From: Candidatus Aminicenantales bacterium
Lineage (GTDB): Bacteria > Acidobacteriota > Aminicenantia > Aminicenantales > Saccharicenantaceae
Length of the DNA stretch: 64,000 nucleotides
Direction of reading: 5' to 3'
Assembly: GCA_049513915.1 (NCBI GenBank)
Contig: JBEKVN010000002.1
Span: 242-64,241 of the forward strand
This document shows, piece after piece, positions 1 to 64,000 of the stretch. Within the stretch, counting starts at the first letter, position 1; every line of letters starts with the position of its first letter. The notes under the pieces were generated by a model. It was not told the origin of the DNA. It worked only from the letters and a program-made list of their open reading frames with translations, and did not search any database. The position numbers were made by a program, and so were the translations under genes.

Positions 1-1011
1 GAGGGCCGAGCGGAGCGCCAGGACATTCGCGGGGGGAGTATCGTAGGCAACGACGCCGCAGCCGAACAGGAGGCCCGGCTGGCCCCGGGTCGCGCCGAGA
101 ATCCGGAGAGCCTCGGCCCGGATTTCCGTGGGGCTTCCCCGGTGGACAAGCCGGGCGTCCACGCTGGCCCGGAACGCCAGGCGCTCCTCCCGGCATCTCC
201 TCTTGAAAGCCTCGAGGTCGGAACCGGCGTCGCAGAGAAGCTGGGTCGCGCCTGTCCGGAGCAGGTCTTCGAGGATGGATGTGGTGTCGCCGCCGATGAT
301 TAGCGGGCGATAGCCGGCGCCCGCCTCAGCGAGAGCGGGCATGACCAGGTCGCGGTAAACGGGCAGCACGAATTCACGAAAGACCCGCGGGGACGCCGCC
401 CCCGGCGAGGCCTTGGAATCGAAGAGGATGACCCCGGCCCCGCCGGTCAGGAAAGCCCGGCCGTAGGCCGCGGTCACCCTCCCGCAGAAATCGAGCAGCC
501 GCCTGACGAATGAAGGGTCGTCCGCCGTCGCCAGTAACAATTTTTCCGTCCCCATCAAGGCGCCGGCCAGCGAGAACGGTCCGGTCAGGGCTCCGCGGAT
601 GATCATGGCCGCCCCGAATTCCTTCTGAAGGCGACGGGCCGCCGCGAGAAAGAGCGGCATCCGCCCGTCCTCCTCAGGGTCGGGGATCCCGAGCTTGCCC
701 AGGGCGCCGGAAGACCCGAGAAGGGGGCCGGTGACGGCGGGGACGTCGTTCGAATCATCGAAATAGCTCACTCGGCAGCCGAGCGCCTCGGCCTCGACAT
801 TGTACACGTCCACCCCGACGACCAGCATATCAGGGTCATAGACGTCGAGCTCCCGGAGCAGGGCCTCGTGGAGGAGGCCCCCGTCGCGGCAAACACGCGA
901 CGGCGTTCGGCCGATGAGGGCCGCCTTGTGTTCATAAACGGCGGGGACGAACGGGGGACGGTCCGGGACCCCGAGAGCATAGGTCCGTTCGACCCGCTCG
1001 CGTTTGGTCAT
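1..1011 (-). CDS. Uroporphyrinogen decarboxylase (URO-D) family / MtaA-CmuA-like methyltransferase-family protein; partial, C-terminus lies beyond the window start
   Basis: Minus-strand ORF with ATG at 1009-1011 that runs off the window start, so it is absent from the track. Manual translation MTKRERVERTYALGVPDRPPFVPAVYEHKAALIGR...VGVDVYNVEAEALGC...LIIGGDTTSILEDL is continuous and resembles URO-D family proteins. Confidence 0.5.
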   Translation of the reverse strand, partial: MTKRERVERTYALGVPDRPPFVPAVYEHKAALIGRTPSRVCRDGGLLHEALLRELDVYDPDMLVVGVDVYNVEAEALGCRVSYFDDSNDVPAVTGPLLGSSGALGKLGIPDPEEDGRMPLFLAAARRLQKEFGAAMIIRGALTGPFSLAGALMGTEKLLLATADDPSFVRRLLDFCGRVTAAYGRAFLTGGAGVILFDSKASPGAASPRVFREFVLPVYRDLVMPALAEAGAGYRPLIIGGDTTSILEDLLRTGATQLLCDAGSDLEAFKRRCREERLAFRASVDARLVHRGSPTEIRAEALRILGATRGQPGLLFGCGVVAYDTPPANVLALRSAL

Positions 1012-1017
1012 GGGTGA

Positions 1018-1641
1018 TCAGAAAAAGATTGTCGCGATCGTATAGACGCCGAACGCGGCCAGGGCCAGCCCCAGGTAAAACAGGATTTTCCGGAAGGTCC
1101 GGGGGCGGATTTTGAACTGCCGCTGGGACACGAACCGGACGAGCAGGAGATACCAGGCGAGCGAGCCCAGCCCGCAGGCCGCCGCAAAGGCAACGGGCGT
1201 CCAGCCGGTGTTGTGGACGAGGTCGTGGCCGGTCATGGTCCCCGCCACGGCGAACCAGAAGATGTACAGAGAAGGATTGGTCACGTAGAGGAGGATGACG
1301 CCCAGGATGGGCCGGTGCGGCGCGGACGGGACCTTATCGCCATCCTGGGGAAGGGTGAAGGTCTTCGAGTCCCTCACGAGCTTGTAGCTGATGATGAGGA
1401 CGACGACGCCAGCCACGGCCTTCATGATGGGCATGACCGACGGGCTGAGGCTGATCTTGATCAGGAAAAAACCCATCAGGGTGACGAGACAGTAGACGAG
1501 GTCAAGGACGGCCGTCGTGATCCCGGCGAGGATGCCGTGGAAATGGTCGCGCTTCAGGGTCTGGGAGACGACGAAGACGTTGACCGGCCCGAGAGGGATT
1601 GCGGCCACGAATCCGATCGCAAGGCCCAGGACGATGAACAT
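1018..1641 (-). CDS. LysE/RhtB-family amino-acid exporter
   Basis: 207-aa polytopic membrane protein (MFIVLGLAIGFVAAIPLGPVNVFVV...), typical in size and hydropathy for the LysE translocator family. Confidence 0.65.
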   Translation of the reverse strand: MFIVLGLAIGFVAAIPLGPVNVFVVSQTLKRDHFHGILAGITTAVLDLVYCLVTLMGFFLIKISLSPSVMPIMKAVAGVVVLIISYKLVRDSKTFTLPQDGDKVPSAPHRPILGVILLYVTNPSLYIFWFAVAGTMTGHDLVHNTGWTPVAFAAACGLGSLAWYLLLVRFVSQRQFKIRPRTFRKILFYLGLALAAFGVYTIATIFF

Positions 1642-1767
1642 GGTGTCCCCAGTTTATAGCAAAACCCTACGCTGGAGTCAACGTGCGGGTAGACGGGAAT
1701 GGCGGGCGGGGATGTATCAGGCGGGCAGAGACATGAGGGGTTATCCGGCTCGACCGGGACGGCCCTC

Positions 1768-2064
1768 TTACATCTTGGCCGAGGCCGACGTCTGGTCGCC
1801 GGCCTCTTCTTCCTCGGACTCGACCTCGATGCCCAGGAGCTTGGCCGTTCCCTCGTAGACCATCTTCAGGGATTTCTTGGATTCCTGAAGCTCGGCCAGC
1901 CGCCTCCGGACCTTCTGGAGCTCCTTCTCGACTTCGTCGTCGAGGTTGTCGAGCTGCCGTCTGACCTCGTCCATCGTCCTCTTATAGAGTTCCTCTTGAT
2001 CCTTGCTCAGACCCATAGCTGACTCCTTTTGTTGATATACACTTTTCTTAGTCATGGGACTCAA
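1768..2064 (-). CDS. Small charged coiled-coil protein, hypothetical
   Basis: 98-aa ORF rich in E/K/L heptad-like segments (ELQKVRRRLAELQESKKSLK). Its start overlaps the stop of the upstream REC-TonB gene (ATGA), suggesting co-transcription. Confidence 0.4.
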   Translation of the reverse strand: MSPMTKKSVYQQKESAMGLSKDQEELYKRTMDEVRRQLDNLDDEVEKELQKVRRRLAELQESKKSLKMVYEGTAKLLGIEVESEEEEAGDQTSASAKM

Positions 2065-4253
2065 TTCTGCCTGGACCGGTTCGCCTTGAATATGACGACG
2101 ACAGGCTTCCAGACTTTAACGTTCACGCCGTCCTTTTTGGCCGGCTGGAACTTCCACTTCCTGACCGCGTCCGCGGCGGCTTTCTCGAGGCCCATGTCGT
2201 CCTTGAGCCCTTTGAGGATTCCGGTATTGATGACGCTCCCTGTTTCGTCGATCAGAGCGTTAACTGTGACCGAGCCTTCCTTGCCGAAGCGGCTGGCCTG
2301 GGCCGGATACAACGGATCGACGGACTTTTGGACCTTGGGCTGTTCATCGGCCGCGGCGAGGTCGACGAGATCCCCGGGATTGGCCCTTGCGGCCGCGGCC
2401 GGCTGGCCCGCGGCGTCGTCGCCGGTTCCGGTCGAGCCCTGGGGCGGTGCAGCCTCCGTCCTGACGGGCGGCTGGCCCTGCACCTGGCCGGCCAGTGATT
2501 CGGCGGACTTTGCGTCGCCGGTTTTGGTTTCGGGCGCTTTGGCATCGGCCTGTTTTGCGTCCACGGGCTTCGCGCCGGGTTTGTCGCCGGCGGCCCCGGG
2601 GATTGCCAGGCGGGAAATATCCAAGCTCCGAGACGGAACGATGGCGTCTTCAGCCGTAGGCAGGGGGTCGGCCGGATGATTCTGGACGGCCTGCGCGCCG
2701 GTCTTGGCTTTGGGGTTCACGGCCTTGAGCTTTTCTTCGGAGAGAGAAGGCAGCGACGCGTCCGGGGTGTTGTCGGAAGCGGCCGACGGGATTACCCGCG
2801 CCGGATTCTTCGGCATATTGCCGGCCGGGTTGCTGACGGGTTTGGGCCTGAGAATGAAGTAGCCCACCACGGCCACGATGACGAGCCCGGCGCCGACGGC
2901 GATGAACGGCGCGGGAGATTTTTTCTTTTCAACCTCGTAGATGTCCTTGAACATCCGGGCCTCGGCCGCCGTGCGCGATTCGTGGGCCAGCGGAGATTCT
3001 TTCGGGGCGGCCTCTTCCTCCGGCACATTCGGCTCGGGCTTCGGTTGCGCTTTTGGCTTGGGCGGTGCGGGGGCCGGCTGGACGGGCTGGGACATGGCCT
3101 TCGGACGGGACTGAGGCTGGGCCTGCGGGGACTTCGGCTTTTCAGCGACGGCCGCGGGCAGGGGGGGTGGAGTGGCCGCTTTCGGCTTTTCCTCCGGCGC
3201 GGCCGGCGGGACCGACGTCCCGAACGGCCTGGGTTTTTGATGAGCGGGGGCCGGCGCCGGGGCAACCGCTTTCGGCTTGTCCGGCGGCGGCTGGGGAGCC
3301 GGGACAGGATGCGGCACGGCTCTGGCCGTCTTCTTCTTTTCGGATTCGAGCCCGAAATCGGACAGCGTGGTCTTCAGGAGCTTATCGATGTCCTCCGCCT
3401 GCTGGTCTTTCTCCGTATGATCGTGCGGCCTCTCGTCGAGTCCGTTCGACACGCTATGGCCGGGCCTCCCGCCTTTCAGCGGTTCGGGCCGGCGGGAGTC
3501 GTCTTTTGTGGGTGCGATGTTGAGCAGGCTTTCGAGCTGGAGATCGTCGCCCAGGACGAACTTGCCGTCCTGCCCGCGTTTGACCTTGGGGATCATGGTC
3601 GACGCGGGCCTGATATCATGGCCAGGCTCCGGCCGGCGATACTCTTCCTTGGCCGGCCTGACGTTGAGGACGCTTTCGAGGCTCAGGCCCTCTTCCATGG
3701 CCGGCCTGTGGCCCGGAGCGGGTCTCGTCCGGGGCGAGTCTTCTCGCGCGGGCCTGACCTCGGGCTGAGGTTCGACGCGGCGCGGCTCTTCCTTGAGGGG
3801 CTTGACCACGGGCACCGGCCCGGGGCCTTCAACCGGTTCCCCGTTTCCCGGCTTGACCTCGGGACCGGGCTTGATGTCGGGCACCGTCAGGACCGCGTGG
3901 ATCGACGCGACGAACTTGAGCATGTCGAGGGGTTTTTCGAAATACTCGGACGCCCCGTACGTCCGGAGGGCCTCCGTCCTGTAGACGCGGTCTTTATAAA
4001 CGCCGGTCATGATGAACACGGGCACCTTCCGGACCGGGTCCTTGGTGATCCGGTCACAGAGCTCGAACCCATGGATCTTGGACAGCATGGCCTCCATGAG
4101 CACGAGGTCCGGCTTTTCGCTCTGGAATTTCTCCCAACCGGCCTGGCCGTCGCCCGCCACCGTCACGTCGAACCCCTCCTGGATCAGGGTCTTGCGCAGG
4201 GCGGCCAGGGAGGCCTGGTCATAATCGATGACAAGAATCTTCTTCATGCCCAT
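2061..4253 (-). CDS. Response-regulator receiver domain fused to TonB C-terminal domain (REC – Pro-rich linker – TM – Pro/Ala-rich spacer – TonB-C)
   Basis: N-terminus MGMKKILVIDYDQASLAALRKTLIQEGFDVTVAGDGQAGWEKFQSEKPDLVLMEAML... is a CheY-like REC domain. A very long P/E/K/A-rich low-complexity region follows, then one TM helix (FIAVGAGLVIVAVVGYFIL). The C-terminus ...GSVTVNALIDETGSVINTGILKGLKDDMGLEKAAADAVRKWKFQPAKKDGVNVKVWKPVVVIF matches the TonB C-terminal fold signature. Confidence 0.7.
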   Translation of the reverse strand: MGMKKILVIDYDQASLAALRKTLIQEGFDVTVAGDGQAGWEKFQSEKPDLVLMEAMLSKIHGFELCDRITKDPVRKVPVFIMTGVYKDRVYRTEALRTYGASEYFEKPLDMLKFVASIHAVLTVPDIKPGPEVKPGNGEPVEGPGPVPVVKPLKEEPRRVEPQPEVRPAREDSPRTRPAPGHRPAMEEGLSLESVLNVRPAKEEYRRPEPGHDIRPASTMIPKVKRGQDGKFVLGDDLQLESLLNIAPTKDDSRRPEPLKGGRPGHSVSNGLDERPHDHTEKDQQAEDIDKLLKTTLSDFGLESEKKKTARAVPHPVPAPQPPPDKPKAVAPAPAPAHQKPRPFGTSVPPAAPEEKPKAATPPPLPAAVAEKPKSPQAQPQSRPKAMSQPVQPAPAPPKPKAQPKPEPNVPEEEAAPKESPLAHESRTAAEARMFKDIYEVEKKKSPAPFIAVGAGLVIVAVVGYFILRPKPVSNPAGNMPKNPARVIPSAASDNTPDASLPSLSEEKLKAVNPKAKTGAQAVQNHPADPLPTAEDAIVPSRSLDISRLAIPGAAGDKPGAKPVDAKQADAKAPETKTGDAKSAESLAGQVQGQPPVRTEAAPPQGSTGTGDDAAGQPAAAARANPGDLVDLAAADEQPKVQKSVDPLYPAQASRFGKEGSVTVNALIDETGSVINTGILKGLKDDMGLEKAAADAVRKWKFQPAKKDGVNVKVWKPVVVIFKANRSRQN

Positions 4254-4506
4254 TTCTCGGGTCTCTCAGGCTCCAATTGTTCCTTTCGCTACCTATTTTT
4301 CATCACCCCCAGGACCGGTCAATCACCCCTTGGGGTGATTTCGTGGAGGATATTCCCCCCCGGGGTGCGAGGAGGGCTCATCATCCGCTTTTCGTGGCTT
4401 GATCGGTCCCCTTCTTTTTGTATAAAATGGGTTCCGATCCCGTTCGCTGGATTCTACGGACGCCAGTCTGTGGAGCTTCAGCCGACGTGAAGGGAGGGCA
4501 TGACAC

Positions 4507-5409
4507 ATGACCGTATCGGACAGGAAAGGTTTCGGCTGGATCCCGGATTTCCCCGACTTCCGGGACTATTCCGAAAACACGAAAGAGGTCAGGGAAATCC
4601 TCGGACAGGCGGGCTCACCGGCGACGGGCACGCCACGCGCCTCGCGGAAAGATCGCGCCGGCTCACCGGCCGCGGTGGACCTCAGGGAATGGGCTTCGGA
4701 GGTCGAGGACCAAGGGTCGCTCGGGTCGTGCACCGCCCAGGCCGGCGCCGGGGTCATCGAGTATTACGAGAGAAAATCGTTCGGACGGCACATCGACGCT
4801 TCGCGCCTGTTCCTTTATAAGGTCACCCGCAATTTGATGAAGATGAAGGGCGACACCGGCGCCTATCTGAGACTGACCATAGGGGCCATGGTCCTCTTCG
4901 GGGTCCCTCCCGAGCAGTATTGGCCCTACACGGACGATGAGGGAGAGTTCGACAAGGAGCCGCCGGCCTTTTGTTACGCGTTCGCGCAGAGCTACAGGAC
5001 CGTCAAATACTATCGCCACGACATGCCCGGGAGCGCACGGCCCCAGGTCCTGGAGCGCCTCAAAACCTACCTGGCGGCCGGGCACCCGGCCATGTTCGGG
5101 TTCACTGTGTATAGCTCGATCGAGCAGGCCGCGGCTACGGGTCGGATCCCCTATCCCTCCGCCCGCGAGAAGATTGAAGGCGGCCATGCCGTGGTCGCTC
5201 TGGGTTACGACGACAAAATGACCATCCAGAACGAGGCCGGCGGCCGGCCGACCAAGGGCGCTTTGCTCATCCGAAACTCCTGGGGGTCCGGTTGGGGGGA
5301 GAAAGGCTACGGGTGGCTGCCCTACGAATACGTCCTCCGCGGACTGGCCGAGGATTTCTGGTCGGTCCTCAAGAAGGAATGGCTAGATACGGGCGCCTTC
5401 AAGATCTAA
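4507..5409 (+). CDS. Papain-like (C1 family) cysteine peptidase
   Basis: Catalytic-site contexts QGSLGSCTAQAG (Cys), GGHAVVALGYDD (His) and NSWGSGWGEKGYGW (Asn/Trp) are present. GGAGGG RBS upstream. Confidence 0.8.
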   Translation: MTVSDRKGFGWIPDFPDFRDYSENTKEVREILGQAGSPATGTPRASRKDRAGSPAAVDLREWASEVEDQGSLGSCTAQAGAGVIEYYERKSFGRHIDASRLFLYKVTRNLMKMKGDTGAYLRLTIGAMVLFGVPPEQYWPYTDDEGEFDKEPPAFCYAFAQSYRTVKYYRHDMPGSARPQVLERLKTYLAAGHPAMFGFTVYSSIEQAAATGRIPYPSAREKIEGGHAVVALGYDDKMTIQNEAGGRPTKGALLIRNSWGSGWGEKGYGWLPYEYVLRGLAEDFWSVLKKEWLDTGAFKI

Positions 5410-5434
5410 ATCATTATCTAGGGAGGTTATCATC

Positions 5435-6157
5435 ATGATGAAACGTTTGTGCGCAATCATCTCTATTTTCCTAGCCCTGGCCGCGGGTGGCATCCTGGCG
5501 CAGGAGAAGGCCGCGGCCCAGGAGACCTCGAGTTCCGTGCCCGAGCTCGAAGCCTTTCATGAAATCATCTATCCGATCTGGCACACGGCATACCCCGAGA
5601 AGGACATCGCCGCCCTGAAGGGCTATGTCCCCCGGATCAACGAGCTGGCGGCGAAGATCTACGCGGCCAAGCTTCCGGGTATCCTCCGGGAAAAGGAAGC
5701 CGCGTGGACGGCGGGTGTGGACAAACTCAAGCAGGCCGTCGACGCCTATAACACGGCGGCCAAGGGAGCCGATGGCCAGGCCCTGCTCAATGCCGCCGAG
5801 GCTCTCCACATGAGGTACGAGACGCTCGTGAGGGCCATCCGGCCGGTCCTCCCCGAAATGGACGCCTTCCATAAGGAACTGTACGTGGTTTATCACCGGT
5901 ACCTGCCGGACAAAAAATGGGACGACGTCCGGAAGGCCGCCCCCGCGATGAAGGCCCTGGCCGACGCCGTGGCCAAGGTCCAGCTCCCGAAGCGGCTCGA
6001 GGCCAAGACCGGGATGTTCAAGACTGCCGCGGCGAGTCTCGTCGAGGCGACCGCCGCGCTCGAAGGCCTCGCCAAGAGCGGCGACGCCGCCGCGCTGGAG
6101 CAAGCCGTCGTCAAGGTCCACGCGAAATACCAGGCCCTGGAAAAGGTCTTCGAATAA
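5435..6157 (+). CDS. Secreted hypothetical protein with an internal ~95-aa tandem duplication
   Basis: Signal peptide MMKRLCAIISIFLALAAGGILAQ. Two homologous halves (FHEIIYPIWHTAYPEKDIAALKGYVPRINELAAKI... / FHKELYVVYHRYLPDKKWDDVRKAAPAMKALADAV...). Strong RBS GGGAGG. Confidence 0.55.
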   Translation: MMKRLCAIISIFLALAAGGILAQEKAAAQETSSSVPELEAFHEIIYPIWHTAYPEKDIAALKGYVPRINELAAKIYAAKLPGILREKEAAWTAGVDKLKQAVDAYNTAAKGADGQALLNAAEALHMRYETLVRAIRPVLPEMDAFHKELYVVYHRYLPDKKWDDVRKAAPAMKALADAVAKVQLPKRLEAKTGMFKTAAASLVEATAALEGLAKSGDAAALEQAVVKVHAKYQALEKVFE

Positions 6158-6176
6158 GCGGGCGGGAACCCCGCGT

Positions 6177-8003
6177 CTACGCTTCCTTAGGGCAGGGGGT
6201 GTGCTCTTCGATGAGCGCCTGAAGGATCTCGAGTTCGTCGGAGTCGAACCAGATCTTTGAGCACGACAGACACTTATCCACCGGCACGAAATACTGATAA
6301 TTGTAGGGTCGGGGCGCCATCCTGTAGCCGCAGGCCGGGCAGGGGACCTCTCCGGTCACCGAGGCGTTGATCTTCCGCCTCTTCGCGGGATCGGCGAGGA
6401 CGTTCTCTTCGAACGCCCGGGCCTTGGCGGCGAGGTCGCCGGAGAATGCGACCTCACGGCGGGCGATGATCCTCTCGACTCCGGCCGCGTCCACGAGTTT
6501 CCCCGTGCATCGCCGGCAAATCCGGATGGCGACGCCTTCATAATACGCTTCGGCGAGGGGAAGCCGGCAACGCGGGCAGAGATTCTGGCGCCCGGGGACA
6601 AGCGGCTTTTTCCTGGCCAGATTCCTGAGGGCGACCCGCACCTGGGGGAATTCCCGGGCTCCGGCTTCGATTCCTTCCTGCGTGTTCTTGACGAGCATCG
6701 ACGCCGAAAACCTCGGGAGGCAGACGAGCTCGCCCATGGTCAAGGGGCCTTCCCATCTTCCGGCCTGTCCGGTTGCGAGGAGCCAGATGCGGGCTTCGTC
6801 GGGGGGGAGGAATGAGGCCTCGGGGGAGGGGGGCCCGCCCGCCGCCCCTGCGCTTGCCGCGGCGGGCGCAGGCCCGTCCGGAGATATCAATTCCCCGCAC
6901 CCCGGGAAGAGCTCGAGTTGGCCTTTCTTGATTTCCTCAAAGGAATGGATGACCCCGCGGGCCTGCTCCCGGAGGTTCACGCTTTGGCGAACCTCGCCGA
7001 TGACCTCGGCCGGGGTTCTGTGCGCCATGGCCGCCAGGATCCCCAGCCGTTTCATGAACGGCGGGTGGGAGTTAAAAATCCTCCCGGCCAGCGTATCCGG
7101 CACATCCTTCGCGCCGGGAGGGACGATGAAGAGGGGTGTATACGTGAGGGAAAAATCCCCGATGAACGAGTTCTTCACCTGGGCCTTGTAGATGGCCCGG
7201 GCCAGGGACTCCGGCGCCCGGCAGAGCTCGACGGCGGCCGCGTCGGCCAGGAGCTCCCGTTCGCGGCTCACCAGCATGCTCAGGAGATGCATGGCGAGCG
7301 CGGAGAGGTCGAGCGCGAAATAAAAGAGGAAGGGCGCCCTTCTCGCTTGGACGCGCCCGCTCCGCTCGGCCCCGGGTCCCGCGAAATCCTCCCGCTCCGG
7401 TTCCAGGGCTTCCTGAAGCCTTTCGAAGACGTTGGCCAGGGAACAGACAAGGGTCAGGTAGAAGGCGTCGCCCCGGGCGATGTGCGCGAGCTCATGGGCG
7501 GCCACGGCTTCGAGCTCGTCGCGCGTCCCGTCGGCCAGGAGGCCCTCCGTGACGGCGACGGCGGGGGTGCCGTCGCCTTCGATCAGGGCCAGGGAATTGA
7601 TGGCGAACGAGGGCAGCACATACCCGTTGACGCGGGGGAGGCCGGCGGCGATGCGGATCCCGTCGAGCGTGTCGAGGAATTGCTTATGATAACGGTCGGC
7701 GGGATCGGGGATCGCAGCCTGAAGCCGCTTGAGGATGTATCGGGGTCCGTTGCGCTTGGCGTCCAGAAAATGAAGGACGGCCACGACCGTCGCGGCGGCC
7801 AGGTCGAAAATCATAAAGCGGACCCAGAAATGCGGCGTCCCGAACGTCCCCCGCGCTAAAAGGAGGCCGAAGCTCAGGACGAGGGCCAGGGCGATGGCTC
7901 CGAGCGCGACGACGTAGAAGGCGATGACGGCGAAAAAGAGGGAGAGGCTCTTGGCCCGCTGGCTTTTCTGGACTTCGTAAAAATCCTTGGGGACCGCGGC
8001 CAT
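6177..8003 (-). CDS. M48-family zinc metallopeptidase with N-terminal TM helices and two C-terminal zinc-ribbon (zf-TFIIB-like) modules
   Basis: HExxH motif in AAHELAHIARGD. N-terminal hydrophobic helices. C-terminal CPRCRLPL...CRRCTGKLVD and CPACGYRMAP...CLSCSKIWFDSDELEIL (the CPxCG...CxxCxxxWxDxxEL pattern). Confidence 0.7.
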   Translation of the reverse strand: MAAVPKDFYEVQKSQRAKSLSLFFAVIAFYVVALGAIALALVLSFGLLLARGTFGTPHFWVRFMIFDLAAATVVAVLHFLDAKRNGPRYILKRLQAAIPDPADRYHKQFLDTLDGIRIAAGLPRVNGYVLPSFAINSLALIEGDGTPAVAVTEGLLADGTRDELEAVAAHELAHIARGDAFYLTLVCSLANVFERLQEALEPEREDFAGPGAERSGRVQARRAPFLFYFALDLSALAMHLLSMLVSRERELLADAAAVELCRAPESLARAIYKAQVKNSFIGDFSLTYTPLFIVPPGAKDVPDTLAGRIFNSHPPFMKRLGILAAMAHRTPAEVIGEVRQSVNLREQARGVIHSFEEIKKGQLELFPGCGELISPDGPAPAAASAGAAGGPPSPEASFLPPDEARIWLLATGQAGRWEGPLTMGELVCLPRFSASMLVKNTQEGIEAGAREFPQVRVALRNLARKKPLVPGRQNLCPRCRLPLAEAYYEGVAIRICRRCTGKLVDAAGVERIIARREVAFSGDLAAKARAFEENVLADPAKRRKINASVTGEVPCPACGYRMAPRPYNYQYFVPVDKCLSCSKIWFDSDELEILQALIEEHTPCPKEA

Positions 8004-8064
8004 GGCGTTTCCGGCATCATACTGAAAAACTTCCGCCCCGGCAAGGTTTTTCGCCGACAGACAA

Positions 8065-8210
8065 CTCGAAAACGAGGACCTAAGAAATCCCCTATAGTTT
8101 TATTGGGGTCGGACCAAACCAACTCATTGATAGACAGCTCGTTACCCCAAAAGGCCTGGCGCTTTTTGGCCTTAAGTCCGTGTTTTCAGGGCTCAAAACG
8201 AGGACTTAAG
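8065..8210. repeat. Composite palindromic repeat locus A: half-hairpin + TTGGGGTCGGACCAA box (inverted orientation) + full hairpin CTTAAGTCCGTGTTTTCAGGGCTCAAAACGAGGACTTAAG
   Basis: Box at 8104–8118. Imperfect 40-nt hairpin at 8171–8210. Half copy CTCGAAAACGAGGACCTAAG at 8065–8084. Intergenic between the M48 peptidase and tricorn genes. Confidence 0.8.
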
Positions 8211-8302
8211 AGAGACCTGTTGTCGGGATTCGTCCTGTGGTATAGTTCCGTACTTATCATGGGTGTCCCGAAAAAACACATGATTCCGGGGAGGAAAAAA
8301 AT

Positions 8303-11300
8303 GAGAAAAGCGTCTTGGGTCGTCCTGTGTCTGATCCTCGTTCTTTGCTGGTCCGGTCCCGTTTGGGCCGTGAACACGAAGGACACGAAATTCCTGACCC
8401 AGCCCGCGGTCAGCGCCAACATGGTCGCTTTTGTCTACGCCAACGATCTCTGGACGGCCGACCTCGACGGTAAGAACGTCCGGCGCCTGACCTCGGACGT
8501 CGGCGTCGAATCGAGCCCGGCCTTTTCGCCGGATGGGTCCCTGATCGCCTTCAGCGCCCAATACGACGGGAACACCGACGTCTATGTCGTCCCCGCGGCC
8601 GGAGGCATCCCGAAGCGCTTGACGTGGCATCCGACGGTCGACATCGTCCAGGGCTTCACGCCCGACGGCCAGTCGGTCATCTTCGTCACGCTACGGGATC
8701 AGCCCGTTCGTTCCTATGCCAGCCTCTACGCGGTCCCCGTTTCGGGAGGCATCCCGACCAAGCTCACGATCCCTTATGCCTACCGGGCGGTTTACTCGCC
8801 CGATGGGAAATACATCGCCTATAACCCGTTCAGTGACGCCTTTCTCCAATGGAAGAATTATCGCGGCGGCACGCATTCGCGCGTCTGGATCTTCAACACG
8901 GCCGACCTGTCCATCGACAAGGTCCCCCAGCCGCCCGGCCGGTCGAACGACGCCGGGCCGATGTGGGTGGAATCGAAAGTCTACTTCCGGTCCGACCGCA
9001 ACGGCGAGTTCAACCTCTTTTCCTATGACCGGGCGACCAAGGACATCAAACAGTTGACGTTCTATAAGGATTACCCGGTCCTGAACGCCTCGGCCGGCGC
9101 GGGGCGGATTATCTTCGAGCAGGCTGGCGCCCTCCATCTCTACGACGTCGCCAAAAATCAGGAACGCCGGCTCTCGATCGGCGTGGCCACCGACCTCCCC
9201 GAGCTCCGTGAGCGGTACGCCAAAGGCTGGCAGTGGATCCGAGGCGGGGCGGTCTCGCCGACGGGCGCCCGCGCCGTGTTTGAATTCCGCGGCGACATCG
9301 TCACAGTCCCGGGCGAGAAAGGCGACCCCCGGGATATCACAAACTCGCCCGGCGTCAACGAGCGCTCTCCGGTCTGGTCGCCCGACGGGGCCTCCATCGC
9401 CTATTTCTCCGACGAATCCGGTGAGTACGAGCTCCACGTCCGGAATCAGGAGGGCAAAGGCGACGTGAAGAAATTCAAGCTCAACGGGGCCGGCTACTAC
9501 GGCTCGCCCTCCTTTTCGCCCGACAGCGGGAAGATCGCCTATGCCGATAACAGCCTGACCCTCTTTTGGATCGACCTCAAGACCGGTGTTCATAAAAAGA
9601 TCGGGGCGGAATACATGTATCAGCCGGGAGGACAGGCCGACATGTCCGCCTCCTGGAGCCCGGATTCCAAGTGGGTCAGCTACACCCTGAGCACGCCGAC
9701 CTTCTTCCGCCGGGTCTTCGTCTATTCGCTCGAGCAGGATAAGTCGTTCCCCGTCACCGACGGGCTGAGCGACGTATCAGAGCCCGTCTTCGACCCGAGC
9801 GGGAAGTACCTTTATTTCTTTGCTTCGACCGACGCCGGACCCTCCCGGCAATGGTTCGACCAATCAAACGCCGACATCCGGGAGACGAGCGCCCTCTATC
9901 TGGCCGTCCTTCGGAAAGACGTAACCAACCCGCTGGCCAAGGAGAGCGATGAAGAGAAGCCCGCCCCGGCCAAGGATGAGAAGGCCCCCGGCGCGAAGGA
10001 CGCCGGCAAGCCGTCCGATAAGGGAACGGCCGTGGTCAAGCCCGGGGAAAAAACCGAACCCGCGGCCAAGCCCGCCGCGGCGGCCGATGCGTTCCGCATC
10101 GACTTCGACGGCCTTGACCACAGAATCGTGACCGTTCCCATCCCGGCCGGGATCTACGGCGGCCTCCAGATCGGAGATACAGGAAAAATCTACTACCTGG
10201 CCGTCGACCTGCCCGCGAACCTGGAGTCGCTGGCCAATCTCGGCAGTGTCGCAGGGGCCGTCCATGTGTATGATCTGGCGACACGCAAGGACGAGGTCCT
10301 GGCTCCGGGCGTCAATGGATTCGTCCTGACCGCGGACAAGAAAAAGATGCTCGTGTTTTCCCAGAATTCGGTCGCCATCGTGCCTTCGGCCGGCAAGCCT
10401 CAGCCCGGCCAGGGACGCCTCAATGTGGAAGCCATCGAGGTGCGCGTCAACCCCGAGGCGGAATGGTGGCAGATGTTCGATGAGGCCTGGAGGGTCAATC
10501 GGGATTATTTCTATGATCCCGGCATGCACGGCGCCAACTGGACGGCCGTAAAAGCGAAATACGCGGGCTTTCTCCCCGACGTCCCGTGCCGGGCCGACCT
10601 CAATCGGCTCATCCAGTGGATGTGCTCGGAGCTCGCGGTCGGCCACCATCGCGTGATGGGGGGCGATTTCCCGAACCAACCCAAGCGCGTGCCGGGCGGC
10701 CTCCTGGGCGCCGATTATGCCGTCGAAAACGGCCGCTACCGGATCGTCAAGGTCTACGGCGGCCTGAACTGGAATCCCGAGCTCCGGTCGCCGCTGACCG
10801 AGCCGGGCGTCGATGTGAAAGCCGGCGAATACCTGCTCGCCGTGAATGGGCGGGACCTCCGGGCGCCCGAGAGCGTCTATGCCCGGTTCGAGAACACGGC
10901 CGGCAAGATCGTCGAGATCATGGTCGGCCCCAACGCGGACGGAAGCGGGTCCCGGACAGTCCAGGTCGTTCCGGTCGCCGACGAAGGAGGCCTCAGGAAC
11001 CGCGACTGGGTCGAGGGCAACCTCAAAAAAGTCCAAGCGGCGACGGGCGGCCGCGTGGCCTACGTCTACGTGCCCAATACGACCACCCAAGGCTATGTTT
11101 ATTTCAAGCGGTATTTCTTCCCCCAGGCCGATAAGGACGCGATCATCGTCGACGAGCGCTTCAACGGCGGGGGATCCGTGGCCGATTACTATATCGACTG
11201 GCTGCAGAAGCCGGTCATCGCCTACTGGGCCATGCGCTACGGGGCCGACCTCAAGACGCCGAGCGCCTCGATCCAGGGCCCCAAGGTGATGCTGATCAAC

Positions 11301-11651
11301 GAAAGCGCGGGATCCGGCGGCGACCTCCTGCCCTGGATGTGGCGTAAATTCGGTCTCGGCAAGCTCGTCGGGACGCGGACCTGGGGCGGCCTGGTCGGCA
11401 TCCTCGGATTTCCCGTCCTGATGGACGGTGGGATGGTCACGGCGCCCAACCTGGCCATCTGGACCGAGGACGGCTTCGTGGTCGAGAACGAGGGCGTCCC
11501 CCCGGACATCGAGGTCGAGCAGACGCCGAAGGACGTCATCGCCGGGCACGACCCGCAGCTCGAGCGGGCGATTCAGGTCGTCATGGACGAGCTGGCCAAG
11601 AACCCGCCCAAAAAGCCGAAGAGGCCCGCGTTTCCGATACGAGTGAGATAA
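8303..11651 (+). CDS. Tricorn-protease-like periplasmic protease (TolB-like beta-propellers + S41-type C-terminal peptidase domain)
   Basis: Signal peptide MRKASWVVLCLILVLCWSGPVWA after a GGAGG RBS. Repeated ...SPDG..IAF/...DIY motifs of TolB-type propellers. C-terminal FNGGGSVADYYIDWLQ...LINESAGSGGDLLPWMWRKFGLGKLVGTRTWGG resembles the tricorn/S41 catalytic domain. The track ORF starts at 8103 but the upstream part is repeat-derived, so the 8303 ATG is preferred. Confidence 0.7.
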
Positions 11652-11667
11652 AAAGAGGAGGAGGGTC

Positions 11668-12597
11668 ATGAACAAACGGATAGGCCTGTTTCTCGCGGCG
11701 TTCTCCGTCGCGATCGCATTCTTCGCCGGCCCCGCCGCGGCGCGCCTTTCGGCCCAATCCCAGGAGAAGCTGACGGTCGAACCCGACCCGTCCTACTCGG
11801 AGAGCGCCATCGCGAGCCGCCGCCATCCCGAGGTCGACACCGATGTCTTTCTCTATATCAACCACTGGCGAAATTCGATTCCGTACGAGGGCCTCGGCGG
11901 CTTTGTCCTGCGCGACATCCTCACGCCCGGCGATCCCGCCAAGCCCGCGAAAAAGGGCGCGGTCCTGAAGTACATCAAGGCCTATGCCCGCGGCCTGCTC
12001 CAGCCTCGCCATAACACGGTTCCGTTCAAAACGGACAAGGAGCAGGTCTTTTTCTATGTCACAGACGGGACCGGCCGCGTCGAAGCCGGCGGCAAGAAAG
12101 CCGTCTTGGATGAAGGGACCGCCGTCTTTGTCCCGGCCGGGGTTTCCTACCGGTTCCTCAATCCGTCCGACCGTCCGCTGGAGATGATCGTCGTCGTCGA
12201 GGAGACGGGGCCCGGTTTCGAACCGAACAAGGAGATTTCGGTCGGCAGCTATCACGACTCCGTGCCGTCGACGGGTACCCATTGGGCCCATATCGGCCAT
12301 GGCCTCGCCTACGACGTGCCGCCGAAGTTCTACAATCCCATGGGCTTCACGACCGTCTCCATCGACAGCTTCGACATGGCCCAGCCCCACTGCCACGGCC
12401 CCGGGACCGAAGAGATCTGGTGCCAGGTCAAAGGCAAGAGCCTGCTCATGTTCGGCAACCGCCTGCTCACCCAGGAACCGGGCGAGGCCTTCCTCGTTCC
12501 CCCGAACAACAAGGTCCCGCACAGCTCCATCAATCCGACGGCCGAGCAGATGCTATGGCTCTATATGGGAAACCGCCACGACCAGGCCAAGAAGTAG
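11668..12597 (+). CDS. Secreted cupin-domain protein
   Basis: Signal peptide MNKRIGLFLAAFSVAIAFFAGPAAA. Two cupin-like segments (GTAVFVPAGVSYRFLN; EAFLVPPNNKVPHSSIN). RBS AGGAGGAGGG. Confidence 0.55.
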   Translation: MNKRIGLFLAAFSVAIAFFAGPAAARLSAQSQEKLTVEPDPSYSESAIASRRHPEVDTDVFLYINHWRNSIPYEGLGGFVLRDILTPGDPAKPAKKGAVLKYIKAYARGLLQPRHNTVPFKTDKEQVFFYVTDGTGRVEAGGKKAVLDEGTAVFVPAGVSYRFLNPSDRPLEMIVVVEETGPGFEPNKEISVGSYHDSVPSTGTHWAHIGHGLAYDVPPKFYNPMGFTTVSIDSFDMAQPHCHGPGTEEIWCQVKGKSLLMFGNRLLTQEPGEAFLVPPNNKVPHSSINPTAEQMLWLYMGNRHDQAKK

Positions 12598-12612
12598 GAC
12601 GGCGAGGACGAG

Positions 12613-14556
12613 ATGATCCATCGAAAAAATAGACGGCCATTCATTTCGGCCGCCGCTGTCGTGATCGCCGCCGGCTTGGCTCTCTCATTCGCCGGATGCC
12701 GTGGCCGGGCGGCCTGGGAAGCGAAAAACGACCGGCTCATTAAGGAACACGCCCTCCAGGGCCGCGTCCGGCACGATATTCTCAAGGCCGGCCTTGCGCC
12801 TAACCTCGAGGCCGGCGCCGTCATGGAGTTCGAGAAGCTCGCCGAAACCGCGATCGCCCCGGGCGTTGCGGCCCGTTTCTACTGGGGGAGAGGCGTTCTC
12901 ATGTCCTGGCTCCGCATGGATCCGGGGGCTGAGGTGCCGCGGGAGACTCTTCCCGCCGAGCGGATCATGGTCGTCCTCAGGGGATCCGTCACGCAACTCG
13001 TCGTCGGCGCCCCCGTGGTCATGATCGCCCGCGACCGGGAGCCCGCCGACGGCACGCACGGCGGGACACCGCGGAACGATTTCGTCTATCTCGAAAAGGG
13101 CGCGGAGAGCGGCCTCAAGGCGGGGCCCGAGGGCGCCTACGTCCTCGAGGTCTATTCGCCGCCACGCTTCGACTACCTGAAGAAAGCCGGCGTGGCCGGG
13201 CTTCCGTCGTCGCATCCGGCGCCATCATTTCCAGTCCCGCCGTCCGTCGAACCCAACAGCGTCTACGACCTCTATGACGTCCAGTTCACGGAGTTGAGCC
13301 CGGGGGCCAACTCACGGCTTGTTTCGGGCCGCGGCGCCCAGCTTTCCTTCATCAGCATGGACCCGGGTTCGGTTTTCGATCTCCACATCCATCCCGAAGA
13401 GCAGATCATGTCCGTCTTCCGGGGGTCGATCGCTGAGCGGATCCTCGATGGCTCGGTGACGATGAAAAAGGGCGACCTGCTGCTCCTGCCGGGGAACATG
13501 GTTCACGGCGGGACGAACGGGCCTGTCGGCTGCGACGGCCTCGACGTCTTCTGGCCGCCTCGTCCCGACTATGCCGCGAAAATGGACAAGCGGCTGGCCG
13601 CGTTCCACGCCATCATTCCGGAGGACGCCAGGATCGAGCTCGTCGCCGACGGGTCGAAAGCGGAGCCCCGCTTCACGTTCACCGAGGGGCCCAGCTGGCT
13701 CGGAGGCAAGCTTTATTTCTCGAGCATGGGCTTCGACCAGGCCTGGAACGGGGACATCAAGAAAAGCGCGGTCTTCGAGATGGGCCCCGATGGAGCGCCG
13801 CGCGCCGTCTCGGCCGGCCGGATGCTGACCAACGGCACCAAGCCGCTCGCGAACGGGAATCTGGCTGTCTGTGACATGTTCGGGCACCGGATCGTGGAAA
13901 TGACGGTCCAAGGCAAGGTCGTGCGGACGATCGTCGAGCGGTATAACGGCAAGCCCCTCGACGGCCCGAACGACCTCGTTTATGACGCCCGGGGCGGGGT
14001 CTATTTCAGCGACCCGCAGTTCACGGCCGACAAGGTCAAGAACCAGCCGGGCAAATGCGTCTATTATCTGAGCCCGATAGGCAAGCTCACGCGGGTCATC
14101 GAGCCCGGAACCTACGGCATGCCGAACGGCCTCGTCCTCAGCCCCGACGGCAAAACTCTCTACGTCAACAATACGTTCGCCGACAAGGCCCATCCGACGG
14201 ACAAGGACAACTTCCTCTGGGCCTACGATGTCCGGGAGGACGGCACGCTCGCTAACGAAAGAAAATTCGCGGAGCTCCGCCTGACCCCGGAAGTTCTCGA
14301 CGCCCGGGAAAAAAGCACGAGCGCCGACGGGATGACGATCGACGAACTCGGCAACCTCTACGTGTGCACTTACGCCGGGCTCCAGATTTTCAACGGCAAA
14401 GGCGAGTTCGTCGGCATCGTCAATTTCCCCGTCTTCCCCGTGAACTGCTGTTTCGGCGGCCCGGACCGCGGGACGCTTTACGTCGTCGGGTATGACAAGG
14501 TCTACATGGTCCGGACCAAAATGAAAGGCCTGGAATACCCGCCCAAGATCCGATGA
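12613..14556 (+). CDS. Lipoprotein with tandem cupin domains fused to a C-terminal SMP-30/gluconolactonase/LRE-like beta-propeller domain
   Basis: Lipobox LALSFAGC. Cupin-like blocks (RIMVVLRGSV; IMSVFRGSIAERILDGSVTMKKGDLLLLPGNMVHGG). C-terminal FTEGPSWLGGKLYFSSMGFD...NGLVLSPDGKTLYV...GGPDRGTLYVVG is typical of the SGL family. Confidence 0.6.
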   Translation: MIHRKNRRPFISAAAVVIAAGLALSFAGCRGRAAWEAKNDRLIKEHALQGRVRHDILKAGLAPNLEAGAVMEFEKLAETAIAPGVAARFYWGRGVLMSWLRMDPGAEVPRETLPAERIMVVLRGSVTQLVVGAPVVMIARDREPADGTHGGTPRNDFVYLEKGAESGLKAGPEGAYVLEVYSPPRFDYLKKAGVAGLPSSHPAPSFPVPPSVEPNSVYDLYDVQFTELSPGANSRLVSGRGAQLSFISMDPGSVFDLHIHPEEQIMSVFRGSIAERILDGSVTMKKGDLLLLPGNMVHGGTNGPVGCDGLDVFWPPRPDYAAKMDKRLAAFHAIIPEDARIELVADGSKAEPRFTFTEGPSWLGGKLYFSSMGFDQAWNGDIKKSAVFEMGPDGAPRAVSAGRMLTNGTKPLANGNLAVCDMFGHRIVEMTVQGKVVRTIVERYNGKPLDGPNDLVYDARGGVYFSDPQFTADKVKNQPGKCVYYLSPIGKLTRVIEPGTYGMPNGLVLSPDGKTLYVNNTFADKAHPTDKDNFLWAYDVREDGTLANERKFAELRLTPEVLDAREKSTSADGMTIDELGNLYVCTYAGLQIFNGKGEFVGIVNFPVFPVNCCFGGPDRGTLYVVGYDKVYMVRTKMKGLEYPPKIR

Positions 14557-14572
14557 TGAAAGGGGAGGGGAC

Positions 14573-15670
14573 ATGAGAACGCGACGCGAGGGCGGATTCA
14601 ATCGCCGGGATTTCCTCAAGGGCGTGGGCCTGGGGGTCTTCGGGGCGGCAGCCCTCGGCCGTGATCTCGTCGCCGGGAGCGCGAACGGGACCGCGGGACT
14701 CGCGGGAAGCCCTCCGGCCGGGGGCCAGGCCGCGCCCGTCCCCCGATGCGGGCGTGGGCTCTACGCGGCGGTTGATGAGACGGCCACGGTCAGCCTGGTC
14801 AAGGGCAACGACCGGAGGGCGATCGTCCACCAGTCGCTCATGGCGATCGAGGACGACGTCTTCGCCGCGATCGGCAATAAGCAGGTGATGATCAAGCCGA
14901 ACGTGTGCGTCGACAAAAAGCCCCTCGCGGTCACCCACGTCGACGCCGTGCGGGCCGTCCTCGACGTTCTGGCGCCCCGCCTGACGTCTCCCATCCTGAT
15001 CGCTGAGTCGGGCGTTTTCAACACATTTGACGGCTATAAGAACAACGGCTACCTGCCGCTCGAGAAGGAGTACAACTGCAAGCTCGTGGACCTGAACGCG
15101 GGGGAGACGCGCTATCACTACGTCCTCAACAAGGACAACAAACCCCAGCCGGTCCGGCTCGTCGCGCCCTTTCTCGACCCAGGCCTGTTCATCATTTCGG
15201 TGGCCCGGATGAAGACGCACAGCGAAGTGGTCGTCACTCTGGCCCTGAAGAACCTGATCATGGCCGCGCCGGTCCAGGATTACAAGAAAAGCGACAAGGG
15301 GTTCATGCACCAGGGACCGTATACGCCCAACCAGATCCTCCATTTCAACCTGTTCCACATCGCCCAGAAGGTTTATCCGGACCTGGCCGTCATCGACGGC
15401 TTCGAGTCCATGGAAGGCGACGGCCCGGCTTGGGGGACGCTCTTCGATTCGCGGGTGGCCATCGCCAGCCTGGATGCGCTGGCCGCGGACGTCGTCGGCA
15501 CCACAGTCATGGGATTCGACGCCCAGAAAATCCTGTACCTTTCGGCCATGACCAAAGCCGGCATGGGGCAAGGAGACATGGCGAAGATCCGGGTCCTCGG
15601 CACGCCCCTCGCCCAGTGCCTCTATAAATTCAAGCCCCACAGGCACGTCGCGGAAATCTACAAGCTCTGA
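14573..15670 (+). CDS. Tat-secreted DUF362-domain protein
   Basis: Twin-arginine motif RRDFLKGVGLGVFGAAALG. Core ...NKQVMIKPNVCVDKKP... resembles DUF362 proteins. GGGGAGGGG RBS. Confidence 0.5.
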   Translation: MRTRREGGFNRRDFLKGVGLGVFGAAALGRDLVAGSANGTAGLAGSPPAGGQAAPVPRCGRGLYAAVDETATVSLVKGNDRRAIVHQSLMAIEDDVFAAIGNKQVMIKPNVCVDKKPLAVTHVDAVRAVLDVLAPRLTSPILIAESGVFNTFDGYKNNGYLPLEKEYNCKLVDLNAGETRYHYVLNKDNKPQPVRLVAPFLDPGLFIISVARMKTHSEVVVTLALKNLIMAAPVQDYKKSDKGFMHQGPYTPNQILHFNLFHIAQKVYPDLAVIDGFESMEGDGPAWGTLFDSRVAIASLDALAADVVGTTVMGFDAQKILYLSAMTKAGMGQGDMAKIRVLGTPLAQCLYKFKPHRHVAEIYKL

Positions 15671-15770
15671 TTCTAATTCGGTGACATATAACTAATTACC
15701 GAATTAGAGAGGAATCGTCAAAAGAGTGACAGGCAGAGAGTTTTGGTATTTAGTTATGTGTCACCGAATT
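15664..15770 (+). promoter_or_regulatory. Leader/operator-like region upstream of the BASS transporter with three ACCGAATT/AATTCGGT boxes able to form alternative pairings
   Basis: TAATTCGGT-(15 nt)-ACCGAATTA hairpin at 15666–15697. A third copy TGTCACCGAATTGTGAC at 15757–15773 is complementary to the first AATTCGGTGACA, and GTCAC…GTGAC is itself palindromic. Confidence 0.35.
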
Positions 15771-15798
15771 GTGACTGGATAATCACAGGCCGGAGAGG

Positions 15799-17100
15799 AT
15801 GATGTCCAAGAGAAAGATATTCCTGGCGGCGTTCCTAGTGGCGGTGGCGCTCCTCGCGGGTTCCCTCATCGCCGGCCTCCGGTCCTGGACGGGGGTCTTC
15901 GCTATCGCGGGGCTCGCGGCCGCGGCCCTTTACGCCATGTCCCATGCCGCGCTGAAAAGCTTCGCCTTCACTCTCTGGGTCTTCGCCTTCGTCGCGGCCT
16001 CCATGTTCCACCCGGCGGCCTTCGGGACGTGGTTCGGGGCCGACCTGCGGATACTGATCGTCCCCCTCATTCAGGTCATCATGTTCGGCATGGGCACCAC
16101 TCTGAGCGCCCGGGATTTCGGGCGCGTCCTGACCATGCCCTGGCCGATCCTGATCGGGGTCGTCCTCCAGTTCACGATCATGCCGCTCGTCGGGTGGGGG
16201 ATCGCGACCGTTTTCGGGTTCGATGCCGAGGTGGCCGCCGGCATCATCCTGATCGGCTCGGTCTCAAGCGGTCTCGCCTCGAACGTCATGTCCTACCTGG
16301 CCGGGGGGAATGTGCCCCTTTCGGTCACGATCACATCCGTCACGACGCTCATCTCGCCGTTCGCCACGCCGCTTTGGATGAAGCTCCTGGCCGGCCGGCT
16401 CATCCCCGTCAACGTCGTCGAGATGATGATGTCCATCCTCAACATGATCATCGTCCCCGTGGTCGCGGGCCTCGTCGCGCACCGGATCCTTTACGGGGAC
16501 GGCGGGGACAGGCCCGGCAAACGAGGGGCGGCGGGGCTGGCTGTCTTGGCCGCCGCTGCCCTGGCCTCCGGCGCCGGAGTGATACTTGTCAAGGCTTCAA
16601 CGTTCGGCGTCTTTGCCCCGCTCAAGGGAGGTCTCGTGCTCGGCTTCTTCCTTGTCGGCTTCGCGGCCGCGGCCCGGTTGGCGGCGGCGGTCTGGCTCAA
16701 AACGCCATCGAATTGGATTGACCGCGCACTTCCTTCGGTCTCCATGTTCGGGATCTGCCTGATCATCGGGATCATCACGGCCCGTTCGCGCAATGAACTC
16801 CTTTCGGTCGGGATGGCCCTCTTCGCCGCCGCCATCCTCCATAACGGCCTCGGGTATTTCCTTGGCTACTGGGGGGCGAGGGCCGCCCGGCTGGATGAAA
16901 GCTCCTGCCGGACCGTGGCCTTCGAGGTCGGGATGCAAAACGGCGGCATGGCCTCGGGGATCGCGATGGAGGTCCTCAAGAGCTCGAGTGCCGCTTTGGC
17001 GCCGGCCATTTTCGGCCCGTGGATGAACATCTCCGGCTCGATCCTCGCCAACTGGTGGCGGCGCCACCCGGCCCAAGGGCCTGGAGGACTTAAGAAATAG
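15799..17100 (+). CDS. Bile acid:sodium symporter (BASS/SBF-like) family transporter
   Basis: About 10 predicted TM helices. Family-typical stretch SSGLASNVMSYLAGGNVPLSVTITSVTTLISPFATPLW. Confidence 0.65.
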   Translation: MMSKRKIFLAAFLVAVALLAGSLIAGLRSWTGVFAIAGLAAAALYAMSHAALKSFAFTLWVFAFVAASMFHPAAFGTWFGADLRILIVPLIQVIMFGMGTTLSARDFGRVLTMPWPILIGVVLQFTIMPLVGWGIATVFGFDAEVAAGIILIGSVSSGLASNVMSYLAGGNVPLSVTITSVTTLISPFATPLWMKLLAGRLIPVNVVEMMMSILNMIIVPVVAGLVAHRILYGDGGDRPGKRGAAGLAVLAAAALASGAGVILVKASTFGVFAPLKGGLVLGFFLVGFAAAARLAAAVWLKTPSNWIDRALPSVSMFGICLIIGIITARSRNELLSVGMALFAAAILHNGLGYFLGYWGARAARLDESSCRTVAFEVGMQNGGMASGIAMEVLKSSSAALAPAIFGPWMNISGSILANWWRRHPAQGPGGLKK

Positions 17101-17229
17101 GCTATTCAACGTAGAGAATTCCTTAAGTCCCTGTTTTGGGGCCCCAAAATGCATAGTTAAGCTCGTTTTGGCGCCCATTTTTTAGTCCAATTGTCGCGGC
17201 ATCAGCGAGTTACCGTGGTCCGACCCCAA
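17084..17229. repeat. Composite palindromic repeat locus B (hairpin CTTAAGTCCCTGTTTTGGGGCCCCAAAATGCATAGTTAAG + GTGGTCCGACCCCAA box)
   Basis: Hairpin at 17122–17161. Box at 17215–17229. A half-copy GAGGACTTAAG forms the last codons (GLKK*) of the BASS transporter gene. Confidence 0.75.
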
Positions 17230-17403
17230 TTCCGGTCCCAATTCCCAGTCAGCTCGCACAAAAGGGAACCTTTCCCTCGGGGAATCCGTATAGAGGGGCG
17301 AGAGATATGAGTGTGCGCCGCGAGATTCCGGCGGAATTCCGGCCCAATCACAGGCGGTCCCGCCTTCATATCCCGCGCGCAATCAAGGATGGAGAGATGA
17401 ATT

Positions 17404-19617
17404 GTGATCTTTTCGCATAAGAAGACCCGGGCGCTCCTCATCGCCTCGCTCGCCCTGTTCTCGGTCTTCGGGGTTCTCCCCTCCGGCCGTTTAGCGGCTT
17501 ACGCCGGCCTCGACACGGTCACGCTCACCAAGACCGACGCTCCGCCCGTCATCGACGGGAAGCTCGACGACCCGGCCTGGGCGACCGCCGTCAAGTTCGA
17601 CGATTGGAAGACGTTCAATCCCGACATCGACAAAGACCCCAGTCAGAAGACCGTGGCTTACCTGACCTATGATGCGAACAACCTCTATTTCGCCGTCCGC
17701 TGCTTCGACACGGAACCGGGCAAGATCAAGGCCGCCATGAGCAAGCGCGACGGGATCGACGCGGACGACATCATCGGCTTCATCCTCGACACGTTCAACG
17801 ACCAGCAGGCCGGCTTCACGTTCATGCTCAACGCCCAGGGCATCCAGGAGGACGGCATGATGAACGTCCAGGGGAACGTGGACAGCGGCTTCGACATGAT
17901 CTGGTACAGCCGGGGCCAAATCGACGACCAGGGCTGGACGGTCGAGGCCCGGATCCCGCTCCAGAGCATCCGCTTCCCGAACAAGAAGGCACTGACCATG
18001 CGGGCCGTGTTCTTCCGGTTCTTCACCCGGACTTCGGAAAAGGCCACCTCGCCCCCGATCAATCCGAACAGTGGGAGCATCATGGGCCAATCCCGGCCGA
18101 TCCAGGTCTCGGGGCTTCACTATAAAAGGGTCGTCGAGCTCCTCCCTGCCGCCACCTACCGGGTCGTCGAGGATGCCCAGGACGGCCGCCTGGTTAAGAC
18201 CGACCAGACGAAACTCAAGGACGTCCTCGGCCTCACGGCCAAGATCGGCCTGACCTCCGACCTCGTTTTCGACGGCGCCTGGAACCCCGACTTCAGCCAG
18301 GTCGAGGCCGATGCCGGCCAGGTCGACATCAATCTCCGCTATGCCAACTATTATCAGGAAAAGCGGCCGTTCTTCCTCGAACGGCAGGACCTCTGGCAGT
18401 TCGGTGCCATGATGGAGGACTCCCCCTTGCAGTCGCTCGTCTACACGCGGACGATCATTGCCCCGGACTATGGATTCCGTCTGACGGGGAAGTTCACCCC
18501 CCGGGACACGATCGCCGCCATTTATGCCCGTGACCACCTCCCCGGCGATACCATCGACGAGCACCCCGATTTCACCATCGCCCGCTACCGGCATTCCCTG
18601 AAGGACGACGGCTATATCGGCGGATTCTATACCGGGCGCGAGGCCGGCCACTGGTTCAACCGCGTGGGCGGGCTCGACGGGCGCTTCCGGCTGAGCCAGG
18701 TCTCGGTCCTCTCGTTCCACGCCTTCGGCTCCATGACGCGCAAGCCGGACGAGGCAGGTCAGGACGTGGGTAGGGCTGACGGGCACGCCCTGTCCGTCCT
18801 CTACGAATATTCGACCCGGAAATGGATCCTCAACCTGGGGTACCAGGATGTCTCCAAGGATTTCCAGGTCGACACGGGTTTCCTGACCCGCACGGGCGTG
18901 CGGAGGATCGGCGACTTCGCCATGTACCAGATTTATCCGAAATCGAAACTCATCCAGAGAATCGAGCCCTTCTACTGGGGCTATCAACTCTACGACACGA
19001 TCTACAACATGTGGGAGACGATGAACCTTTTCGTCCTGCGGTTTTACCTGCCCCGGAACACGCAGGTCCGTTTCGAGGGCATCCTGGCGAACGAAGTCTA
19101 CGCCGCGCACAGGTTCGACCGCAGCGGCTTCGGGTTCCGGATTGAGACCCAGCTCTACAAACAGCTCTACCTCTACGGCAACATCCGGCAATGGGGGAAG
19201 ATTTTCTATGATCCGGAAGCTCCATACCAGGGTGACGGGATATCGTCTCAAGGCGGCGTGCGATACCAGCCTATCGACAAGCTGGACCTTTCGCTCGACC
19301 TGACCTATTCGACGTTTAACAGGCGCTCGGACCGCGCGAACATCTACAGCTATACGATTCTCCGGGACAGAAACGTATTCCAGCTCAACAAGTACCTCTT
19401 CTTCCGCGGCATCGTCGAGTACAATCTCTATTACAAGCGGATGACCCTGGACGGGCTGGTTTCATTCACCTATATCCCGGGCACGGTCTTCTACGTCGGG
19501 TACGGGTCGGCGCTCGAGCGGACGGAATGGGACGGCTCCGCTTACGTGCCGAGCGACCGATTCCACGAGATGCGGCGCGGATTCTTCTTCAAGGTCAGCT
19601 ATCTCTGGCGGCTGTAA
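17404..19617 (+). CDS. Putative outer-membrane protein with N-terminal CBM9/DUF5916-like domain and C-terminal beta-barrel
   Basis: GTG start after a GGAG RBS, then a signal peptide. N-terminal DAPPVIDGKLDDPAWATAVKFDDW...NNLYFAVRCFD is CBM9/DUF5916-like. The C-terminal half alternates amphipathic strands and ends ...FFFKVSYLWRL with an aromatic terminus typical of OM barrels. Confidence 0.45.
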   Translation: MIFSHKKTRALLIASLALFSVFGVLPSGRLAAYAGLDTVTLTKTDAPPVIDGKLDDPAWATAVKFDDWKTFNPDIDKDPSQKTVAYLTYDANNLYFAVRCFDTEPGKIKAAMSKRDGIDADDIIGFILDTFNDQQAGFTFMLNAQGIQEDGMMNVQGNVDSGFDMIWYSRGQIDDQGWTVEARIPLQSIRFPNKKALTMRAVFFRFFTRTSEKATSPPINPNSGSIMGQSRPIQVSGLHYKRVVELLPAATYRVVEDAQDGRLVKTDQTKLKDVLGLTAKIGLTSDLVFDGAWNPDFSQVEADAGQVDINLRYANYYQEKRPFFLERQDLWQFGAMMEDSPLQSLVYTRTIIAPDYGFRLTGKFTPRDTIAAIYARDHLPGDTIDEHPDFTIARYRHSLKDDGYIGGFYTGREAGHWFNRVGGLDGRFRLSQVSVLSFHAFGSMTRKPDEAGQDVGRADGHALSVLYEYSTRKWILNLGYQDVSKDFQVDTGFLTRTGVRRIGDFAMYQIYPKSKLIQRIEPFYWGYQLYDTIYNMWETMNLFVLRFYLPRNTQVRFEGILANEVYAAHRFDRSGFGFRIETQLYKQLYLYGNIRQWGKIFYDPEAPYQGDGISSQGGVRYQPIDKLDLSLDLTYSTFNRRSDRANIYSYTILRDRNVFQLNKYLFFRGIVEYNLYYKRMTLDGLVSFTYIPGTVFYVGYGSALERTEWDGSAYVPSDRFHEMRRGFFFKVSYLWRL

Positions 19618-20204
19618 CACGGAAAAAGGGTCCGTTGAAACCTTTCGCCCGGTCCGGACGTATGAAGAAGTGAGATGAGAAATAGCCAGGAAATGAGGAA
19701 CGGAAGACATCGTGCCAGCCGGCCGAACGCCGTTCGCGTCTCGTTGACCCCGGGAACGTCGGTGTTGGGCCTGATGGCCGCGGCCGTGGAGAAAAAAGTC
19801 CGGGCCGGGGCCGGACTGATCTCGTCGAGGGATTTCCTCTGGCCTGACTATCGGCTGACGCCCGCGCTCGTACACCCGAGCGGCGATGGCTCGGCCCACG
19901 TCCCGGGGCGCGGCCGGTCGTCGCGCCGCGGCTGACTCCCGCCGGTCCGGCCTGACTGCCACCCCGCGAAGCGGCGGATCCTATCCTGGATACCCCGAAA
20001 ATACCTCTGCGCGCCGGCGCATCCTCTCTGTGCTTTAACAATAAGTTAACGACTTCTTGACAAGTCCTTGACAACTCCACCGCCTTAAATGAATATCATT
20101 ATCAGCGAAAGGCGGTCGCGGGTTGGAAACCTGCGGAATTTCCTTTTCAGGGTGGTCTGCAATCCGCCGGCTGTCCGAGATCCTGTGCTCAGAAGGAGGG
20201 AACC

Positions 20205-21947
20205 ATGAAGAAAAGACTCTCGGCGCCATATCATATCGGGCCGGCCGCTCTCGTCTTGGCCCTGGGTCTGTGCGTCTCCTGCATTCCCCTTTATTATAAG
20301 GAATCGATCCAGGCGTCGGGACTTTCCAGCCGGACCATGGAAATCGTGGCCCTGCAGACGAAATCAGGTGAGAAGCTAACCTTCTCCACAAGCTGGCCGT
20401 CTCTCGTCCTGGGCGACAGGATCCTCATCAGCAACCCGAAATCGAGAATGTCGGTCGACCTTCCGCTAGAGAAGGTCAAGAGCGTGACCGAGGAACGGAA
20501 AGATGCTGAAGGAAGGCAAATCGCCGTTGTGGAATCCACGGACGGGTGGGTCTATCGGGGGATTATCAAGAGAGAGGGTACCTCCGTTTTCGTCGACGGC
20601 CGCGGATATCAAAGGGTCATTCCTCTGAGCGACGTCGATCTGGTCTGGGTCCGCAAATTCAATTGGCCCGCCTCGATGGGCGTCACCTTTCTCGCGGAAG
20701 TCGCCGTATCCGTCGGTTTGCTTGCGCTGTTCCCGCCGCGTTCATGCCCGATGGTCTATTCGTTCAACGGGGAGGAATACGTCCGCGACGCCGAACCCTA
20801 CGGCGGGGCCATCTGCCGCGGACTCGAGCGGGTGGAGTGGATCGGCCTGGACAATCTCAAGCCCGAGGGCGGCCGCTATAGACTCCAGCTGGCCAACGAC
20901 CTCGACGAGACCGACCGCACGGACGAACTCAAACTCGTCGTCGTCGACCATGCTCCGGGGCTCACCGTCGTCCCCGACACCACGGGCCGGATAAGGACGT
21001 TCAGCGTCCCCAAGCCGCCGCTCACGGCCGTCGACGCGAAGACCGGCCGGGACATTCTGCCGCTTGTTTCGGAGCGGGACCAGCGTTTCTGGCTCAGCCG
21101 GATGGAGGGGAAGAACCCCCGCCGTAACGGCGACCTCAAGGACGATCTCGTCCTCGAATTCGCCAAGCCGCCGGGCGCGCCCACAGCCAAGTTGCTCGCG
21201 AACGTCTGGAACACGGCTTGGGGAGTGGGCGCGGCCGAGCTGCTCCTCCAGGCCCGGGGCCGGACGCTTCCGTCCTGGCTGGCCGAGATCGACGCCCGCG
21301 GCCCGGCATATTGGTCGATCATGACTTGGTTCGTCCGCGAGGAGATGTTCAACCTCCAGGTCCGGGTCGAGACTCCGTCGGGATGGACAACGAAAGCCCT
21401 CCTCCAAGGGAGCGGCGCCGCCATGGCTAAGGACAAGGCCTACGAGCTCGACCTTCGGGACGTGCCAGGCGACCGCGTGCGGATCGCGCTGACCCCGGCC
21501 TCGGGTTTCTGGATGATCGATTACCTGGCCCTGGATTTTTCCGAGGACGCGCCGGTGCGGGTCACGGAGCTCGCCCCGATTTCGGCCGTCGACCGGAGCG
21601 GCCGCAGCGTCAGCGCGGAGCTGGCCTCCGCCGACGGCAATTACCAGGTCCTGACAGCCAAGGGGGACCGGGCCGAGATCGTGTTCGTGGCGCCTTCCCA
21701 GGATCCATCCTTGGCGCGGGCGGTGTTCGTCAAGGCCCGAGGATACTATGACGTCCCGATCGAAACGCTCTCGGAGCCGAATATCGATGTCGTGCGCACG
21801 TTCGACGTCCCGGGCGAGAGCCTGCGCTACGTCCTCATGCATCACCCCGCCATCGCGGCCGGCGGGCCGGCGTCCGCGTCCAGAAAAAACGGCTCCGTCG
21901 CCGGCGCGGGAGCCGCGGACAGGAACGAGATCCCGAAGAAGCGTTAA
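20205..21947 (+). CDS. Hypothetical lipoprotein (580 aa) with one internal TM segment
   Basis: Lipobox LGLCVSC. Internal hydrophobic helix VTFLAEVAVSVGLLALF. No recognisable catalytic motif. Its stop is 3 bp from the downstream radical-SAM start. Confidence 0.45.
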   Translation: MKKRLSAPYHIGPAALVLALGLCVSCIPLYYKESIQASGLSSRTMEIVALQTKSGEKLTFSTSWPSLVLGDRILISNPKSRMSVDLPLEKVKSVTEERKDAEGRQIAVVESTDGWVYRGIIKREGTSVFVDGRGYQRVIPLSDVDLVWVRKFNWPASMGVTFLAEVAVSVGLLALFPPRSCPMVYSFNGEEYVRDAEPYGGAICRGLERVEWIGLDNLKPEGGRYRLQLANDLDETDRTDELKLVVVDHAPGLTVVPDTTGRIRTFSVPKPPLTAVDAKTGRDILPLVSERDQRFWLSRMEGKNPRRNGDLKDDLVLEFAKPPGAPTAKLLANVWNTAWGVGAAELLLQARGRTLPSWLAEIDARGPAYWSIMTWFVREEMFNLQVRVETPSGWTTKALLQGSGAAMAKDKAYELDLRDVPGDRVRIALTPASGFWMIDYLALDFSEDAPVRVTELAPISAVDRSGRSVSAELASADGNYQVLTAKGDRAEIVFVAPSQDPSLARAVFVKARGYYDVPIETLSEPNIDVVRTFDVPGESLRYVLMHHPAIAAGGPASASRKNGSVAGAGAADRNEIPKKR

Positions 21948-21950
21948 GCC

Positions 21951-23135
21951 GTGAGAACATCAGACTTCACGCCCGGGCTTCCTATCGAGCCCCTCGCGCT
22001 TTCGGCCCGCAATGTGCCGCACGTCACGATTGAGACCAACCGGACGTGCAACATGCGCTGCCGCCTCTGCTACAACCTCGACCGGGAGTATGTGAAATCC
22101 GTCGACGATGTCAAAATGGACCTGGAGACCGCCCTGAGCCTGAGATGCCTGGCCGCCGTGACCCTCCTCGGCGGCGAACCGACGCTCTATCCGGGCCTCC
22201 CGGAGGTCATCAGCTACGTTAAGAGCCGGGGGCTGTTCTGCGCGCTTCTGACCAACGGCCTCAGGTTTCTCGACGGGGACGGGCCCGAAATCCTCGACCG
22301 AATCAAGCAGGCCGGGGTCGACCGCGTCTATATCCACGTCGATTCGGGGCAGGCCCATGTCCATGCGGATATCGAAGCGGCCAGGGAAAGAATGTCGTGC
22401 CTGCTCGAGGCGGCCCTGGTGCCCTTCGCCCTTTCGGTCACGCTATACGGCGGGGACGATGACGAGCTGGCGGCGATTATCCGGCGGTACTCCCGGTTCA
22501 GTTATTTCGAAGGGGTGCTGACGACGCTGCCCCACGATCCTTCCGGCCGGACGGCCCCTCATTCCGACCTGCGGGAGGTCTATGGGGGACTGAAGGCCGG
22601 CCTCGGACTCGAGCCGATATCCTTTATCCCGGCGGACGCCGACGACGGCGACGTTCGTTGGTTGATCTATTTCTACCTCATGAACGCGCGCACCGGCGAG
22701 GCGTTCCCGGTCTCGGCGAAAGTGCAGAGACTGGCCCAGAAGATCTTCCGGTGGGCGCCCGGTACTCAGTTCTTCGCCCAGACCCTGGGGCCGGCCTATC
22801 TTCGGGCGTCCCTCGTCCCGATCGTCCTGGCCGAACTTCTGTTCTCGCCGCGTCGAGCCGTGGCGCTCTACAGGCTCGTCCGCGGGAAAGACGCTGAGGA
22901 CGCCGGGCCGCGGCCGAACGGCGGCGGATTTGCGGGGCTGGGCAACCTCCGGGCCCAGTTCATCACGATCCAGGCGCCGCCCAAGATCGATTTCGCGTCC
23001 GGGCGCGCTTCGATCTGCAGGCACTGCCCGGACGCGACCGTCCGGAACGGAAAGCTCGTGCCTGTCTGCATCGCTGACCTCGTCAGCCCCCTCAACCCCC
23101 TGATGCAGCCTAAGCTGGCCTGCCCAGACATGTGA
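21951..23135 (+). CDS. Radical SAM protein
   Basis: CX3CX2C cluster in ETNRTCNMRCRLCYN near the N-terminus. Additional C-terminal cysteines (CRHCPD...CIADL...ACPDM). GTG start. Confidence 0.65.
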   Translation: MRTSDFTPGLPIEPLALSARNVPHVTIETNRTCNMRCRLCYNLDREYVKSVDDVKMDLETALSLRCLAAVTLLGGEPTLYPGLPEVISYVKSRGLFCALLTNGLRFLDGDGPEILDRIKQAGVDRVYIHVDSGQAHVHADIEAARERMSCLLEAALVPFALSVTLYGGDDDELAAIIRRYSRFSYFEGVLTTLPHDPSGRTAPHSDLREVYGGLKAGLGLEPISFIPADADDGDVRWLIYFYLMNARTGEAFPVSAKVQRLAQKIFRWAPGTQFFAQTLGPAYLRASLVPIVLAELLFSPRRAVALYRLVRGKDAEDAGPRPNGGGFAGLGNLRAQFITIQAPPKIDFASGRASICRHCPDATVRNGKLVPVCIADLVSPLNPLMQPKLACPDM

Positions 23136-23229
23136 ATTCAGTTTCACGCCTCGGAGCGAACCCCGATTGGCTTCGCGGCCGGCATTTGATTTTCCCCACG
23201 TCTACTGATTTAATAGTATCGGAAGGGGT

Positions 23230-24714
<1,485 letters not shown>

Positions 24715-24931
24715 ATAAAATAACCGGAATTTGGCCACCGTTTTTGGCCTTAACTATTTGTTTTTGGGGTCGAAAAAGAGGACTTAAGCTATTCAGCCAC
24801 AGAATATCCGACAAAAAGTATCCCTTATTGCTAGATTCCTTAACTCTTGTTTTTCGGCCTCCAAAACGCGGACTTAAGGCATAAAAAGGCCCCATTTAGT
24901 CGTTTATCTGTATTATTATAAATAAGTTAAG

Positions 24932-24958
24932 TTGGTCCGACCCCAAATCTGCTATAAT
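24932..24958 (+). promoter_or_regulatory. Possible hrpA promoter built on the repeat box: TTGGTC-N15-TATAAT ending 6 nt before the ATG
   Basis: TATAAT at 24953–24958 and TTGGTC (part of the TTGGTCCGACCCCAA box) at 24932–24937. The spacing is short (15 nt), so this is weak. Confidence 0.25.
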
Positions 24959-24964
24959 GCGGGC

Positions 24965-27900
24965 ATGGACAAGCGGGAGGCGGGGCAGACGACGGCCTCG
25001 GGTCATCTCCGGAAGATCCGCGAGCTTCTTGACCGAGCTATGCTCCGCGATAAAGAACAGGCCGTCCGTGCGCTGAGCGTGCTCCAAAGGCAACACGGGG
25101 GAGGCGCGCGGCCCGTGTCCGAGGGGCTCCTCCGCGACCTGGCCGCGCTCGAGGAACGGCTGGCGGCTTCGGCCGGCGAATGTCAGCGCCGGGCCCGCGC
25201 CCGGCCGCGAGTTTCGTATCCGCGCGAACTCCCCATCACCGCGCGCGCCGGCGAGATCATCGAGGCCATCCGCTCGCCCCGCAATCGGGTCGTCATCATC
25301 TCGGGGGAGACCGGCTGCGGCAAGAGCACCCAGATCCCTAAGATGTGCCTCGAGGCGGGGCGGGGGGTCGCCGGGCTCATCGGCTGCACTCAGCCGCGGC
25401 GCATCGCCGCCGTCACCATCGCCTACCGGATCGCCGAAGAGCTGGGTGAGGAGCTCGGCCGCTCCGTGGGCTACAAGATCCGCTTCCAGGACCGGACCTC
25501 CCGTGACGGCTACGTCAAGATCATGACCGACGGCATTCTGCTCGCCGAAACTCAGGGCGACCGCCGCCTCACGGACTATGACACGATCATCATCGACGAG
25601 GCCCACGAGCGCTCCCTCAACATCGATTTCCTCCTCGGCATCATGCGCCGGCTCCTCGACGACCGGCCCGAGCTCAAGCTGGTCATCACTTCGGCGACCC
25701 TGGATACGGAGAAGTTCTCGCAGGCCTTCCGGAACGCGCCCGTCATCGAGGTCAGCGGTCGGCTCTACCCCGTCGAGCTCGAGTACCGCCCGCCCGCGAA
25801 GGACACGGCCGAAGACAAGGACTACGTGGACCAGGCGGTCGAGGCCGTCGAATACATCCGGTGGGACAAGGCGGCCGGCGACATTCTCGTCTTCATGCCG
25901 ACCGAACAGGACATCCTCGAGACGCGCCGCATCCTCGAGGGGCGTAAATTTCCGGATACGGCGGTCCTGCCGCTCTTCTCGCGCCTGCCGGCGGGGCAGC
26001 AGCGCATGGTCTACAGCGTGAGCCGGCCGAAAATCGTCATCGCCACGAACGTCGCCGAGACTTCGCTTACGATCCCCGGCATCCGCTACGTCGTGGACAC
26101 GGGAGTCGCGCGGATCGCCCAGTACCAGCCGGGGACGCGCATCAACAGCCTGCCGATCAGCCCGATCTCGCGGGCTTCGGCGGACCAGCGCAAGGGGCGC
26201 TGCGGCCGCGTCCGGGAAGGGCTCTGCGTCCGGCTCTACTCGGAAACCGAATACGAATCGCGCGACGAATTCACGTCGCCGGAGATCCTGCGCTCGGACC
26301 TGGCCGAGGTCATCTTGAGGATGATCGACCTGGGGTTGGGTCATCCGCTCGAGTTCCCGTTCATCGACCGGCCCGCGGCCAAAACCGTGCGCGACGGCTA
26401 CGAAACGCTCGTCGAGCTCGGCGCGATTTCCAGAAGGGGGACACAATACTCTGTCCCTGAATATGAGCGGTCGGGAAAAGCGGGACAGAGTATTGTGTCC
26501 CCCTTAAGGATAAATGCGCAAGGCCCCGATTGGGCGCTCACCGACAAGGGCCGGATCATGGCCCGGATGCCCCTGGACCCGCGCGTCTCCCGAATGCTCG
26601 TCGAGGCCGGCCGCGAGAATTGCCTCCCCGAGGTCGCCGTCCTGGCCGCCGCCCTGAGCATCCGCGACCCGCGCGAGCGGCCTCCCGAGCTCGCGTCCCA
26701 GGCCGATGCCGTGCACGCCGCCTTCCGTGACCCGAACAGCGATTTCCTGCTTCTCCTGAACATTTGGAACCGCTACCACGGCGATTTTGAAAAGCTCGGG
26801 ACGGTCACCCAGAAGCGCAAGTTCTGCCACGATCATTTCCTCTCGTTCCCCAGGATGCGCGAGTGGGTCTACCTCTATGACGAGATCCGCTCTGTCCTCT
26901 CCGAACAGCACCAGACGCCGGGCAAAACCAAAGGGGAAGTCGGGCCCAAAAATCCGGAAACAAATATTGTGTCGCCGAAAAATAAATTGAAAGCGGAGGG
27001 CAAGGCGGCCGTCGTGCCCCACGCCGATATCTCGCCCGTCCTTTATGCCGCCATCCATCGCTCTATCCTGGCGGGATTCCTGTCAAATATCGCCGCTCTC
27101 AAAGAAAAGCGCATCTACACCGCGGCCAAGAACCGGGAGGTGACCCTCTGGCCGGGTTCCGTCCTCTTCAGCAAGGCGCCCGCCTGGATCGTGGCCACCG
27201 AGGTCGTCAAGACCTCGCGTCTGTTCGCCCGCCAGGCCGCGCGCATCGACCCCGCCTGGCTCGAGGACCTGGGCGGCTCCCTCTGCAAGCGCTCCTATTA
27301 CGACGCCGCCTGGGACCGCGGCCGTGGCGAGGTCGCGGCCAAGGAGCGGGTCACCCTGTTCGGCCTGGAGATCCTTCGCGACCGGCGCGTTTCCTACGGC
27401 CGGATCAACCCGGCCGAGGCGCATGAGATCTTCGTCATGTCCGGGTTGGTTGAAGGAGAGGTGGACGGTCCGCCCGCCTTCCTCCCGCACAACCTCGGCC
27501 TCCAGCACAAGGTCGAGGCCATGGAGGAAAAGCTCCGCCGCCGCGACATCATGATTCCCGAGGCCGAAATCGCCAAGCTCTATTCGGCCCGCCTGCCCGG
27601 AATTTGCGACATCCGGTCGCTTCTCAAGCTCATCAAGGACCGGGGCGGCGACGATTTCCTGCGCTTCACCGAAGACGACCTCATCCTCAGGCGCCCCGAC
27701 GCCGATACGGTGTCCGCGTTCCCCGACACAGTCGAGGTCGCCGGCCGCCCTTTCAGGGCTGTCTATAAGTTCGCCCCGGGCGAGGACGACGACGGCGTGA
27801 CCCTGAAGGTCCCGGCCTCGATCCTCTCCGCCATTCCCGACGGCCGGCTCGAATGGGGAGTCCCGGGGCAGTACAAGGACAAGATCGCCGCCCTGATCAA

Positions 27901-29332
27901 GGGCCTCCCCAAACGGTACAGGAAGCTCCTTGTCCCGGTGGGGGAGAAGGCTGAGACGATCGCCGCCGAGATGCCGCAGGCGCCGGAGGAGGCGCCGCTC
28001 GCGAAGGCCGTGGCGGAGTTCGTCAGGCGCCGGTTCGGGGCGGACATCCCGGCCCGCGAATGGGCCCTGGCCGAAGTCCCGAAATACCTGAGAATGCGCC
28101 TGGCCGTGACCGACCCCGCGACCGGCCGCGTCATTGACACCGGCCGCGACGTCGAGCTCCTGCGGAAAAAGATCGGCGCGGCGGACGAGGCCCCGTCGAA
28201 GGTCGAATCGCCCGCCTGGCAGGAGGCCCGCCGGAAATGGGAAAAGGCGGGATTGACGTCGTGGGTCTTCGGCGATTTGCCGGCCAAGATCGTTGTCGGG
28301 ACATCCCTCACGGCCTATCCCGCGCTCGCGGTCGAGGGCGGCCAGGCTTCGGTTGAAATCCGCCTTTTTCCGGCGCGGGCCGAGGCCGAGGCGTCTCACC
28401 GACTCGGCGTCCGTTGGCTCCTCATGCTGAAATTCGCCAAAGACCTGGGCTTCGTCAGGCGGTATCACAAGATTCCGGCCGAATATGAGCGTGCGGCGGT
28501 GGCCTTCGGAGGCCGCGACGCCGTGGAGCGGGCCATCGAGAGCGCCCTGGCCCGCGAGGTCTTCGAGCGGGACATCCGCACGGATGCGGATTATAAGGCC
28601 TACGAGGCCGAGGTCGGCCGGACGCTCTTCGAGAAGGGGCATGCCCTGACCCAGACGACGCTCAAGATCCTCGAACTCAACCAGGCCCTGCGGACGGAGC
28701 TCGGGAACGGCCGGCCCGCGACCCAGCGGGGGGCGTCAAGAAGGGGTCAAATCTTCATTCTGCCACTTTCCGGAAAGAACGAGCCCCAGAAAAAGTGGCA
28801 GAATGAAGATTTGACCCCTTCTTATTTGTCGCGCGGCCGCGTCAAAGAGCCCGTCGTCCCCGCTTACTTCGAAGAGATCGCGGGCGACCTGGACGAGCTC
28901 CTGCCCGCGAATTTTCTCGAAGTTTATCCGGTCGACAGGATCATCCGCATCCCGCGCCTCCTCGACGCCTTGAAGATCCGGCTGGGGCGCGCCCGGCTCG
29001 ATCCCGAGAAGGACAAGGCCAAGGCCGCTCAGGTCGAGCCCTTCGAATTCGCGTTATCTCAGTTCGAAGCGGAAACCCCGGGCGCCGGCGCGGGGACACC
29101 AGAATTGGGGACACAATACTCATTTCCGAATTACGGTGGGGGAGCGGGGACCAGAAAAACGGAAATTAGTATTGTGTCCCCGAATTTGGAAAAGCGCCGC
29201 GCGGTCGGGGAGCTCCGCCGCATGATAGAGGAGTTCAAGGTCTCCCTTTTCGCTCCCGAGATCAAGACCGTCTTTCCCATCTCGGCCGTCCGCTTGGCCC
29301 GCAAGATCAAAGAGATCGAGGCGATTGTTTAA
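24965..29332 (+). CDS. hrpA: ATP-dependent RNA helicase HrpA (DEAH-box) carrying several in-frame palindromic insertions
   Basis: Motifs GETGCGKSTQIPK, IIIDEAHERS, SATLD and QRKGRCGR, plus an HrpA-type C-terminal region. The track ORF begins at a TTG inside a repeat (24932); the ATG at 24965 (MDKREAGQ...) is preferred. Total length about 1455 aa, longer than typical HrpA because of the insertions. Confidence 0.9.
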   Translation: MDKREAGQTTASGHLRKIRELLDRAMLRDKEQAVRALSVLQRQHGGGARPVSEGLLRDLAALEERLAASAGECQRRARARPRVSYPRELPITARAGEIIEAIRSPRNRVVIISGETGCGKSTQIPKMCLEAGRGVAGLIGCTQPRRIAAVTIAYRIAEELGEELGRSVGYKIRFQDRTSRDGYVKIMTDGILLAETQGDRRLTDYDTIIIDEAHERSLNIDFLLGIMRRLLDDRPELKLVITSATLDTEKFSQAFRNAPVIEVSGRLYPVELEYRPPAKDTAEDKDYVDQAVEAVEYIRWDKAAGDILVFMPTEQDILETRRILEGRKFPDTAVLPLFSRLPAGQQRMVYSVSRPKIVIATNVAETSLTIPGIRYVVDTGVARIAQYQPGTRINSLPISPISRASADQRKGRCGRVREGLCVRLYSETEYESRDEFTSPEILRSDLAEVILRMIDLGLGHPLEFPFIDRPAAKTVRDGYETLVELGAISRRGTQYSVPEYERSGKAGQSIVSPLRINAQGPDWALTDKGRIMARMPLDPRVSRMLVEAGRENCLPEVAVLAAALSIRDPRERPPELASQADAVHAAFRDPNSDFLLLLNIWNRYHGDFEKLGTVTQKRKFCHDHFLSFPRMREWVYLYDEIRSVLSEQHQTPGKTKGEVGPKNPETNIVSPKNKLKAEGKAAVVPHADISPVLYAAIHRSILAGFLSNIAALKEKRIYTAAKNREVTLWPGSVLFSKAPAWIVATEVVKTSRLFARQAARIDPAWLEDLGGSLCKRSYYDAAWDRGRGEVAAKERVTLFGLEILRDRRVSYGRINPAEAHEIFVMSGLVEGEVDGPPAFLPHNLGLQHKVEAMEEKLRRRDIMIPEAEIAKLYSARLPGICDIRSLLKLIKDRGGDDFLRFTEDDLILRRPDADTVSAFPDTVEVAGRPFRAVYKFAPGEDDDGVTLKVPASILSAIPDGRLEWGVPGQYKDKIAALIKGLPKRYRKLLVPVGEKAETIAAEMPQAPEEAPLAKAVAEFVRRRFGADIPAREWALAEVPKYLRMRLAVTDPATGRVIDTGRDVELLRKKIGAADEAPSKVESPAWQEARRKWEKAGLTSWVFGDLPAKIVVGTSLTAYPALAVEGGQASVEIRLFPARAEAEASHRLGVRWLLMLKFAKDLGFVRRYHKIPAEYERAAVAFGGRDAVERAIESALAREVFERDIRTDADYKAYEAEVGRTLFEKGHALTQTTLKILELNQALRTELGNGRPATQRGASRRGQIFILPLSGKNEPQKKWQNEDLTPSYLSRGRVKEPVVPAYFEEIAGDLDELLPANFLEVYPVDRIIRIPRLLDALKIRLGRARLDPEKDKAKAAQVEPFEFALSQFEAETPGAGAGTPELGTQYSFPNYGGGAGTRKTEISIVSPNLEKRRAVGELRRMIEEFKVSLFAPEIKTVFPISAVRLARKIKEIEAIV
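26436..26503. repeat. Perfect 22-bp inverted repeat (GGGGGACACAATACTCTGTCCC … GGGACAGAGTATTGTGTCCCCC, 24-nt loop) inside the hrpA coding frame
   Basis: Read directly at 26436–26457 and 26482–26503. Encodes …SRRGTQYSVPEYERSGKAGQSIVSP… between conserved HrpA blocks (…LVELGAI | LTDKGRIMARMPLDPRVSRML…). Confidence 0.9.
26956..26993. repeat. Degenerate solo arm of the same GGGACAC-type element inside hrpA
   Basis: GGAAACAAATATTGTGTCGCCGAAAAATAAATTGAAAG resembles the right arm of the 29102–29187 element (CGGAAATTAGTATTGTGTCCCCGAATTTGGAAAAG). No partner arm is visible. Confidence 0.45.
28738..28823. repeat. Perfect 32-bp inverted repeat (AAGAAGGGGTCAAATCTTCATTCTGCCACTTT … AAAGTGGCAGAATGAAGATTTGACCCCTTCTT, 22-nt loop) inside the hrpA coding frame
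   Basis: Read directly. Encodes …RGQIFILPLSGKNEPQKKWQNEDLTPSYL… in frame. Confidence 0.9.
29102..29187. repeat. Near-perfect inverted repeat (GAATTGGGGACACAATACTCATTTCCG … CGGAAATTAGTATTGTGTCCCCGAATTT) inside the hrpA coding frame, sharing the GGGACAC core with the RAYT REPs
   Basis: Arms with 1–2 mismatches and a ~31-nt loop. Encodes …ELGTQYSFPNYGGGAGTRKTEISIVSPNLEK… in frame. The first 15 nt are identical to the 26436 element. Confidence 0.85.
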
Positions 29333-29459
29333 CCACGGCCCGAAGCGCACCCCGATCCAACCCGTTTCCGGATGGCGTCCAGGCGGGATTTGAAGTAACA
29401 TGGACGGGCGGGCCGCGCCCGACGCGCCCGATCGACACGGGAGAAACGGAGGGTTCATC

Positions 29460-30992
29460 ATGGGCTCAAGCATGCCGCCAAATCCGCGCTCGAAAAGCTA
29501 TGACCTCGTCGTCGTCGGGAGCGGCGTCGGTGTCACCGTGCTCGAAGTAGGCCTCAAGCACGGCCTCAAGTGCGCCCTCGTTGAATCCGGAAAAATCGGC
29601 GGGACATGCCTGAACCGCGGCTGCATCCCCTCGAAGATTCTGACCGTGCCCGCGGACGTCATCCGCGAGGCGGAGCACGCCCGGAAGATCGGGGCGGGCC
29701 TCCGGTCCGACCAGCCGGATTGGGATCTTGTGGCGCGCCGGATGTGGGACAAGATCGCCGAAAACGAGCAGATGGAGCGGGGTCTGGCCGGAGTGCCGGG
29801 CTTGGACGTTTACCGCGGGACGGGAGAATTCACCGGCGACCTCCAGTTGCGGGTGGCCCCCAACGACGGCTCGCCCGTGGTGGAGTTCACGGCCGCCCGC
29901 TTCGTCCTGGCGACGGGGGCCCGGTCTTTCATTCCCCCGGTCAGCGGTCTCGACGAGACCGGATACGTGACGAGCGAGTCGTTTTTCGGGGCGAAGTTCC
30001 CGCGCGCGCCCTGGAAGAGCCTGGTCATCGTCGGCGGGGGAGTCATCGCCGCCGAATTCGCCCACGTCTTCTCCGCTTTTGGGGCAAAGGTCTCGGTCAT
30101 CGAGATGGAACCGCGGCTCCTGCCGGCCGAAGAGCCCGAGGTGAGCTCGTTCGTGGCCCTCGAGTTCGGGAAGACGATGACGGTCCAACTCGACGCCAAG
30201 GCCGTCGCCGCCCGTCCGGGGACGCACGGCACGAAGGTCGTCACCTTCGAAAACGTGAAAACCGGACAAACGGGCGAGGCCGAGGGGGAGGAGATCCTTG
30301 TCGCCGTCGGCCGCCGCTCGAACGCCGACCTCCTGCATCTCGAAAAAACGGGGGTCAAGACCGATGCCCGCGGCTGGATCGCCGTAAACGAATTCCTCGA
30401 GACAACGCGGCCCGGGATCTGGGCGATCGGCGACGCCGTCGGCGGGTATCAATTCCGGCACAAGGCGAATTATGATTCGGATATCTGCGCCCACAACCTG
30501 TTCGAGACATCGCACGCGAAGGTTCCCGTCGATTATTCGGTCGTCCCCTGGGCGGTCTACACGCACCCCCAGGTCGGCCACGCGGGGATGACCGAGCGGC
30601 AGGCGCTCGAGGCCGGCCACGAGATCTACCGCGCCATCCACCGGTACTCGGACGTGGCCAGGGGATACGCCCTGGGCTACGATGCCGGGGACCCGGACGA
30701 TGGGTTCGTTAAGCTCATCGTGGACAGGTCCCTGCGGATCCTCGGCGCCCACGTCGTCGGGCCCCATGCGTCGACACTCGTCCAGCCCTTCGTTTACCTC
30801 ATGAACGCCGGCTACACGTGCGTCCCTCCGGAGAAGCGGGGCGAGCCACTCATCCCGAAAGAACTGAGGGTCTGCCCCGAGGCGGGCTCCATCATGCCGA
30901 TTTACCGTTCGATGGTCATCCATCCCTCGCTCAACGAGGTCACCGCTTGGGCGCTCCGCGAACTCCATCCGGTGAATTTTAAGACCGGATAG
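29460..30992 (+). CDS. Class I pyridine-nucleotide-disulfide oxidoreductase (dihydrolipoamide dehydrogenase / mercuric reductase-like flavoprotein)
   Basis: FAD-binding GxGxxG (DLVVVGSGVGV). Redox-active disulfide GGTCLNRGCIPSK. Second NAD-binding fold (LVIVGGGVIAAEFA). GGAGGG RBS 8 nt upstream of the ATG at 29460. Confidence 0.75.
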   Translation: MGSSMPPNPRSKSYDLVVVGSGVGVTVLEVGLKHGLKCALVESGKIGGTCLNRGCIPSKILTVPADVIREAEHARKIGAGLRSDQPDWDLVARRMWDKIAENEQMERGLAGVPGLDVYRGTGEFTGDLQLRVAPNDGSPVVEFTAARFVLATGARSFIPPVSGLDETGYVTSESFFGAKFPRAPWKSLVIVGGGVIAAEFAHVFSAFGAKVSVIEMEPRLLPAEEPEVSSFVALEFGKTMTVQLDAKAVAARPGTHGTKVVTFENVKTGQTGEAEGEEILVAVGRRSNADLLHLEKTGVKTDARGWIAVNEFLETTRPGIWAIGDAVGGYQFRHKANYDSDICAHNLFETSHAKVPVDYSVVPWAVYTHPQVGHAGMTERQALEAGHEIYRAIHRYSDVARGYALGYDAGDPDDGFVKLIVDRSLRILGAHVVGPHASTLVQPFVYLMNAGYTCVPPEKRGEPLIPKELRVCPEAGSIMPIYRSMVIHPSLNEVTAWALRELHPVNFKTG

Positions 30993-31059
30993 GAGGGAGC
31001 GCCCGGCCTGAAACGGGAGGCATTGAAGCGCGGATTCTATGAGTTCATAGGAGGTTCGA

Positions 31060-32598
31060 ATGCCCAAGGCCGCTAAATTCACGGTTTTTGCCATCCTCTC
31101 CGGGCTCTGCCTGGTTTCATCGCTGCTCCTAGCGCAGCATCAGACGCCCACCCCGAACGGGCAGACTGCCGTCGATCCCGCCAAACCCCAGACGGGCACG
31201 GCTTCGCTCCGCGTCCTCGTCGACCCGCGCATCGAGCTCATGAGCATCATCTTCCGCCTGGCCGGGAACCAGGAATACAACCAGGGCCGGATCCCGTCCT
31301 ACAACAAGGATGTCGACGCTTACTTCGCCGCGTTCAAGAGCCACGCCGCCGTGGTCCGGGCCAGCGCCCTCCGCGAGTCGCACGGCGTGAGCTTCAACGC
31401 CCCGATGTCCCTGGCGATTTATCTGACCGCGCCGCCCGCTCTCGCCGAGCGCGTCCCGCTCGATCCTCTGCCTTCCGGCGTCGACGAGCGCTGGACCGCC
31501 GCCGATGCCCGCGCCTTCCTGGCCGACCTCCGCTCGTTCGCCCGCGACACGAAATTCGACGCCTTCCTGGCCGCCCATCAAACGCTCTATCATACGAGCG
31601 TCGACGGCCTCCAGCAGGTCATCCGCGAAGCCCGCGTCATCGAGTGGTTCGACGGCTTCTTCGGACGCCGCGCCGCGGCCGACTTCATCATCCCCCTGGG
31701 CATGCTCAACGGCGGCGGAAGTTACAGAGCGAGCGCGCATCTAGCCGGCGGGGCGGAGGAGATCTATTCGGTCCTCGGAGTCTGGGCCATGGACGACAAG
31801 GGCCTGCCGAAATTCGACAAGGGGGTTGCCGGCACGATCGTTCACGAATTCTGCCATTCCTACTCCAACCCGATCGTCGATGCGCACCTGGAGGCCCTCA
31901 AGGCGGCGGGGGAGAAGATTTTCCCGGTGGTCGAGTCCGAGCTGCGCCAGCAGGCGTACAGCACTTGGCAAACGATGATGTATGAATCGGTCGTCAGGGC
32001 CTGCAGCGTCCGCTACGCGCTAGCCACCTCCGGCCTCGGGGCCGCCGCCAGCGAGATCGGCTATAACCGCGAGCGGCTTTTCCTCTGGACCGGCGGGCTT
32101 TCTGAACTCCTCGGCGAATATGAGAAGAACCGCGCCGCTTACCCGACGTTGGACGCGTTTTTCCCGCGCGTGATCACCTTCTTCGACGACTATGCCCGGA
32201 CCGGCCGGGCCGCCGCCGACCTCGCCGCGCTCCGGAAGGAGAAAAGCGCCAGGATGGAAGCCCTGGCGGCGAAGGCGCCCAAGGTTGTCTCGATCTCGCC
32301 CGATAACGGCGCCAAGGACGTCGACCCGGCCCTGGTCAACGAGATTCGCATCACCTTCGACCGGCCGCTCAAGGCCGACCGCATGGCCCTCATCACCGTG
32401 CCCGGCGCCGAATTCCCGGGCTCGCAGGTGAACACGCCCCGCTACGACGCCTCGCGAACGACGCTCACCATCCCCTGCGACCTCAAGCCGGATACGGCCT
32501 ACGGGTTCTCGATGAACTCGGCAGAGCTCCTGGTGATGGCCGACGACCAGGGCAATCCCCTCGTCCCGCTGGTCTATCGGTTCCGAACGAAAAAATAG
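31060..32598 (+). CDS. Secreted putative zinc metallopeptidase-like protein (HExxH) with C-terminal bacterial Ig-like domain
   Basis: Signal peptide MPKAAKFTVFAILSGLCLVSSLLLAQ. HExxH in GTIVHEFCHSY. C-terminal VVSISPDNGAKDVDPALVNEIRITFDRPL is Big/SbsA-Ig-like. Confidence 0.45.
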   Translation: MPKAAKFTVFAILSGLCLVSSLLLAQHQTPTPNGQTAVDPAKPQTGTASLRVLVDPRIELMSIIFRLAGNQEYNQGRIPSYNKDVDAYFAAFKSHAAVVRASALRESHGVSFNAPMSLAIYLTAPPALAERVPLDPLPSGVDERWTAADARAFLADLRSFARDTKFDAFLAAHQTLYHTSVDGLQQVIREARVIEWFDGFFGRRAAADFIIPLGMLNGGGSYRASAHLAGGAEEIYSVLGVWAMDDKGLPKFDKGVAGTIVHEFCHSYSNPIVDAHLEALKAAGEKIFPVVESELRQQAYSTWQTMMYESVVRACSVRYALATSGLGAAASEIGYNRERLFLWTGGLSELLGEYEKNRAAYPTLDAFFPRVITFFDDYARTGRAAADLAALRKEKSARMEALAAKAPKVVSISPDNGAKDVDPALVNEIRITFDRPLKADRMALITVPGAEFPGSQVNTPRYDASRTTLTIPCDLKPDTAYGFSMNSAELLVMADDQGNPLVPLVYRFRTKK

Positions 32599-32634
32599 CG
32601 TGAGCCGGCGCCCGGCCTGAAACAGGAGGCATGA

Positions 32635-33978
32635 ATGAAGCGCGCGATCCTAATCTTGTTCGTCATGACGGGATGGATGGTCCCTGTCGTCCGATCGTCC
32701 CAGGATCCTGCGGGGTTGACGGAGATTACCAAATGGCCGTTTAACAAGCGGGCCGCGGTTTCGTTGACCTTTGACGACAACAGCATCAATCAGTTCCGGG
32801 TGGCCGTTCCCATCATGAATAAGCTCGGCCTTCCCGCCACTTTTCATATCATCACGGGCGACATCTCCGGCTCACGATACCACGGCACGTTTATCGGCCG
32901 CCCGGTCTCGGCGGTCATCCTGGATACGGCTCGCACGCCGACCAACGCGGACAATTTTTTCGAACGGGCCTCCGCGATCAGATACTTGGGACTCCAGGGA
33001 ACACTCGAGTTTCATACCCGTGCCGGCGAGCTCTACGAGCATGGAAAAAGCAACGAAGCTTACCGCCTTATCGACGAGGCGTATGCCAAGGTGCGGCGGG
33101 GCGATTTTCCCCCGGAGCCGGAGTCGCGAGCCAACGCCGACCGGCGGAACGCGATCACCTGGGACGATCTGAAGAAGCTGGCGGCCCGGGGATTCGAATT
33201 TTCGAGCCACACGGTCACGCATCCCCGGCTGGCCGTCCTTGATGAGGCCAACCTGATTTACGAGCTGGACAAGAGCCGGGAGGAAATCCTTAATCATTTG
33301 GGTTTCAAGCACACGTTCACGGTCGAATGTCCGTATGGGACCGAAGACGAGCGCGTCATCAAGTACGCGTTAGCCCGGTATCCGGCGTCGCGCAACCGCA
33401 TGCCCGAAACGTTCCTCGAAGAGCTCAACCGCTCGAGCGAAAAGGACCCAGGCGCCTCCTCGAAGGAGTACGTCCAGTGGCAGAGAGGAGTCCTGACAAA
33501 GACGCCCACGTCGCTGATGAAATCGTGGGTCGACACGGTCGCCGCGCACGGCAATATGTGGCTCGTGCTGGTATTCCACGGTGTCGACGGCGTCGGCTGG
33601 GAACCGACGACGGGTGCGGAGCTCCTGGAGTATTTCAGCTACATCAAATCGAGGGACGACCGGGTGTGGGCGGCGACGTTCGGGGATGTGACCAAGTATA
33701 TGAGGGAGCGGATGCGGAGCACGATCCGGACATCCCGGGAGGGGGACGTGATGGAGGTGGTCTTGCGCCATGATCTCGCGGACGAAAGATATGACCTGCC
33801 GCTCACTCTGAAAACATACGTCCCGGCCGATTGGACCGCCGTGGAAGTGCGCCAGGGAACCGGGTTCACGCGAGCGGCCGCGGAAAAGGACCGACGGGGG
33901 AGCTTCGTCCTGTATCAAGCCCGGCCGAATGCCGAGCCCGTGCGGCTCCAGCGGGCAGCTCGCGGCGACGACAGATAA
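32635..33978 (+). CDS. Secreted polysaccharide deacetylase (CE4 / NodB-homology) family protein
   Basis: Signal peptide. TFDD motif (AAVSLTFDDNSINQF). His motifs (FEFSSHTVTHPRL) characteristic of CE4. Confidence 0.65.
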   Translation: MKRAILILFVMTGWMVPVVRSSQDPAGLTEITKWPFNKRAAVSLTFDDNSINQFRVAVPIMNKLGLPATFHIITGDISGSRYHGTFIGRPVSAVILDTARTPTNADNFFERASAIRYLGLQGTLEFHTRAGELYEHGKSNEAYRLIDEAYAKVRRGDFPPEPESRANADRRNAITWDDLKKLAARGFEFSSHTVTHPRLAVLDEANLIYELDKSREEILNHLGFKHTFTVECPYGTEDERVIKYALARYPASRNRMPETFLEELNRSSEKDPGASSKEYVQWQRGVLTKTPTSLMKSWVDTVAAHGNMWLVLVFHGVDGVGWEPTTGAELLEYFSYIKSRDDRVWAATFGDVTKYMRERMRSTIRTSREGDVMEVVLRHDLADERYDLPLTLKTYVPADWTAVEVRQGTGFTRAAAEKDRRGSFVLYQARPNAEPVRLQRAARGDDR

Positions 33979-34043
33979 TAATCGGCCCAGCTTCTTTTCC
34001 CGGTGTTTTCCTGGCCGGAAGACGTCACTAAGTGCTCGATTTG

Positions 34044-34134
34044 GAGGCCGAAAACATCAAGTTAAGGCCAATAAGGGGAGCGAAAAAGAAGCTTGTTTGT
34101 TTTGTATCAATCAGATAAGTTGGTCCGACCCCAA
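34044..34134. repeat. Composite palindromic repeat locus D (half-hairpin GGAGGCCGAAAACATCAAGTTAAGG + TTGGTCCGACCCCAA box)
   Basis: Half hairpin at 34044–34068. Box at 34120–34134, preceded by the conserved GATAAGT. Intergenic between the deacetylase gene and the vapBC pair. Confidence 0.7.
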
Positions 34135-34152
34135 AAGCTACTGGCGTCCGTC

Positions 34153-34509
34153 CTAATACGCAACATTCAATCGAGCCGCCGTCCTGCTGAGCGTGCGGTC
34201 GAGTGTCCAGAGCGGCGCCCCGGTGATAACCGCAGACGCCAGCAGGTGGACGTCGATGTATCCGAGGCCGATCCCGGCGAGCCGGCGAAGCTCGATAAAC
34301 CTCATCGCCTCTTCGTCGCTCACCGCGGCCGCCCGGGGGAGGGTTTGGAGCAGGTCCAGAATTTCCCTCCGGTTCTTGAGATTCCCGCAAGCCAATTCGC
34401 CGACGATGAACGGATGGGAAAGGACTTCCCCCTTATCGAGCGCCGCCCCGAGCCGGTCATTCCCTTCCCGGAAATGGGCTACCCAAACCGACGTATCGAC
34501 CAGAACCAT
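34153..34509 (-). CDS. vapC: PIN-domain toxin VapC
   Basis: MVLVDTSVWVAHF... with the N-terminal Asp quartet context typical of PIN/VapC. Lies directly downstream of a small antitoxin gene. Confidence 0.8.
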   Translation of the reverse strand: MVLVDTSVWVAHFREGNDRLGAALDKGEVLSHPFIVGELACGNLKNRREILDLLQTLPRAAAVSDEEAMRFIELRRLAGIGLGYIDVHLLASAVITGAPLWTLDRTLSRTAARLNVAY

Positions 34510-34512
34510 ATG

Positions 34513-34707
34513 TCAATCCGCCGCTCTTCGTCTCGGAATGGGGCGTAATCCCTTCTCCGTTCCGCCGAGCTTCGCCAGCCGCCGGCTGCTCTCCAGGGCA
34601 ATCAGCGATTCCAGGCCCTTTCTGACCAGGGATGTTTTTTCCTTAATTCCGGTCATCTCCGCGGCGGTTTTCAGAAGATTGTCGTCGATATTGATGGTCG
34701 TCCTCAT
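34513..34707 (-). CDS. vapB: VapB-family antitoxin
   Basis: 64-aa protein MRTTINIDDNLLKTAAEMTGIKEKTSLVRKGLESL... typical of the small VapB/'DUF2191'-type antitoxins. 3-bp gap to vapC. Confidence 0.6.
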   Translation of the reverse strand: MRTTINIDDNLLKTAAEMTGIKEKTSLVRKGLESLIALESSRRLAKLGGTEKGLRPIPRRRAAD

Positions 34708-34740
34708 ATGTATATATATGCATCATTAATGCATATAAGT
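34705..34740. promoter_or_regulatory. Candidate vapBC-1 operator/promoter: AT-rich palindromes CATATGTATATATATG and TATATGCAT-cattA-ATGCATATA
   Basis: Perfect 9-bp inverted repeat at 34715–34737, immediately upstream of the vapB start (34707, minus strand). Confidence 0.4.
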
Positions 34741-34867
34741 CAAGGGGGTCACGAGACTCCTTCGTTTCTCTTGTAAAGGACGCAGGCTAACGCGCTCCAT
34801 TATCAATTGTTGAAAGAGGCCTACATCCCCCGCCCGGTCATGCTAAAATAGGCGGGAGGTGTCCGAC

Positions 34868-35893
34868 ATGGAGAAGAAACCTTCATCCTGGGCGGCGGCC
34901 CGCGATCAGGCGATCGACGAGTTCCTTGACACGTTCGCGGATTCCCCCGACCGCGACCTCCTGGCCGAGATCATGGTCACGGTCACCCGGCTGGCCCGCG
35001 AGAAAACGGGCCGGGGCGAGCTCAAGCTCCTCACCTCGGCGTTCATGGAACTGCGCTACGCGTTCAAGGTTTTCGCGCCGTTTTCCCATATCCGCAAGGT
35101 GAGCATCTTCGGCTCGAGCCGGACGCCGCCCGGCCATCCCGACTACGTCCAGGCCGAGTCGTTCGCGCGGCTCATGCGCCTCCGGAATTGGATGGTCATC
35201 ACCGGCGCCGGCGACGGCATCATGGGGGCCGGTCAGGCCGGGGCCGGGCGCTCGGGCAGCTTTGGCGTCGCTATCCGCCTGCCCCACGAGCAGCAAACGA
35301 ACGAAGTTATCCTGGCCGACCCCAAGCTCATCAACTTCAAGTACTTCTTCACGCGCAAGATCCTGTTCCTGAAGGAAGCCTCGGCCATCTGCCTGTTCCC
35401 GGGCGGGTTCGGCACGCACGATGAGGGGTTCGAGTCGCTGACCATGATCCAGACGGGAAAGGCCAACCTCATGCCCGTGGTCATGGTTGACGCGCCGGGC
35501 GGCACGTACTGGCAGCATTGGCGGACGTACATCAAGGCGGAGCTCCTCCACAACGGGATGATCGCGCCGGAGGACATGAACCTTTTCATGCTCACCGACG
35601 ACGTCGACAAGGCGGTCGAGGAAATCGCCGGCTTTTACCGCCGCTACCATTCGATGCGCTACGTGGGGCCCAGGCTCGTGCTTCGGGTCACGTCACCCGT
35701 GCCGGCTCAGGCTTTGGTGAAGCTCAACGATACGTACTGCGGGATCGTCACAGCCGGCAGGATCGAGCAGTGCGCGGGGCCGGTCGAAGGGGAAGGGGAC
35801 GAATATCCGGGGATGCCGCGGATCACACTCCAGTTCAACCGGAAAAACGTGGGCACACTCCGGCTGATGGTGAACGAGATCAACCAGGCATAG
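34868..35893 (+). CDS. LOG-family (lysine-decarboxylase-like / nucleotide 5'-monophosphate nucleosidase-like) protein with N- and C-terminal extensions
   Basis: Motifs KVSIFGSSR, ITGAGDGIMGAG (GGGxxGxMG-like) and LFPGGFGTHDEGFE (PGGxGTxxE). GGAGG RBS 8 nt upstream of the ATG at 34868; an alternative GTG lies at 34859. Confidence 0.7.
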   Translation: MEKKPSSWAAARDQAIDEFLDTFADSPDRDLLAEIMVTVTRLAREKTGRGELKLLTSAFMELRYAFKVFAPFSHIRKVSIFGSSRTPPGHPDYVQAESFARLMRLRNWMVITGAGDGIMGAGQAGAGRSGSFGVAIRLPHEQQTNEVILADPKLINFKYFFTRKILFLKEASAICLFPGGFGTHDEGFESLTMIQTGKANLMPVVMVDAPGGTYWQHWRTYIKAELLHNGMIAPEDMNLFMLTDDVDKAVEEIAGFYRRYHSMRYVGPRLVLRVTSPVPAQALVKLNDTYCGIVTAGRIEQCAGPVEGEGDEYPGMPRITLQFNRKNVGTLRLMVNEINQA

Positions 35894-36064
35894 GCCCCCA
35901 TCTCGGACACTCAACCCGCCACTTTTTATGGCAATGAACGGTTTTCTATTTCTTGGATACAGTGACTCACCCAAGAGGCTGAGATCTGAATGACCTTTTG
36001 CCGACATCTAAGGCTTTCGGGCATGCACGTGAGAAAATTCAAAAAATCATGTGTTATAAATAAA

Positions 36065-36096
36065 TGTGGTGAAAAATACAACGATTGTGGTAAAAT
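36065..36096 (+). promoter_or_regulatory. Direct repeats TGTGGTGAAAAAT / TGTGGTAAAAT in the AT-rich region upstream of the wHTH-MNT gene (possible autoregulatory operator and -10 element)
   Basis: Two copies 20 nt apart, directly before the ATG at 36108. TAAAAT could serve as a -10. Confidence 0.3.
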
Positions 36097-36107
36097 TTAC
36101 TACAGCA

Positions 36108-36695
36108 ATGACCAAACCTTTGGAGAAGTTGTTCGGCTCGCGCACAAGGGCAAGGCTCCTGGGCTGGTTTTTCACTCATTCCGGCGAATCTTTTTCCGTT
36201 CGTCAATTGGCATCGATCCTTAGAGACGACCCGTCCAACCTCAGCCGTGAGATGGCCAAGCTCGAGGACCTCGGCATCCTGATTTCGTATAGGGATAGGA
36301 ATCTTAAGAGTTTCCGCGTGAACGAAGGGTGCTCATTTGGGCCGGAGCTGAAAGCCCTTATCCAAAAAACGACCGGCATCATCGGGCGGCTGAGGACCGC
36401 TCTCCAAACCGTCATGGGAATCGATTTTGCTTTCGTTTATGGATCTTTCGCCAAAGGGACCGAGAATGCCGAGAGTGATGTGGACCTTTTGATCGTCGGC
36501 GAGGCCGATTTGGATCCGCTCGACCGGTTGTTCTCCGGCCTGGAAAGGGATCTCGGCCGGACCATCAACTACGTGCTTTATAGCAAACGCGAGTATGAGG
36601 CCAAGAAGGCCAAGAAAGATGCGTTCCTTCAAGAAGTGCTGAGAGAGGACAGGATCCGGGTTATTGGGGACGGCGATGGACCTGAAGCGGCTTGA
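36108..36695 (+). CDS. Winged-HTH fused to minimal nucleotidyltransferase (MNT/Polβ-like); antitoxin-like or AbiE-like component
   Basis: N-terminal ArsR-like wHTH (RARLLGWFFTHSGESFSVRQLASIL). NTase signature FVYGSFAKGTENAESDVDLLIV (GSx10DxD). The ATG at 36108 is preferred over the upstream GTG at 36066. Confidence 0.65.
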   Translation: MTKPLEKLFGSRTRARLLGWFFTHSGESFSVRQLASILRDDPSNLSREMAKLEDLGILISYRDRNLKSFRVNEGCSFGPELKALIQKTTGIIGRLRTALQTVMGIDFAFVYGSFAKGTENAESDVDLLIVGEADLDPLDRLFSGLERDLGRTINYVLYSKREYEAKKAKKDAFLQEVLREDRIRVIGDGDGPEAA

Positions 36696-37107
36696 AACTC
36701 TTGGGCTCATTGAAAAGATCAGCCCAAATAGAAAGCAGGCCTTAACCCAACTTGGAAGGGCTCGGCGCGATCTCCTGACATCTGGCGCGAACCTGTTGAT
36801 TGATGAAGAATGGGCTTATACGATTGCTTATCACGCCATGCTTCGAGCCGGGCGTGCGCTCCTTTTAGCCTATGGATACCGGGCCAAGGGGAAAGACCAG
36901 CACAAAACCGTCGTGGAGTTCTCGGCGACGATACTCGGCCCCGAATTCAGCCGCCTGGCCATAAGATTTAACCAGATGCGCATGAAGCGGCATGCGTTTA
37001 TTTATGAAGCCGAAAAACCCGTATCACGGACCGAAGCAGAAAAATCCCTCAAAAGCGCCGGCGAATTTGTTAGAGAGATTGCCGGCAGAGTGGAGAGGCT
37101 GATTTAG
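36676..37107 (+). CDS. HEPN-domain protein (putative RNase toxin partner of the upstream MNT)
   Basis: About 140 aa, all-alpha. Rx4-6H-like motif in RFNQMRMKRHAFIYE. Overlaps the MNT gene's 3' end by ~20 nt, as TA pairs usually do. Confidence 0.55.
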   Translation: MDLKRLETLGLIEKISPNRKQALTQLGRARRDLLTSGANLLIDEEWAYTIAYHAMLRAGRALLLAYGYRAKGKDQHKTVVEFSATILGPEFSRLAIRFNQMRMKRHAFIYEAEKPVSRTEAEKSLKSAGEFVREIAGRVERLI

Positions 37108-37198
37108 CCTGATAGATTTCCTGAGAAGAGCGATTTCGTAAATGAAAAAAGCGATTCTTCCAAGTGCAGAAAAGGCGAAACTCGGCGTGAGACCCCGA

Positions 37199-37378
37199 TG
37201 CGGGCTTTGCGGGAAAACGAAAAACCTCACGAAAACGGATTGCTGCGGAAGCTGGATTTGTGACGATTCTCACATGTCTGATTGCCCAGACAGCCATCGA
37301 GCACGGGCTTTACCTTCTCCACAACGATGCCGACTTCGGCCGGATCGCCCGCGTATCCGCGCTAAAAATCTGGGAGTA
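37199..37378 (+). pseudogene. Remnant of a VapC/PIN toxin gene (C-terminal ~55 codons only)
   Basis: The frame after an internal stop reads ...KRIAAEAGFVTILTCLIAQTAIEHGLYLLHNDADFGRIARVSALKIWE*, which matches the C-terminal half of PIN toxins (DLLIAA.A...G..LVT.N..DF..I). It has no PIN N-terminus or start codon. The annotated ORF 37142–37438 is in a different frame (Cys-rich, doubtful). Confidence 0.35.
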
Positions 37379-37415
37379 ACCTGTTGTCGCGGTGCGCCAC
37401 CTAAGGACACTCGAC

Positions 37416-37796
37416 CTATCCCAGGCGATAGGGGATAAGGATGAACGGGTGCCTTTTTTCATCGAAATCCTTCGAGTCTCTAGTCACCAGCTTGAGGCCG
37501 CTCCGAAGGGCCATGGCAGCCTGGAGCGCGTCCGGAAGCCTCCAGCCGTTTCTCTTCCTCAATTCGGCGGCCCTCGTGGCAACATCCTTCGTCAAGGGCA
37601 GGCACTCGAACTGCTCGCATAGCTCATAGGCGGCAAGCGTCTCGTCTTCGGTTCCCCCGCATAACACCTCTGCCCGCGTGATCACGGAAATGACGGCCTC
37701 TCCCTCACGTAGCTTCTGAAGCCATTTCGTCGCCTCTACGATTCCCCGGAGATGGTCGATAAGAACTGTCGAATCCAGAAGATAGACCGGCTTCAC
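37416..37796 (-). CDS. vapC: PIN-domain toxin VapC (second pair)
   Basis: MKPVYLLDSTVLIDHLRG...VITRAEVLCG...LVTRDSKDF is a canonical PIN/VapC. Overlaps the upstream antitoxin gene by 4 nt. Confidence 0.8.
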   Translation of the reverse strand: MKPVYLLDSTVLIDHLRGIVEATKWLQKLREGEAVISVITRAEVLCGGTEDETLAAYELCEQFECLPLTKDVATRAAELRKRNGWRLPDALQAAMALRSGLKLVTRDSKDFDEKRHPFILIPYRLG

Positions 37797-38044
37797 GTTT
37801 TACGCTCCCACTCCTTGCGCAGAGCGTCGACATGGTCCCGCGTGTCGCCCTTGACCGAGGTCCAGATTCCGGCCGTTTCGCGGAGGACCCCGGCCAGGCC
37901 TTTCTGGGATTTCTTAAGGCGGTATTCCCTGATCGCGCGGCGGACGACCTCGGCGCTCGAGATCCTGTGACGCCGGCTGTAGCTCTCAAGCCACTTCTTT
38001 TCGTCTTCGGGTATCGATACGATTGTCCTGGTCATGGCGGCCAT
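37793..38044 (-). CDS. vapB: Ribbon-helix-helix (CopG/VapB-type) antitoxin
   Basis: ...MTRTIVSIPEDEKKWLESYSRRHRISSAEVVRRAIREYRL is an RHH fold signature. Alternative starts at 38035, 38044 and 38053 (GTG). Confidence 0.65.
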   Translation of the reverse strand: MAAMTRTIVSIPEDEKKWLESYSRRHRISSAEVVRRAIREYRLKKSQKGLAGVLRETAGIWTSVKGDTRDHVDALRKEWERKT

Positions 38045-38047
38045 CTC

Positions 38048-38084
38048 GATCACCTCACCCTATATATATCAGTAAGGTGATATC
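38048..38084. promoter_or_regulatory. Candidate vapBC-2 operator/promoter: GATCACCT…(TATATATAT)…AGGTGATATC inverted repeat
   Basis: 7/8-bp inverted repeat around a TATATATAT core, overlapping or just upstream of the RHH antitoxin start. Confidence 0.35.
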
Positions 38085-38180
38085 ATGTCAACGCGTTTGC
38101 TCAAAGACCGTTACCGGTGACCGAACGCGCCCGCAGCATGATAGACGCCTCCCGATGGCTTTTTTCTCTCGGAGTGAGAA

Positions 38181-38241
38181 AGAAGGGGTCGTATCTACGC
38201 ATTACGCATTTTCCGCGTAATGCGTAGATACGACCCCTTCT
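38181..38241. repeat. Intergenic perfect 27-bp inverted repeat with AGAAGGGGTC…GACCCCTTCT termini (same terminal motif as the 28738–28823 hrpA element)
   Basis: AGAAGGGGTCGTATCTACGCATTACGC attttcc GCGTAATGCGTAGATACGACCCCTTCT. Lies between the vapB start region and the stop of the glycine-zipper gene. Confidence 0.85.
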
Positions 38242-38249
38242 ACTCCAGT

Positions 38250-38801
38250 TTACCTGAATTCCGGGACGCGGGCCTTTTTTCTGAGGGCTTCGATGGCGGC
38301 GTTGATTTTGTCCGGCGTCTCTCCCCGGAAGTTGTAGACTTTGTCCTTGCTGAGCAAGATCCCGAGTCCGTACCCGGCCCCGCCGCCGATGACCACCCCC
38401 AGCCCGGCGAACGGCCATTGCGTTGATTTGGTGACCGGGATATGGGTTTCGTCGCCCTTTTTCCCCAGGGCAAAACCGATAAAGCCGCCGGCCACCGCGC
38501 CGATAACGAGTGTCAAGGGCTTCAGGGACTCGCGCACGACACCGACCGTATCGATGTCCCTGATCTCCACCGTTCTCTCCCGGGAGCCGACCTGGACGAC
38601 GATTTTGTCCCCGCTGATCCCGATCAATTCGCCCAGGATCGTCCCGGGAGATATCAGGGTCACCCGGACCTCAGCGCCCTGTTGCCGCACAGCCAGGGCT
38701 GCCTGGGGCACTCCGGCCATCATGACGGCCATCCCCGACACGATGAGGCCCAGCCGCATCCGTCGCCAGCTGAAACCCTTAATTTTCGCCCATCCGTTCA
38801 T
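38250..38801 (-). CDS. Exported hypothetical protein with glycine-zipper motifs
   Basis: N-terminal signal/TM MRLGLIVSGMAVMMAGVPQAALA. G-x3-G repeats (VIGAVAGGFIGFALG; GLGVVIGGGAGYGLGILL). Confidence 0.45.
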   Translation of the reverse strand: MNGWAKIKGFSWRRMRLGLIVSGMAVMMAGVPQAALAVRQQGAEVRVTLISPGTILGELIGISGDKIVVQVGSRERTVEIRDIDTVGVVRESLKPLTLVIGAVAGGFIGFALGKKGDETHIPVTKSTQWPFAGLGVVIGGGAGYGLGILLSKDKVYNFRGETPDKINAAIEALRKKARVPEFR

Positions 38802-38887
38802 CGCCGCACCGCCTTCCTATATTCGAGGCCTTATCCATAATCCTCTCGGCGGCCGGCGATGTCAAGAATTGATGAATCCGGGCGTGG

Positions 38888-38996
38888 CTTTAAGTCCGCG
38901 TTTTCGAGGCCCAAAACGAGGACTTAAGGCTTAAAACAGGCTCCAAGAGCGAGCTAACTCTAATTATAGCAATAAGATGATTTGGTCCGACCCCAA
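38888..38996. repeat. Composite palindromic repeat locus E (hairpin CTTTAAGTCCGCGTTTTCGAGGCCCAAAACGAGGACTTAAGG + TTGGTCCGACCCCAA box)
   Basis: Hairpin at 38888–38929. Box at 38982–38996, preceded by AATAAGATGAT. Intergenic between the glycine-zipper protein gene and the hybrid kinase gene. Confidence 0.8.
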
Positions 38997-39097
38997 TAAG
39001 ATATCCCCCCCAATTCCATCTCAAAAGGCGATGGCCCCCCGTGGCCGGTTCCCTGACCATATGGATTGATGGGAAACCCTGTCCGAGGGACGGTTGA

Positions 39098-41383
39098 ATG
39101 AGCACGCGCACGGTTGAATCGAAGGCCCCCGCCGGCCAATTGCCGGAGAGCCGGGAACGATTCTCTTCCATCGTTGAAAATTCGCAAGCGGCGATTTTCA
39201 TCATGGACCAGGCCTTCCGGATCCTCTACGTGAACGGCGAGGCCGCCCGAATCTCGGGATTTTCCCGTGAGGAGATGGCCGGCCGGGATTTTCTGATATT
39301 CGTCGACGCCAAGAGCCTGCCGCTCGTGAGGTACTATCAGAACTGCCGGCAGGGCGGAGAGTATGCCCCTTCAAGTTATGAATTCGTTTTCGTCCGAAGA
39401 GACGGGGAGAGAAGGTTCGTAGAATGCAGCGCCTCCCTGATCAAGAATTCGAAGGGAATGTCCGAAACCGTGCTGCAGCTCCTGGACATCACGGACCGGC
39501 TGCAGGCGGGGGAAGACTTGAAGAGCTCGCATGAGATCTTCAAGATCATTTTCGAATACGCGCCCGATAGCATCTTTCTGATCGACCGGAAAGGGATATT
39601 CATCAACGGCAACCGAATGGTGGAAGAATTGACCGGCTATTCGAGGAAGGAAATCATCGGCAATAGCTTCCTGACGTTGGGGCTTCTGCCCCGCGGTCAA
39701 ATTGTCAAAGCGACCGGACTTCTGGCCAAAAGCATCCTGGGCAAGGCCACCGGCCCGGACGGATTGGTTCTGAGAAGAAAAGACGGGTCCGAGTTTCCCG
39801 TTGAAATCAGCACCTATCCCGTCAAAGTCAACGGCCAAACCATCGCTCTAGGGATCGCCCGGGATATAACGGAGCGTAAGCGATCCGAGGAAAACCTGGC
39901 CAAACACCAGGAAAACCTCTGGAACCTCATCAAGGAGCGAACCAAGGAGCTCGAGGAGGCCAAGCAGGCCGCAGATGCGGCCAACCGGGCCAAGAGCGCC
40001 TTTCTCGCCAATATGTCCCACGAGATCCGGACGCCGATGAACGCCATCCTCGGATTCACCCAGCTCATGCAGCGCGACGAAACGCTGGCCGCCCACCAGA
40101 GGCGGCACCTGGACGTCATCAACAGGAGCGGCGAGCACCTGCTGGCCTTGATTACCGACATCCTGGAAATGTCGAAGATCGAGGCCGGCCGGATCACCTT
40201 GAACCCGACGACATTCAGCCTCCAGTCCCTGCTCACCGACTTGGAGATGATATTCCGGCCGCCTGCCGACGCGAAGAATCTCCATTTCAAGGTGGAATGC
40301 CCGGACGACATGCCTCGCTATGTGGAGGGGGACGAAGGCAAACTGCGCCAGATCCTCATCAACCTGCTGGGGAACGCGGTGAAATTCACCCAGGCGGGCG
40401 GCATCGTCTTGAGGGCGCGGCTGGACCCCGAGGGTCCGGACAAGCTGAGGCTCAGCGCGGAAGTCGAGGACTCGGGTCCGGGCATTCCGGAGAAGGAGCA
40501 GGAAAGCCTGTTCACGCCTTTTCAACAAACCCAGAACGGGCGCCGGATGGGGACGGGTACGGGCCTGGGGCTGGCCATCTGCAGGGAATTTGTCCATCTG
40601 ATGGGAGGGGACATCACGGTCAGCAGCCAGCCCGGGAAGGGGAGCCTGTTCAAGTTCCATGTCCTACTGGGAGAGGGGGAGATTGCCGCGGCCGAAAAAA
40701 AATCGGAATCCTACAGGATCAAGAGCCTGCAGCCCGGACAACCAGCCTGTCGAATCATGATCGTCGATGACGAAGACATCAACGGCGCCCTCGTCGCTCA
40801 GATGCTCGGCAGCATCGGGTTCGATACGGGCCGGGCCGCCAACGGCAAGGAAGCCGTTGAGCGGTTCACGGCCTGGCATCCCCACTTGATCCTCATGGAC
40901 ATGCGTTTGCCGGTGATGGATGGGTGTGAAGCCATCCGCCGCATCAGGGCCGGCCCGGGGGGGGCGGACGTCAAGATCATCAGCGTGACCGCCAGCGCCT
41001 TCGAAGAGAACCGCAGGGAAGCGCTCGAAGCCGGCGCCGACGACTTTCTGGCCAAGCCTTTCCGCGAGGCCGTGCTTTTCGAGAAGGTCAAAAAGCTGTT
41101 GGGCATCGAGTATGTGCTCTTGGAGGACACGACGCCCGAGAAAAACCCGCCCCGCGCGGCCGCCACAAGCGCGGTAACGGCGGAAGTCCTGGCCTCTCTA
41201 CCCAGGGATTTCATCCGGAAGATGCGCGAAGCTGTCATCCAGGCGGACTATGACCGGATGATGGGGTTGATCGGCAGCGTGGAAGGCCACAGCGCCCCCG
41301 TCGCCCAGGTGCTCCGGGGCCTCGTCGAACGTTTCGAATACAAGGAACTTTTGGATCTATTGCAAAAGCGAAGGAGCAACTGA
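39098..41383 (+). CDS. Hybrid sensor histidine kinase / response regulator (PAS–PAS–HisKA–HATPase–REC)
   Basis: Two PAS-like segments. H-box SHEIRTPMNAILGF. N/G boxes LINLLGNAVKFT and GTGLGLAIC. Receiver MIVDDEDING...ILMDMRLPVMDG. Confidence 0.85.
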   Translation: MSTRTVESKAPAGQLPESRERFSSIVENSQAAIFIMDQAFRILYVNGEAARISGFSREEMAGRDFLIFVDAKSLPLVRYYQNCRQGGEYAPSSYEFVFVRRDGERRFVECSASLIKNSKGMSETVLQLLDITDRLQAGEDLKSSHEIFKIIFEYAPDSIFLIDRKGIFINGNRMVEELTGYSRKEIIGNSFLTLGLLPRGQIVKATGLLAKSILGKATGPDGLVLRRKDGSEFPVEISTYPVKVNGQTIALGIARDITERKRSEENLAKHQENLWNLIKERTKELEEAKQAADAANRAKSAFLANMSHEIRTPMNAILGFTQLMQRDETLAAHQRRHLDVINRSGEHLLALITDILEMSKIEAGRITLNPTTFSLQSLLTDLEMIFRPPADAKNLHFKVECPDDMPRYVEGDEGKLRQILINLLGNAVKFTQAGGIVLRARLDPEGPDKLRLSAEVEDSGPGIPEKEQESLFTPFQQTQNGRRMGTGTGLGLAICREFVHLMGGDITVSSQPGKGSLFKFHVLLGEGEIAAAEKKSESYRIKSLQPGQPACRIMIVDDEDINGALVAQMLGSIGFDTGRAANGKEAVERFTAWHPHLILMDMRLPVMDGCEAIRRIRAGPGGADVKIISVTASAFEENRREALEAGADDFLAKPFREAVLFEKVKKLLGIEYVLLEDTTPEKNPPRAAATSAVTAEVLASLPRDFIRKMREAVIQADYDRMMGLIGSVEGHSAPVAQVLRGLVERFEYKELLDLLQKRRSN

Positions 41384-42480
41384 TGAAAATAACCCTCACT
41401 TATCCGGGCAAGCCGGATATTCTCGTCGTGGACGATACGGCCTCGAACCTCCAGCTTCTGACGAACATGCTGAAGGAACGGGGGTACAAAACGCGGCCGG
41501 TGCCCAGCGGGATGCAGGCCCTTCAGGCCGCCTTGAGCGACCCCCCGGACCTGATCCTGCTCGACGTCAACATGCCGCAGATGAATGGGTTCGAGGTGTG
41601 CCAAAGCCTGAAAGCCGACGAAAAGTTGAAGGACATCCCGGTCATCTTCATCAGCGCTCTCAACGAGGTGCTGGACAAGGTCAAGGCCTTCTCGGTCGGC
41701 GGTGTGGACTACATCACCAAGCCGTTCCAGTTCGACGAAGTCCAGGCCCGGGTGGATACGCACTTGAAGCTCCGGCACCTTCAGAAGGAACTTGAGAAGC
41801 ACAACCAGCAACTGGGAAAACTCGTTCAGGCCCAAGTGAAGAAGATCTCGGACACGCAAATGGCGTTGATATTCGCCCTGGCCAAGCTGGCGGAATCGCG
41901 GGATGACGATTCGGGGATGCACCTCGAACGTGTCCAGGCCTTCTGCAAAACGCTGGCCGAAGGGCTGGCCCGGCGCCCGCATTTCGGCGGGCAGGTCGAC
42001 GGGAAATTCATCGAGAACATTTTTCACGCGAGCCCGCTCCACGACATCGGCAAGGTCGCCATCCCGGATCGCATCATCCTCAAACCCGGCAAACTAACCC
42101 CTGAGGAATTCGAGGTGATGAAAACCCACGCCAAGATGGGGGCCGAAAAGTTGGAGGCCGTCCAGCGAAGATTCCCCGGAAACGCACTGCTCGATATGGG
42201 AATCGCCATCGCCAGGTTCCATCATGAAAAGTGGAGCGGGGAAGGTTATCCCCAGGGCTTGGCGGGCGAGGCCATCCCGCTTTGCGCGCGTATCATGGCG
42301 GTCGTGGACGTTTATGAGACCTTGCGGGCGAAGCGCTGCTACAAGCCCGCCTTCACTCATGAAGAGAGCGCGGAGATCATCATCAATTCGAGCGGGACGC
42401 ACTTCGATCCCGAGATCGTCAAGGTCTTTGTCGAACTCAAGGAAGAATTCAGAGCAATACGCGACGGGATGAAGGATTAG
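41383..42480 (+). CDS. Response regulator with HD-GYP phosphodiesterase output domain
   Basis: REC (ILVVDDTASNLQLL...LILLDVNMPQMNG) followed by HD-GYP motifs LHDIGKVAIPD and HHEKWSGEGYPQGL. Start overlaps the stop of the hybrid kinase. Confidence 0.85.
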   Translation: MKITLTYPGKPDILVVDDTASNLQLLTNMLKERGYKTRPVPSGMQALQAALSDPPDLILLDVNMPQMNGFEVCQSLKADEKLKDIPVIFISALNEVLDKVKAFSVGGVDYITKPFQFDEVQARVDTHLKLRHLQKELEKHNQQLGKLVQAQVKKISDTQMALIFALAKLAESRDDDSGMHLERVQAFCKTLAEGLARRPHFGGQVDGKFIENIFHASPLHDIGKVAIPDRIILKPGKLTPEEFEVMKTHAKMGAEKLEAVQRRFPGNALLDMGIAIARFHHEKWSGEGYPQGLAGEAIPLCARIMAVVDVYETLRAKRCYKPAFTHEESAEIIINSSGTHFDPEIVKVFVELKEEFRAIRDGMKD

Positions 42481-42892
42481 CGGCGGGGGGGCTCTTCTCC
42501 GTGGCAGTATTTGTCACGCAGGCGCGGGAATCGACCAGCGAAGCGCAAAGATTTGGCGAATCTGGGCGGAACAAATCTACGCTGTCCCCATTATTTCTCT
42601 TGACATTTGAGGTTTGGATAATTTAGGATTCAAATAACCTTTCTACTTAGAAAGGTCAAGGAAGGGTTGTTTAGTTGGCGGAACCGATCGGCACCGAAGA
42701 AGGGGCAGCACCAATCCTCTCTCTTTTTTATTGTGAAGTGACCTCTGTGCATTGCCCTTTATGTCCCCGACCCTGCATTATCTAAATTTCGGTGCCGGCC
42801 TGCCGCGGTTCTTATGAGCATCTGCGGTAGATGATGTGTGCGTGTTTTCGCCGTCCGCCTGCCTTCAGGCGCCCAAGGGCGGTAGCCTGTAA

Positions 42893-43040
42893 GGAAATTC
42901 GGGACACGGAAATTCGGGACATGTAACAATTCTCTGGAATTGGTACGTGTCCCAGGAATTTCCGTACGTGTCCCAGGAATTTCCGTACGTGTCCCAAGAA
43001 TTCCCGATCTCTTGAACCGGTGCGTGTCACCAGATTTCGT
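42893..43040. repeat. REP array: two inverted copies plus three to four tandem direct copies of a ~21-bp unit (core GGGACAC / GTGTCCC) immediately upstream of the RAYT gene
   Basis: Inverted units GGAAATTCGGGACACG and GAAATTCGGGACATG at 42893–42923. Tandem direct units TACGTGTCCCAGGAATTTCCG ×2 and TACGTGTCCCAAGAATTCCCG at 42945–43007. Degenerate fourth copy TGCGTGTCACCAGATTTCG at 43021–43039. Confidence 0.8.
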
Positions 43041-43052
43041 TATTGAGATAAA

Positions 43053-43733
43053 ATGGCCCGTCTCGCCCGTTCCATCCTCGTTGGCTACCCGCACCAGGTT
43101 ACCCAGCGCGGGAACTACGACCAGAATATCTTCCAGGAGGACGCGGACTACCGGCGCTACCTGGAATGGCTTTGCGAGTCCTCGACCCGGTACTCAACGG
43201 CCATTTGGGCTTATTGCCTGATGCCGAACCATGTCCATTACGTCTGCGTTCCCAGTGCCGCGGACGGGCTGTCCCGCACGTTCAATACCCTTCACATGAA
43301 GTACGCCCAACACGTCCACAGGAAAAAAGGCGTGACGGGCCACCTCTGGCGGGGGAGGTTCCTCTCGTGCATCCTCGACAATCCGAGCGTTTTCGAGGAG
43401 GTCAGGTTTATCGAAAACAATCCCATCAGGATGGGCCTCGTCGAGCGGCCCGAGGATTATCCCTGGTCAAGCGCCAGGAGCCACATCCTAGGCACACCTG
43501 ATCCAGCCCTCGCGGAAGGCTGCTTCCTGAAGGGTGAGGTCCTGGACTGGCGCGCCTATTTGGCGTCGGCACAGAATGAGGGTGTCGTTCGGCGGACCTG
43601 GGAGAGGCTGAAGACGGGGCGGCCTGCCGGGGATGAGGGATTCGTGCGCGGCCTCGAGAAGCTGACCGGCCGCCGGCTCGCGGCGTTGCCGAGGGGAAGG
43701 CCGAGGAAAAACACGGTCGCAGTGATAAAATGA
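43053..43733 (+). mobile_element. IS200/IS605-family Y1 (HUH) transposase of the REP-associated tyrosine transposase (RAYT) type
   Basis: HUH motif in YCLMPNHVHYVCVP. C-terminal IENNPIRMGLVERPEDYPWSSA contains the catalytic Tyr context Y-x-WSS seen in TnpA_REP/RAYT proteins. N-terminal GYPHQVTQRGN. Flanked by its own REP array. Confidence 0.75.
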
Positions 43734-43788
43734 CAACGTTGACGATTGGAAATCATAGCTTTTGGGAACACCTGAAAAGGAGCAGTTG

Positions 43789-44742
43789 ATGAAACGAGCT
43801 TTGGTTTGCGGGGCGGGCGGTTTCATAGGCAGCCATCTCGTCAAGAAATTGAAAAAAGAAGGCTATTGGGTTCGCGGCGTTGATATAAAGAACCCGGAAT
43901 TCTCGCCCACGGCTGCGGATGAATTCATGCTCCTAGACCTTCGGGAAAAGCCTAATGCCGAGAAGGCTCTATCTGGTCCTCTTGATGAAGTTTACCAACT
44001 GGCCGCTGATATGGGGGGCATGGGCTTCATCCATTCAGCGGAGACCGAAATTATGCGCAACAGCGTTCTTATCAATATCAACATGACTCACGCTGCCGCT
44101 GAGGCAAAAATCCCCCGGTATTTCTTTTCTTCTTCCGTTTGCATTTATCGCGATATGCAGCCCGAAGAACCTGAAATGTCCGAGGAAGAAGCCTATCCCG
44201 CTCTCCCCGATAATGAATACGGCTGGGAAAAGCTTTATTCCGAGAGAATGGCCTTTGCCTATGGGCGTCGCTACGGCATGCAGATCCGGATAGCGCGGTT
44301 TCAAAACTGCTACGGAGCGGAAGGCACATGGAGGGGCGGTCGCGAGAAGGCCCCAGCCGCGATCTGCCGCAAGGTCGCCCAAGCCAAAGATGGCGGGACA
44401 ATCGAAGCCTGGGGAGACGGAACGGCTATCCGTTCCTACACCTATATCGATGATATGTTGGAGGGCATTTATCTCCTCATGCATTCGGACCTTAAGGTTC
44501 CCGTGAATATTGGCTGCCCTCAATATGTCTCGGTCAAAGAGCTGATCGACACAGTTGCCCAAGTGGCCGGCAAAAAGGTGCTAATTAAGTGGATTAAGGG
44601 GCCTGTCGGAGTCCAATCCCGCAATTTCAGCAATGCCAAGATCTATTCACTAGGCTGGAAGTCCAAATATTCCCTGAAAGACGGAATCGCTCTCACCTAC
44701 CCCTGGGTTGCAGAACAAGCCAACAAAGCGAAAAAAGGGTAA
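43789..44742 (+). CDS. GDP-mannose 3,5-epimerase (GME)-like NAD-dependent epimerase
   Basis: [18 protein letters not shown]..., [11 protein letters not shown] and [26 protein letters not shown] closely mirror plant/bacterial GME signatures (ADMGGMGFI; [17 protein letters not shown]). AGGAG RBS before the ATG at 43789. Confidence 0.7.
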
Positions 44743-44746
44743 GAAT

Positions 44747-45790
44747 ATGCCCGACAGAAAAAAAGCCCTGATTACCGGAATTACTGGCCAGGACGGCTCC
44801 TATCTCGCGGAGTTCCTGCTTTCAAAAGGATACGAGGTCCATGGAATCGTCCGGCGGTCCAGCTCATTCAACCGGAGCCGGATCGACCATCTCTACGTAG
44901 ATCCCCATCTTCCCGATGCCCGGTTTTTTCTCCACTATGGAGACCTTGCCGACTCCGAGCAGCTCACGGAAATTATCTATAACATTAAGCCCAATGAAAT
45001 ATATCACCTGGCCTCCCAGAGCCATGTCCGTGTCAGCTTTGATCTGTCCGAATACACGGGCGATATCACCGGCCTGGGAACCACGCGCCTATTGGAAGCC
45101 GTGCGAAGGAGTGGGATTCAGACCAAGTTCTATCAGGCGTCGAGCAGTGAAATGTTCGGCAGCGCCCCGTCCCCACAAAATGAAAATACGCCTTTCCAGC
45201 CCCAAAGCCCATACGCCGCGGCAAAGGTCTACGCCTATTGGATGGTCAGGAACTACCGCGAGGGTTACAAGCTATTTGCCTGCAACGGAATCCTCTTCAA
45301 CCATGAATCGCCGAGAAGAGGGGAGACCTTCGTCACCAGAAAAATCACGAGGGGCATAGCGCAAATCCTAGCCAATAAAGAAAAGACCATCTATTTGGGC
45401 AACCTGAGTGCCAGAAGAGACTGGGGTTACGCCCCGGAGTATGTCGAGGTCATGTGGCAGATGCTCCAGCAGGATACGCCTGACGACTATGTCATCGGGA
45501 CGGGAGAGGGGCACTCCGTCGACGAATTCTTAACCGAGGCCTTCAAGTATGTCAATCTCGACCGCCATAAACATGTCGTCATCGAGCCGGCATATTTCCG
45601 GCCTACGGAAGTCCAGGAACTCAAAGCCGACTCAACCAAAGCCAGAAAAAACCTGAACTGGATTCCCAAAATCAAATTCAAAGACCTCATCAAAATCATG
45701 GTTGACGCCGATCTCGAAATGCTGGGGCTCGATCCGCCAGGGCACGGGAAAAAAATCATCCTGGATAAGGGTTTTCAGTGGAAGCTGTAA
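44747..45790 (+). CDS. gmd: GDP-mannose 4,6-dehydratase
   Basis: [46 protein letters not shown]...[13 protein letters not shown] is the canonical Gmd N-terminus. [10 protein letters not shown] active-site Tyr. Confidence 0.85.
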
Positions 45791-45809
45791 GGACCTTACC
45801 CTCGACAAG

Positions 45810-46781
45810 ATGAGCGAAAAAAAAAGGGTTCTCATTACCGGCGCGACCGGCTTTGTCGGCGGGTACCTTGTTCATGCGCTTGAGGAAGAGGGCCCATCTG
45901 AGTTTGAGGTTTTTGGGACGGCTTTTCCCCAGGCCCCCCCGCCTTCCGAACCCCGGATTTATTTCCTGGACCTGCGCTCGGAAAAAGACGTGATAAAGCT
46001 TGTGGGCGAGGTCCAACCCGATTGGGTATTCCATCTCGCGGCCGTTTCCAACGTGCGCAGATCTTGGCAAGTGAGGAGCGAAACGATTGAAACGAACGTC
46101 CTCGGCACCCATAACCTTTTGGAAGCGGTCAGGCAGCTCGCGCCGGCGGCCAGAATGCTTTTCATCAGCTCCTCGGATGTCTACGGCTTCGGGGCGTCTC
46201 CGACTGAAGTCCTGAATGAAGATGCCCCGCTCCAGATTGTCAGCCCCTACGCTTATTCAAAGGCCGCCGGCGAGATGTTATGCGGTTTTTATGAAAAGAT
46301 TGAGAATATCGACATCGTTATCGCTCGGCCTTTCCCCCATACGGGCCCGGGGCAGACTGAGGACTTTGTCTGCTCTGACTGGGCTCGCCAGGTTGTCCAG
46401 ATTGAAAGAGGCGACAGCGCGCCCATACTTAAAGTCGGGAACCTCGAAGGCCGGCGCGATTTCTGCGACGTCCGGGACGTAGTCAGGGCATATGTACTCC
46501 TGCTAAAAAATGGCCGTCGAGGCGAGATCTATAACGTTTGTTCGCGTATGGCCATAGCGCTTAGGGAGGTTCTAGACTTTCTTATCAGAGAAGCTGCCGG
46601 GAATACGCCTATCTCCGTCGAGGTTGACGTAGCTAAGCTCAGGAAGACCGATGTACATTTCCTTATCGGCAGCCATCGAAAAATTTCAGAAGAAACCGGT
46701 TGGTCGCCTCGGATTTCGATTGACCAAACTCTCCGTGATGTCCTCGCTTTCTGGCGGCAAAGATTAGGGGACAGGTTATAG
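45810..46781 (+). CDS. rmd: GDP-4-dehydro-6-deoxy-D-mannose reductase (Rmd-like short-chain dehydrogenase)
   Basis: VLITGATGFVGGYLVHAL. ...ISSSDVYG...SPYAYSKAAGEML...ARPFPHTGPGQTEDFVCSDWARQVVQIE...VGNLEGRRDFCDVRDVVRAYVLLL...GEIYNVCS follows the Rmd pattern (ARPFNHIGPGQ...RDF.DV.DV..AY). Confidence 0.6.
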   Translation: MSEKKRVLITGATGFVGGYLVHALEEEGPSEFEVFGTAFPQAPPPSEPRIYFLDLRSEKDVIKLVGEVQPDWVFHLAAVSNVRRSWQVRSETIETNVLGTHNLLEAVRQLAPAARMLFISSSDVYGFGASPTEVLNEDAPLQIVSPYAYSKAAGEMLCGFYEKIENIDIVIARPFPHTGPGQTEDFVCSDWARQVVQIERGDSAPILKVGNLEGRRDFCDVRDVVRAYVLLLKNGRRGEIYNVCSRMAIALREVLDFLIREAAGNTPISVEVDVAKLRKTDVHFLIGSHRKISEETGWSPRISIDQTLRDVLAFWRQRLGDRL

Positions 46782-46973
46782 ACCAGCTCCATTTCATCAG
46801 ATAACAAAATGGACTTCTTCCCTACGGCAATCCCAGAGGTTGGCATCCGCTGGCCAATCCCCCCAGGCGTGGCGCCCATTCTTTCATCGAAAGATGCATC
46901 CGGGGCTCGGCTGGAAAACGCTGACGTTTACGATTGAGTCGCCCTCTCGGTTAAAGGCGGCTAATAAGCTCAA

Positions 46974-48059
46974 ATGCGAAAAATCCTAGTTACAGGCGGG
47001 GCCGGTTTTATCGGCTCGAATTTCATTCACTATCTACAGCGCTTTGAATCGGATGCATTCATTATCAATCTGGATGCCCTCACTTATGCTGCTAATCTGG
47101 AAAATCTACGTAATTTGCCGGTGCCAAACCGCCACCGCTTTATCGAGGGAGATATCTGTAATCGTGAACTACTGGATCGCATATTGGGAGAGAATGAGAT
47201 CAGTACGATCATCCATTTTGCCGCAGAATCGCACGTCGATCGATCCATTCACGGTCCTGCGAAATTTATCCAGACCAATATTGTGGGGACATTTACTTTA
47301 CTCGATGCCGCCCGTAAAGCCTGGCTTCAGGAAAAAACAGTCCCCGTTGAGCAGGCGCGTTTTCACCATATCTCCACGGATGAGGTTTATGGTTCCCTCG
47401 GCCCCGGCGACGCCGCTTTCACGGAGGCCATGCCATACGCACCCAATTCCCCCTATGCCGCCTCTAAAGCGTCAAGCGATCATCTCGTTCGCGCCTATTT
47501 TCATACTTACGGCCTCCCGGTGACGATCACAAATTGCTCGAATAATTATGGCCCTTACCAGTTCCCCGAAAAATTGATTCCCTTGATAATCTTTAACGCA
47601 TTGAACGGGCGGCCCCTACCTATTTACGGAGACGGAATGCAGGTGCGGGATTGGCTCTATGTCGATGATCACTGTGAGGCAATTTGGCAAGTGGTCCGGC
47701 GAGGCCGATCCGGTGAAACTTATAATGTCGGAGGGAACAATCAACCTCCGAATATCCAAGTCATTAAAGATATCTGCGCTATTCTGGATGATCTTGTGCC
47801 GGATTCCGGCCACGCCCCGCACGACCAGTTATGCTGCTTTGTAGCCGATCGTCCCGGACACGACCGGCGGTACGCGATGAATCTCGAAAAAATACGCCAA
47901 GAGTTAGGCTGGCACCCGAAAGAAAAATTAAAGAGCGGTCTCCTAAAAACCGTGCAATGGTACCTGAACAATCCAGAATGGGTGAAGACGATTGCCGATA
48001 GGCCTGAATATGAAGCTTGGCTGCTTAAGAATTATCAGGCAAGAGGGGTGAAAAAATGA
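46974..48059 (+). CDS. rfbB: dTDP-glucose 4,6-dehydratase
   Basis: [21 protein letters not shown]...[15 protein letters not shown] is a canonical RmlB. Confidence 0.85.
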
Positions 48060-48934
48060 AGGGAATCATCCTTGCGGGGGGGAAAGGAACCCGTCTACAT
48101 CCCCTGACAAAAGCGAGTTCCAAACAGCTTCTACCCGTTTACAATAAGCCGATGATTTATTACCCGCTTTCAATACTCATGCTAGCGGGAATTAGAGAGA
48201 TCCTCGTCATAAGCACGCCCGAAGACCTGCCTCTCTTCAAACGGCTACTGGCGGACGGCAGCCAATGGGGCCTTCAATTTTCCTATGCTGAACAGACAAA
48301 ACCGCGCGGCTTAGCGGATGCCTTGCTGGTTGGCGAGCAATTTATTTCCGGTCAACCGTGCGCGTTGATCCTGGGAGACAACATTTTTTACGGTGCCGGC
48401 TTGCTCACGATCCTGCGTCAAGCAGCGGCCCTCACCGAAGGCGCGGTAATATTTGCCTATCAAGTCAAAGACCCGGAGCGTTATGGAGTCATCGAGTTCG
48501 ATTCGATAGGAAACGCAGTTTCGATCGAAGAAAAGCCCAAGGCCCCCAAGTCGAATTATGCGATACCCGGTATCTATTTTTATGACGAAAAGGCCGTTAG
48601 CTATGCTCACCAACTTCAACCCTCCGGGCGGGGTGAAATCGAGATCAGTGATTTGAACTTCATTTATTTGAAGGCCGGCAAATTGCGTGTGTCTGTTATG
48701 GGGCGGGGAGTCGCGTGGCTGGATGCCGGCACGCATGAATCGCTCCTCCAAGCAGCCAGTTTTGTTCAGACGGTGGAAGACCGTCAAGGTTTAATGATTT
48801 CCTGTCCGGAAGAAATTGCCTTTCGAATGGGTTTTATCGATGAATCAAAACTGCACGTTCTGGCGGAGGCGATGGCCAGCAACAGTTACGGGGCATATCT
48901 TCTAAATTTGATTAAGGCTGAACATAAATATTAG
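48056..48934 (+). CDS. rfbA: Glucose-1-phosphate thymidylyltransferase
   Basis: [39 protein letters not shown] is a canonical RmlA N-terminus. Overlaps rfbB by 4 nt. Confidence 0.85.
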
Positions 48935-49048
48935 CTTGGATTGGAAGGCTGGACCTTTTTATCGTTTTAGGTCCCAGCTTATATCCAGTAGAGCTCAAAA
49001 TGGATCCTCTCCTTTACGTAACTGATTATATATATTGGTGCCTTAAAT

Positions 49049-50488
49049 ATGATGCTTAGGCAAAAAACAATAAGCGGACTCAAGTGGAGTTTTCTTGATA
49101 GCTTTGCTAATCAAGGTTCTCAGTTTATCATTGGAATCATCCTTGCAAGGTTGCTTGTCCCGAGAGATTTCGGTCTCATAGGGATGCTGACCTTTTTTAT
49201 TGCGATATCCCAATCCTTCATCGACAGTGGCTTCAGTCAAGCTCTGATCAGAAAACAGGATTGCAGGCAGGTCGACTTCAACACGGCGTTTTTGTTCAAT
49301 CTTTTGGTCGGGATTATTTTTTACTTAGTTCTGTTTTTCAGTGCTGAATTCATAGCTCGCTTTTTCGGCGAGCCTCAGTTGTTTCAATTGATCAGGGTAT
49401 TGGGCTTAATTCTTTTGATAAATGCATTCGGATTGATTCAGAGAACGCTCCTTACTAAAGAAATCAATTTTAAGCTGCAAACCAAGATATCCCTTATCGC
49501 ATCGTTCATATCGGGAGCTATCGGCATAGGAATGGCGGTTAACGGATTCGGCGTTTGGAGCCTTGCCTATAAAACAATCGCCCAGCAATTAGTCATAACT
49601 TTATTATTTTGGCTCTGGAATAAGTGGAAACCGACGTTGGCTTTCAGTTTTCACGCATTCAAGGATTTGTTTCGGTTCGGCTCAAAACTGCTCGTATCCG
49701 GAATCGTCGATACAACCTACCGGAATATCTATTACCTAATAATTGGCAAGTATTTCTCTGCAGCAGATTTAGGTTATTATGCCAAAGCAGATGAGTTCAA
49801 TAAAATTCCGTCGGAAAATCTTAGCGGAATCATAGGCAGGGTCAGCTATCCAACCCTATCATGCATTCAAGATGACCCCGCAAGGCTAAAATCGGCCTAT
49901 AAGAAACTTATCCAAACTACTGTTTATATTACCTTTATTCTGATGATTGGGCTCGCTGCCACCGCGAAAAAAATAATCCTAGTATTGATCGGAGAACGGT
50001 GGCTGCAGGCTGTGCCGTATCTTCAACTTCTATGCTTTGTCGGTCTGATGTACCCGCTACACGCTTTGAATCTAAACATGTTGATGGTAAAGGGAAGATC
50101 GGATCTGTTTCTGAGGCTTGAGGTAATAAAAAAAATCCTGGCGGTTCCGGTAATCGTTATCGGGATTCTCTTTGGAATAAAAATTATGATCGTCGGAATG
50201 ATAATAAATTCCTTGCTTGCATACTATCTAAACAGCTATTGGTCAGGGAAGCTAATAGGGTATTCGGTTCGAGAGCAAATCGCCGATATTTATTCGCCTT
50301 TTGCCCTGGCGGTAGTAATGGGTATATTAACCTGGCTCGTTGGAACGGTCATAAAAAGCGGGCCTGTGGTTGTTCTAATATCGCAATTGAGTATAGGAGG
50401 TATCGTAATCCTAGTTATTTCGGAAATCACTAAATTGAAACCGTATATTGAATTGAAAAGCATCGTCCTGGAAAGCATAAGAAGATGA
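49049..50488 (+). CDS. wzx: Wzx-type oligosaccharide-unit flippase (MOP superfamily polysaccharide biosynthesis protein)
   Basis: About 12 TM helices. N-terminal KWSFLDSFANQGSQFIIGIILARLLVPRDFGLIGM is typical of Wzx/RfbX proteins. Confidence 0.65.
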   Translation: MMLRQKTISGLKWSFLDSFANQGSQFIIGIILARLLVPRDFGLIGMLTFFIAISQSFIDSGFSQALIRKQDCRQVDFNTAFLFNLLVGIIFYLVLFFSAEFIARFFGEPQLFQLIRVLGLILLINAFGLIQRTLLTKEINFKLQTKISLIASFISGAIGIGMAVNGFGVWSLAYKTIAQQLVITLLFWLWNKWKPTLAFSFHAFKDLFRFGSKLLVSGIVDTTYRNIYYLIIGKYFSAADLGYYAKADEFNKIPSENLSGIIGRVSYPTLSCIQDDPARLKSAYKKLIQTTVYITFILMIGLAATAKKIILVLIGERWLQAVPYLQLLCFVGLMYPLHALNLNMLMVKGRSDLFLRLEVIKKILAVPVIVIGILFGIKIMIVGMIINSLLAYYLNSYWSGKLIGYSVREQIADIYSPFALAVVMGILTWLVGTVIKSGPVVVLISQLSIGGIVILVISEITKLKPYIELKSIVLESIRR

Positions 50489-51630
50489 ATGAAGAAAAAA
50501 AGGAATTGCGGATATTCAAGAAGCCGGTGCTGGTTACAAAACCATATTTGCCGCCTTTGGAAGAGTTTCAGGAATATTTGCGGGACATTTGGGATAGTCG
50601 CTGGTTGACCAACAACGGAAAATACCATAAGGATTTCGAAAAAGCGCTTTGTAATTATCTGGGCGTCAAATACATATCGCTGTTTTCCAATGGAACCCTT
50701 GCCCTCCTCACCGCTCTGCAAGTGCTCAGAATCTCCGGCGAGGTGTTGACCACGCCATTCAGCTTTGTCGCGACGACTCATGCCCTTTGGTGGAACAACA
50801 TTAATCCCGTTTTCGTAGATATTGAACCGGATACCTTTAACCTGGATACAGCTAAGATCGAAGCTGCAATTACTCCAAAAACAACCGCCATTCTGCCTGT
50901 GCATGTTTACGGAAACCCATGCCATGTGGAAAGGATCAAAGAAATAGCCGATAAATATGGATTGAGAGTAATCTACGATGCCTGCCATACATTTGGCGTA
51001 TCCGTTAATGGTATACCGATATTGAACTATGGCGATCTATCGGTCATGAGTTTCCATGCCACAAAAGTCTTCACGACTTTTGAGGGCGGTGCCATTATAT
51101 GCCATAACGAAGCCACGAAAACGAGAATTGATAACTTGAAAAATTTTGGCTTCGCTGATGAAACTACTGTGATCGGTCCTGGAATCAACGCCAAAATGAA
51201 TGAGTTCCAAGCAGCGTTGGGCGTGCTCCAGTTAAAGCATATAGATAGGGCTATTGAAAAAAGAAAAAAGATCGCCTGCCGCTACAGAGAAGGGTTGAAA
51301 AAGATACCAGGGATATCATACTTGCAAGACAAGCCGGAGGTTAGACATTGCTACGCCTACTTTCCGGTTCTGATTAATAAGGATGCATATGGAAGAACTA
51401 GAGATGAAGTATATGAAGAATTGAAACACTACAATATCTATGGCCGGCGGTATTTCTATCCTTTAATCAGTCAGTTTTCAACATACCGAGGGCTGGAATC
51501 TGCGCAGCCCGGGAAAATGCCCGTTGCTGAAGAGGTCGCCCAAGAAGTAATCTGCCTGCCAATATACCCTGAACTACGAATCAAAACCGTAGACCAGATC
51601 TGCCAGGTAATTTCGAATTACTCGTTATGA
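50485..51630 (+). CDS. DegT/DnrJ/EryC1/StrS-family sugar aminotransferase (dTDP-4-keto-6-deoxyhexose 4-aminotransferase-like)
   Basis: LPPLEEFQEYLRDIWDSRWLTNNGKYHKDFEKALCNYLG...SNGTLAL...FHATKV (PLP-lysine context). It follows rfbBA, and no rfbC/rfbD is present. Confidence 0.75.
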   Translation: MNEEKKELRIFKKPVLVTKPYLPPLEEFQEYLRDIWDSRWLTNNGKYHKDFEKALCNYLGVKYISLFSNGTLALLTALQVLRISGEVLTTPFSFVATTHALWWNNINPVFVDIEPDTFNLDTAKIEAAITPKTTAILPVHVYGNPCHVERIKEIADKYGLRVIYDACHTFGVSVNGIPILNYGDLSVMSFHATKVFTTFEGGAIICHNEATKTRIDNLKNFGFADETTVIGPGINAKMNEFQAALGVLQLKHIDRAIEKRKKIACRYREGLKKIPGISYLQDKPEVRHCYAYFPVLINKDAYGRTRDEVYEELKHYNIYGRRYFYPLISQFSTYRGLESAQPGKMPVAEEVAQEVICLPIYPELRIKTVDQICQVISNYSL

Positions 51631-51640
51631 AAGTTTTATT

Positions 51641-51668
51641 GCATATGCGATAAGCATATGGTTCTTGT
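51641..51668 (+). terminator. Candidate intrinsic terminator after the aminotransferase gene (GCATATGC-GATAA-GCATATG followed by GTTCTTGT)
   Basis: 7-bp perfect stem with a 5-nt loop, followed by a T-rich tract, in a 128-bp AT-rich gap. Confidence 0.3.
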
Positions 51669-51758
51669 GCTAAGGACGGTCCCAGCCTGAGGAATGTATA
51701 CAGGCATACCTTTGAAGTACATTAAATAAAGAATTAATAACCTTTTAAACTATCTTCG

Positions 51759-52688
51759 ATGAATGGCGCTCCCTTAGTTAGTGTTTGTATGATCACGTAC
51801 AACCACGAAAACTATATTCGTTCAGCTATTGAGGGTGTCCTTATGCAGAAGACAGCCTTCAAAATTGAACTAGTGATTGGGGAGGATTGTTCAACAGATG
51901 ATACCCGCAATATATGTAAAGAACATGAGCAAAAAAACCCAGCCGTAGTAAAGTTACTTCAATCTAAAGTTAATCTTGGTATGATGTTGAATACATTAAG
52001 AACTCTTGATGCTTGCCGCGGCAAGTACATTGCCATATGTGAAGGGGACGATTACTGGACCGACTCAAGTAAATTACAGATGCAGGTCGATTTATTGGAG
52101 GCGAATCCCGATTATGGATTGGTATTTACTGATGCTTCTCACTATTATGAGCAAAATGATACGTTAATTCCTGCTTACGATAAAACGTTCAGGAGAAAAA
52201 TCCCCACAGGGGATGTTTTGCCTATTCTATTGCAGGGTAATAATCCATACAGAACTTGTACGTCAATGTTCAGACGGAGTTTGATTAGGGAGTATGCTGG
52301 AATATTGACTAAGCACAGATTCAAAATGGGGGATTGGGTATTATGGCTGTTCATTGCCGGGCAAGCAAAGATCGGCTATCTAGATCATCCTACTGCTGTT
52401 TATCGAATTAGAGAGAAATCGGCTTCACACTTTGATGACCTGAAAAAATTTGTTTTATTCCTCAAGAGTAGCTATCAAGCATCAATTTATTTTTCCGATT
52501 ACTACAGACAGCTAGTTAATCGAAGGAAACTGAAGAAGAACTACAGGAATTCCGTTCTGAAATACTGCGTGAATCAGAAACAATTCAAAAAACTAATTGA
52601 GTATTCCGGATGTTTACCCATAGCATTAGTAGCCATTGCGAAGGAGAAACTCCGGAACTTAATTATAGCAGCAAGAAAACACAAGTAA
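51759..52688 (+). CDS. Family 2 glycosyltransferase
   Basis: APLVSVCMITYNHENYIRSAIEGVLMQKT...GEDCSTDDT is the GT2 N-terminal signature. DxD in CEGDDYW. Confidence 0.7.
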   Translation: MNGAPLVSVCMITYNHENYIRSAIEGVLMQKTAFKIELVIGEDCSTDDTRNICKEHEQKNPAVVKLLQSKVNLGMMLNTLRTLDACRGKYIAICEGDDYWTDSSKLQMQVDLLEANPDYGLVFTDASHYYEQNDTLIPAYDKTFRRKIPTGDVLPILLQGNNPYRTCTSMFRRSLIREYAGILTKHRFKMGDWVLWLFIAGQAKIGYLDHPTAVYRIREKSASHFDDLKKFVLFLKSSYQASIYFSDYYRQLVNRRKLKKNYRNSVLKYCVNQKQFKKLIEYSGCLPIALVAIAKEKLRNLIIAARKHK

Positions 52689-53981
52689 ATGATACTATTG
52701 CCCCTAATTACGTTGGTTCTAATATTCTTCCTTTATCAAAAAAAGAACCACTTCCATTTTGGCATAGTAAGCCTAATAGTCATGGCTTATCTAGGTATGG
52801 CTTGCGCCTCATTGGTAGTTGAGCTATCGGGCTTATTCCCAGGAGTTTTTCCTTATGCATTCGAACCCATGGCCTATTTATCGCTTTCGTTCATAATTCT
52901 TTTTCTGGGTTTTTCTGGATTCAAAGACAATAGATTCTCAGCTATTAAACTTGACAATATCTACCTATTTAGGGTGCTTGAGAATATTTTGATAATTGGA
53001 GGTTTCCTTGCCATTGGATTTTTCCTCCCTTTTGCATGGAGGGCTTTGACTGGCGATATTGAACAAAATAGAATTCAGATTGTCTACCAACAAGAGCTAT
53101 TAGGAAGATGGGGGATAATAAATTCCATATTTTCGTTATTGGCAAATTTGTTCATTCTGGCTCAGGTGTGCTCATTCATTAATTTGATGCCTAGGAACGG
53201 GAAAAGAAATATTATTCGCGCATATTTACTGTTATTTAGTAGTTTCTCTTATGTGGTCTATATCTTAGCATATGTTGGGCGCGACGGCGTGATTTTTTGG
53301 ATCATGTCATTCGTATTTTGCTTTATATTTTTTAAAGATTTTCTTATAAAGAATGATTTGCGACGGATAAAGCGCTTATTTATATATATATTACCGGCGC
53401 TTGCCATTCCATTTATCTTAATCTCCGTGGCAAGATTTTCTGAACGCGTGGGTGGTGTGGGGTGGAATATTGTTAACTATGGTGGACAACAGCTAAAAAA
53501 TTTCAATGATAGCTATCCAATTGATGCTCCGATTCTATATGGCAGGTGGGGTTTTCCCGTATTCATAAAAATTGTAGAGAGTACGGGGTTTGGAGTTAAA
53601 GTAGGACCTGAGCCAGTTGAGCGGTCTTATTACTACTTAAACTATGGAGTTGATCCTTGGACTTTTAATACGTTTATTGGAAGTTTGATAGGCGATTTCG
53701 GGAAGATCGGAACGCTAGTATTCCTTTGCTTATTGAGCCTGATTTCGAGGAGCATAACGAAAGAAGTTTCGGCAACAGGTATTTTTAGGTTATCGAAAAT
53801 TGTTTTATTTATTCTGGTCTACCAGATTGTATATTGGGGCGTTTTTTATTTTAGGATGTATTCAGCAAATTATTACGTGCTATTTTTAATTTTACTTTTT
53901 ATTTCGTTCAGAGTAGTGCATTCTTCCCGATGTTCATTTCTTTTTTACAAAACGGCAAAGGCCGATTACAAAGGATTGTGA
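52689..53981 (+). CDS. Polytopic membrane protein, probable O-antigen/oligosaccharide polymerase (Wzy-like)
   Basis: 430 aa, very AT-rich, about 10–11 hydrophobic helices, with a large loop near the C-terminal third. Its position between the glycosyltransferases is consistent with Wzy. No diagnostic motif. Confidence 0.4.
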   Translation: MILLPLITLVLIFFLYQKKNHFHFGIVSLIVMAYLGMACASLVVELSGLFPGVFPYAFEPMAYLSLSFIILFLGFSGFKDNRFSAIKLDNIYLFRVLENILIIGGFLAIGFFLPFAWRALTGDIEQNRIQIVYQQELLGRWGIINSIFSLLANLFILAQVCSFINLMPRNGKRNIIRAYLLLFSSFSYVVYILAYVGRDGVIFWIMSFVFCFIFFKDFLIKNDLRRIKRLFIYILPALAIPFILISVARFSERVGGVGWNIVNYGGQQLKNFNDSYPIDAPILYGRWGFPVFIKIVESTGFGVKVGPEPVERSYYYLNYGVDPWTFNTFIGSLIGDFGKIGTLVFLCLLSLISRSITKEVSATGIFRLSKIVLFILVYQIVYWGVFYFRMYSANYYVLFLILLFISFRVVHSSRCSFLFYKTAKADYKGL

Positions 53982-54510
53982 ATTGGACCAGGGAGTCAGG
54001 GCAAAGGATATTATTGCGTATTAGTCTGCCATATCTTAACAAGGATATATGGTAATGTGAGCGGCGTACGAAAATAGTATGCTCTAACTTCAAAGTGCTG
54101 GGTTGTTCCAGAAGCGGTCAAGGGTGCAAATACGATTCCCAAGATTGTGCCATAAATATAGATTCTTGATTCTTTAATTAGCATTTCTCCAGGAGGCACT
54201 TGGTTTAGGTGATATCTATAGCTTAGCATCTGGCGTCCTTTTTTAGTAAGCGATTGTGGAACACATGGGCCTAAGATTGAGGTGCTGATACCCGGCAGGA
54301 ATGATGTGCATTTTCCAGTGAATGATGCAAGCGCATTGGGTGATTGATTTGTGCGGTTGGTGTCTAATCTGGAGGTCTTAGCAAGGATGGGGCCAAACTT
54401 TTACGGAATCTAGCTATAACCTTCAGCATATGGCAGACGTCTTTCTACAAGCTTTCGACTATGCCCTTCGAGCCAGATCTGCCGATATCAGAAAAAAGAT
54501 TCGTGTTTGA

Positions 54511-55710
54511 ATGGCAACCCAGCCGGCAATTTTACACATAACGCCTCTAGTTGGTAAAGCTTCTTTTGGCGTTGGTCCTGTTGCTTTAAACTTAGCAAAA
54601 AGCCAACAATCACTAGGAAAACGAGCAGATATCTGGTGTCTCGATTCAGAAAGCGAGGCAAGGGTGCTTGAGAGGAATTTTCGTTTGAATAATCAAACGA
54701 TATGCTGCTTTACTATGGTGGGACCTCATAGACTTGGTTATTCCCCGGCAATGGCGCGGGCAATTGTGAAAAAGGCAGACGCCTATGACATTATCCACCA
54801 ACATGGCATTTGGACCGCTATTTCCCGAATAACCAATCGATGGCGGACAATACGCCGCGGACCAACACTGATTTCGCAGCACGGATCTTTAGATGCCTGG
54901 GCGCTCAAGCGTTCGATCTGGAAGAAACGTCTGGCCCTATTGTCATACGAAAGCAGGAATCTGCGTGAAGCCTCCTGCCTTCACGCGCTCTCCGGCCGTG
55001 AAGCCGAGGCTTTCAGAGCATTTGGACTGAGAAATCCGATCGCTGTGATTCCAAATGGCATATCTGAGAGCTGGCTACAAGAAAGTGGAGACCAGAGTTC
55101 AATCCGACGCCGATTTGGGCTATCCATCGAAACCCGTGTCTTGCTGTATCTTGGACGAATCACACCTAAGAAGGGATTGCCTATGCTGTTACGGGCAATG
55201 TCTGCGATGAAAAATCAGCTGGACGCCTGGAGACTCGTCATTGCAGGTGTCGATGAATTCAACCACCAGAAAGAGGTTGAATCACTGGTTAAGCGATTGA
55301 CGCTGGAGCCATACGTTCAGTTTATAGGACCTCTTTTCGATCAAGATAAGCGAGATGCCTTTGCTGCTGCTGATATATTCGTTTTGCCTTCGCATAGCGA
55401 AGGATCGCCCCTTGTTGTCCTTGAGGCTTTGGGCGCCGGCGTGCCGGTCCTGACGACAAAAGCATCCCCCTGGGAAGAACTTTTAACGTGGAGGTGTGGG
55501 TGGTGGACTGAAGGTTCTGCAAAGGGCATTACTGAGGCACTGGAAAAGGCACTGAATAAGCCCAAATGGGACCTGCAGGAAATGGGGCAAAGAGGAAAAT
55601 CTTTAGTGTGTACACGGTATACTTGGAATCAAGTAGCCAAACTAACGATCAAGCTCTATGATTGGCTTCTCGGGCGCGGCGAACAGCCCGATTTTGTAAT
55701 TAAGGACTAA
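54511..55710 (+). CDS. Family 4 (group 1) glycosyltransferase
   Basis: E-x7-E motif region LPSHSEGSPLVVLEALGAGVPVLTT. Confidence 0.7.
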   Translation: MATQPAILHITPLVGKASFGVGPVALNLAKSQQSLGKRADIWCLDSESEARVLERNFRLNNQTICCFTMVGPHRLGYSPAMARAIVKKADAYDIIHQHGIWTAISRITNRWRTIRRGPTLISQHGSLDAWALKRSIWKKRLALLSYESRNLREASCLHALSGREAEAFRAFGLRNPIAVIPNGISESWLQESGDQSSIRRRFGLSIETRVLLYLGRITPKKGLPMLLRAMSAMKNQLDAWRLVIAGVDEFNHQKEVESLVKRLTLEPYVQFIGPLFDQDKRDAFAAADIFVLPSHSEGSPLVVLEALGAGVPVLTTKASPWEELLTWRCGWWTEGSAKGITEALEKALNKPKWDLQEMGQRGKSLVCTRYTWNQVAKLTIKLYDWLLGRGEQPDFVIKD

Positions 55711-55712
55711 CA

Positions 55713-56738
55713 ATGTTCACAGAAAAAACGCTCCTCATCACTGGCGGCACAGGCAGCTTCGGAAACACGGTTTTGCATCGTTTCTTGGAAACGGACATAC
55801 GGGAAATCCGCATTTTCAGCCGTGACGAGAAGAAGCAGGATGAAATGCGGAATGCGCTCAGAGATCCTAAGGTAAAATTCTACCTTGGGAATGTACGCGA
55901 GTACGATAGCATCCTGCCAGCCATGAAAGGGGTGGATCTCGTCTTTCACGCCGCGGCTCTAAAGCAGGTTCCTTCATGCGAGTTCTTTCCCCTGGAGGCC
56001 GTCCGGACGAATACCCTGGGTGCAGAATACGTCATGAACGCGGCGCTCAAGTGCTCCGTCAAAAAGGTGATTGTCCTGAGCACTGATAAAGCCGTGTACC
56101 CGATAAACGCAATGGGAATGTCGAAAGCTCTCATGGAAAAAATGATGGTCGCCAAGGCTCGGGCTTATGGGGACTCTCAAACGATCTTCTGCGGGACGCG
56201 TTATGGCAACGTGATGGGGTCGCGCGGTTCGGTGATCCCTTTATTTATAAGGCAGATCCTCGAAGGCGTGCCGCTTACCGTCACGGATTCCAACATGACT
56301 CGCTTCATGATGTCGATTGATGGTGCCGTCGATTTGGTCACTTATGCGTTTGAGCATGGGAGGCCGGGTGATATCTTCGTCCAGAAGGCGCCTGCAGCCA
56401 CAATAGAAACGTTGACGATAGCATTGTTTAAGATCTTCGATGCGAAGAACGAGATCCGTGTCATTGGGACACGTCATGGAGAAAAGCTCTACGAGACACT
56501 CCTCAACCGGGAGGAGATGGCCAAAGCGGAAGACCTCGGCGATTATTATCGGGTTCCAGCGGACTGCCGGGATTTGAACTATTCGTGTTTCTTCACGGAA
56601 GGCGAACGTAAGATATCCGCTCAAGAGGAGTATAATTCTTACAATACGCGAAGGCTGGACGTTGATGAATTGGCTGAAATGCTTTCCCGGTTGGAAATCG
56701 TTCAGGAAGCTCTAACAACGGGCAGGGTAACAACTTAA
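55713..56738 (+). CDS. fnlA: UDP-N-acetylglucosamine 4,6-dehydratase/5-epimerase (FnlA/CapE/WbjB-like)
   Basis: KTLLITGGTGSFGNTVLHRFLETDIREIRIFSRDEKKQDEMR is almost diagnostic for FnlA/Cap5E. Confidence 0.8.
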   Translation: MFTEKTLLITGGTGSFGNTVLHRFLETDIREIRIFSRDEKKQDEMRNALRDPKVKFYLGNVREYDSILPAMKGVDLVFHAAALKQVPSCEFFPLEAVRTNTLGAEYVMNAALKCSVKKVIVLSTDKAVYPINAMGMSKALMEKMMVAKARAYGDSQTIFCGTRYGNVMGSRGSVIPLFIRQILEGVPLTVTDSNMTRFMMSIDGAVDLVTYAFEHGRPGDIFVQKAPAATIETLTIALFKIFDAKNEIRVIGTRHGEKLYETLLNREEMAKAEDLGDYYRVPADCRDLNYSCFFTEGERKISAQEEYNSYNTRRLDVDELAEMLSRLEIVQEALTTGRVTT

Positions 56739-56750
56739 GCTGGAACGTCA

Positions 56751-57875
56751 ATGCACGTTTTAGTGACCGGCGCCAAGGGGTTTATCGGTCGCAACCTTGT
56801 CGTTGCGCTTCATCGGCGTGGAGGCATCGATGTTCAAGAATATGACCTGGATTCGGCGCCTGAATCGCTAGAGAAAGGGGTCGCCTCTGCCGAGGTTATT
56901 TTCCATCTGGCCGGCGTGAACCGGCCGCAGAAAACGGAAGAGTTCGTCCAAGGAAATGTAGATTCCACAAAGCATCTTTGCGAGGTTTTGCGTCGCCTTG
57001 GCCGTAAGCCCACCCTGATTTATTCTTCATCGACGCAAGCCGTTCTAGACAATCCTTACGGGCAATCTAAGCGAAAAGCCGAAGATATCATTTTGACCTT
57101 TGGGGCAGGAACCGCTGCCAAGGTAGCGGTTTTCCGCCTCCCCGGCGTCTTTGGTAAATGGTGCAGGCCTAATTACAATTCGGTTGTGGCCACATTTTGC
57201 CATAATGTTGCCCATGGCCTGCCGCTCGAAATTAAAGACCCAGCCAAAGAGTTGGATTTAGTTCATATCGACGGTGTCGTAGCTGCGTTCCTTGGAATCT
57301 TAAATGCCCAGGGTAGAGTGGGAACCGATGGCTATTACCTTGTAGAACCTGTTTTCAAGATCACTCTTAATCGTTTGGCACAAATGATTCAAGGATTTCA
57401 TGCGAGTCGGAAGAGCTTAATCGTCCCGGACTTTTCAGATCATTTTGCCCGGTGTCTTTATTCCACATACATATCTTATTTGCCCACGGCCCAATTCTCT
57501 TATCCCCTTGAACAGCGTGAAGATGCAAGGGGTTCATTGGCCGAGGTGCTTAAATCCCCCAATTTCGGTCAGATCTTTGTCTCCCGGACACGACCTGGTG
57601 TCATGCGCGGAAATCACTACCACGATACAAAAGTCGAGAAGTTTGCCGTGCTGGAAGGGGACGCCGTCATCCGATTTCGTCATATCCTGGGTGAAGATAT
57701 CATTGAGTACCCGGTTTCGGGCAGAGAATTTCGGGTTGTGGATATCCCTCCCGGGTACACCCATAGCATAGAAAATATCGGACAATCTGACCTCATTGTT
57801 CTTTTCTGGGCCTATGAAGAGCTTAATCCCGCCGATTCGGACACTTACCCCCTAAACGTTAAGAAGGAAAAATGA
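56751..57875 (+). CDS. fnlB: UDP-2-acetamido-2,6-dideoxy-L-hexos-4-ulose reductase/epimerase (FnlB/CapF/WbjC-like)
   Basis: [20 protein letters not shown] plus a C-terminal cupin-like half. Its position between fnlA and fnlC homologues. Confidence 0.65.
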
Positions 57876-59005
57876 TCATGAAGGTGATGACTGTTGTCGG
57901 CACACGCCCTGAAATTATCCGGCTGTCCCGCGTAATTGCCAATATCGACCGCTACATGACTCAGGTTATTGTCCATACCGGGCAGAATTATGATTACGAG
58001 CTCAATGAAATCTTTTTCGAAGACCTTGGATTACGGAAGCCGAATTACCTACTGGAGGCAGCTGGCTCGTCCGCGAGCGAAACGGTAGGAAAGATCATTG
58101 CCCGCGTCGACAAGGTTCTTGAAAAGGAGCGGCCCGATGCGATGCTCGTGCTCGGCGATACAAATACCTGCCTGGCAGCCTACCCCGCCAAACGGCATAA
58201 GATACCAGTTTTCCATATGGAGGCGGGGAACCGCTGCTTTGATGAACGAGTGCCCGAAGAGATAAACCGCCGTTTGGTGGACCATATCAGCGACATCAAT
58301 CTGCCTTATAGCCAGATTTCCAGGCAATATCTGTTGGCTGAGGGCTTTCCGGCAGATCGAATAATTGTTATTGGTAGTCCCATGTTCGAAGTCCTGTCAC
58401 ATTATCGGCCCAAGATCGAATCGTCAAAGGTCCTTGATACCCTTAAGCTGGTTCCTCAGGAGTTTTATCTCGTCAGCTGTCATCGGGAAGAAAATGTTGA
58501 TTCGGAGCCTCAATTTCGCGGTTTTATTGAAGTTTTAAATCGGCTTGCTGGCGAATTATCCCGAAGGATCATCGTAACCACGCATCCTCGGACAAGGTCG
58601 CGTCTCGAGAAAGAAAAGGCCAAGCTCGATGAGCGAGTCGAATTACATAAACCGTTCCGCTTTACAGATTATGTGAAGCTCCAGATCAATGCGAAAGCCG
58701 TGCTTTCGGATAGCGGCACAATCGCGGAAGAATCCTCGATCTTGAATTTTCCCGCTTTAAACATCAGGGAAGCCCACGAGCGACCGGAAGGGATGGAAGA
58801 GGGAGCGGTGATGATGGTCGGGCTAGCGTGGGAACGCGTTCACGAGGGGCTGACGATTCTGGAGGCGCAGCCTCGCGGCGACAATCGGCTGCTAAGGATA
58901 GTGCCCGACTATGATGTCCTGAACGTCTCGGAGAAAATCGTACGGCTTATCACGAGCTACACCGACTATGTGAATCGTGTGGTATGGAGGAAACCGCTGT
59001 CCTGA
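57872..59005 (+). CDS. fnlC: UDP-N-acetylglucosamine (UDP-L-PneNAc/FucNAc) 2-epimerase, non-hydrolysing (FnlC/CapG/WbjD-like)
   Basis: [17 protein letters not shown]...[26 protein letters not shown] is a WecB/FnlC-type epimerase. Start overlaps the fnlB stop (ATGA). Confidence 0.8.
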
Positions 59006-59026
59006 AGCGGTGCATTCTCCCGACCG

Positions 59027-60253
59027 ATGAAAATCCTGCTTTTAACCCAATGGTACCCGCCTGAACCAGGCGTCTTTTTACAGGAATTAGCTCAGACTTT
59101 ACTGGCTAAGGGACATGATGTTACGGTTCTAACCGGTTTCCCTAACTATCCTTCAGGTAACCTCTATCCGGGCTATCGTCTGCGCCTGTACCAGCGGGAG
59201 ATGTTGGCAGGCGTGCCTGTGATCAGGGTTCCGCTCTATCTGGATCACAGTCTATCCAGCTTCAAACGCGTGCTGAATTACGCCTCTTTTGCTCTTTCCA
59301 GTTCGATTCTTGGGTTTTGGCTGGCGCCTAGACCGAATGTTATTTTTGTTTATCACCCCCCGCTCACAATGGGACTACCAGCGTGGATACTTAGCCGTCT
59401 TTGGCGTATTCAGTTTGTTTACCAAGTTCAAGATATGTGGCCCGAGACTTTGATTGCGACAGGAATGATCAAGAGCCGGCATCTGTTATCGATGACAGGA
59501 CGTTTTGCCCGATGGGTGTACGCAAAAGCCTACTCCATACTGGCAATCTCTCCCGGATTTAGAAAGAACCTTATAGAAAAGGGCGTATCGGCCGAGAAGG
59601 TGCGGGTTATCTCAAATTGGCTGGAAAACGATGTATCCGAAAGAACTGGTCCCGATACAAAACTGGCGCGGAGGTTGGGTTTGGCCGGGCGTTTTAACAT
59701 CATGTTTGCCGGAAATATCGGCGAGGCCCAGGGACTGGAAACAGTCCTCGAGGCTGCAGAGCTTCTTGAAAGTCTCCCGGAAATTCAATTCGTATTTATA
59801 GGTGACGGGATTGCCTTACCGCGCCTGGAGAAAATGGCCGCGACTAAATTAATTTCTAATGTACGTTTTCTTGGGCGCTTTCCCCATAATGCAATGCCCG
59901 GGCTGTTCGCCCTCGCCGACGTGCTACTTGTCCATCTCAAGGACGATCCATTATTCCGAATCACCATCCCCCATAAGATACTGAGCTATATGGGCAGTGG
60001 CAAGCCAATTCTTGCCGCGCTCGCCGGCGATGGGGCAGACCTCGTTACCGCCGCAGGGGCTGGCGTTTCTTGCCCTCCGGGAAAACCAGAAGATCTGGCG
60101 GTGGCCGTGCGAGATTTCCTGAAAATGTCCGCTGACGAGCGCAAGGCGATGGGCGAACGTGGGCTGCAAACAGTGCAAACGCGGTTTAGTCGAGAAGCTC
60201 TGATCGCGAAAATTGAAAAAGTATTAACGCAGGCCTCCAGATCAGAATGCTAA
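59027..60253 (+). CDS. Family 4 glycosyltransferase of the WbuB type (L-FucNAc transferase-like)
   Basis: MKILLLTQWYPPEPGVFLQELAQTLLAKGHDVTVLTGFPNYPSG...FPHK is the WbuB/WbjE-like N-terminus. Directly downstream of fnlABC as in known L-FucNAc loci. Confidence 0.65.
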   Translation: MKILLLTQWYPPEPGVFLQELAQTLLAKGHDVTVLTGFPNYPSGNLYPGYRLRLYQREMLAGVPVIRVPLYLDHSLSSFKRVLNYASFALSSSILGFWLAPRPNVIFVYHPPLTMGLPAWILSRLWRIQFVYQVQDMWPETLIATGMIKSRHLLSMTGRFARWVYAKAYSILAISPGFRKNLIEKGVSAEKVRVISNWLENDVSERTGPDTKLARRLGLAGRFNIMFAGNIGEAQGLETVLEAAELLESLPEIQFVFIGDGIALPRLEKMAATKLISNVRFLGRFPHNAMPGLFALADVLLVHLKDDPLFRITIPHKILSYMGSGKPILAALAGDGADLVTAAGAGVSCPPGKPEDLAVAVRDFLKMSADERKAMGERGLQTVQTRFSREALIAKIEKVLTQASRSEC

Positions 60254-60259
60254 CCATCT

Positions 60260-60880
60260 ATGTATAAGCAGGTTGGCAAAAGGCTATTTGATATTTTTTT
60301 CACGATTCTCGCATTGTGCTTTTTCGCGCCCCTCATGGGTCTGATTGTGCTCTTAGTATGCGTTAAGCTTGGTCAGCCCATTTTATTCCATCAAAGGCGG
60401 CCCGGTTTAAACGAAAAGCCGTTCACCCTTCTTAAGTTCCGTACGATGGCTTCTGCTTGCGATGCGAAGGGCAATGTGCGCCCTGATGCAGAACGGCTGA
60501 CATCGTTTGGGCGCTTTCTGCGTACTACGTCGCTCGACGAATTGCCCGAATTTTATAATGTCCTTCGGGGTGAAATGAGCACAGTAGGGCCACGCCCACT
60601 ACTCATGAAGTACCTTGGTCTCTATACTCCGGAGCAGGCTCGGCGACATAAAATCAAGCCAGGAATCACCGGCTGGGCCCAGATAAACGGCCGGAATGCA
60701 ATAACTTGGGAAGGAAAATTCAAACTGGACGTATGGTATGTAGATCACATATCTTTTTGGCTCGATGTAAAGATTATAGCGTTGACCCTTTGGGCGCTTT
60801 TTAAGCGTAAGGGTATTAATCAACCCGGGCAGGCCACAATGGAAGAATTCCTGGGTGGCATTGCGAATACGAAGGAATAA
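60260..60880 (+). CDS. Polyprenyl-phosphate sugar-1-phosphate transferase (PglC/WbaP-C-terminal-type 'bacterial sugar transferase')
   Basis: KRLFDIFFTILALCFFAPLMGLIVLLVCVKLGQPILFHQRRPGLNEKPFTLLKFRTM...LDELPEFYNVLRGEMSTVGPRPLL is the family signature. Confidence 0.8.
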   Translation: MYKQVGKRLFDIFFTILALCFFAPLMGLIVLLVCVKLGQPILFHQRRPGLNEKPFTLLKFRTMASACDAKGNVRPDAERLTSFGRFLRTTSLDELPEFYNVLRGEMSTVGPRPLLMKYLGLYTPEQARRHKIKPGITGWAQINGRNAITWEGKFKLDVWYVDHISFWLDVKIIALTLWALFKRKGINQPGQATMEEFLGGIANTKE

Positions 60881-60936
60881 CTAAGCTCTATGGTTGCTCT
60901 AAATCTCTCAGGTCGATCATATGGAGGAATAGGATA

Positions 60937-61602
60937 ATGCGCCTGTTTGTTTATTGTGCCGGCGGGATCGGTCGAGAAACGCATGATATCGCCATAAAAG
61001 CCAACTCTCAAAGTCCCCAATGGAGCGAGATCTGTTTTATTGACGATTTCATGGATGCGGGGCAGTTTTATGGAATCCGGCAATTCACGTATGAACAATT
61101 CAAGAAAACTTTTAATCCGGCTGAATGTCGGGTGGTTATCGCCAATGGCGAACCTCGCGGTAGAAGGATATTGGCCGACAAGGTGCGAGGTGATAACTTC
61201 GCCCTCGGAAGCGTCGTGGATCCTACGGCCCGAATTTCCCCTTCAGCTCGCTTGGGCGAGGGCATTGTTCTGTTTCCCAACACCTACATTTCCAGTTGCG
61301 CGGTCATCGGAGACAACGTCCTCGTCAGTATCGGCTCAGCCATTGGGCACGATAGCGTCATCGGTGAAAACGCCGTCGTTTCAACTCTTGTCAGCGTTTC
61401 AGGAAACTGTTCCATCGGAGCTGGCTGCTATATCGGAACTCAGTCGTGCATCAAGGAAAAGGTCTCCATCGGGGAGAACACGATCGTTGGAATGGGATCG
61501 TGTGTGTTCCGTGACGTGGGCGCAGACGTGATCGCCCTTGGCAATCCCGCTCGCGTAGCCAGGGCGAACATCGACCAGAAGGTTTTCGAATCCTCCAAGT
61601 AG
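60937..61602 (+). CDS. Hexapeptide-repeat acetyltransferase of the NeuD/PglD/PglB family
   Basis: N-terminal Rossmann-like MRLFVYCAGGIGRETHDIA. C-terminal left-handed beta-helix repeats (IGDNVLVSIGSAIGHDSVIGENAVVS...). Confidence 0.7.
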   Translation: MRLFVYCAGGIGRETHDIAIKANSQSPQWSEICFIDDFMDAGQFYGIRQFTYEQFKKTFNPAECRVVIANGEPRGRRILADKVRGDNFALGSVVDPTARISPSARLGEGIVLFPNTYISSCAVIGDNVLVSIGSAIGHDSVIGENAVVSTLVSVSGNCSIGAGCYIGTQSCIKEKVSIGENTIVGMGSCVFRDVGADVIALGNPARVARANIDQKVFESSK

Positions 61603-61648
61603 CCAAAGGAATTATGTGGGATTCTGATATACGCGGAGGTTAGCTGTT

Positions 61649-61888
61649 TTGACAAACAGAGAGAAGTATGACCGTGTTTTTATGGAATGCTTTCACCTCG
61701 CAAAAGAAATGCTGAATGAGTCCCTTGTTTACCAATCCGTTCCGACATGGGACTCGGTAGGACACATGGCCATGATTGCAGCGCTCGAGGAACGCTTCGA
61801 GATCATGATTGAAACCGACGATGTCATAGACTTCGGCTCTTACCTCAAGGGTAAGGAGATATTGGCCAAGTATAATGTGGCGATCTGA
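61649..61888 (+). CDS. Acyl carrier protein-like protein
   Basis: 79 aa with phosphopantetheine-attachment context TWDSVGHMAMIAALEERFEI. TTG start 10 nt after GGAGG; the first ATG would give a too-short N-terminus. Confidence 0.55.
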   Translation: MTNREKYDRVFMECFHLAKEMLNESLVYQSVPTWDSVGHMAMIAALEERFEIMIETDDVIDFGSYLKGKEILAKYNVAI

Positions 61889-61890
61889 AG

Positions 61891-63288
61891 ATGGACTTTT
61901 TTGATTCTATAAACGTTTACGGCCCTTCGGCCGCCGTCATGACCGAAGAGGGCCAAGTCGTGTCTTACAGCGACTTCATAAGTTGCGCTGACAAGATTGG
62001 CAAGGCCGTTGATGACCGTTGTGTCATTTTTTGTATTTGCGCAAACAATGTTGAATCTTTGGCGGGCTACATAGGCTTACTCCGACGAAAAGCAGTGCCA
62101 GTTCTCGTTAATCTCAGCACAAACTTGAGCCTTCTTGCTGACCTGCTAAAAGCTTACAGCCCGCGGTATATTTATTTGCCCAGTGGCGCGGCTGGAGGAT
62201 TCCCAGACTGGAAATGCGTATCCACGTTTCGACAATATAGTTTGTTACGTGCTGCGGATGCCATTGCTTATCCCATTCACCCGGATTTGGCACTGCTTTT
62301 GACCACCTCGGGCAGTACGGGCAGCCCCAAGCTTGTGCGCCAGTCATATAGCAATTTAATCAGTAACGCGGAATCTATTGCAAAATACTTGGGCATCGCT
62401 GCCTCAGACAGGCCCATTACCACCCTGCCCATGAGCTACACTTACGGATTATCCATTATTAATAGCCACCTGCTTATGGGCGCAACGATCCTCCTCACCG
62501 AAAGACCGGTCTTAGACAGGGGCTTCTGGCAGTTTCTGAGAAACCATGGCGCTACGACCTTCGGCGGGGTCCCGTATATTTACGAGATGCTAAAAAAACT
62601 CAAGTTCGCGCACATGGATCTTCCTACTCTTAGAATTCTCACTCAGGCCGGAGGCAGACTGGATCCTGAACTTACCCGTGAGTTTGCCGAGATCTGCTCT
62701 GCAAAAGGCATTCGGTTCGTGGTCATGTACGGCCAGACCGAGGCCACGGCCCGCATATCCTATCTCCCCCCGGAATACGCTCTTTCGAAAGCCGGAAGTA
62801 TCGGCGTCGCCATACCTGGCGGCGAATTGTTGCTTATCGACGACAACGGCGGGATCATCGGGGACAGCGATGTCTCCGGCGAGCTTGTCTACAGGGGTCC
62901 CAACGTGATGCTCGGTTACGCCGACACTTATGCCGACTTGGCAAAGGGCGACGAGAACAGGGGCGTCCTCAAGACCGGTGATCTGGCAACGCGCGATGTC
63001 GACGGCTTCTATTATATAGTTGGCCGGAAGAAAAGGTTCTTAAAGCTCTTCGGCAATCGCGTCAATCTGGACGAGGTGGAAAACCTTCTTAAGAGCGCAG
63101 GATATAATTGCGCCTGCGCCGGCAGGGACGATTTAATGGTAATTTATACGTGCGCGGATGACGTTGACTCAATTCGGGAGCACATCCTGCAACACACTAC
63201 AGTGAATCCAAATGGATTCACCGTACGGAAGACATCAATCATCCCCCGCAACGAATCGGGGAAGATACTTTATTCGGCCATCGACTGA
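61891..63288 (+). CDS. AMP-dependent synthetase/ligase (acyl-ACP/CoA ligase-like adenylating enzyme)
   Basis: AMP-binding motif LLTTSGSTGSPKLV. Further motifs YGQTE and GDLATRDVDGFYYIVGRKKRFLK. Confidence 0.75.
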   Translation: MDFFDSINVYGPSAAVMTEEGQVVSYSDFISCADKIGKAVDDRCVIFCICANNVESLAGYIGLLRRKAVPVLVNLSTNLSLLADLLKAYSPRYIYLPSGAAGGFPDWKCVSTFRQYSLLRAADAIAYPIHPDLALLLTTSGSTGSPKLVRQSYSNLISNAESIAKYLGIAASDRPITTLPMSYTYGLSIINSHLLMGATILLTERPVLDRGFWQFLRNHGATTFGGVPYIYEMLKKLKFAHMDLPTLRILTQAGGRLDPELTREFAEICSAKGIRFVVMYGQTEATARISYLPPEYALSKAGSIGVAIPGGELLLIDDNGGIIGDSDVSGELVYRGPNVMLGYADTYADLAKGDENRGVLKTGDLATRDVDGFYYIVGRKKRFLKLFGNRVNLDEVENLLKSAGYNCACAGRDDLMVIYTCADDVDSIREHILQHTTVNPNGFTVRKTSIIPRNESGKILYSAID

Positions 63289-63301
63289 TTGTAGGACAAC
63301 C

Positions 63302-64000
63302 GTGTTCGCCCAGACCAGCCCATTAAATGGGCCGGTGTATGCGCTGGAGAAAGAAAAGAAGGACGCCCTCTTTTCGCAAATGCTGGGAGATCTCACAAGA
63401 AAGCACTATGCCGGATGCGCCGGGTACAGGAAGATATTGGACCTGATCGGGTTCGATGTGGCGAGTTTGACCCGGCCCGAGGATTTCCCGTTCCTGCCCG
63501 TGCGCCTTTTCAAGGAATACGATCTCCTCAGCGTCCCGCGCGAAGAGATTGTCAAGACCATAACATCATCGGGCACTTCGAACCAGCAGGTGTCGCGCAT
63601 CCACCTTGACCGTGAGACCTCGGCCAACCAAACCAAGGCGCTGGCAAGAATAGCTTCTTCGTTTCTCGGGGCGCAACGGCTTCCTATGCTCATTATAGAT
63701 TCCCAGATGGTGATTAAAGAAAGAAGGCAATTCTCCGCCCGTGGCGCCGGCATCTTGGGCTTTTCCATGCTTGGGCGCGACCAATCCTATGCTCTGGACG
63801 AGAACTTGGAGCTGGATATGGAAGGCGTCGCCGCCTTTCTTGATCGGCACCATGGTGAACCGGTGATGCTTTTCGGCTTTACTTACATCATCTGGGCGCA
63901 TTTCCTCTGCGTTCTCAGGAAGCGGGGGGTCAAGCTTGATATAAGCGAGGGGATTATTATTCATGGCGGCGGTTGGAAGAAGCTGGTTGAACAGTCTGTT
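63302..64000 (+). CDS. LuxE-like acyl-protein synthetase family protein (partial, continues beyond window end)
   Basis: Manual translation from the GTG at 63302: VFAQTSPLNGPVYALEKEKKDALFSQMLGDLTRKHYAGCAGYRKILDLIGFDV...TSSGTSNQQVSRIHLDRETS...GEPVMLFGFTYIIW... resembles Pfam LuxE-type acyl-protein synthetases. It is open to the window end, so it is absent from the track. Confidence 0.45.
   Translation, partial: MFAQTSPLNGPVYALEKEKKDALFSQMLGDLTRKHYAGCAGYRKILDLIGFDVASLTRPEDFPFLPVRLFKEYDLLSVPREEIVKTITSSGTSNQQVSRIHLDRETSANQTKALARIASSFLGAQRLPMLIIDSQMVIKERRQFSARGAGILGFSMLGRDQSYALDENLELDMEGVAAFLDRHHGEPVMLFGFTYIIWAHFLCVLRKRGVKLDISEGIIIHGGGWKKLVEQSV

Follow-up and report, generated by a model that had tools for sequence, protein, structure and literature searches.

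We describe a segment of an uncultured Candidatus Aminicenantales genome, within a 64-kb window (the whole stretch of DNA analysed), that is very probably the central part of a chromosomal hotspot for toxin–antitoxin (TA) accretion. This hotspot would lie between the helicase gene hrpA and a hybrid kinase operon, with a LOG-family gene at its centre, modules that turn over singly, and two flanking repeats, D and E, that do not delimit it. Three intact TA gene pairs and two gene wrecks are clustered around the conserved LOG gene (Table 1), and since all matches in the 64-kb window to a non-exhaustive panel of 40 TA proteins are confined to 34.1–38.1 kb, the local TA clustering is real. Our reading draws on what the sequences show directly: which domains and catalytic residues are present, how the operons are laid out, how composition varies, and where eight related loci on metagenome contigs keep synteny or carry indels. 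The variable interval, from the end of hrpA (29,332) to the start of the kinase (39,098), exceeds the D-to-E segment singled out in an earlier note on this DNA. hrpA is syntenic in three of the relatives (L065, L067 and L189), and the hybrid kinase is syntenic and 84% identical at the nucleotide level in L067.

We propose that three intact two-gene modules, VapB–VapC, wHTH-NTase–HEPN (PDC-M05) and RHH–VapC, settled in the spacers flanking LOG, and that the VapC tail and the truncated Cys-rich gene are traces of earlier occupants. The modules would be gained, lost and replaced singly, not as a block. Each is a self-contained operon of overlapping or abutting genes, with a promoter palindrome in both vapBC-type operons. 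Going by characterised relatives, an antitoxin would bind and neutralise its toxin and repress its own promoter, and stress or infection would free the toxin. RNA cleavage is expected of the PIN toxins; how the HEPN protein acts is less sure. Toxin activity and its neutralisation, autoregulation, and any part in defence or persistence are inferred. D and E, as copies of a ~110-nt repeat common in this lineage, would have landed in two spacers, and would neither delimit nor move the cluster.

Table 1. Features of the TA cluster and its borders (window positions)
Feature	Position	Strand	Evidence
hrpA, DEAH-box helicase; conserved left border of variable interval	24965..29332	+	TIGR01967, 1184 bits
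Repeat D, intergenic copy of ~110-nt family	34028..34134	+	nhmmer E=1.4e-17
vapC-1, PIN-domain toxin, 118 aa	34153..34509	-	Pfam PIN, E=5.4e-12
vapB-1 antitoxin, 64 aa	34513..34707	-	Pfam VapB_antitoxin PF09957, E=1.3e-14
Perfect 9-nt inverted repeat TATATGCAT-5-ATGCATATA, candidate operator, immediately upstream of vapB-1	34715..34737	.	palindrome in sequence
LOG-family (TIGR00730-like) nucleotide phosphoribohydrolase gene	34868..35893 (alternative start 34859)	+	PF03641, E=7e-24
wHTH–minimal nucleotidyltransferase (NTase), MntA-like, PDC-M05A, 195 aa	36108..36695	+	PADLOC PDC-M05A, E=1.7e-49
HEPN-domain partner, PDC-M05B, 143 aa	36676..37107 (alternative start 36664)	+	Pfam HEPN E=1.8e-5; PADLOC PDC-M05B E=5.3e-17
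Truncated 5' part of Cys-rich gene (…PRCGLCGKTKNLTKTDCCGSWICDD…), gene wreck	37142..37280 (end approximate)	+	shared ~30-aa motif
VapC (PIN) C-terminal remnant, translation …LIAQTAIEHGLYLLHNDADFGRIARVSALKIWE and stop, gene wreck	37233..37379	+	NCBIfam VapC positions 94–125/125, E=3.7e-8
vapC-2, PIN-domain toxin, 126 aa	37416..37796	-	Pfam PIN, E=3.3e-18
RHH (CopG-type) antitoxin; 4-nt overlap with vapC-2	37793..38053	-	Pfam RHH_1, E=2e-4
10-nt inverted repeat ATCACCTCAC-13-GTAAGGTGAT around TATATAT, at/upstream of RHH gene start; candidate operator	38049..38081	.	palindrome in sequence
Perfect 27-nt inverted repeat, 7-nt loop, just past stop of 183-aa gene	38181..38241	.	terminator-like
Hypothetical protein, 183 aa, hydrophobic Gly-rich segments	38250..38801	-	no family match
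Repeat E, second copy of same ~110-nt family	38886..38996	+	nhmmer E=2.6e-18
Hybrid histidine kinase and response regulator with HD domain; conserved right border	39098..42480	+	syntenic in L067, 84% nt identity

The earlier gene calls (vapBC, LOG, wHTH-NTase/HEPN, a VapC remnant and RHH–VapC) stand in Pfam, NCBIfam and PADLOC profile searches. VapC-1 has acidic residues D5, E38, D86 and D104, is encoded 3 nt from its antitoxin gene, and is 90% and 64% identical in amino acids to proteins at the same position in L061 and L067. The corresponding residues of VapC-2 are D8, E43, D89 and D107; L067 encodes a 77% identical protein at the same position, with an RHH antitoxin of 78% identity, and in L189 a 71% homologue of this antitoxin is partnered with a different PIN protein. 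Palindromes had been noted upstream of both antitoxin genes, and we find both; the first may act as the vapB-1 operator, as in autoregulated type II TA operons, and the second is a candidate operator for the RHH gene.

In the NTase/HEPN pair, the NTase matches Pfam Polbeta, NTP_transf_2 and HTH_20, and its GS…DxD motif spans G112–D126; an alternative GTG start at 36,066 would give 209 aa. The PADLOC-type HMM check proposed earlier assigns the two proteins to PDC-M05A and PDC-M05B. Their genes overlap by 20 nt, and L188 and L189 likewise have the NTase in this position after LOG (83% and 76% amino acid identity). The HEPN protein has R102-x3-H106 in place of the canonical Rx4-6H motif, and its role as a toxin is uncertain because the canonical form is absent. 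Given this R-x3-H motif, a paralogue with N in place of the motif H, and the extra wHTH on the NTase, RNase activity and AMPylation control are not assured.

Both wrecks lie just beyond this pair. The VapC C-terminal fragment, called frameshifted from the letters alone, is borne out by its NCBIfam match and by a frame that differs from that of the ORF at 37142–37438; L189 has an intact VapB/PIN module whose end is 74% identical to it in amino acids. Absent from the earlier list is the second wreck, the truncated Cys-rich gene, of which about 46 codons are left. Its ~30-aa motif is common to 151 representative proteins of about 50–620 aa, and the full sequences of five of these run to 100–207 aa and belong to no Pfam family.

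The composition of the segment is patchy, as had been noted: GC falls to 0.47–0.54 at 35.8–37.4 kb, across the NTase/HEPN genes, against 0.60–0.68 nearby, and GC3 is 0.66 for the NTase and 0.58 for HEPN against 0.88 for LOG and 0.84 for hrpA. The claim that the segment holds only conflict-type genes fails, on LOG, which is core-like, and on the 183-aa ORF, which matches no Pfam, NCBIfam or PADLOC family. The latter is no recognised conflict gene; a 60% amino acid homologue adjoins LOG in L068. The inverted repeat just past its stop is unique within the window. LOG itself carries the motif PGGFGTHDE (residues 178–186), among solved structures it is closest to type II LOG enzymes (e.g. 5WQ3, E=9e-35), and it is found in 7/7 related LOG loci. 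With a GC3 near that of hrpA, 7991 homologues at E<1e-40, and 77–95% identity in relatives, we judge LOG to be a native, probably vertically inherited core anchor rather than cargo, and the segment to be a mosaic of native LOG and separately inherited two-gene modules.

LOG might instead be a working part of a larger conflict system with the flanking modules. It could, for instance, sense or break down a nucleotide signal, or adjust nucleotide pools for dormancy, and such cooperation would explain why TA genes gather around it. TA modules lie directly beside LOG in six of the seven related LOG loci as well as in the window itself, LOG also matches the SLOG cluster-4 family PF18306 (E=2e-7), and L065 carries LOG as a tandem duplication. 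Some defence systems include SLOG domains, and in E. coli the LOG-family enzyme PpnN is under (p)ppGpp control. However, the adjoining modules are unrelated in type and orientation and each is complete, LOG stands with no TA module in L191, and LOG shows much stronger conservation than the genes beside it, has native codon composition, and has no match in PADLOC. We consider a joint system improbable.

Turnover of single modules is evident among the relatives. The genes adjacent to LOG are VapB/PIN, Phd/PIN, NTase/HEPN, AbiEii/AbiEi, or nothing: L188 reads Pyr_redox–Phd/PIN–LOG–NTase/HEPN, L068 reads Phd/PIN–LOG–homologue of the 183-aa gene, L065 has its two LOG paralogues followed by AbiEii/AbiEi, and in L189 hrpA is followed by at least ten TA modules around LOG, one of them the same NTase/HEPN pair. 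The close relatives also differ downstream of the deacetylase, which adjoins vapBC in L061 (91% nucleotide identity) and is followed by other genes in L062 and L063, so that these three loci differ in content despite 85–93% nucleotide identity of their flanking genes. As the relatives are metagenome contigs of unplaced phylogeny, any of these differences may be a gain or a loss.

The earlier note had read the D-to-E segment as one mobile or exchangeable islet, moved by recombination or transposition between repeats in the same orientation. Of this, an exchangeable TA region stands, with neighbours that vary between relatives, and a mobile unit delimited by repeats does not. The repeats themselves are real: with an nhmmer profile built from 143 copies, D and E are full-length, co-oriented members of one family, which has a degenerate 40-nt palindrome, a fixed 53-nt spacer and the invariant terminus TTGGTCCGACCCCAA. 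They bracket every TA gene of the window and enclose a compositionally patchy interior, and copies adjoin TA modules in L188, L189, L067 and L068, where they may facilitate recombination. Yet L067 keeps the order hrpA–vapBC–LOG–PIN/RHH–kinase with no repeat at the D or E position, and in L061 the deacetylase–vapBC spacer lacks D and is 70 nt long against 200 nt in the window. D and E share 67% identity, which lies within the range of repeat pairs in the window (52–67%). The repeats sit elsewhere in every relative compared, the segment encloses the core gene LOG, and no integrase or transposase lies between D and E. The family is also widespread: it matches at least 119 metagenome stretches, with at least nine copies within 13 kb of contig L086, lies between genes in 144/148 copies, and has no orientation bias. 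Across 119 unrelated repeat-bearing loci 9/867 ORFs are TA-like, which is no significant association in a comparison whose background gene calls were crude. D and E look like ordinary genome-wide intergenic repeats that do not mark a mobile unit, and the repeat-bounded islet, on the evidence of L067 and L061, seems largely refuted and very unlikely.

Scarcely credible, finally, is a fixed ancestral core arrangement whose differences merely reflect the distance of the relatives compared: the collinearity of vapBC-1, LOG, vapBC-2 and kinase between the window and L067, and the NTase/HEPN pair after LOG in three genomes (76–83% amino acid identity, compatible with vertical descent) would fit it, but the reading is already contradicted by L062/L063, L065, L068 and L189, by a spacer that holds VapB/PIN, Phd/PIN, AbiE or none, and by two gene wrecks inside the segment.

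Both vapBC-type pairs resemble type II VapBC in an antitoxin gene upstream of, and abutting or overlapping, a PIN gene of ~120 aa, in all four acidic residues, and in a promoter palindrome, with nothing unusual seen; because they score 31.6 and 37.5 bits against an NCBIfam equivalog cut-off of 80, they are divergent members of the family. The NTase/HEPN pair resembles MNT–HEPN systems (type VII HepT–MntA TA systems; the PADLOC candidate defence system PDC-M05) in a GS…DxD NTase gene upstream of, and overlapping, HEPN, and in its strong PDC-M05 profile matches. PDC-M05 combines HEPN with an NTase that bears an ArsR-like HTH, and a single representative protected E. coli against at least one phage (PMC12988326; bioRxiv 10.1101/2024.09.26.614923). 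The pair differs in its R-x3-H motif, and solved MNT/MntA chains are short (108–139 aa), lack the N-terminal wHTH, and match only at E=0.03–0.1.

Like REP/REPIN and MITE-type repeats, the D/E family is short, intergenic, palindrome-bearing, numerous and orientation-independent, sometimes in head-to-head pairs and at positions that vary between relatives. It differs in having no terminal inverted repeats with target-site duplication, and the window's RAYT-like gene is flanked by another palindrome family. A tandem duplication across the 3' junction, present in 27% of copies, is one that we could not assign to a known mechanism. The locus as a whole resembles defence/TA hotspots between core genes, as hrpA and the kinase enclose variable TA/defence cargo of atypical composition, with decayed remnants and content that varies between relatives. 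It differs in having no integrase, tRNA or phage-satellite signature, in the conserved core gene LOG at its middle, and in cargo that turns over as single two-gene modules. The locus is a further example of this known kind of TA/defence hotspot.

The organization of this locus fits that of a hotspot at which toxin–antitoxin (TA) modules accrete around a core LOG-family gene, rather than that of a single transferable islet, because its modules behave independently and are variously shared among relatives, and two gene wrecks lie among them. An earlier note had read the segment between D and E, two copies of a ~110-nt intergenic repeat, as a repeat-bounded mobile islet of TA and conflict genes. 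Its observations are mostly right. All of its gene calls hold (VapBC-1, LOG, wHTH-NTase, HEPN, PIN-2 and RHH), D and E belong to one repeat family, both being full-length and pointing the same way, composition is patchy, with GC down to 0.47–0.54 over 35.8–37.4 kb, and palindromes are found as candidate operators upstream of both antitoxin genes. The frameshifted VapC fragment is also real: it reads up to LIAQTAIEHGLYLLHNDADFGRIARVSALKIWE and a stop, aligns with the final 32 positions of a VapC model (E=3.7e-8), and shares 74% aa identity with the end of a VapB/PIN toxin in a related locus, L189. Since a 40-protein TA panel matches only 34.1–38.1 kb of the 64-kb window, the TA clustering itself is real.

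Features of the locus and its surroundings, in window coordinates
Feature	Position	Strand	Details
110-nt repeat copy	8104–8211	−	
110-nt repeat copy	17121–17229	+	
Fumarase ORF	23230–24714		
CCGACCCCTAAC tandem	24648–24693	reverse	three copies
110-nt repeat copy	24683–24789	−	
110-nt repeat copy	24838–24945	+	
hrpA	24965–29332		
First inverted pair in hrpA	26431–26502		GGGGGACACAATACTCTGTCCC … GGGACAGAGTATTGTGTCCCCC
Second inverted pair in hrpA	29108–29181		GGGACACAATACTCATTTCCG … CGGAAATTAGTATTGTGTCCC
DUF4932/Big_5 gene	30984–32617		512 aa
25-nt direct repeat	30999–31023, 32608–32632		96% identical
110-nt repeat copy D	34028–34133	+	
vapC-1	34153–34509		PIN; PF01850, E=5.4e-12
vapB-1	34513–34707		PF09957; 3-nt gap to vapC-1
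Candidate operator palindrome	34715–34737		upstream of vapB-1
LOG-family gene	34859/34868–35893		Rossmann-fold LOG domain, PF03641, E=7e-24; 341 aa
wHTH + minimal nucleotidyltransferase (NTase)	36066/36108–36695		
HEPN protein	36664/36676–37107		20-nt overlap with NTase gene
Cys-rich gene wreck	37142–~37280		truncated start
VapC remnant	37233–37379		
vapC-2	37416–37796		PIN; PF01850, E=3.3e-18
RHH antitoxin	37793–38053		4-nt overlap with vapC-2
Candidate operator palindrome	38049–38081		upstream of RHH gene
Inverted repeat	38181–38241		perfect, 27 nt, 7-nt loop
183-aa gene	38250–38801	−	
110-nt repeat copy E	38890–38995	+	
Hybrid kinase	39098–42480		
Palindromic repeats	42895–43005		GGAAATTCGGGACAC twice; 21-nt unit GTACGTGTCCCAGGAATTTCC three times
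RAYT-like Y1 transposase gene	43053–43733		PF01797, E=6e-8; NCBIfam REP_Tyr_transpos, E=2e-17, below cut-off
Low-GC block	43734–64000		GC 0.48; GC3 0.4–0.6

Related loci carry the argument. GTDB species representatives, recovered with a deacetylase search, share at most 67% aa identity and synteny limited to that one gene, which is too distant for an indel test; protein clusters led to closer ones. One of them, L067 on a 638-kb contig, reads hrpA–vapC/vapB–LOG–PIN/RHH–hybrid kinase–response regulator–Phd/PIN–RAYT–polysaccharide genes. It shares vapBC-1 and vapBC-2 with the window and is collinear with it at 34188–34743, 34886–35885, 37421–38101, 39088–42482 and 43050–43709. Relative to L067, the window holds three extra pieces, namely 29331–34187 (Pyr_redox, DUF4932, deacetylase and D), 35886–37420 (NTase/HEPN and the wrecks) and 38102–39087 (the 183-aa gene and E), and the latter two place indels inside the supposed islet. 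The variable interval of the window runs from hrpA to the hybrid kinase (29332–39098), wider than the segment of the earlier note.

Further relatives hold other gene sets. L061 (88–93% nt identity) has Pyr_redox–deacetylase–vapC–vapB with a deacetylase–vapC spacer of 70 nt that lacks D, against 200 nt in the window; L062 and L063 (86% nt) have no vapBC and carry other genes after the deacetylase. L188 reads Pyr_redox–Phd/PIN–double repeat–LOG–NTase(83%)/HEPN, L068 reads Phd/PIN–LOG–double repeat–homologue of the 183-aa gene, and L065 reads tricorn protease–repeat–hrpA–Pyr_redox–small ORFs–LOG paralogue–LOG–AbiEii/AbiEi. In L191 (LOG 78% aa), no TA gene adjoins LOG and the LOG…RAYT…polysaccharide backbone is kept. 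The most crowded is L189 (1–16588 of GCA_964525875.1, CAZGJS010000015.1), where at least 10 modules of TA or abortive-infection type (Phd/PIN, VapB/PIN, NTase/HEPN twice, AbiEii/AbiEi and Fic) lie within ~13 kb around LOG, downstream of hrpA. Before LOG stand hrpA, an NTase/HEPN paralogue, two Phd/PIN modules and a VapB/PIN module; after it come two small ORFs, NTase(76%)/HEPN(83%), AbiEii/AbiEi and a PIN with an RHH-like partner, then Fic, AbiEii/Phd, Phd/PIN and again AbiEii/AbiEi. The NTase/HEPN pair is common to the window, L188 and L189 and is not found in L067, L065 or L068, and the homologue of the window's RHH antitoxin in L189 is partnered with a different PIN.

The conserved backbone is hrpA … LOG … kinase/regulator … RAYT. 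Different lineages accumulate different TA modules in the spacers around LOG, with each module behaving as an independent two-gene unit, and the two wrecks are signs of decay. A repeat-bounded mobile islet is not supported. We found no block presence or absence with junctions at repeats in the relatives: L067 keeps vapBC–LOG–vapBC–kinase with no repeat at the D or E position, L061 has its vapC and vapB without D, and the indels are internal. Nor are D and E a matched pair, as they are 67% identical and other window pairs 52–67%. No recombinase, transposase or tRNA/att site was found at 34.0–39.0 kb, and across the whole window tRNA genes are absent and no Rfam family reaches its gathering score.

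The claim that the segment contains only conflict genes likewise fails. LOG is hrpA-like in composition (GC3 0.88, against 0.84 for hrpA, 0.66 for the NTase and 0.58 for HEPN) and strongly conserved, with 7991 homologues at E<1e-40 and 77–95% identity in relatives, and it occurs in every related locus examined. Its motifs are intact (PGGFGTHDE at residues 178–186, for PGGxGTxxE, and GAGDGIMG at 113–120), and its TIGR00730 score of 86.2 bits falls under the cut-off of 96.35. The 183-aa gene, in turn, has no family in Pfam, NCBIfam or PADLOC. Just past its stop lies the inverted repeat, which is probably a terminator and is unique in the window and all fetched loci except L001/L002, the Logan copy of the same contig (the same 8-kb stretch is present in Logan SRR7028477). 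Rfam miRNA/sRNA matches at 38137–38241 are artefacts of this perfect hairpin.

The NTase/HEPN pair is identified by PADLOC profile search, with the NTase matching PDC-M05A (PDLC04368, 1.7e-49) and the adjacent, overlapping HEPN gene matching PDC-M05B (PDLC04375, 5.3e-17); as a predicted pair it satisfies the PADLOC definition of candidate system PDC-M05. This type has been described as an ArsR-like-HTH nucleotidyltransferase with a HEPN protein and as enriched in Archaea (PMC12988326; bioRxiv 10.1101/2024.09.26.614923), and one cold-seep representative, distinct from the window pair, has been reported to protect E. coli from phage (bioRxiv 10.1101/2024.09.26.614923). NCBIfam MntA matches the NTase at E=1.9e-7 and 30.9 bits, under its 60-bit cut-off, and the nearest solved relative of the HEPN protein, the UPF0332 HEPN AF0298, is found only at E=0.14. 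NTase homologues on plasmids are all distant (at most 35% aa), with one more on a phage, and are uninformative on recent origin. Judged from translation, the catalytic residues expected of active PIN and NTase proteins are present. The NTase, encoded upstream of HEPN, has GS…DxD as G112-S113…D124-V-D126, and the acidic residues that follow the usual PIN pattern, rather than a structure-based assignment, are D5, E38, D86 and D104 in VapC-1 and D8, E43, D89 and D107 in VapC-2. Between HEPN and vapC-2 lies a second wreck, overlooked in the earlier note; it retains the truncated start of a protein from an uncharacterised Cys-rich family with the motif PRCGLCGKTKNLTKTDCCGxWICDD. That family has 151 representatives at 50% clustering; the five fully read are 100–207 aa without a Pfam family, and those scanned lack a Pfam family save one with DUF6398.

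Rather than island borders, D and E are ordinary copies of a REP/MITE-like family that spans the lineage, and gene order persists without them in L067. In the unit of ~110 nt, an imperfect palindrome of 40 nt (CTTAAG…GTTTT-loop-AAAAC…CTTAAG) is followed by a spacer fixed at 53 nt, within which lie a small hairpin (GGCC) and an AT-rich stretch, and then by an invariant terminus, TGGTCCGACCCC. Six units occupy five loci of the window in both orientations at pairwise identities of 52–67%, one locus (24683–24945) being a head-to-head pair. The repeat also occurs in L065, L067, L068, L188 and L189, at positions in the LOG locus that differ in every relative, and is abundant in Aminicenantes-like metagenome contigs, where an exact-pattern scan found at least 119 stretches with it (L069–L187), including at least nine copies in 13 kb of contig L086; viral contigs gave no match to the pattern. 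Among the matches listed, 144 of 148 distinct copies are intergenic. Repeats and TA genes show no significant association in the 119 listed metagenome loci (3/84 repeat-bearing against 11/664 other spacers beside TA-like genes, p=0.2), and only 9 of their 867 ORFs are TA-like, a background against which the LOG locus stands out as unusually TA-dense.

Several other accounts of the repeat were considered. In 27% of copies, the last few bases of the element plus 4–14 nt of flank are tandemly duplicated at the 3' junction (3.6% at random CCCC sites); a classical MITE with target-site duplication is rejected, as no two-sided duplication is found. A structured RNA is unsupported: single-sequence folds give a strong palindrome in some subfamilies only, no Rfam match appears at E≤1, and RNAalifold on a MAFFT alignment yields no consensus helix. 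A promoter or terminator is rejected for lack of orientation bias, the matches listed dividing 60 same to 54 opposite strand for downstream genes and 60 to 45 for upstream ones. In locus C, the CCGACCCCTAAC tandem stands at the end of the left repeat and overlaps the final ~20 fumarase codons, so junction duplication may have remodelled the fumarase C-terminus and stop codon.

Other repeats lie in the flanks. The uninterrupted hrpA ORF holds two REPIN-like inverted pairs, which look like palindromic elements tolerated inside coding sequence; the segment that contains the first is length-polymorphic, measuring 108 nt here and 60 nt in L065, and this 48-nt difference leaves the reading frame intact. 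The DUF4932/Big_5 gene, which L061, L062 and L063 lack, is an insertion between Pyr_redox and the deacetylase with native GC3 (0.86); the direct repeat on either side of it takes in the ribosome-binding site and the start region. The transposase-like gene nearest to the segment is the RAYT-like ORF, syntenic in L067; L191 has a Y1_Tnp gene at the equivalent position. Downstream of the RAYT-like ORF, the long low-GC block (upstream GC is ~0.63 and GC3 ~0.85) encodes polysaccharide biosynthesis, with sugar-nucleotide epimerases and dehydratases among its genes; in L067 and L191, too, RAYT is followed by polysaccharide genes.

On a broader reading, the interval from hrpA through LOG to the kinase would be where TA and defence modules land site-specifically throughout Aminicenantales, with the 110-nt repeat as a recombination or landing pad and LOG as a partner that couples nucleotide pools to toxin activation. 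In five of the eight related loci examined, TA modules adjoin the repeat, which shows tandem duplication at its junction and could for these reasons be such a pad; the joint reading as a whole strikes us as improbable. The accretion hotspot, in an uncultured phylum, is a modest but clean example of TA accumulation in an interval flanked by conserved core genes, and at pangenome scale could serve as a marker for surveys of defence and TA turnover in Aminicenantales. A set of conflict genes with same-orientation repeats on either side is not thereby a mobile element if the repeat is a lineage-wide intergenic family and gene order survives without it. The repeat family is a more unusual object than the TA locus, and the NTase/HEPN pair adds an example of the PDC-M05 type, a family still largely uncharacterised.

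Comparison with known systems sharpens these assignments. Palindromic repeats in one orientation could suggest an integron. Integron cassettes are ~0.5–1 kb long and end in attC (RYYYAAC…GTTRRRY) near intI, whereas the window repeat has CTTAAG palindrome ends with a conserved 3' terminus 53 nt off; with spacings of 4.9–14 kb, mixed orientations, no attC and no intI or integrase, a cassette array is rejected. In REP/RAYT systems the RAYT gene is flanked by dispersed REP sequences, and here it is the GGAAATTCGGGACAC/GTGTCCCAGGAATTTCC repeats, not the 110-nt family, that precede the RAYT-like gene. The NTase/HEPN pair is laid out like type VII HepT–MntA, whose HEPN protein has an Rx4-6H RNase motif and is AMPylated by the antitoxin, whereas the window helix reads R102-MKR-H106…Y110, that is R-x3-H; because of this spacing, and because H106 is replaced by N in the L189 paralogue, we do not file the pair as a HepT RNase. 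Type II VapBC systems, in which the antitoxin neutralises a growth-arresting toxin and represses the operon, combine a PIN toxin, four acidic residues and a small DNA-binding antitoxin gene directly upstream; with these three components present, both predicted window pairs are unremarkable, divergent members of that type. The LOG protein, finally, resembles type II LOG enzymes, with a structure match at E=9e-35.

Follow-up and report, generated by a model that had tools for sequence, protein, structure and literature searches.

RAYT-like genes are single-copy, vertically inherited "domesticated" transposases, and their role in the host has long been a question. The locus analysed here raises this question in a particular form: what does such a gene do with a repeat array in front of it and a polysaccharide cluster behind it, and is its product responsible for the GGGACAC palindromes within hrpA? 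According to the original prediction, the gene codes for an active RAYT-type transposase with its own REP array, which would have mobilised the in-frame insertions in hrpA. From the analysis of the window (the whole 64-kb stretch of DNA, which is the extent to which this genome was covered) and of homologous loci, we consider it reasonably likely that the ORF descends from a TIRYT gene, has been domesticated and almost certainly does not transpose any more; context and conservation suggest a regulatory role for it. Its product is probably a domesticated DNA/RNA-binding protein and not the mover of the hrpA palindromes, since its clade has lost the catalytic Tyr and heads polysaccharide operons. 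The features concerned are given in Table 1.

Table 1. Coordinates of the features discussed in the text (positions within the window).
Position	Strand	Feature	Basis or remark
15675-15770	.	Intergenic TIR doublet, GGTGACA variant AATTCGGTGACATATAACTAATT	TIR HMM
26429-26510	.	Second TIR doublet in hrpA, GGGGACACAATACTC arms	TIR HMM
29099-29189	.	Canonical TIR doublet in hrpA, in frame; 15-nt half-TIR duplication at 29093	TIR HMM
42585-42629	+	TIR-like motif CGCTGTCCCC directly upstream of sigma70-type promoter	
42636-43052	+	Inferred 5′ leader, ~417 nt	Start inferred
42893-42922	+	Two direct 15-nt half-TIR units GGAAATTCGGGACA(C/T)	Repeat finding
42908-42963	.	Central TIR doublet (hairpin) GGAAATTCGGGACATGTAACAATTC / GAATTGGTACGTGTCCCAGGAATTTCC	Fold predictions
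42943-43005	+	Three tandem 21-nt units GTACGTGTCCCAGGAATTTCC, copies of the right arm	Repeat finding; 100, 100, 90% identity
43023-43039	+	Fourth, degenerate right-arm copy CGTGTCACCAGATTTCG	
43053-43733	+	Y1/HUH (TnpA_REP-like) protein, 226 aa	Pfam, NCBIfam, alignments, AF2 model
43789-48059	+	Start of polysaccharide (nucleotide-sugar) cluster	Pfam

Regarding the family of the protein, the HUH motif that had been reported in the ORF is indeed encoded there (PNHVHYV), and the Pfam profile Y1_Tnp (PF01797) matches residues 19-122 with 33.2 bits against a cut-off of 23, a domain that was also found in all of the relatives scanned (140/140). The HUH corresponds to H60-V-H62, with both histidines invariant in 85 and in 140 homologues, and the Asn123-Pro124 pair, conserved among homologues, is kept in the window protein. 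In addition, the family profile matches TnpA_REP (4ER8) with an E value of 3e-9, and the TnpA-type fold is present in an AF2 model with a pLDDT of 90.5, obtained with a 132-sequence alignment after a model based on 27 close homologues (pLDDT 48) had been set aside. The protein is thus a member of the Y1/HUH superfamily, closest to TnpA_REP. By contrast, the designation as a RAYT does not hold at the level of the NCBIfam model NF047646, where the score (63.5 bits) is below the equivalog cut-off of 80. The nearest species-representative genomes for the window protein are Aminicenantes MAGs, at 65% identity.

The TIRYT/TIRtrons of Di Nocera et al. 2013 (PMC3733652) are the known group that most resembles this locus; their likely counterparts in other classifications are subclass 2.1 in Quentin et al. 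2018 (PMC6006769) and Group 1 among the RAYTs of Bertels et al. 2017 (PMC5581495). Their published TIR consensus is GGGGWSAS (PMC3733652; PMC6006769). The nearest relatives outside the clade of the window protein are TIRYT/"TIRtron"-like and resemble RAYT Group 1. GGGGWSAS inverted repeats flank their genes (both TIRs in 86 of the 120 Tyr-bearing loci), and their neighbours are mutually unrelated. These proteins share with ours 40-57% identity, a length of ~220-240 aa, NHVH, WQ/WR, ..xxxNP and the PWSS "SS" motif, and their loci also present the GGGGWSAS core (GGGGACAC, GGGACAG), a TIR abutting the promoter and dispersed TIR doublets. While NHVH, PWSS and the 226-aa length fit the TIRYT signatures, the window protein has WR as its W motif and FIENNP in place of the Y motif, where W[EQ], Y[IV]xLNP and ~238 aa would be expected for a TIRYT, and where the relatives at 40-57% identity have WQ and RYVELNP. 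No HTH (Bac_DnaA_C, HTH_23, HTH_28) was detected by Pfam at E<=0.01 in the C-terminal 80 residues of any of 140 members (0/140), so that the published HTH assignment of subclass 2.1 is not reproduced here; in the AF2 model, residues 141-205 form five short helices.

The most consequential difference concerns the nucleophile. The original prediction had recognised a tyrosine context typical of these transposases, but the Tyr of DYPWSS is not catalytic, and the class-2 Y---NP position is occupied by Phe119 (VRFIENNP), which aligns with Tyr115 of TnpA_REP (4ER8) and Tyr132 of ISDra2 TnpA. The absence of the catalytic Tyr on alignment, named beforehand as the finding that would contradict the prediction, was observed both in the window protein and across its clade as a whole. 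In an NJ tree of 277 sequences, a single clade of 131 contains every F and H state (111 F, 7 H and 13 Y), whereas the position is Y in 145 of the 146 sequences outside it. According to published surveys every member has a conserved Tyr, and sequences lacking the Y motif were left out by Quentin et al. (PMC6006769). With Fitch parsimony, the root of the clade is F and the states F, Y and H must have been exchanged at least 13 times, a count that is rough because the internal branches of the NJ tree are short. As 13 of the 131 members retain Tyr, part of the clade could be active and, with the HUH and Asn123 invariant, some chemistry could persist by means of another nucleophile or water. Mutants of this type (Y to F) in the crystal work on ISDra2 TnpA reportedly bind DNA but do not cut it. 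The crystal structure 2XO6 in the PDB is that of one Y1 transposase with this change, in complex with the recognition and cleavage site of its left end. In contrast to the TnpA proteins of IS200/IS605 (IS608, ISDra2; Y132F in 2XO6), the window protein belongs to class 2 (NP) and not to class 1 (Q), and its gene is not an insertion sequence, with neither identical copies nor subterminal LE/RE hairpins at its two ends, and with a syntenic context.

The palindrome that had been noticed inside hrpA is real (arms CCAGAATTGGGGACACAATACTCATTTCCG / CGGAAATTAGTATTGTGTCCCCGAATTTGG), and the hrpA palindromes carry GGGGACAC. There are 15 copies of GGGACAC in the window against 6.7 expected, a number reached in none of 100 shuffles. 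When a TIR HMM built from 97 TIRs of other genomes was used, 14 of the 15 best matches in the window fell on the array units, on the promoter motif or on the palindromes of hrpA, 26.4 kb and 15.7 kb, the best of all being the arms of the 29099-29189 doublet (E 8e-5 and 9e-4). The 15.7-kb doublet sits between the ORFs at 14573-15670 and 15799-17100. A further GGGGACAC at 1641-1657, directly upstream of the start codon of a LysE gene, was attributed to chance, as it is single, partnerless and has an E value of 0.43 with the TIR HMM. The GGGACA repeats and the hrpA palindromes carry the cis element typical of the window protein's family. Both inside hrpA and close to it, the palindromes have the form of that family's canonical TIR doublets, and at least one of them is ancient. 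Indeed, the peptide GTQY..SIVSP, encoded by the 29099-29189 doublet, is common to HrpA orthologues down to ~50% identity, from which it follows that this doublet is old and not a recent product of the window gene. Furthermore, the dispersed doublets carry CAATAC, the array carries TGTAAC/CGTACC, and the doublets fit the canonical TIRs of Tyr-bearing relatives better than the resident array; in the Tyr-bearing loci L065, L080, L040 and L082, a variable 6-nt segment is common to the dispersed doublets and the resident TIRs. The age and the canonical nature of these doublets leave the proposed mobilisation of the hrpA insertions unsupported, and it is also at odds with Phe119, the low RAYT score, the one-sided repeats of the TIR type and the better match of the doublets to the TIRs of Tyr-bearing relatives. 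To our knowledge, REP mobilisation is not established for Group 1/TIRYT genes.

The repeats next to the gene exist as described, with two 15-nt units, three 21-nt units (three matches against 0.21 expected) and one degenerate copy, the 21-nt units running in the opposite orientation to the 15-nt ones. The degenerate copy has the same sequence as the right hairpin arm of L005/L086, and the core of the central doublet (GGGACATGTAACAATTCTCTKGAATTGGTACGTGTCCC) is conserved in L002 and L092. On this doublet the TIR HMM yields only weak matches (E 1.9-2.9). The whole array is predicted to fold into one long hairpin, either as RNA (-67 kcal/mol, z -5.8) or as DNA (-40.6, z -7.2). What had been called a REP array is, in fact, a TIR doublet with tandemly amplified arms, located in the 5′ UTR, after the conserved leader and before the start codon. 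Within the 64-kb window, its unit (GGAAATTCGGGACAC unit) has no further copy, the gene is present once, and neither repeats nor end structures were found to the right of the gene (43734-43788). Accordingly, the locus differs from E. coli TnpA_REP/RAYT genes with REP/BIME or REPIN in having no GTAG-tagged REP hairpin and repeats upstream only, and the protein differs from E. coli TnpA_REP (4ER8) in its extra ~80 C-terminal aa and the lack of a nucleophile. The right TIR of TIRYT is likewise missing throughout the clade, its core being found in 0/19 clade loci and in 98/120 Tyr-bearing loci. Only ~11 of the 19 clade loci have TIR-like 5′ UTR hairpins, and the function of the clade thus does not depend on them; those that exist carry the family-specific GGGACA/GGTGACA core, and hairpin content varies between loci.

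In contrast to the near-leaderless start of TIRYT genes, those of the clade are preceded by a conserved leader of 150-520 nt. The predicted promoter of the window gene consists of TTGACA (42600-42605), an 18-nt spacer and TAGGAT (42624-42629), with no other promoter-like site between 42400 and 43900, and the TIR-like motif next to it is the fifth-best match to the TIR HMM in the window; a block CTGTCCC(N8-16)TTGAC is found in 16 of 21 clade loci. Two hairpins were recognised in the leader, one on the 5′ side (CCTTTC..GAAAGG) and a nested one on the 3′ side that ends in GGCGGTAGCC (42878-42887), with a GCGGTAGATGA block as a third element; the leader is conserved with L002 (E 6e-42) and L005 (E 1e-34) according to nhmmer. 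GGCGGTAGC appears in 19/21 clade loci and in 0/122 Tyr-bearing loci, and the blocks of both promoter and leader persist between proteins that are only ~50% identical. Changes in the 5′ hairpin compensate each other from locus to locus, and the nested 3′ hairpin is predicted separately in most loci. G-U pairs in the leader are confined to the sense strand. For the 3′ leader block, RNAalifold gave 4 consensus pairs and no double-sided change on an alignment with two shifted rows, and no claim of covariation is drawn from this result. Rfam returned nothing relevant for the leader (E<=10) or for the whole window (gathering thresholds). An Rfam match to a miRNA was discarded as chance (18.5 bits against a cut-off of 90), as was a terminator-like site at 42790-42805 that is not above shuffle expectation. 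The leader may be regarded as a candidate new RNA motif for polysaccharide operons.

Downstream of the gene, the cluster begins with an epimerase (43789-44742) and a GDP-mannose 4,6-dehydratase (44747-45790), followed by more epimerases/dehydratases, and this gene order is repeated behind the homologues in L086, L088, L092 and L094. The original prediction placed the gene exactly at a GC break, but the change is gradual, from ~0.62 up to 41 kb through 0.54-0.57 at 42-44 kb to 0.37-0.43 only at 49-54 kb. The gene following the homologue is on the same strand in 13/14 non-Tyr loci against 51/103 Tyr-bearing loci, and in 12 of 16 distinct clade loci it is directly an Epimerase, GDP_Man_Dehyd, Polysacc_synt, DegT, Glycos_transf or Wzy gene. 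By contrast, the 103 neighbours of Tyr-bearing genes belong to 115 families unrelated to each other, and none of the 25 commonest of these is a polysaccharide family. The clade gene nearly always opens a polysaccharide cluster, with constant position and orientation although the downstream glycan genes differ. Literature searches yielded nothing pertinent on a link between RAYT/IS200-like genes and polysaccharide loci or on catalytically inactive Y1 proteins.

These observations bear on other explanations of the locus. An active RAYT that recognises the REP array beside it and moves the GGGACAC palindromes, the in-frame hrpA copies among them, would be expected to have the Y1_Tnp domain, HUH motif and TnpA_REP fold that were found, and the family cis element both adjoins the gene and is scattered in the window; the 6-nt segment common to doublets and resident TIRs in the four Tyr-bearing loci agrees with such activity, and a histidine or another residue might serve as nucleophile. 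We nevertheless consider this explanation most improbable, given the F or H state in most of the clade (Phe119 here), the NCBIfam score below 80, repeats on one side only with the right TIR in none of the 19 clade loci, the array unit without another copy in the window, the different 6-nt segments of doublets and array, the hrpA doublet common to distant orthologues and the syntenic position fixed at polysaccharide loci. Since IS remnants are frequent at the borders of O-antigen and capsule loci, the gene might also be a decaying transposase hitch-hiking at the edge of horizontally exchanged, low-GC polysaccharide islands, with repeats that are junk from old insertions. The drop in GC across the region, an rve_3 fragment after the L002 homologue and the variable hairpin content of the 5′ UTR are in line with such a relic. 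However, dN/dS is 0.12-0.24 in the window's clade, which indicates purifying selection, full-length ORFs (217-237 aa) are kept in >130 distinct sequences, and 66 alignment columns are invariant among 27 clade members. Judged by this pattern of substitution, the gene is functional and, with promoter and leader blocks retained across such divergent proteins and with its place before differing glycan genes unchanged, inertness is very improbable.

It is doubtful, too, that leader and hairpin array act on their own as a cis-acting RNA regulator (a riboswitch, an attenuator or a processive antitermination element), with the protein serving elsewhere, for instance in replication-fork maintenance. 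The compensatory changes of the 5′ hairpin, the nested 3′ hairpin, the G-U pairs on the sense strand only, the restriction of the leader blocks to the clade (0/122 Tyr-bearing relatives) and the high stability of the array hairpin as RNA would all suit such an element. On the other hand, the leader always accompanies a gene of the window type, the TIR motif of the family is kept at the promoter, and the UTR hairpins have the GGGACA/GGTGACA core instead of being arbitrary stems; the RNAalifold result on the 3′ block (with its two shifted rows) and the lack of a matching Rfam family also speak against it.

According to the explanation that we favour, a domesticated binder descended from a transposase, the ancestor would have been a TIR-associated tyrosine transposase (TIRYT; RAYT Group 1, class-2 subclass 2.1). 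In the clade, conservation of the Tyr nucleophile would have been lost and the right terminal repeat would have disappeared, the ancestral "left TIR + promoter" would have been retained and a long structured leader added, and the gene would have become fixed as the promoter-proximal member of variable polysaccharide-biosynthesis operons. In the mechanism that seems most likely, the protein would still bind GGGACA-type TIRs through its intact HUH/metal site, as a DNA hairpin, duplex DNA or RNA copy, without cutting them, and this binding would control its own promoter and leader and, hence, the polysaccharide genes that follow in the operon. As to the palindromes of hrpA and of the 15.7-kb site, they would be old, non-autonomous TIR doublets of the same element family, not mobilised by the window protein.

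A broader and more tentative proposal, which we hold to be unlikely as it stands, is that the whole RAYT/TIRYT-derived HUH clade has been exapted as an operon-specific regulator of polysaccharides (O-antigen/EPS) in Acidobacteriota/Aminicenantes-like bacteria. A hairpin derived from a TIR, in the exposed single-stranded DNA of the transcription bubble or in nascent leader RNA, would be the target of its dead HUH site, which, together with a previously undescribed structured leader (ending GGCGGUAGCC), would control read-through into the long glycan operon. If true, a transposase would have given rise to a functional counterpart of RfaH/ops or UpxY. RfaH with ops/JUMPstart, Bacteroides UpxY and Bacillus EAR RNA are operon-specific regulators of polysaccharide loci. 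By analogy, the window locus resembles them in having a conserved head (promoter, long leader and dedicated small protein) before variable glycan genes, but there is no kinship in sequence or fold, the protein being HUH-derived and not NusG-like, and antitermination is hypothetical here.

Regarding the host role of RAYT-like genes, the clade is a case where the nucleophile is dispensable, the remaining protein is under purifying selection and the context is constant, and it offers a concrete host function that can be put to the test, the binding of nucleic acids and control of surface-glycan operons. Clades like this one will have escaped surveys that require an intact Y motif. Finally, the hrpA doublets resemble Rickettsia palindromic elements and intragenic REPs in being short in-frame palindromes within a conserved coding gene, but they belong to a different repeat family, that of TIRYT-type TIR doublets, and they document that in-frame TIR doublets in HrpA are kept across deep lineages.

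The Pfam Y1_Tnp model is passed by the protein encoded at the head of the polysaccharide operon (33.2 bits vs 23), and the NCBI RAYT equivalog model is not (63.5 vs 80). In addition, a profile of 140 homologues matches TnpA_REP (4ER8; E 3e-9) and ISDra2/IS608-type TnpA (E ~1e-4), and AlphaFold gives a pLDDT of 90.5 (from a diverse 132-sequence alignment), so that the assignment of a TnpA-type fold is secure. In class-2 Y1 proteins, the catalytic Tyr lies within Y---NP (PMC6006769). Pairwise and profile alignments agree in placing Phe119 (VRFIENNP) on Tyr115 of TnpA_REP and Tyr132 of ISDra2 TnpA; the Tyr previously taken as the catalytic context, in DYPWSS, is part of the “SS motif” region and plays no catalytic role. 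The protein thus has an HUH fold and an intact metal site, without a Tyr nucleophile, an absence that the original prediction had itself named as grounds for its refutation.

The loss of this Tyr is a property of a clade and not an accident. Among 121 aligned proteins (the query and its 120 closest database proteins, at 63-90% identity), 102 have F at position 119, 13 have Y and 6 have H. Y occupies this position in 75 of the 85 full-length homologues from species-representative genomes, among which the F and H states are restricted to the nearest relatives of the resident protein. In a distance-based (NJ) tree of 277 non-identical sequences, a single 131-member clade contains all F and H (111 F, 7 H, 13 Y), and Y is found in 145/146 sequences outside it. 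Fitch parsimony assigns F to the clade root and requires no fewer than 13 switches between F, Y and H. HUH, Asn123 and Pro124 are invariant or nearly so in the homologues, and dN/dS between clade members is 0.12-0.24; therefore, the gene is under purifying selection, except for the hydroxyl of one aromatic residue (119).

Tyr-bearing relatives from outside the clade are 40-57% identical and occur in Syntrophales, Planctomycetota, Alphaproteobacteria and Omnitrophota, among others. They are similar to the “TIRtrons” described by Di Nocera et al., in which a RAYT-like gene lies between terminal inverted repeats (TIRs) with a common GGGGWSAS (PMC3733652). TIRtrons were provisionally placed in subclass 2.1 by Quentin et al. 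(PMC6006769), which corresponds to RAYT Group 1 of Bertels (PMC6006769, PMC5581495). At the Tyr-bearing loci, the left TIR core is found ~54-58 nt 5′ of the ATG, where it adjoins a TTGACA -35 box, and the right TIR 8-17 nt 3′ of the stop codon, both being present in 86/120 loci with a consensus of approximately AATTnCG-GGGACA-[GC]nnTAC-TTAATT. Tandem arrays of the TIR unit are observed upstream in some homologue loci (L037, L072, L079, L046, L035 and L084), and others (L065, L080, L040 and L082) contain dispersed doublets, that is, palindromes formed by two TIR arms, whose variable 6-nt segment is that of the TIRs of the gene resident there. The downstream neighbours of the Tyr-bearing genes are random in orientation (51 +, 52 -) and in function (115 Pfam families over 103 neighbours), and no polysaccharide family is found within the 25 commonest of these. 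As a separate observation, the -10 box that follows the TIR-abutting -35 box in the 60 nt 5′ of many of these genes (L010-L022, L029, L068 and others) ends just ~6-10 nt before the ATG; because of this, the genes appear leaderless, with a promoter that overlaps the TIR and is probably autoregulated.

The resident system is derived from TIRYT/RAYT Group 1 (TIR-flanked tyrosine transposase genes) and works in a similar way, although it lacks the Tyr, the two TIRs and the RAYT equivalog score of active members. In fact, a right TIR was found in 0/19 clade loci. What the clade loci have instead is a nearly invariant block, CGCTGTCCC(C/T)ATTnnTTnC(C)TTGACA, followed by a -10 box. Within it, the TIR core adjoins the -35 box, an arrangement also seen in TIRtrons, but here with the core inverted. 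In the window, TTGACA-18-TAGGAT (42600-42629) is the only sigma70-like site within 1.5 kb. This block is followed by a leader of ~100-490 nt. Its 5′ hairpin differs from locus to locus by compensatory changes, and its other elements are a k-turn-like block resembling GCGGCTGATGA and a GC-rich nested hairpin that ends in an invariant GGCGGTAGC(C). The GGCGGTAGC motif is present in 19/21 clade loci, compared with 0/122 Tyr-bearing loci. No Rfam family matches the leader, which may represent a new type of leader RNA in polysaccharide operons. Conserved promoter and structured leader are seen together at 42585-42892 and upstream of the gene in L002, L005, L086, L088, L092, L096, L006, L007, L009, L098, L174, L176 and L177, and are missing from the 122 Tyr-bearing relatives. 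In two deep-branching clade members from Aminicenantes MAGs (L023, 9960-9997, and L024, same position), a second promoter-type TIR motif, CCGCTGTCCCTATTTT, lies 13 nt 5′ of the start codon.

In most clade loci, polysaccharide-biosynthesis genes follow on the same strand after 8-90 nt, with a gene content that varies per locus (see the table); 12/16 distinct loci are clear cases, and the Tyr-retaining clade members P0029, P0088 and P0091 have a polysaccharide context likewise. Operon-specific regulators of polysaccharide loci are known to form a conserved head before variable glycan genes, and by analogy the layout of the clade would be of this kind. The searchable literature yielded no account of a RAYT/TIRYT clade lacking the Tyr, or of a link to polysaccharide loci; the classification of Quentin et al. 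retained only sequences having both HuH and Y motifs (PMC6006769). Directly 5′ of the window promoter, a hybrid PAS histidine kinase/receiver and a receiver-HD-GYP protein are encoded (39098-42480); this pair is not kept in other clade loci, where the upstream neighbour is often a divergent fucose pyrophosphorylase/GHMP kinase gene. The GC-content break had been placed at the Y1 gene; it is found instead as a trough of 0.37-0.43 at 49000-54000, inside the polysaccharide cluster (~0.62 in the left half of the window), which fits the pattern typical of horizontally exchanged wzx/wzy/glycosyltransferase segments.

Features of the window and of clade loci (L, loci of homologues)
Feature	Position or locus	Strand	Details
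Intergenic palindrome	15675-15770		
hrpA ORF	24932-29332		DEAD, Helicase_C, HA2, OB and DUF3418 domains
hrpA palindromes	26429-26510, 28738-28823, 29099-29189		
Two direct 15-nt units	42893-42922		GGAAATTCGGGACA(C/T)
Spacer	between 15-nt and 21-nt units		20 nt
Three tandem 21-nt units	42943-43005		GTACGTGTCCCAGGAATTTCC; orientation opposite to the 15-nt units
Fourth, degenerate copy	43023-43039		CGTGTCACCAGATTTCG
Y1/HUH ORF	43053-43733	+	226 aa, with PNHVHYV
Inserted hairpin	L005, L086, L088		GAAATCGGTGACATG...CGTGTCACCWGATTTC
Insertion	L008		GGGACATGTCCC
Inserted two-plus-one array	L098		
Window-type hairpin	L002, L092		
Downstream genes	window, L086, L088, L092		epimerase, Gmd, further epimerase
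Directly downstream gene	L007, L094		epimerase
Downstream genes	L005		Wzx, Wzy
Downstream genes	L174		Polysacc_synt_2, DegT, NTP_transferase
Downstream genes	L176		Wzx, GT4
Downstream genes	L177		Epimerase_2, GT1, Wzy_C
Downstream gene	L008		DegT
Downstream gene	L098		Polysacc_synt

The repeats described upstream of the gene are indeed present, with no copy of their unit elsewhere in the 64-kb window. The array folds as a single long hairpin, the two left units pairing with two right units. Its MFE is -67 kcal/mol for RNA (z -5.8) and -40.6 for DNA (z -7.2), values equalled by no shuffle. Since both arms of the central hairpin (42908-42963) have the TIR architecture AATTC-GGGACA-6 nt-AATT, it is a TIR doublet, and the extra 15-nt and 21-nt units are its outer halves, tandemly duplicated; an equal 15-nt half-TIR duplication is found at the hrpA doublet (29093/29108) and in L037, L056 and L070. 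Hence, the array is a TIR doublet with amplified arms, located in the 5′ UTR, and not a classical REP array of the GTAG type. It is not universal: GGCGGTAGC lies 17-24 nt 5′ of the ATG in the simplest clade loci (L006, L066, L095, L096, L176 and L177), and the remaining ones have an insertion between the two, usually a hairpin with the family core. The outer half-TIR (AATTC-GGGGACA) recurs in tandem with a 15-nt period (29093-29114, 42893-42922 and the upstream regions of L037, L056 and L070), and its duplicates end just past GGGACA(C/G), which may mark the cleavage/joining point of active TIRYTs. In L086 (4908-5003) and the same region of L088, the 12 nt with which the gene begins (ATGGCCCGCCTA / ATGGCTCGT...) flank the 5′ UTR doublet on both sides, as if the doublet had landed just within the ancestral start and the duplicated start codon had been kept; a scar of the insertion or a duplication of its target may be seen here.

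The original prediction also held that the resident transposase mobilises the palindromes in hrpA. GGGACAC is enriched in the window (15 observed vs 6.7 expected), and a profile HMM trained solely on 97 TIRs from other genomes finds its best window matches in the arms of 29099-29189 (E 8e-5, 9e-4), followed by the arms of 26429-26510, the promoter motif (fifth-best) and the arms of 15675-15770. Given this ranking and the likeness of a window arm, CAGAATT-GGGGACACAATACTCATTT, to an Omnitrophota TIR in L037, CAGAATTCCGGGGACACAATACTTAATT, these three palindromes are canonical (MITE/REPIN-like) TIR doublets, so that their tie to the protein family stands. Mobilisation by the resident gene, by contrast, has a low probability: the nucleophile is missing, and the doublets are closer to foreign TIRs than to the array (variable segment CAATAC vs TGTAAC/CGTACC), whose units the HMM matches more weakly (E 2-5). 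Furthermore, 29099-29189 (hrpA residues ~1390-1419) is translated in frame, from GGG ACA CAA TAC ... ATT GTG TCC CCG, as GTQYSFPNYG...ISIVSP, and HrpA orthologues as distant as ~50% identity have a diverged form of it at this position (two, P0123 and P0129, lack it); therefore, it is an ancient, tolerated palindromic insert. The sequence observations of the original prediction were largely correct, but its central functional interpretation was not.

A reading of the gene as a pure relic is contradicted by purifying selection and synteny, and the loss of the right end, the conserved TIR-promoter and leader, and the constant position before polysaccharide genes are evidence of domestication. We propose that the resident protein would bind TIR-type sequences without cutting them and that, by way of the TIR next to the promoter and of the UTR doublet in loci that have one, it could control its own transcript together with the downstream operon, the ligand being duplex DNA, a DNA hairpin or an RNA copy. 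The next gene is separated from the Y1 ORF by 55 nt, in which no terminator is predicted on the + strand. Engineered Y-to-F Y1 transposases serve as proteins that bind but do not cut. A crystal structure is available for the Y132F mutant of ISDra2 with the left-end recognition and cleavage site (PDB 2XO6). An autonomous action of the leader RNA is plausible as a complement to binding by the protein.

The remaining hrpA palindrome, 28738-28823, belongs to a different family, AGAAGGGGTC (GGGGTC vs GGGGWSAS in the TIR family), which is also found in an intergenic region at 38181-38241, with common ends and perfect arms of 32 nt and 27 nt; the hrpA copy appears window-specific in the HrpA orthologue alignment. 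Finally, GGGGACAC at 1641-1657 (-), a single copy without a partner, was rejected as a chance match; it lies immediately 5′ of the start codon of a LysE-family gene (1018-1641, -).
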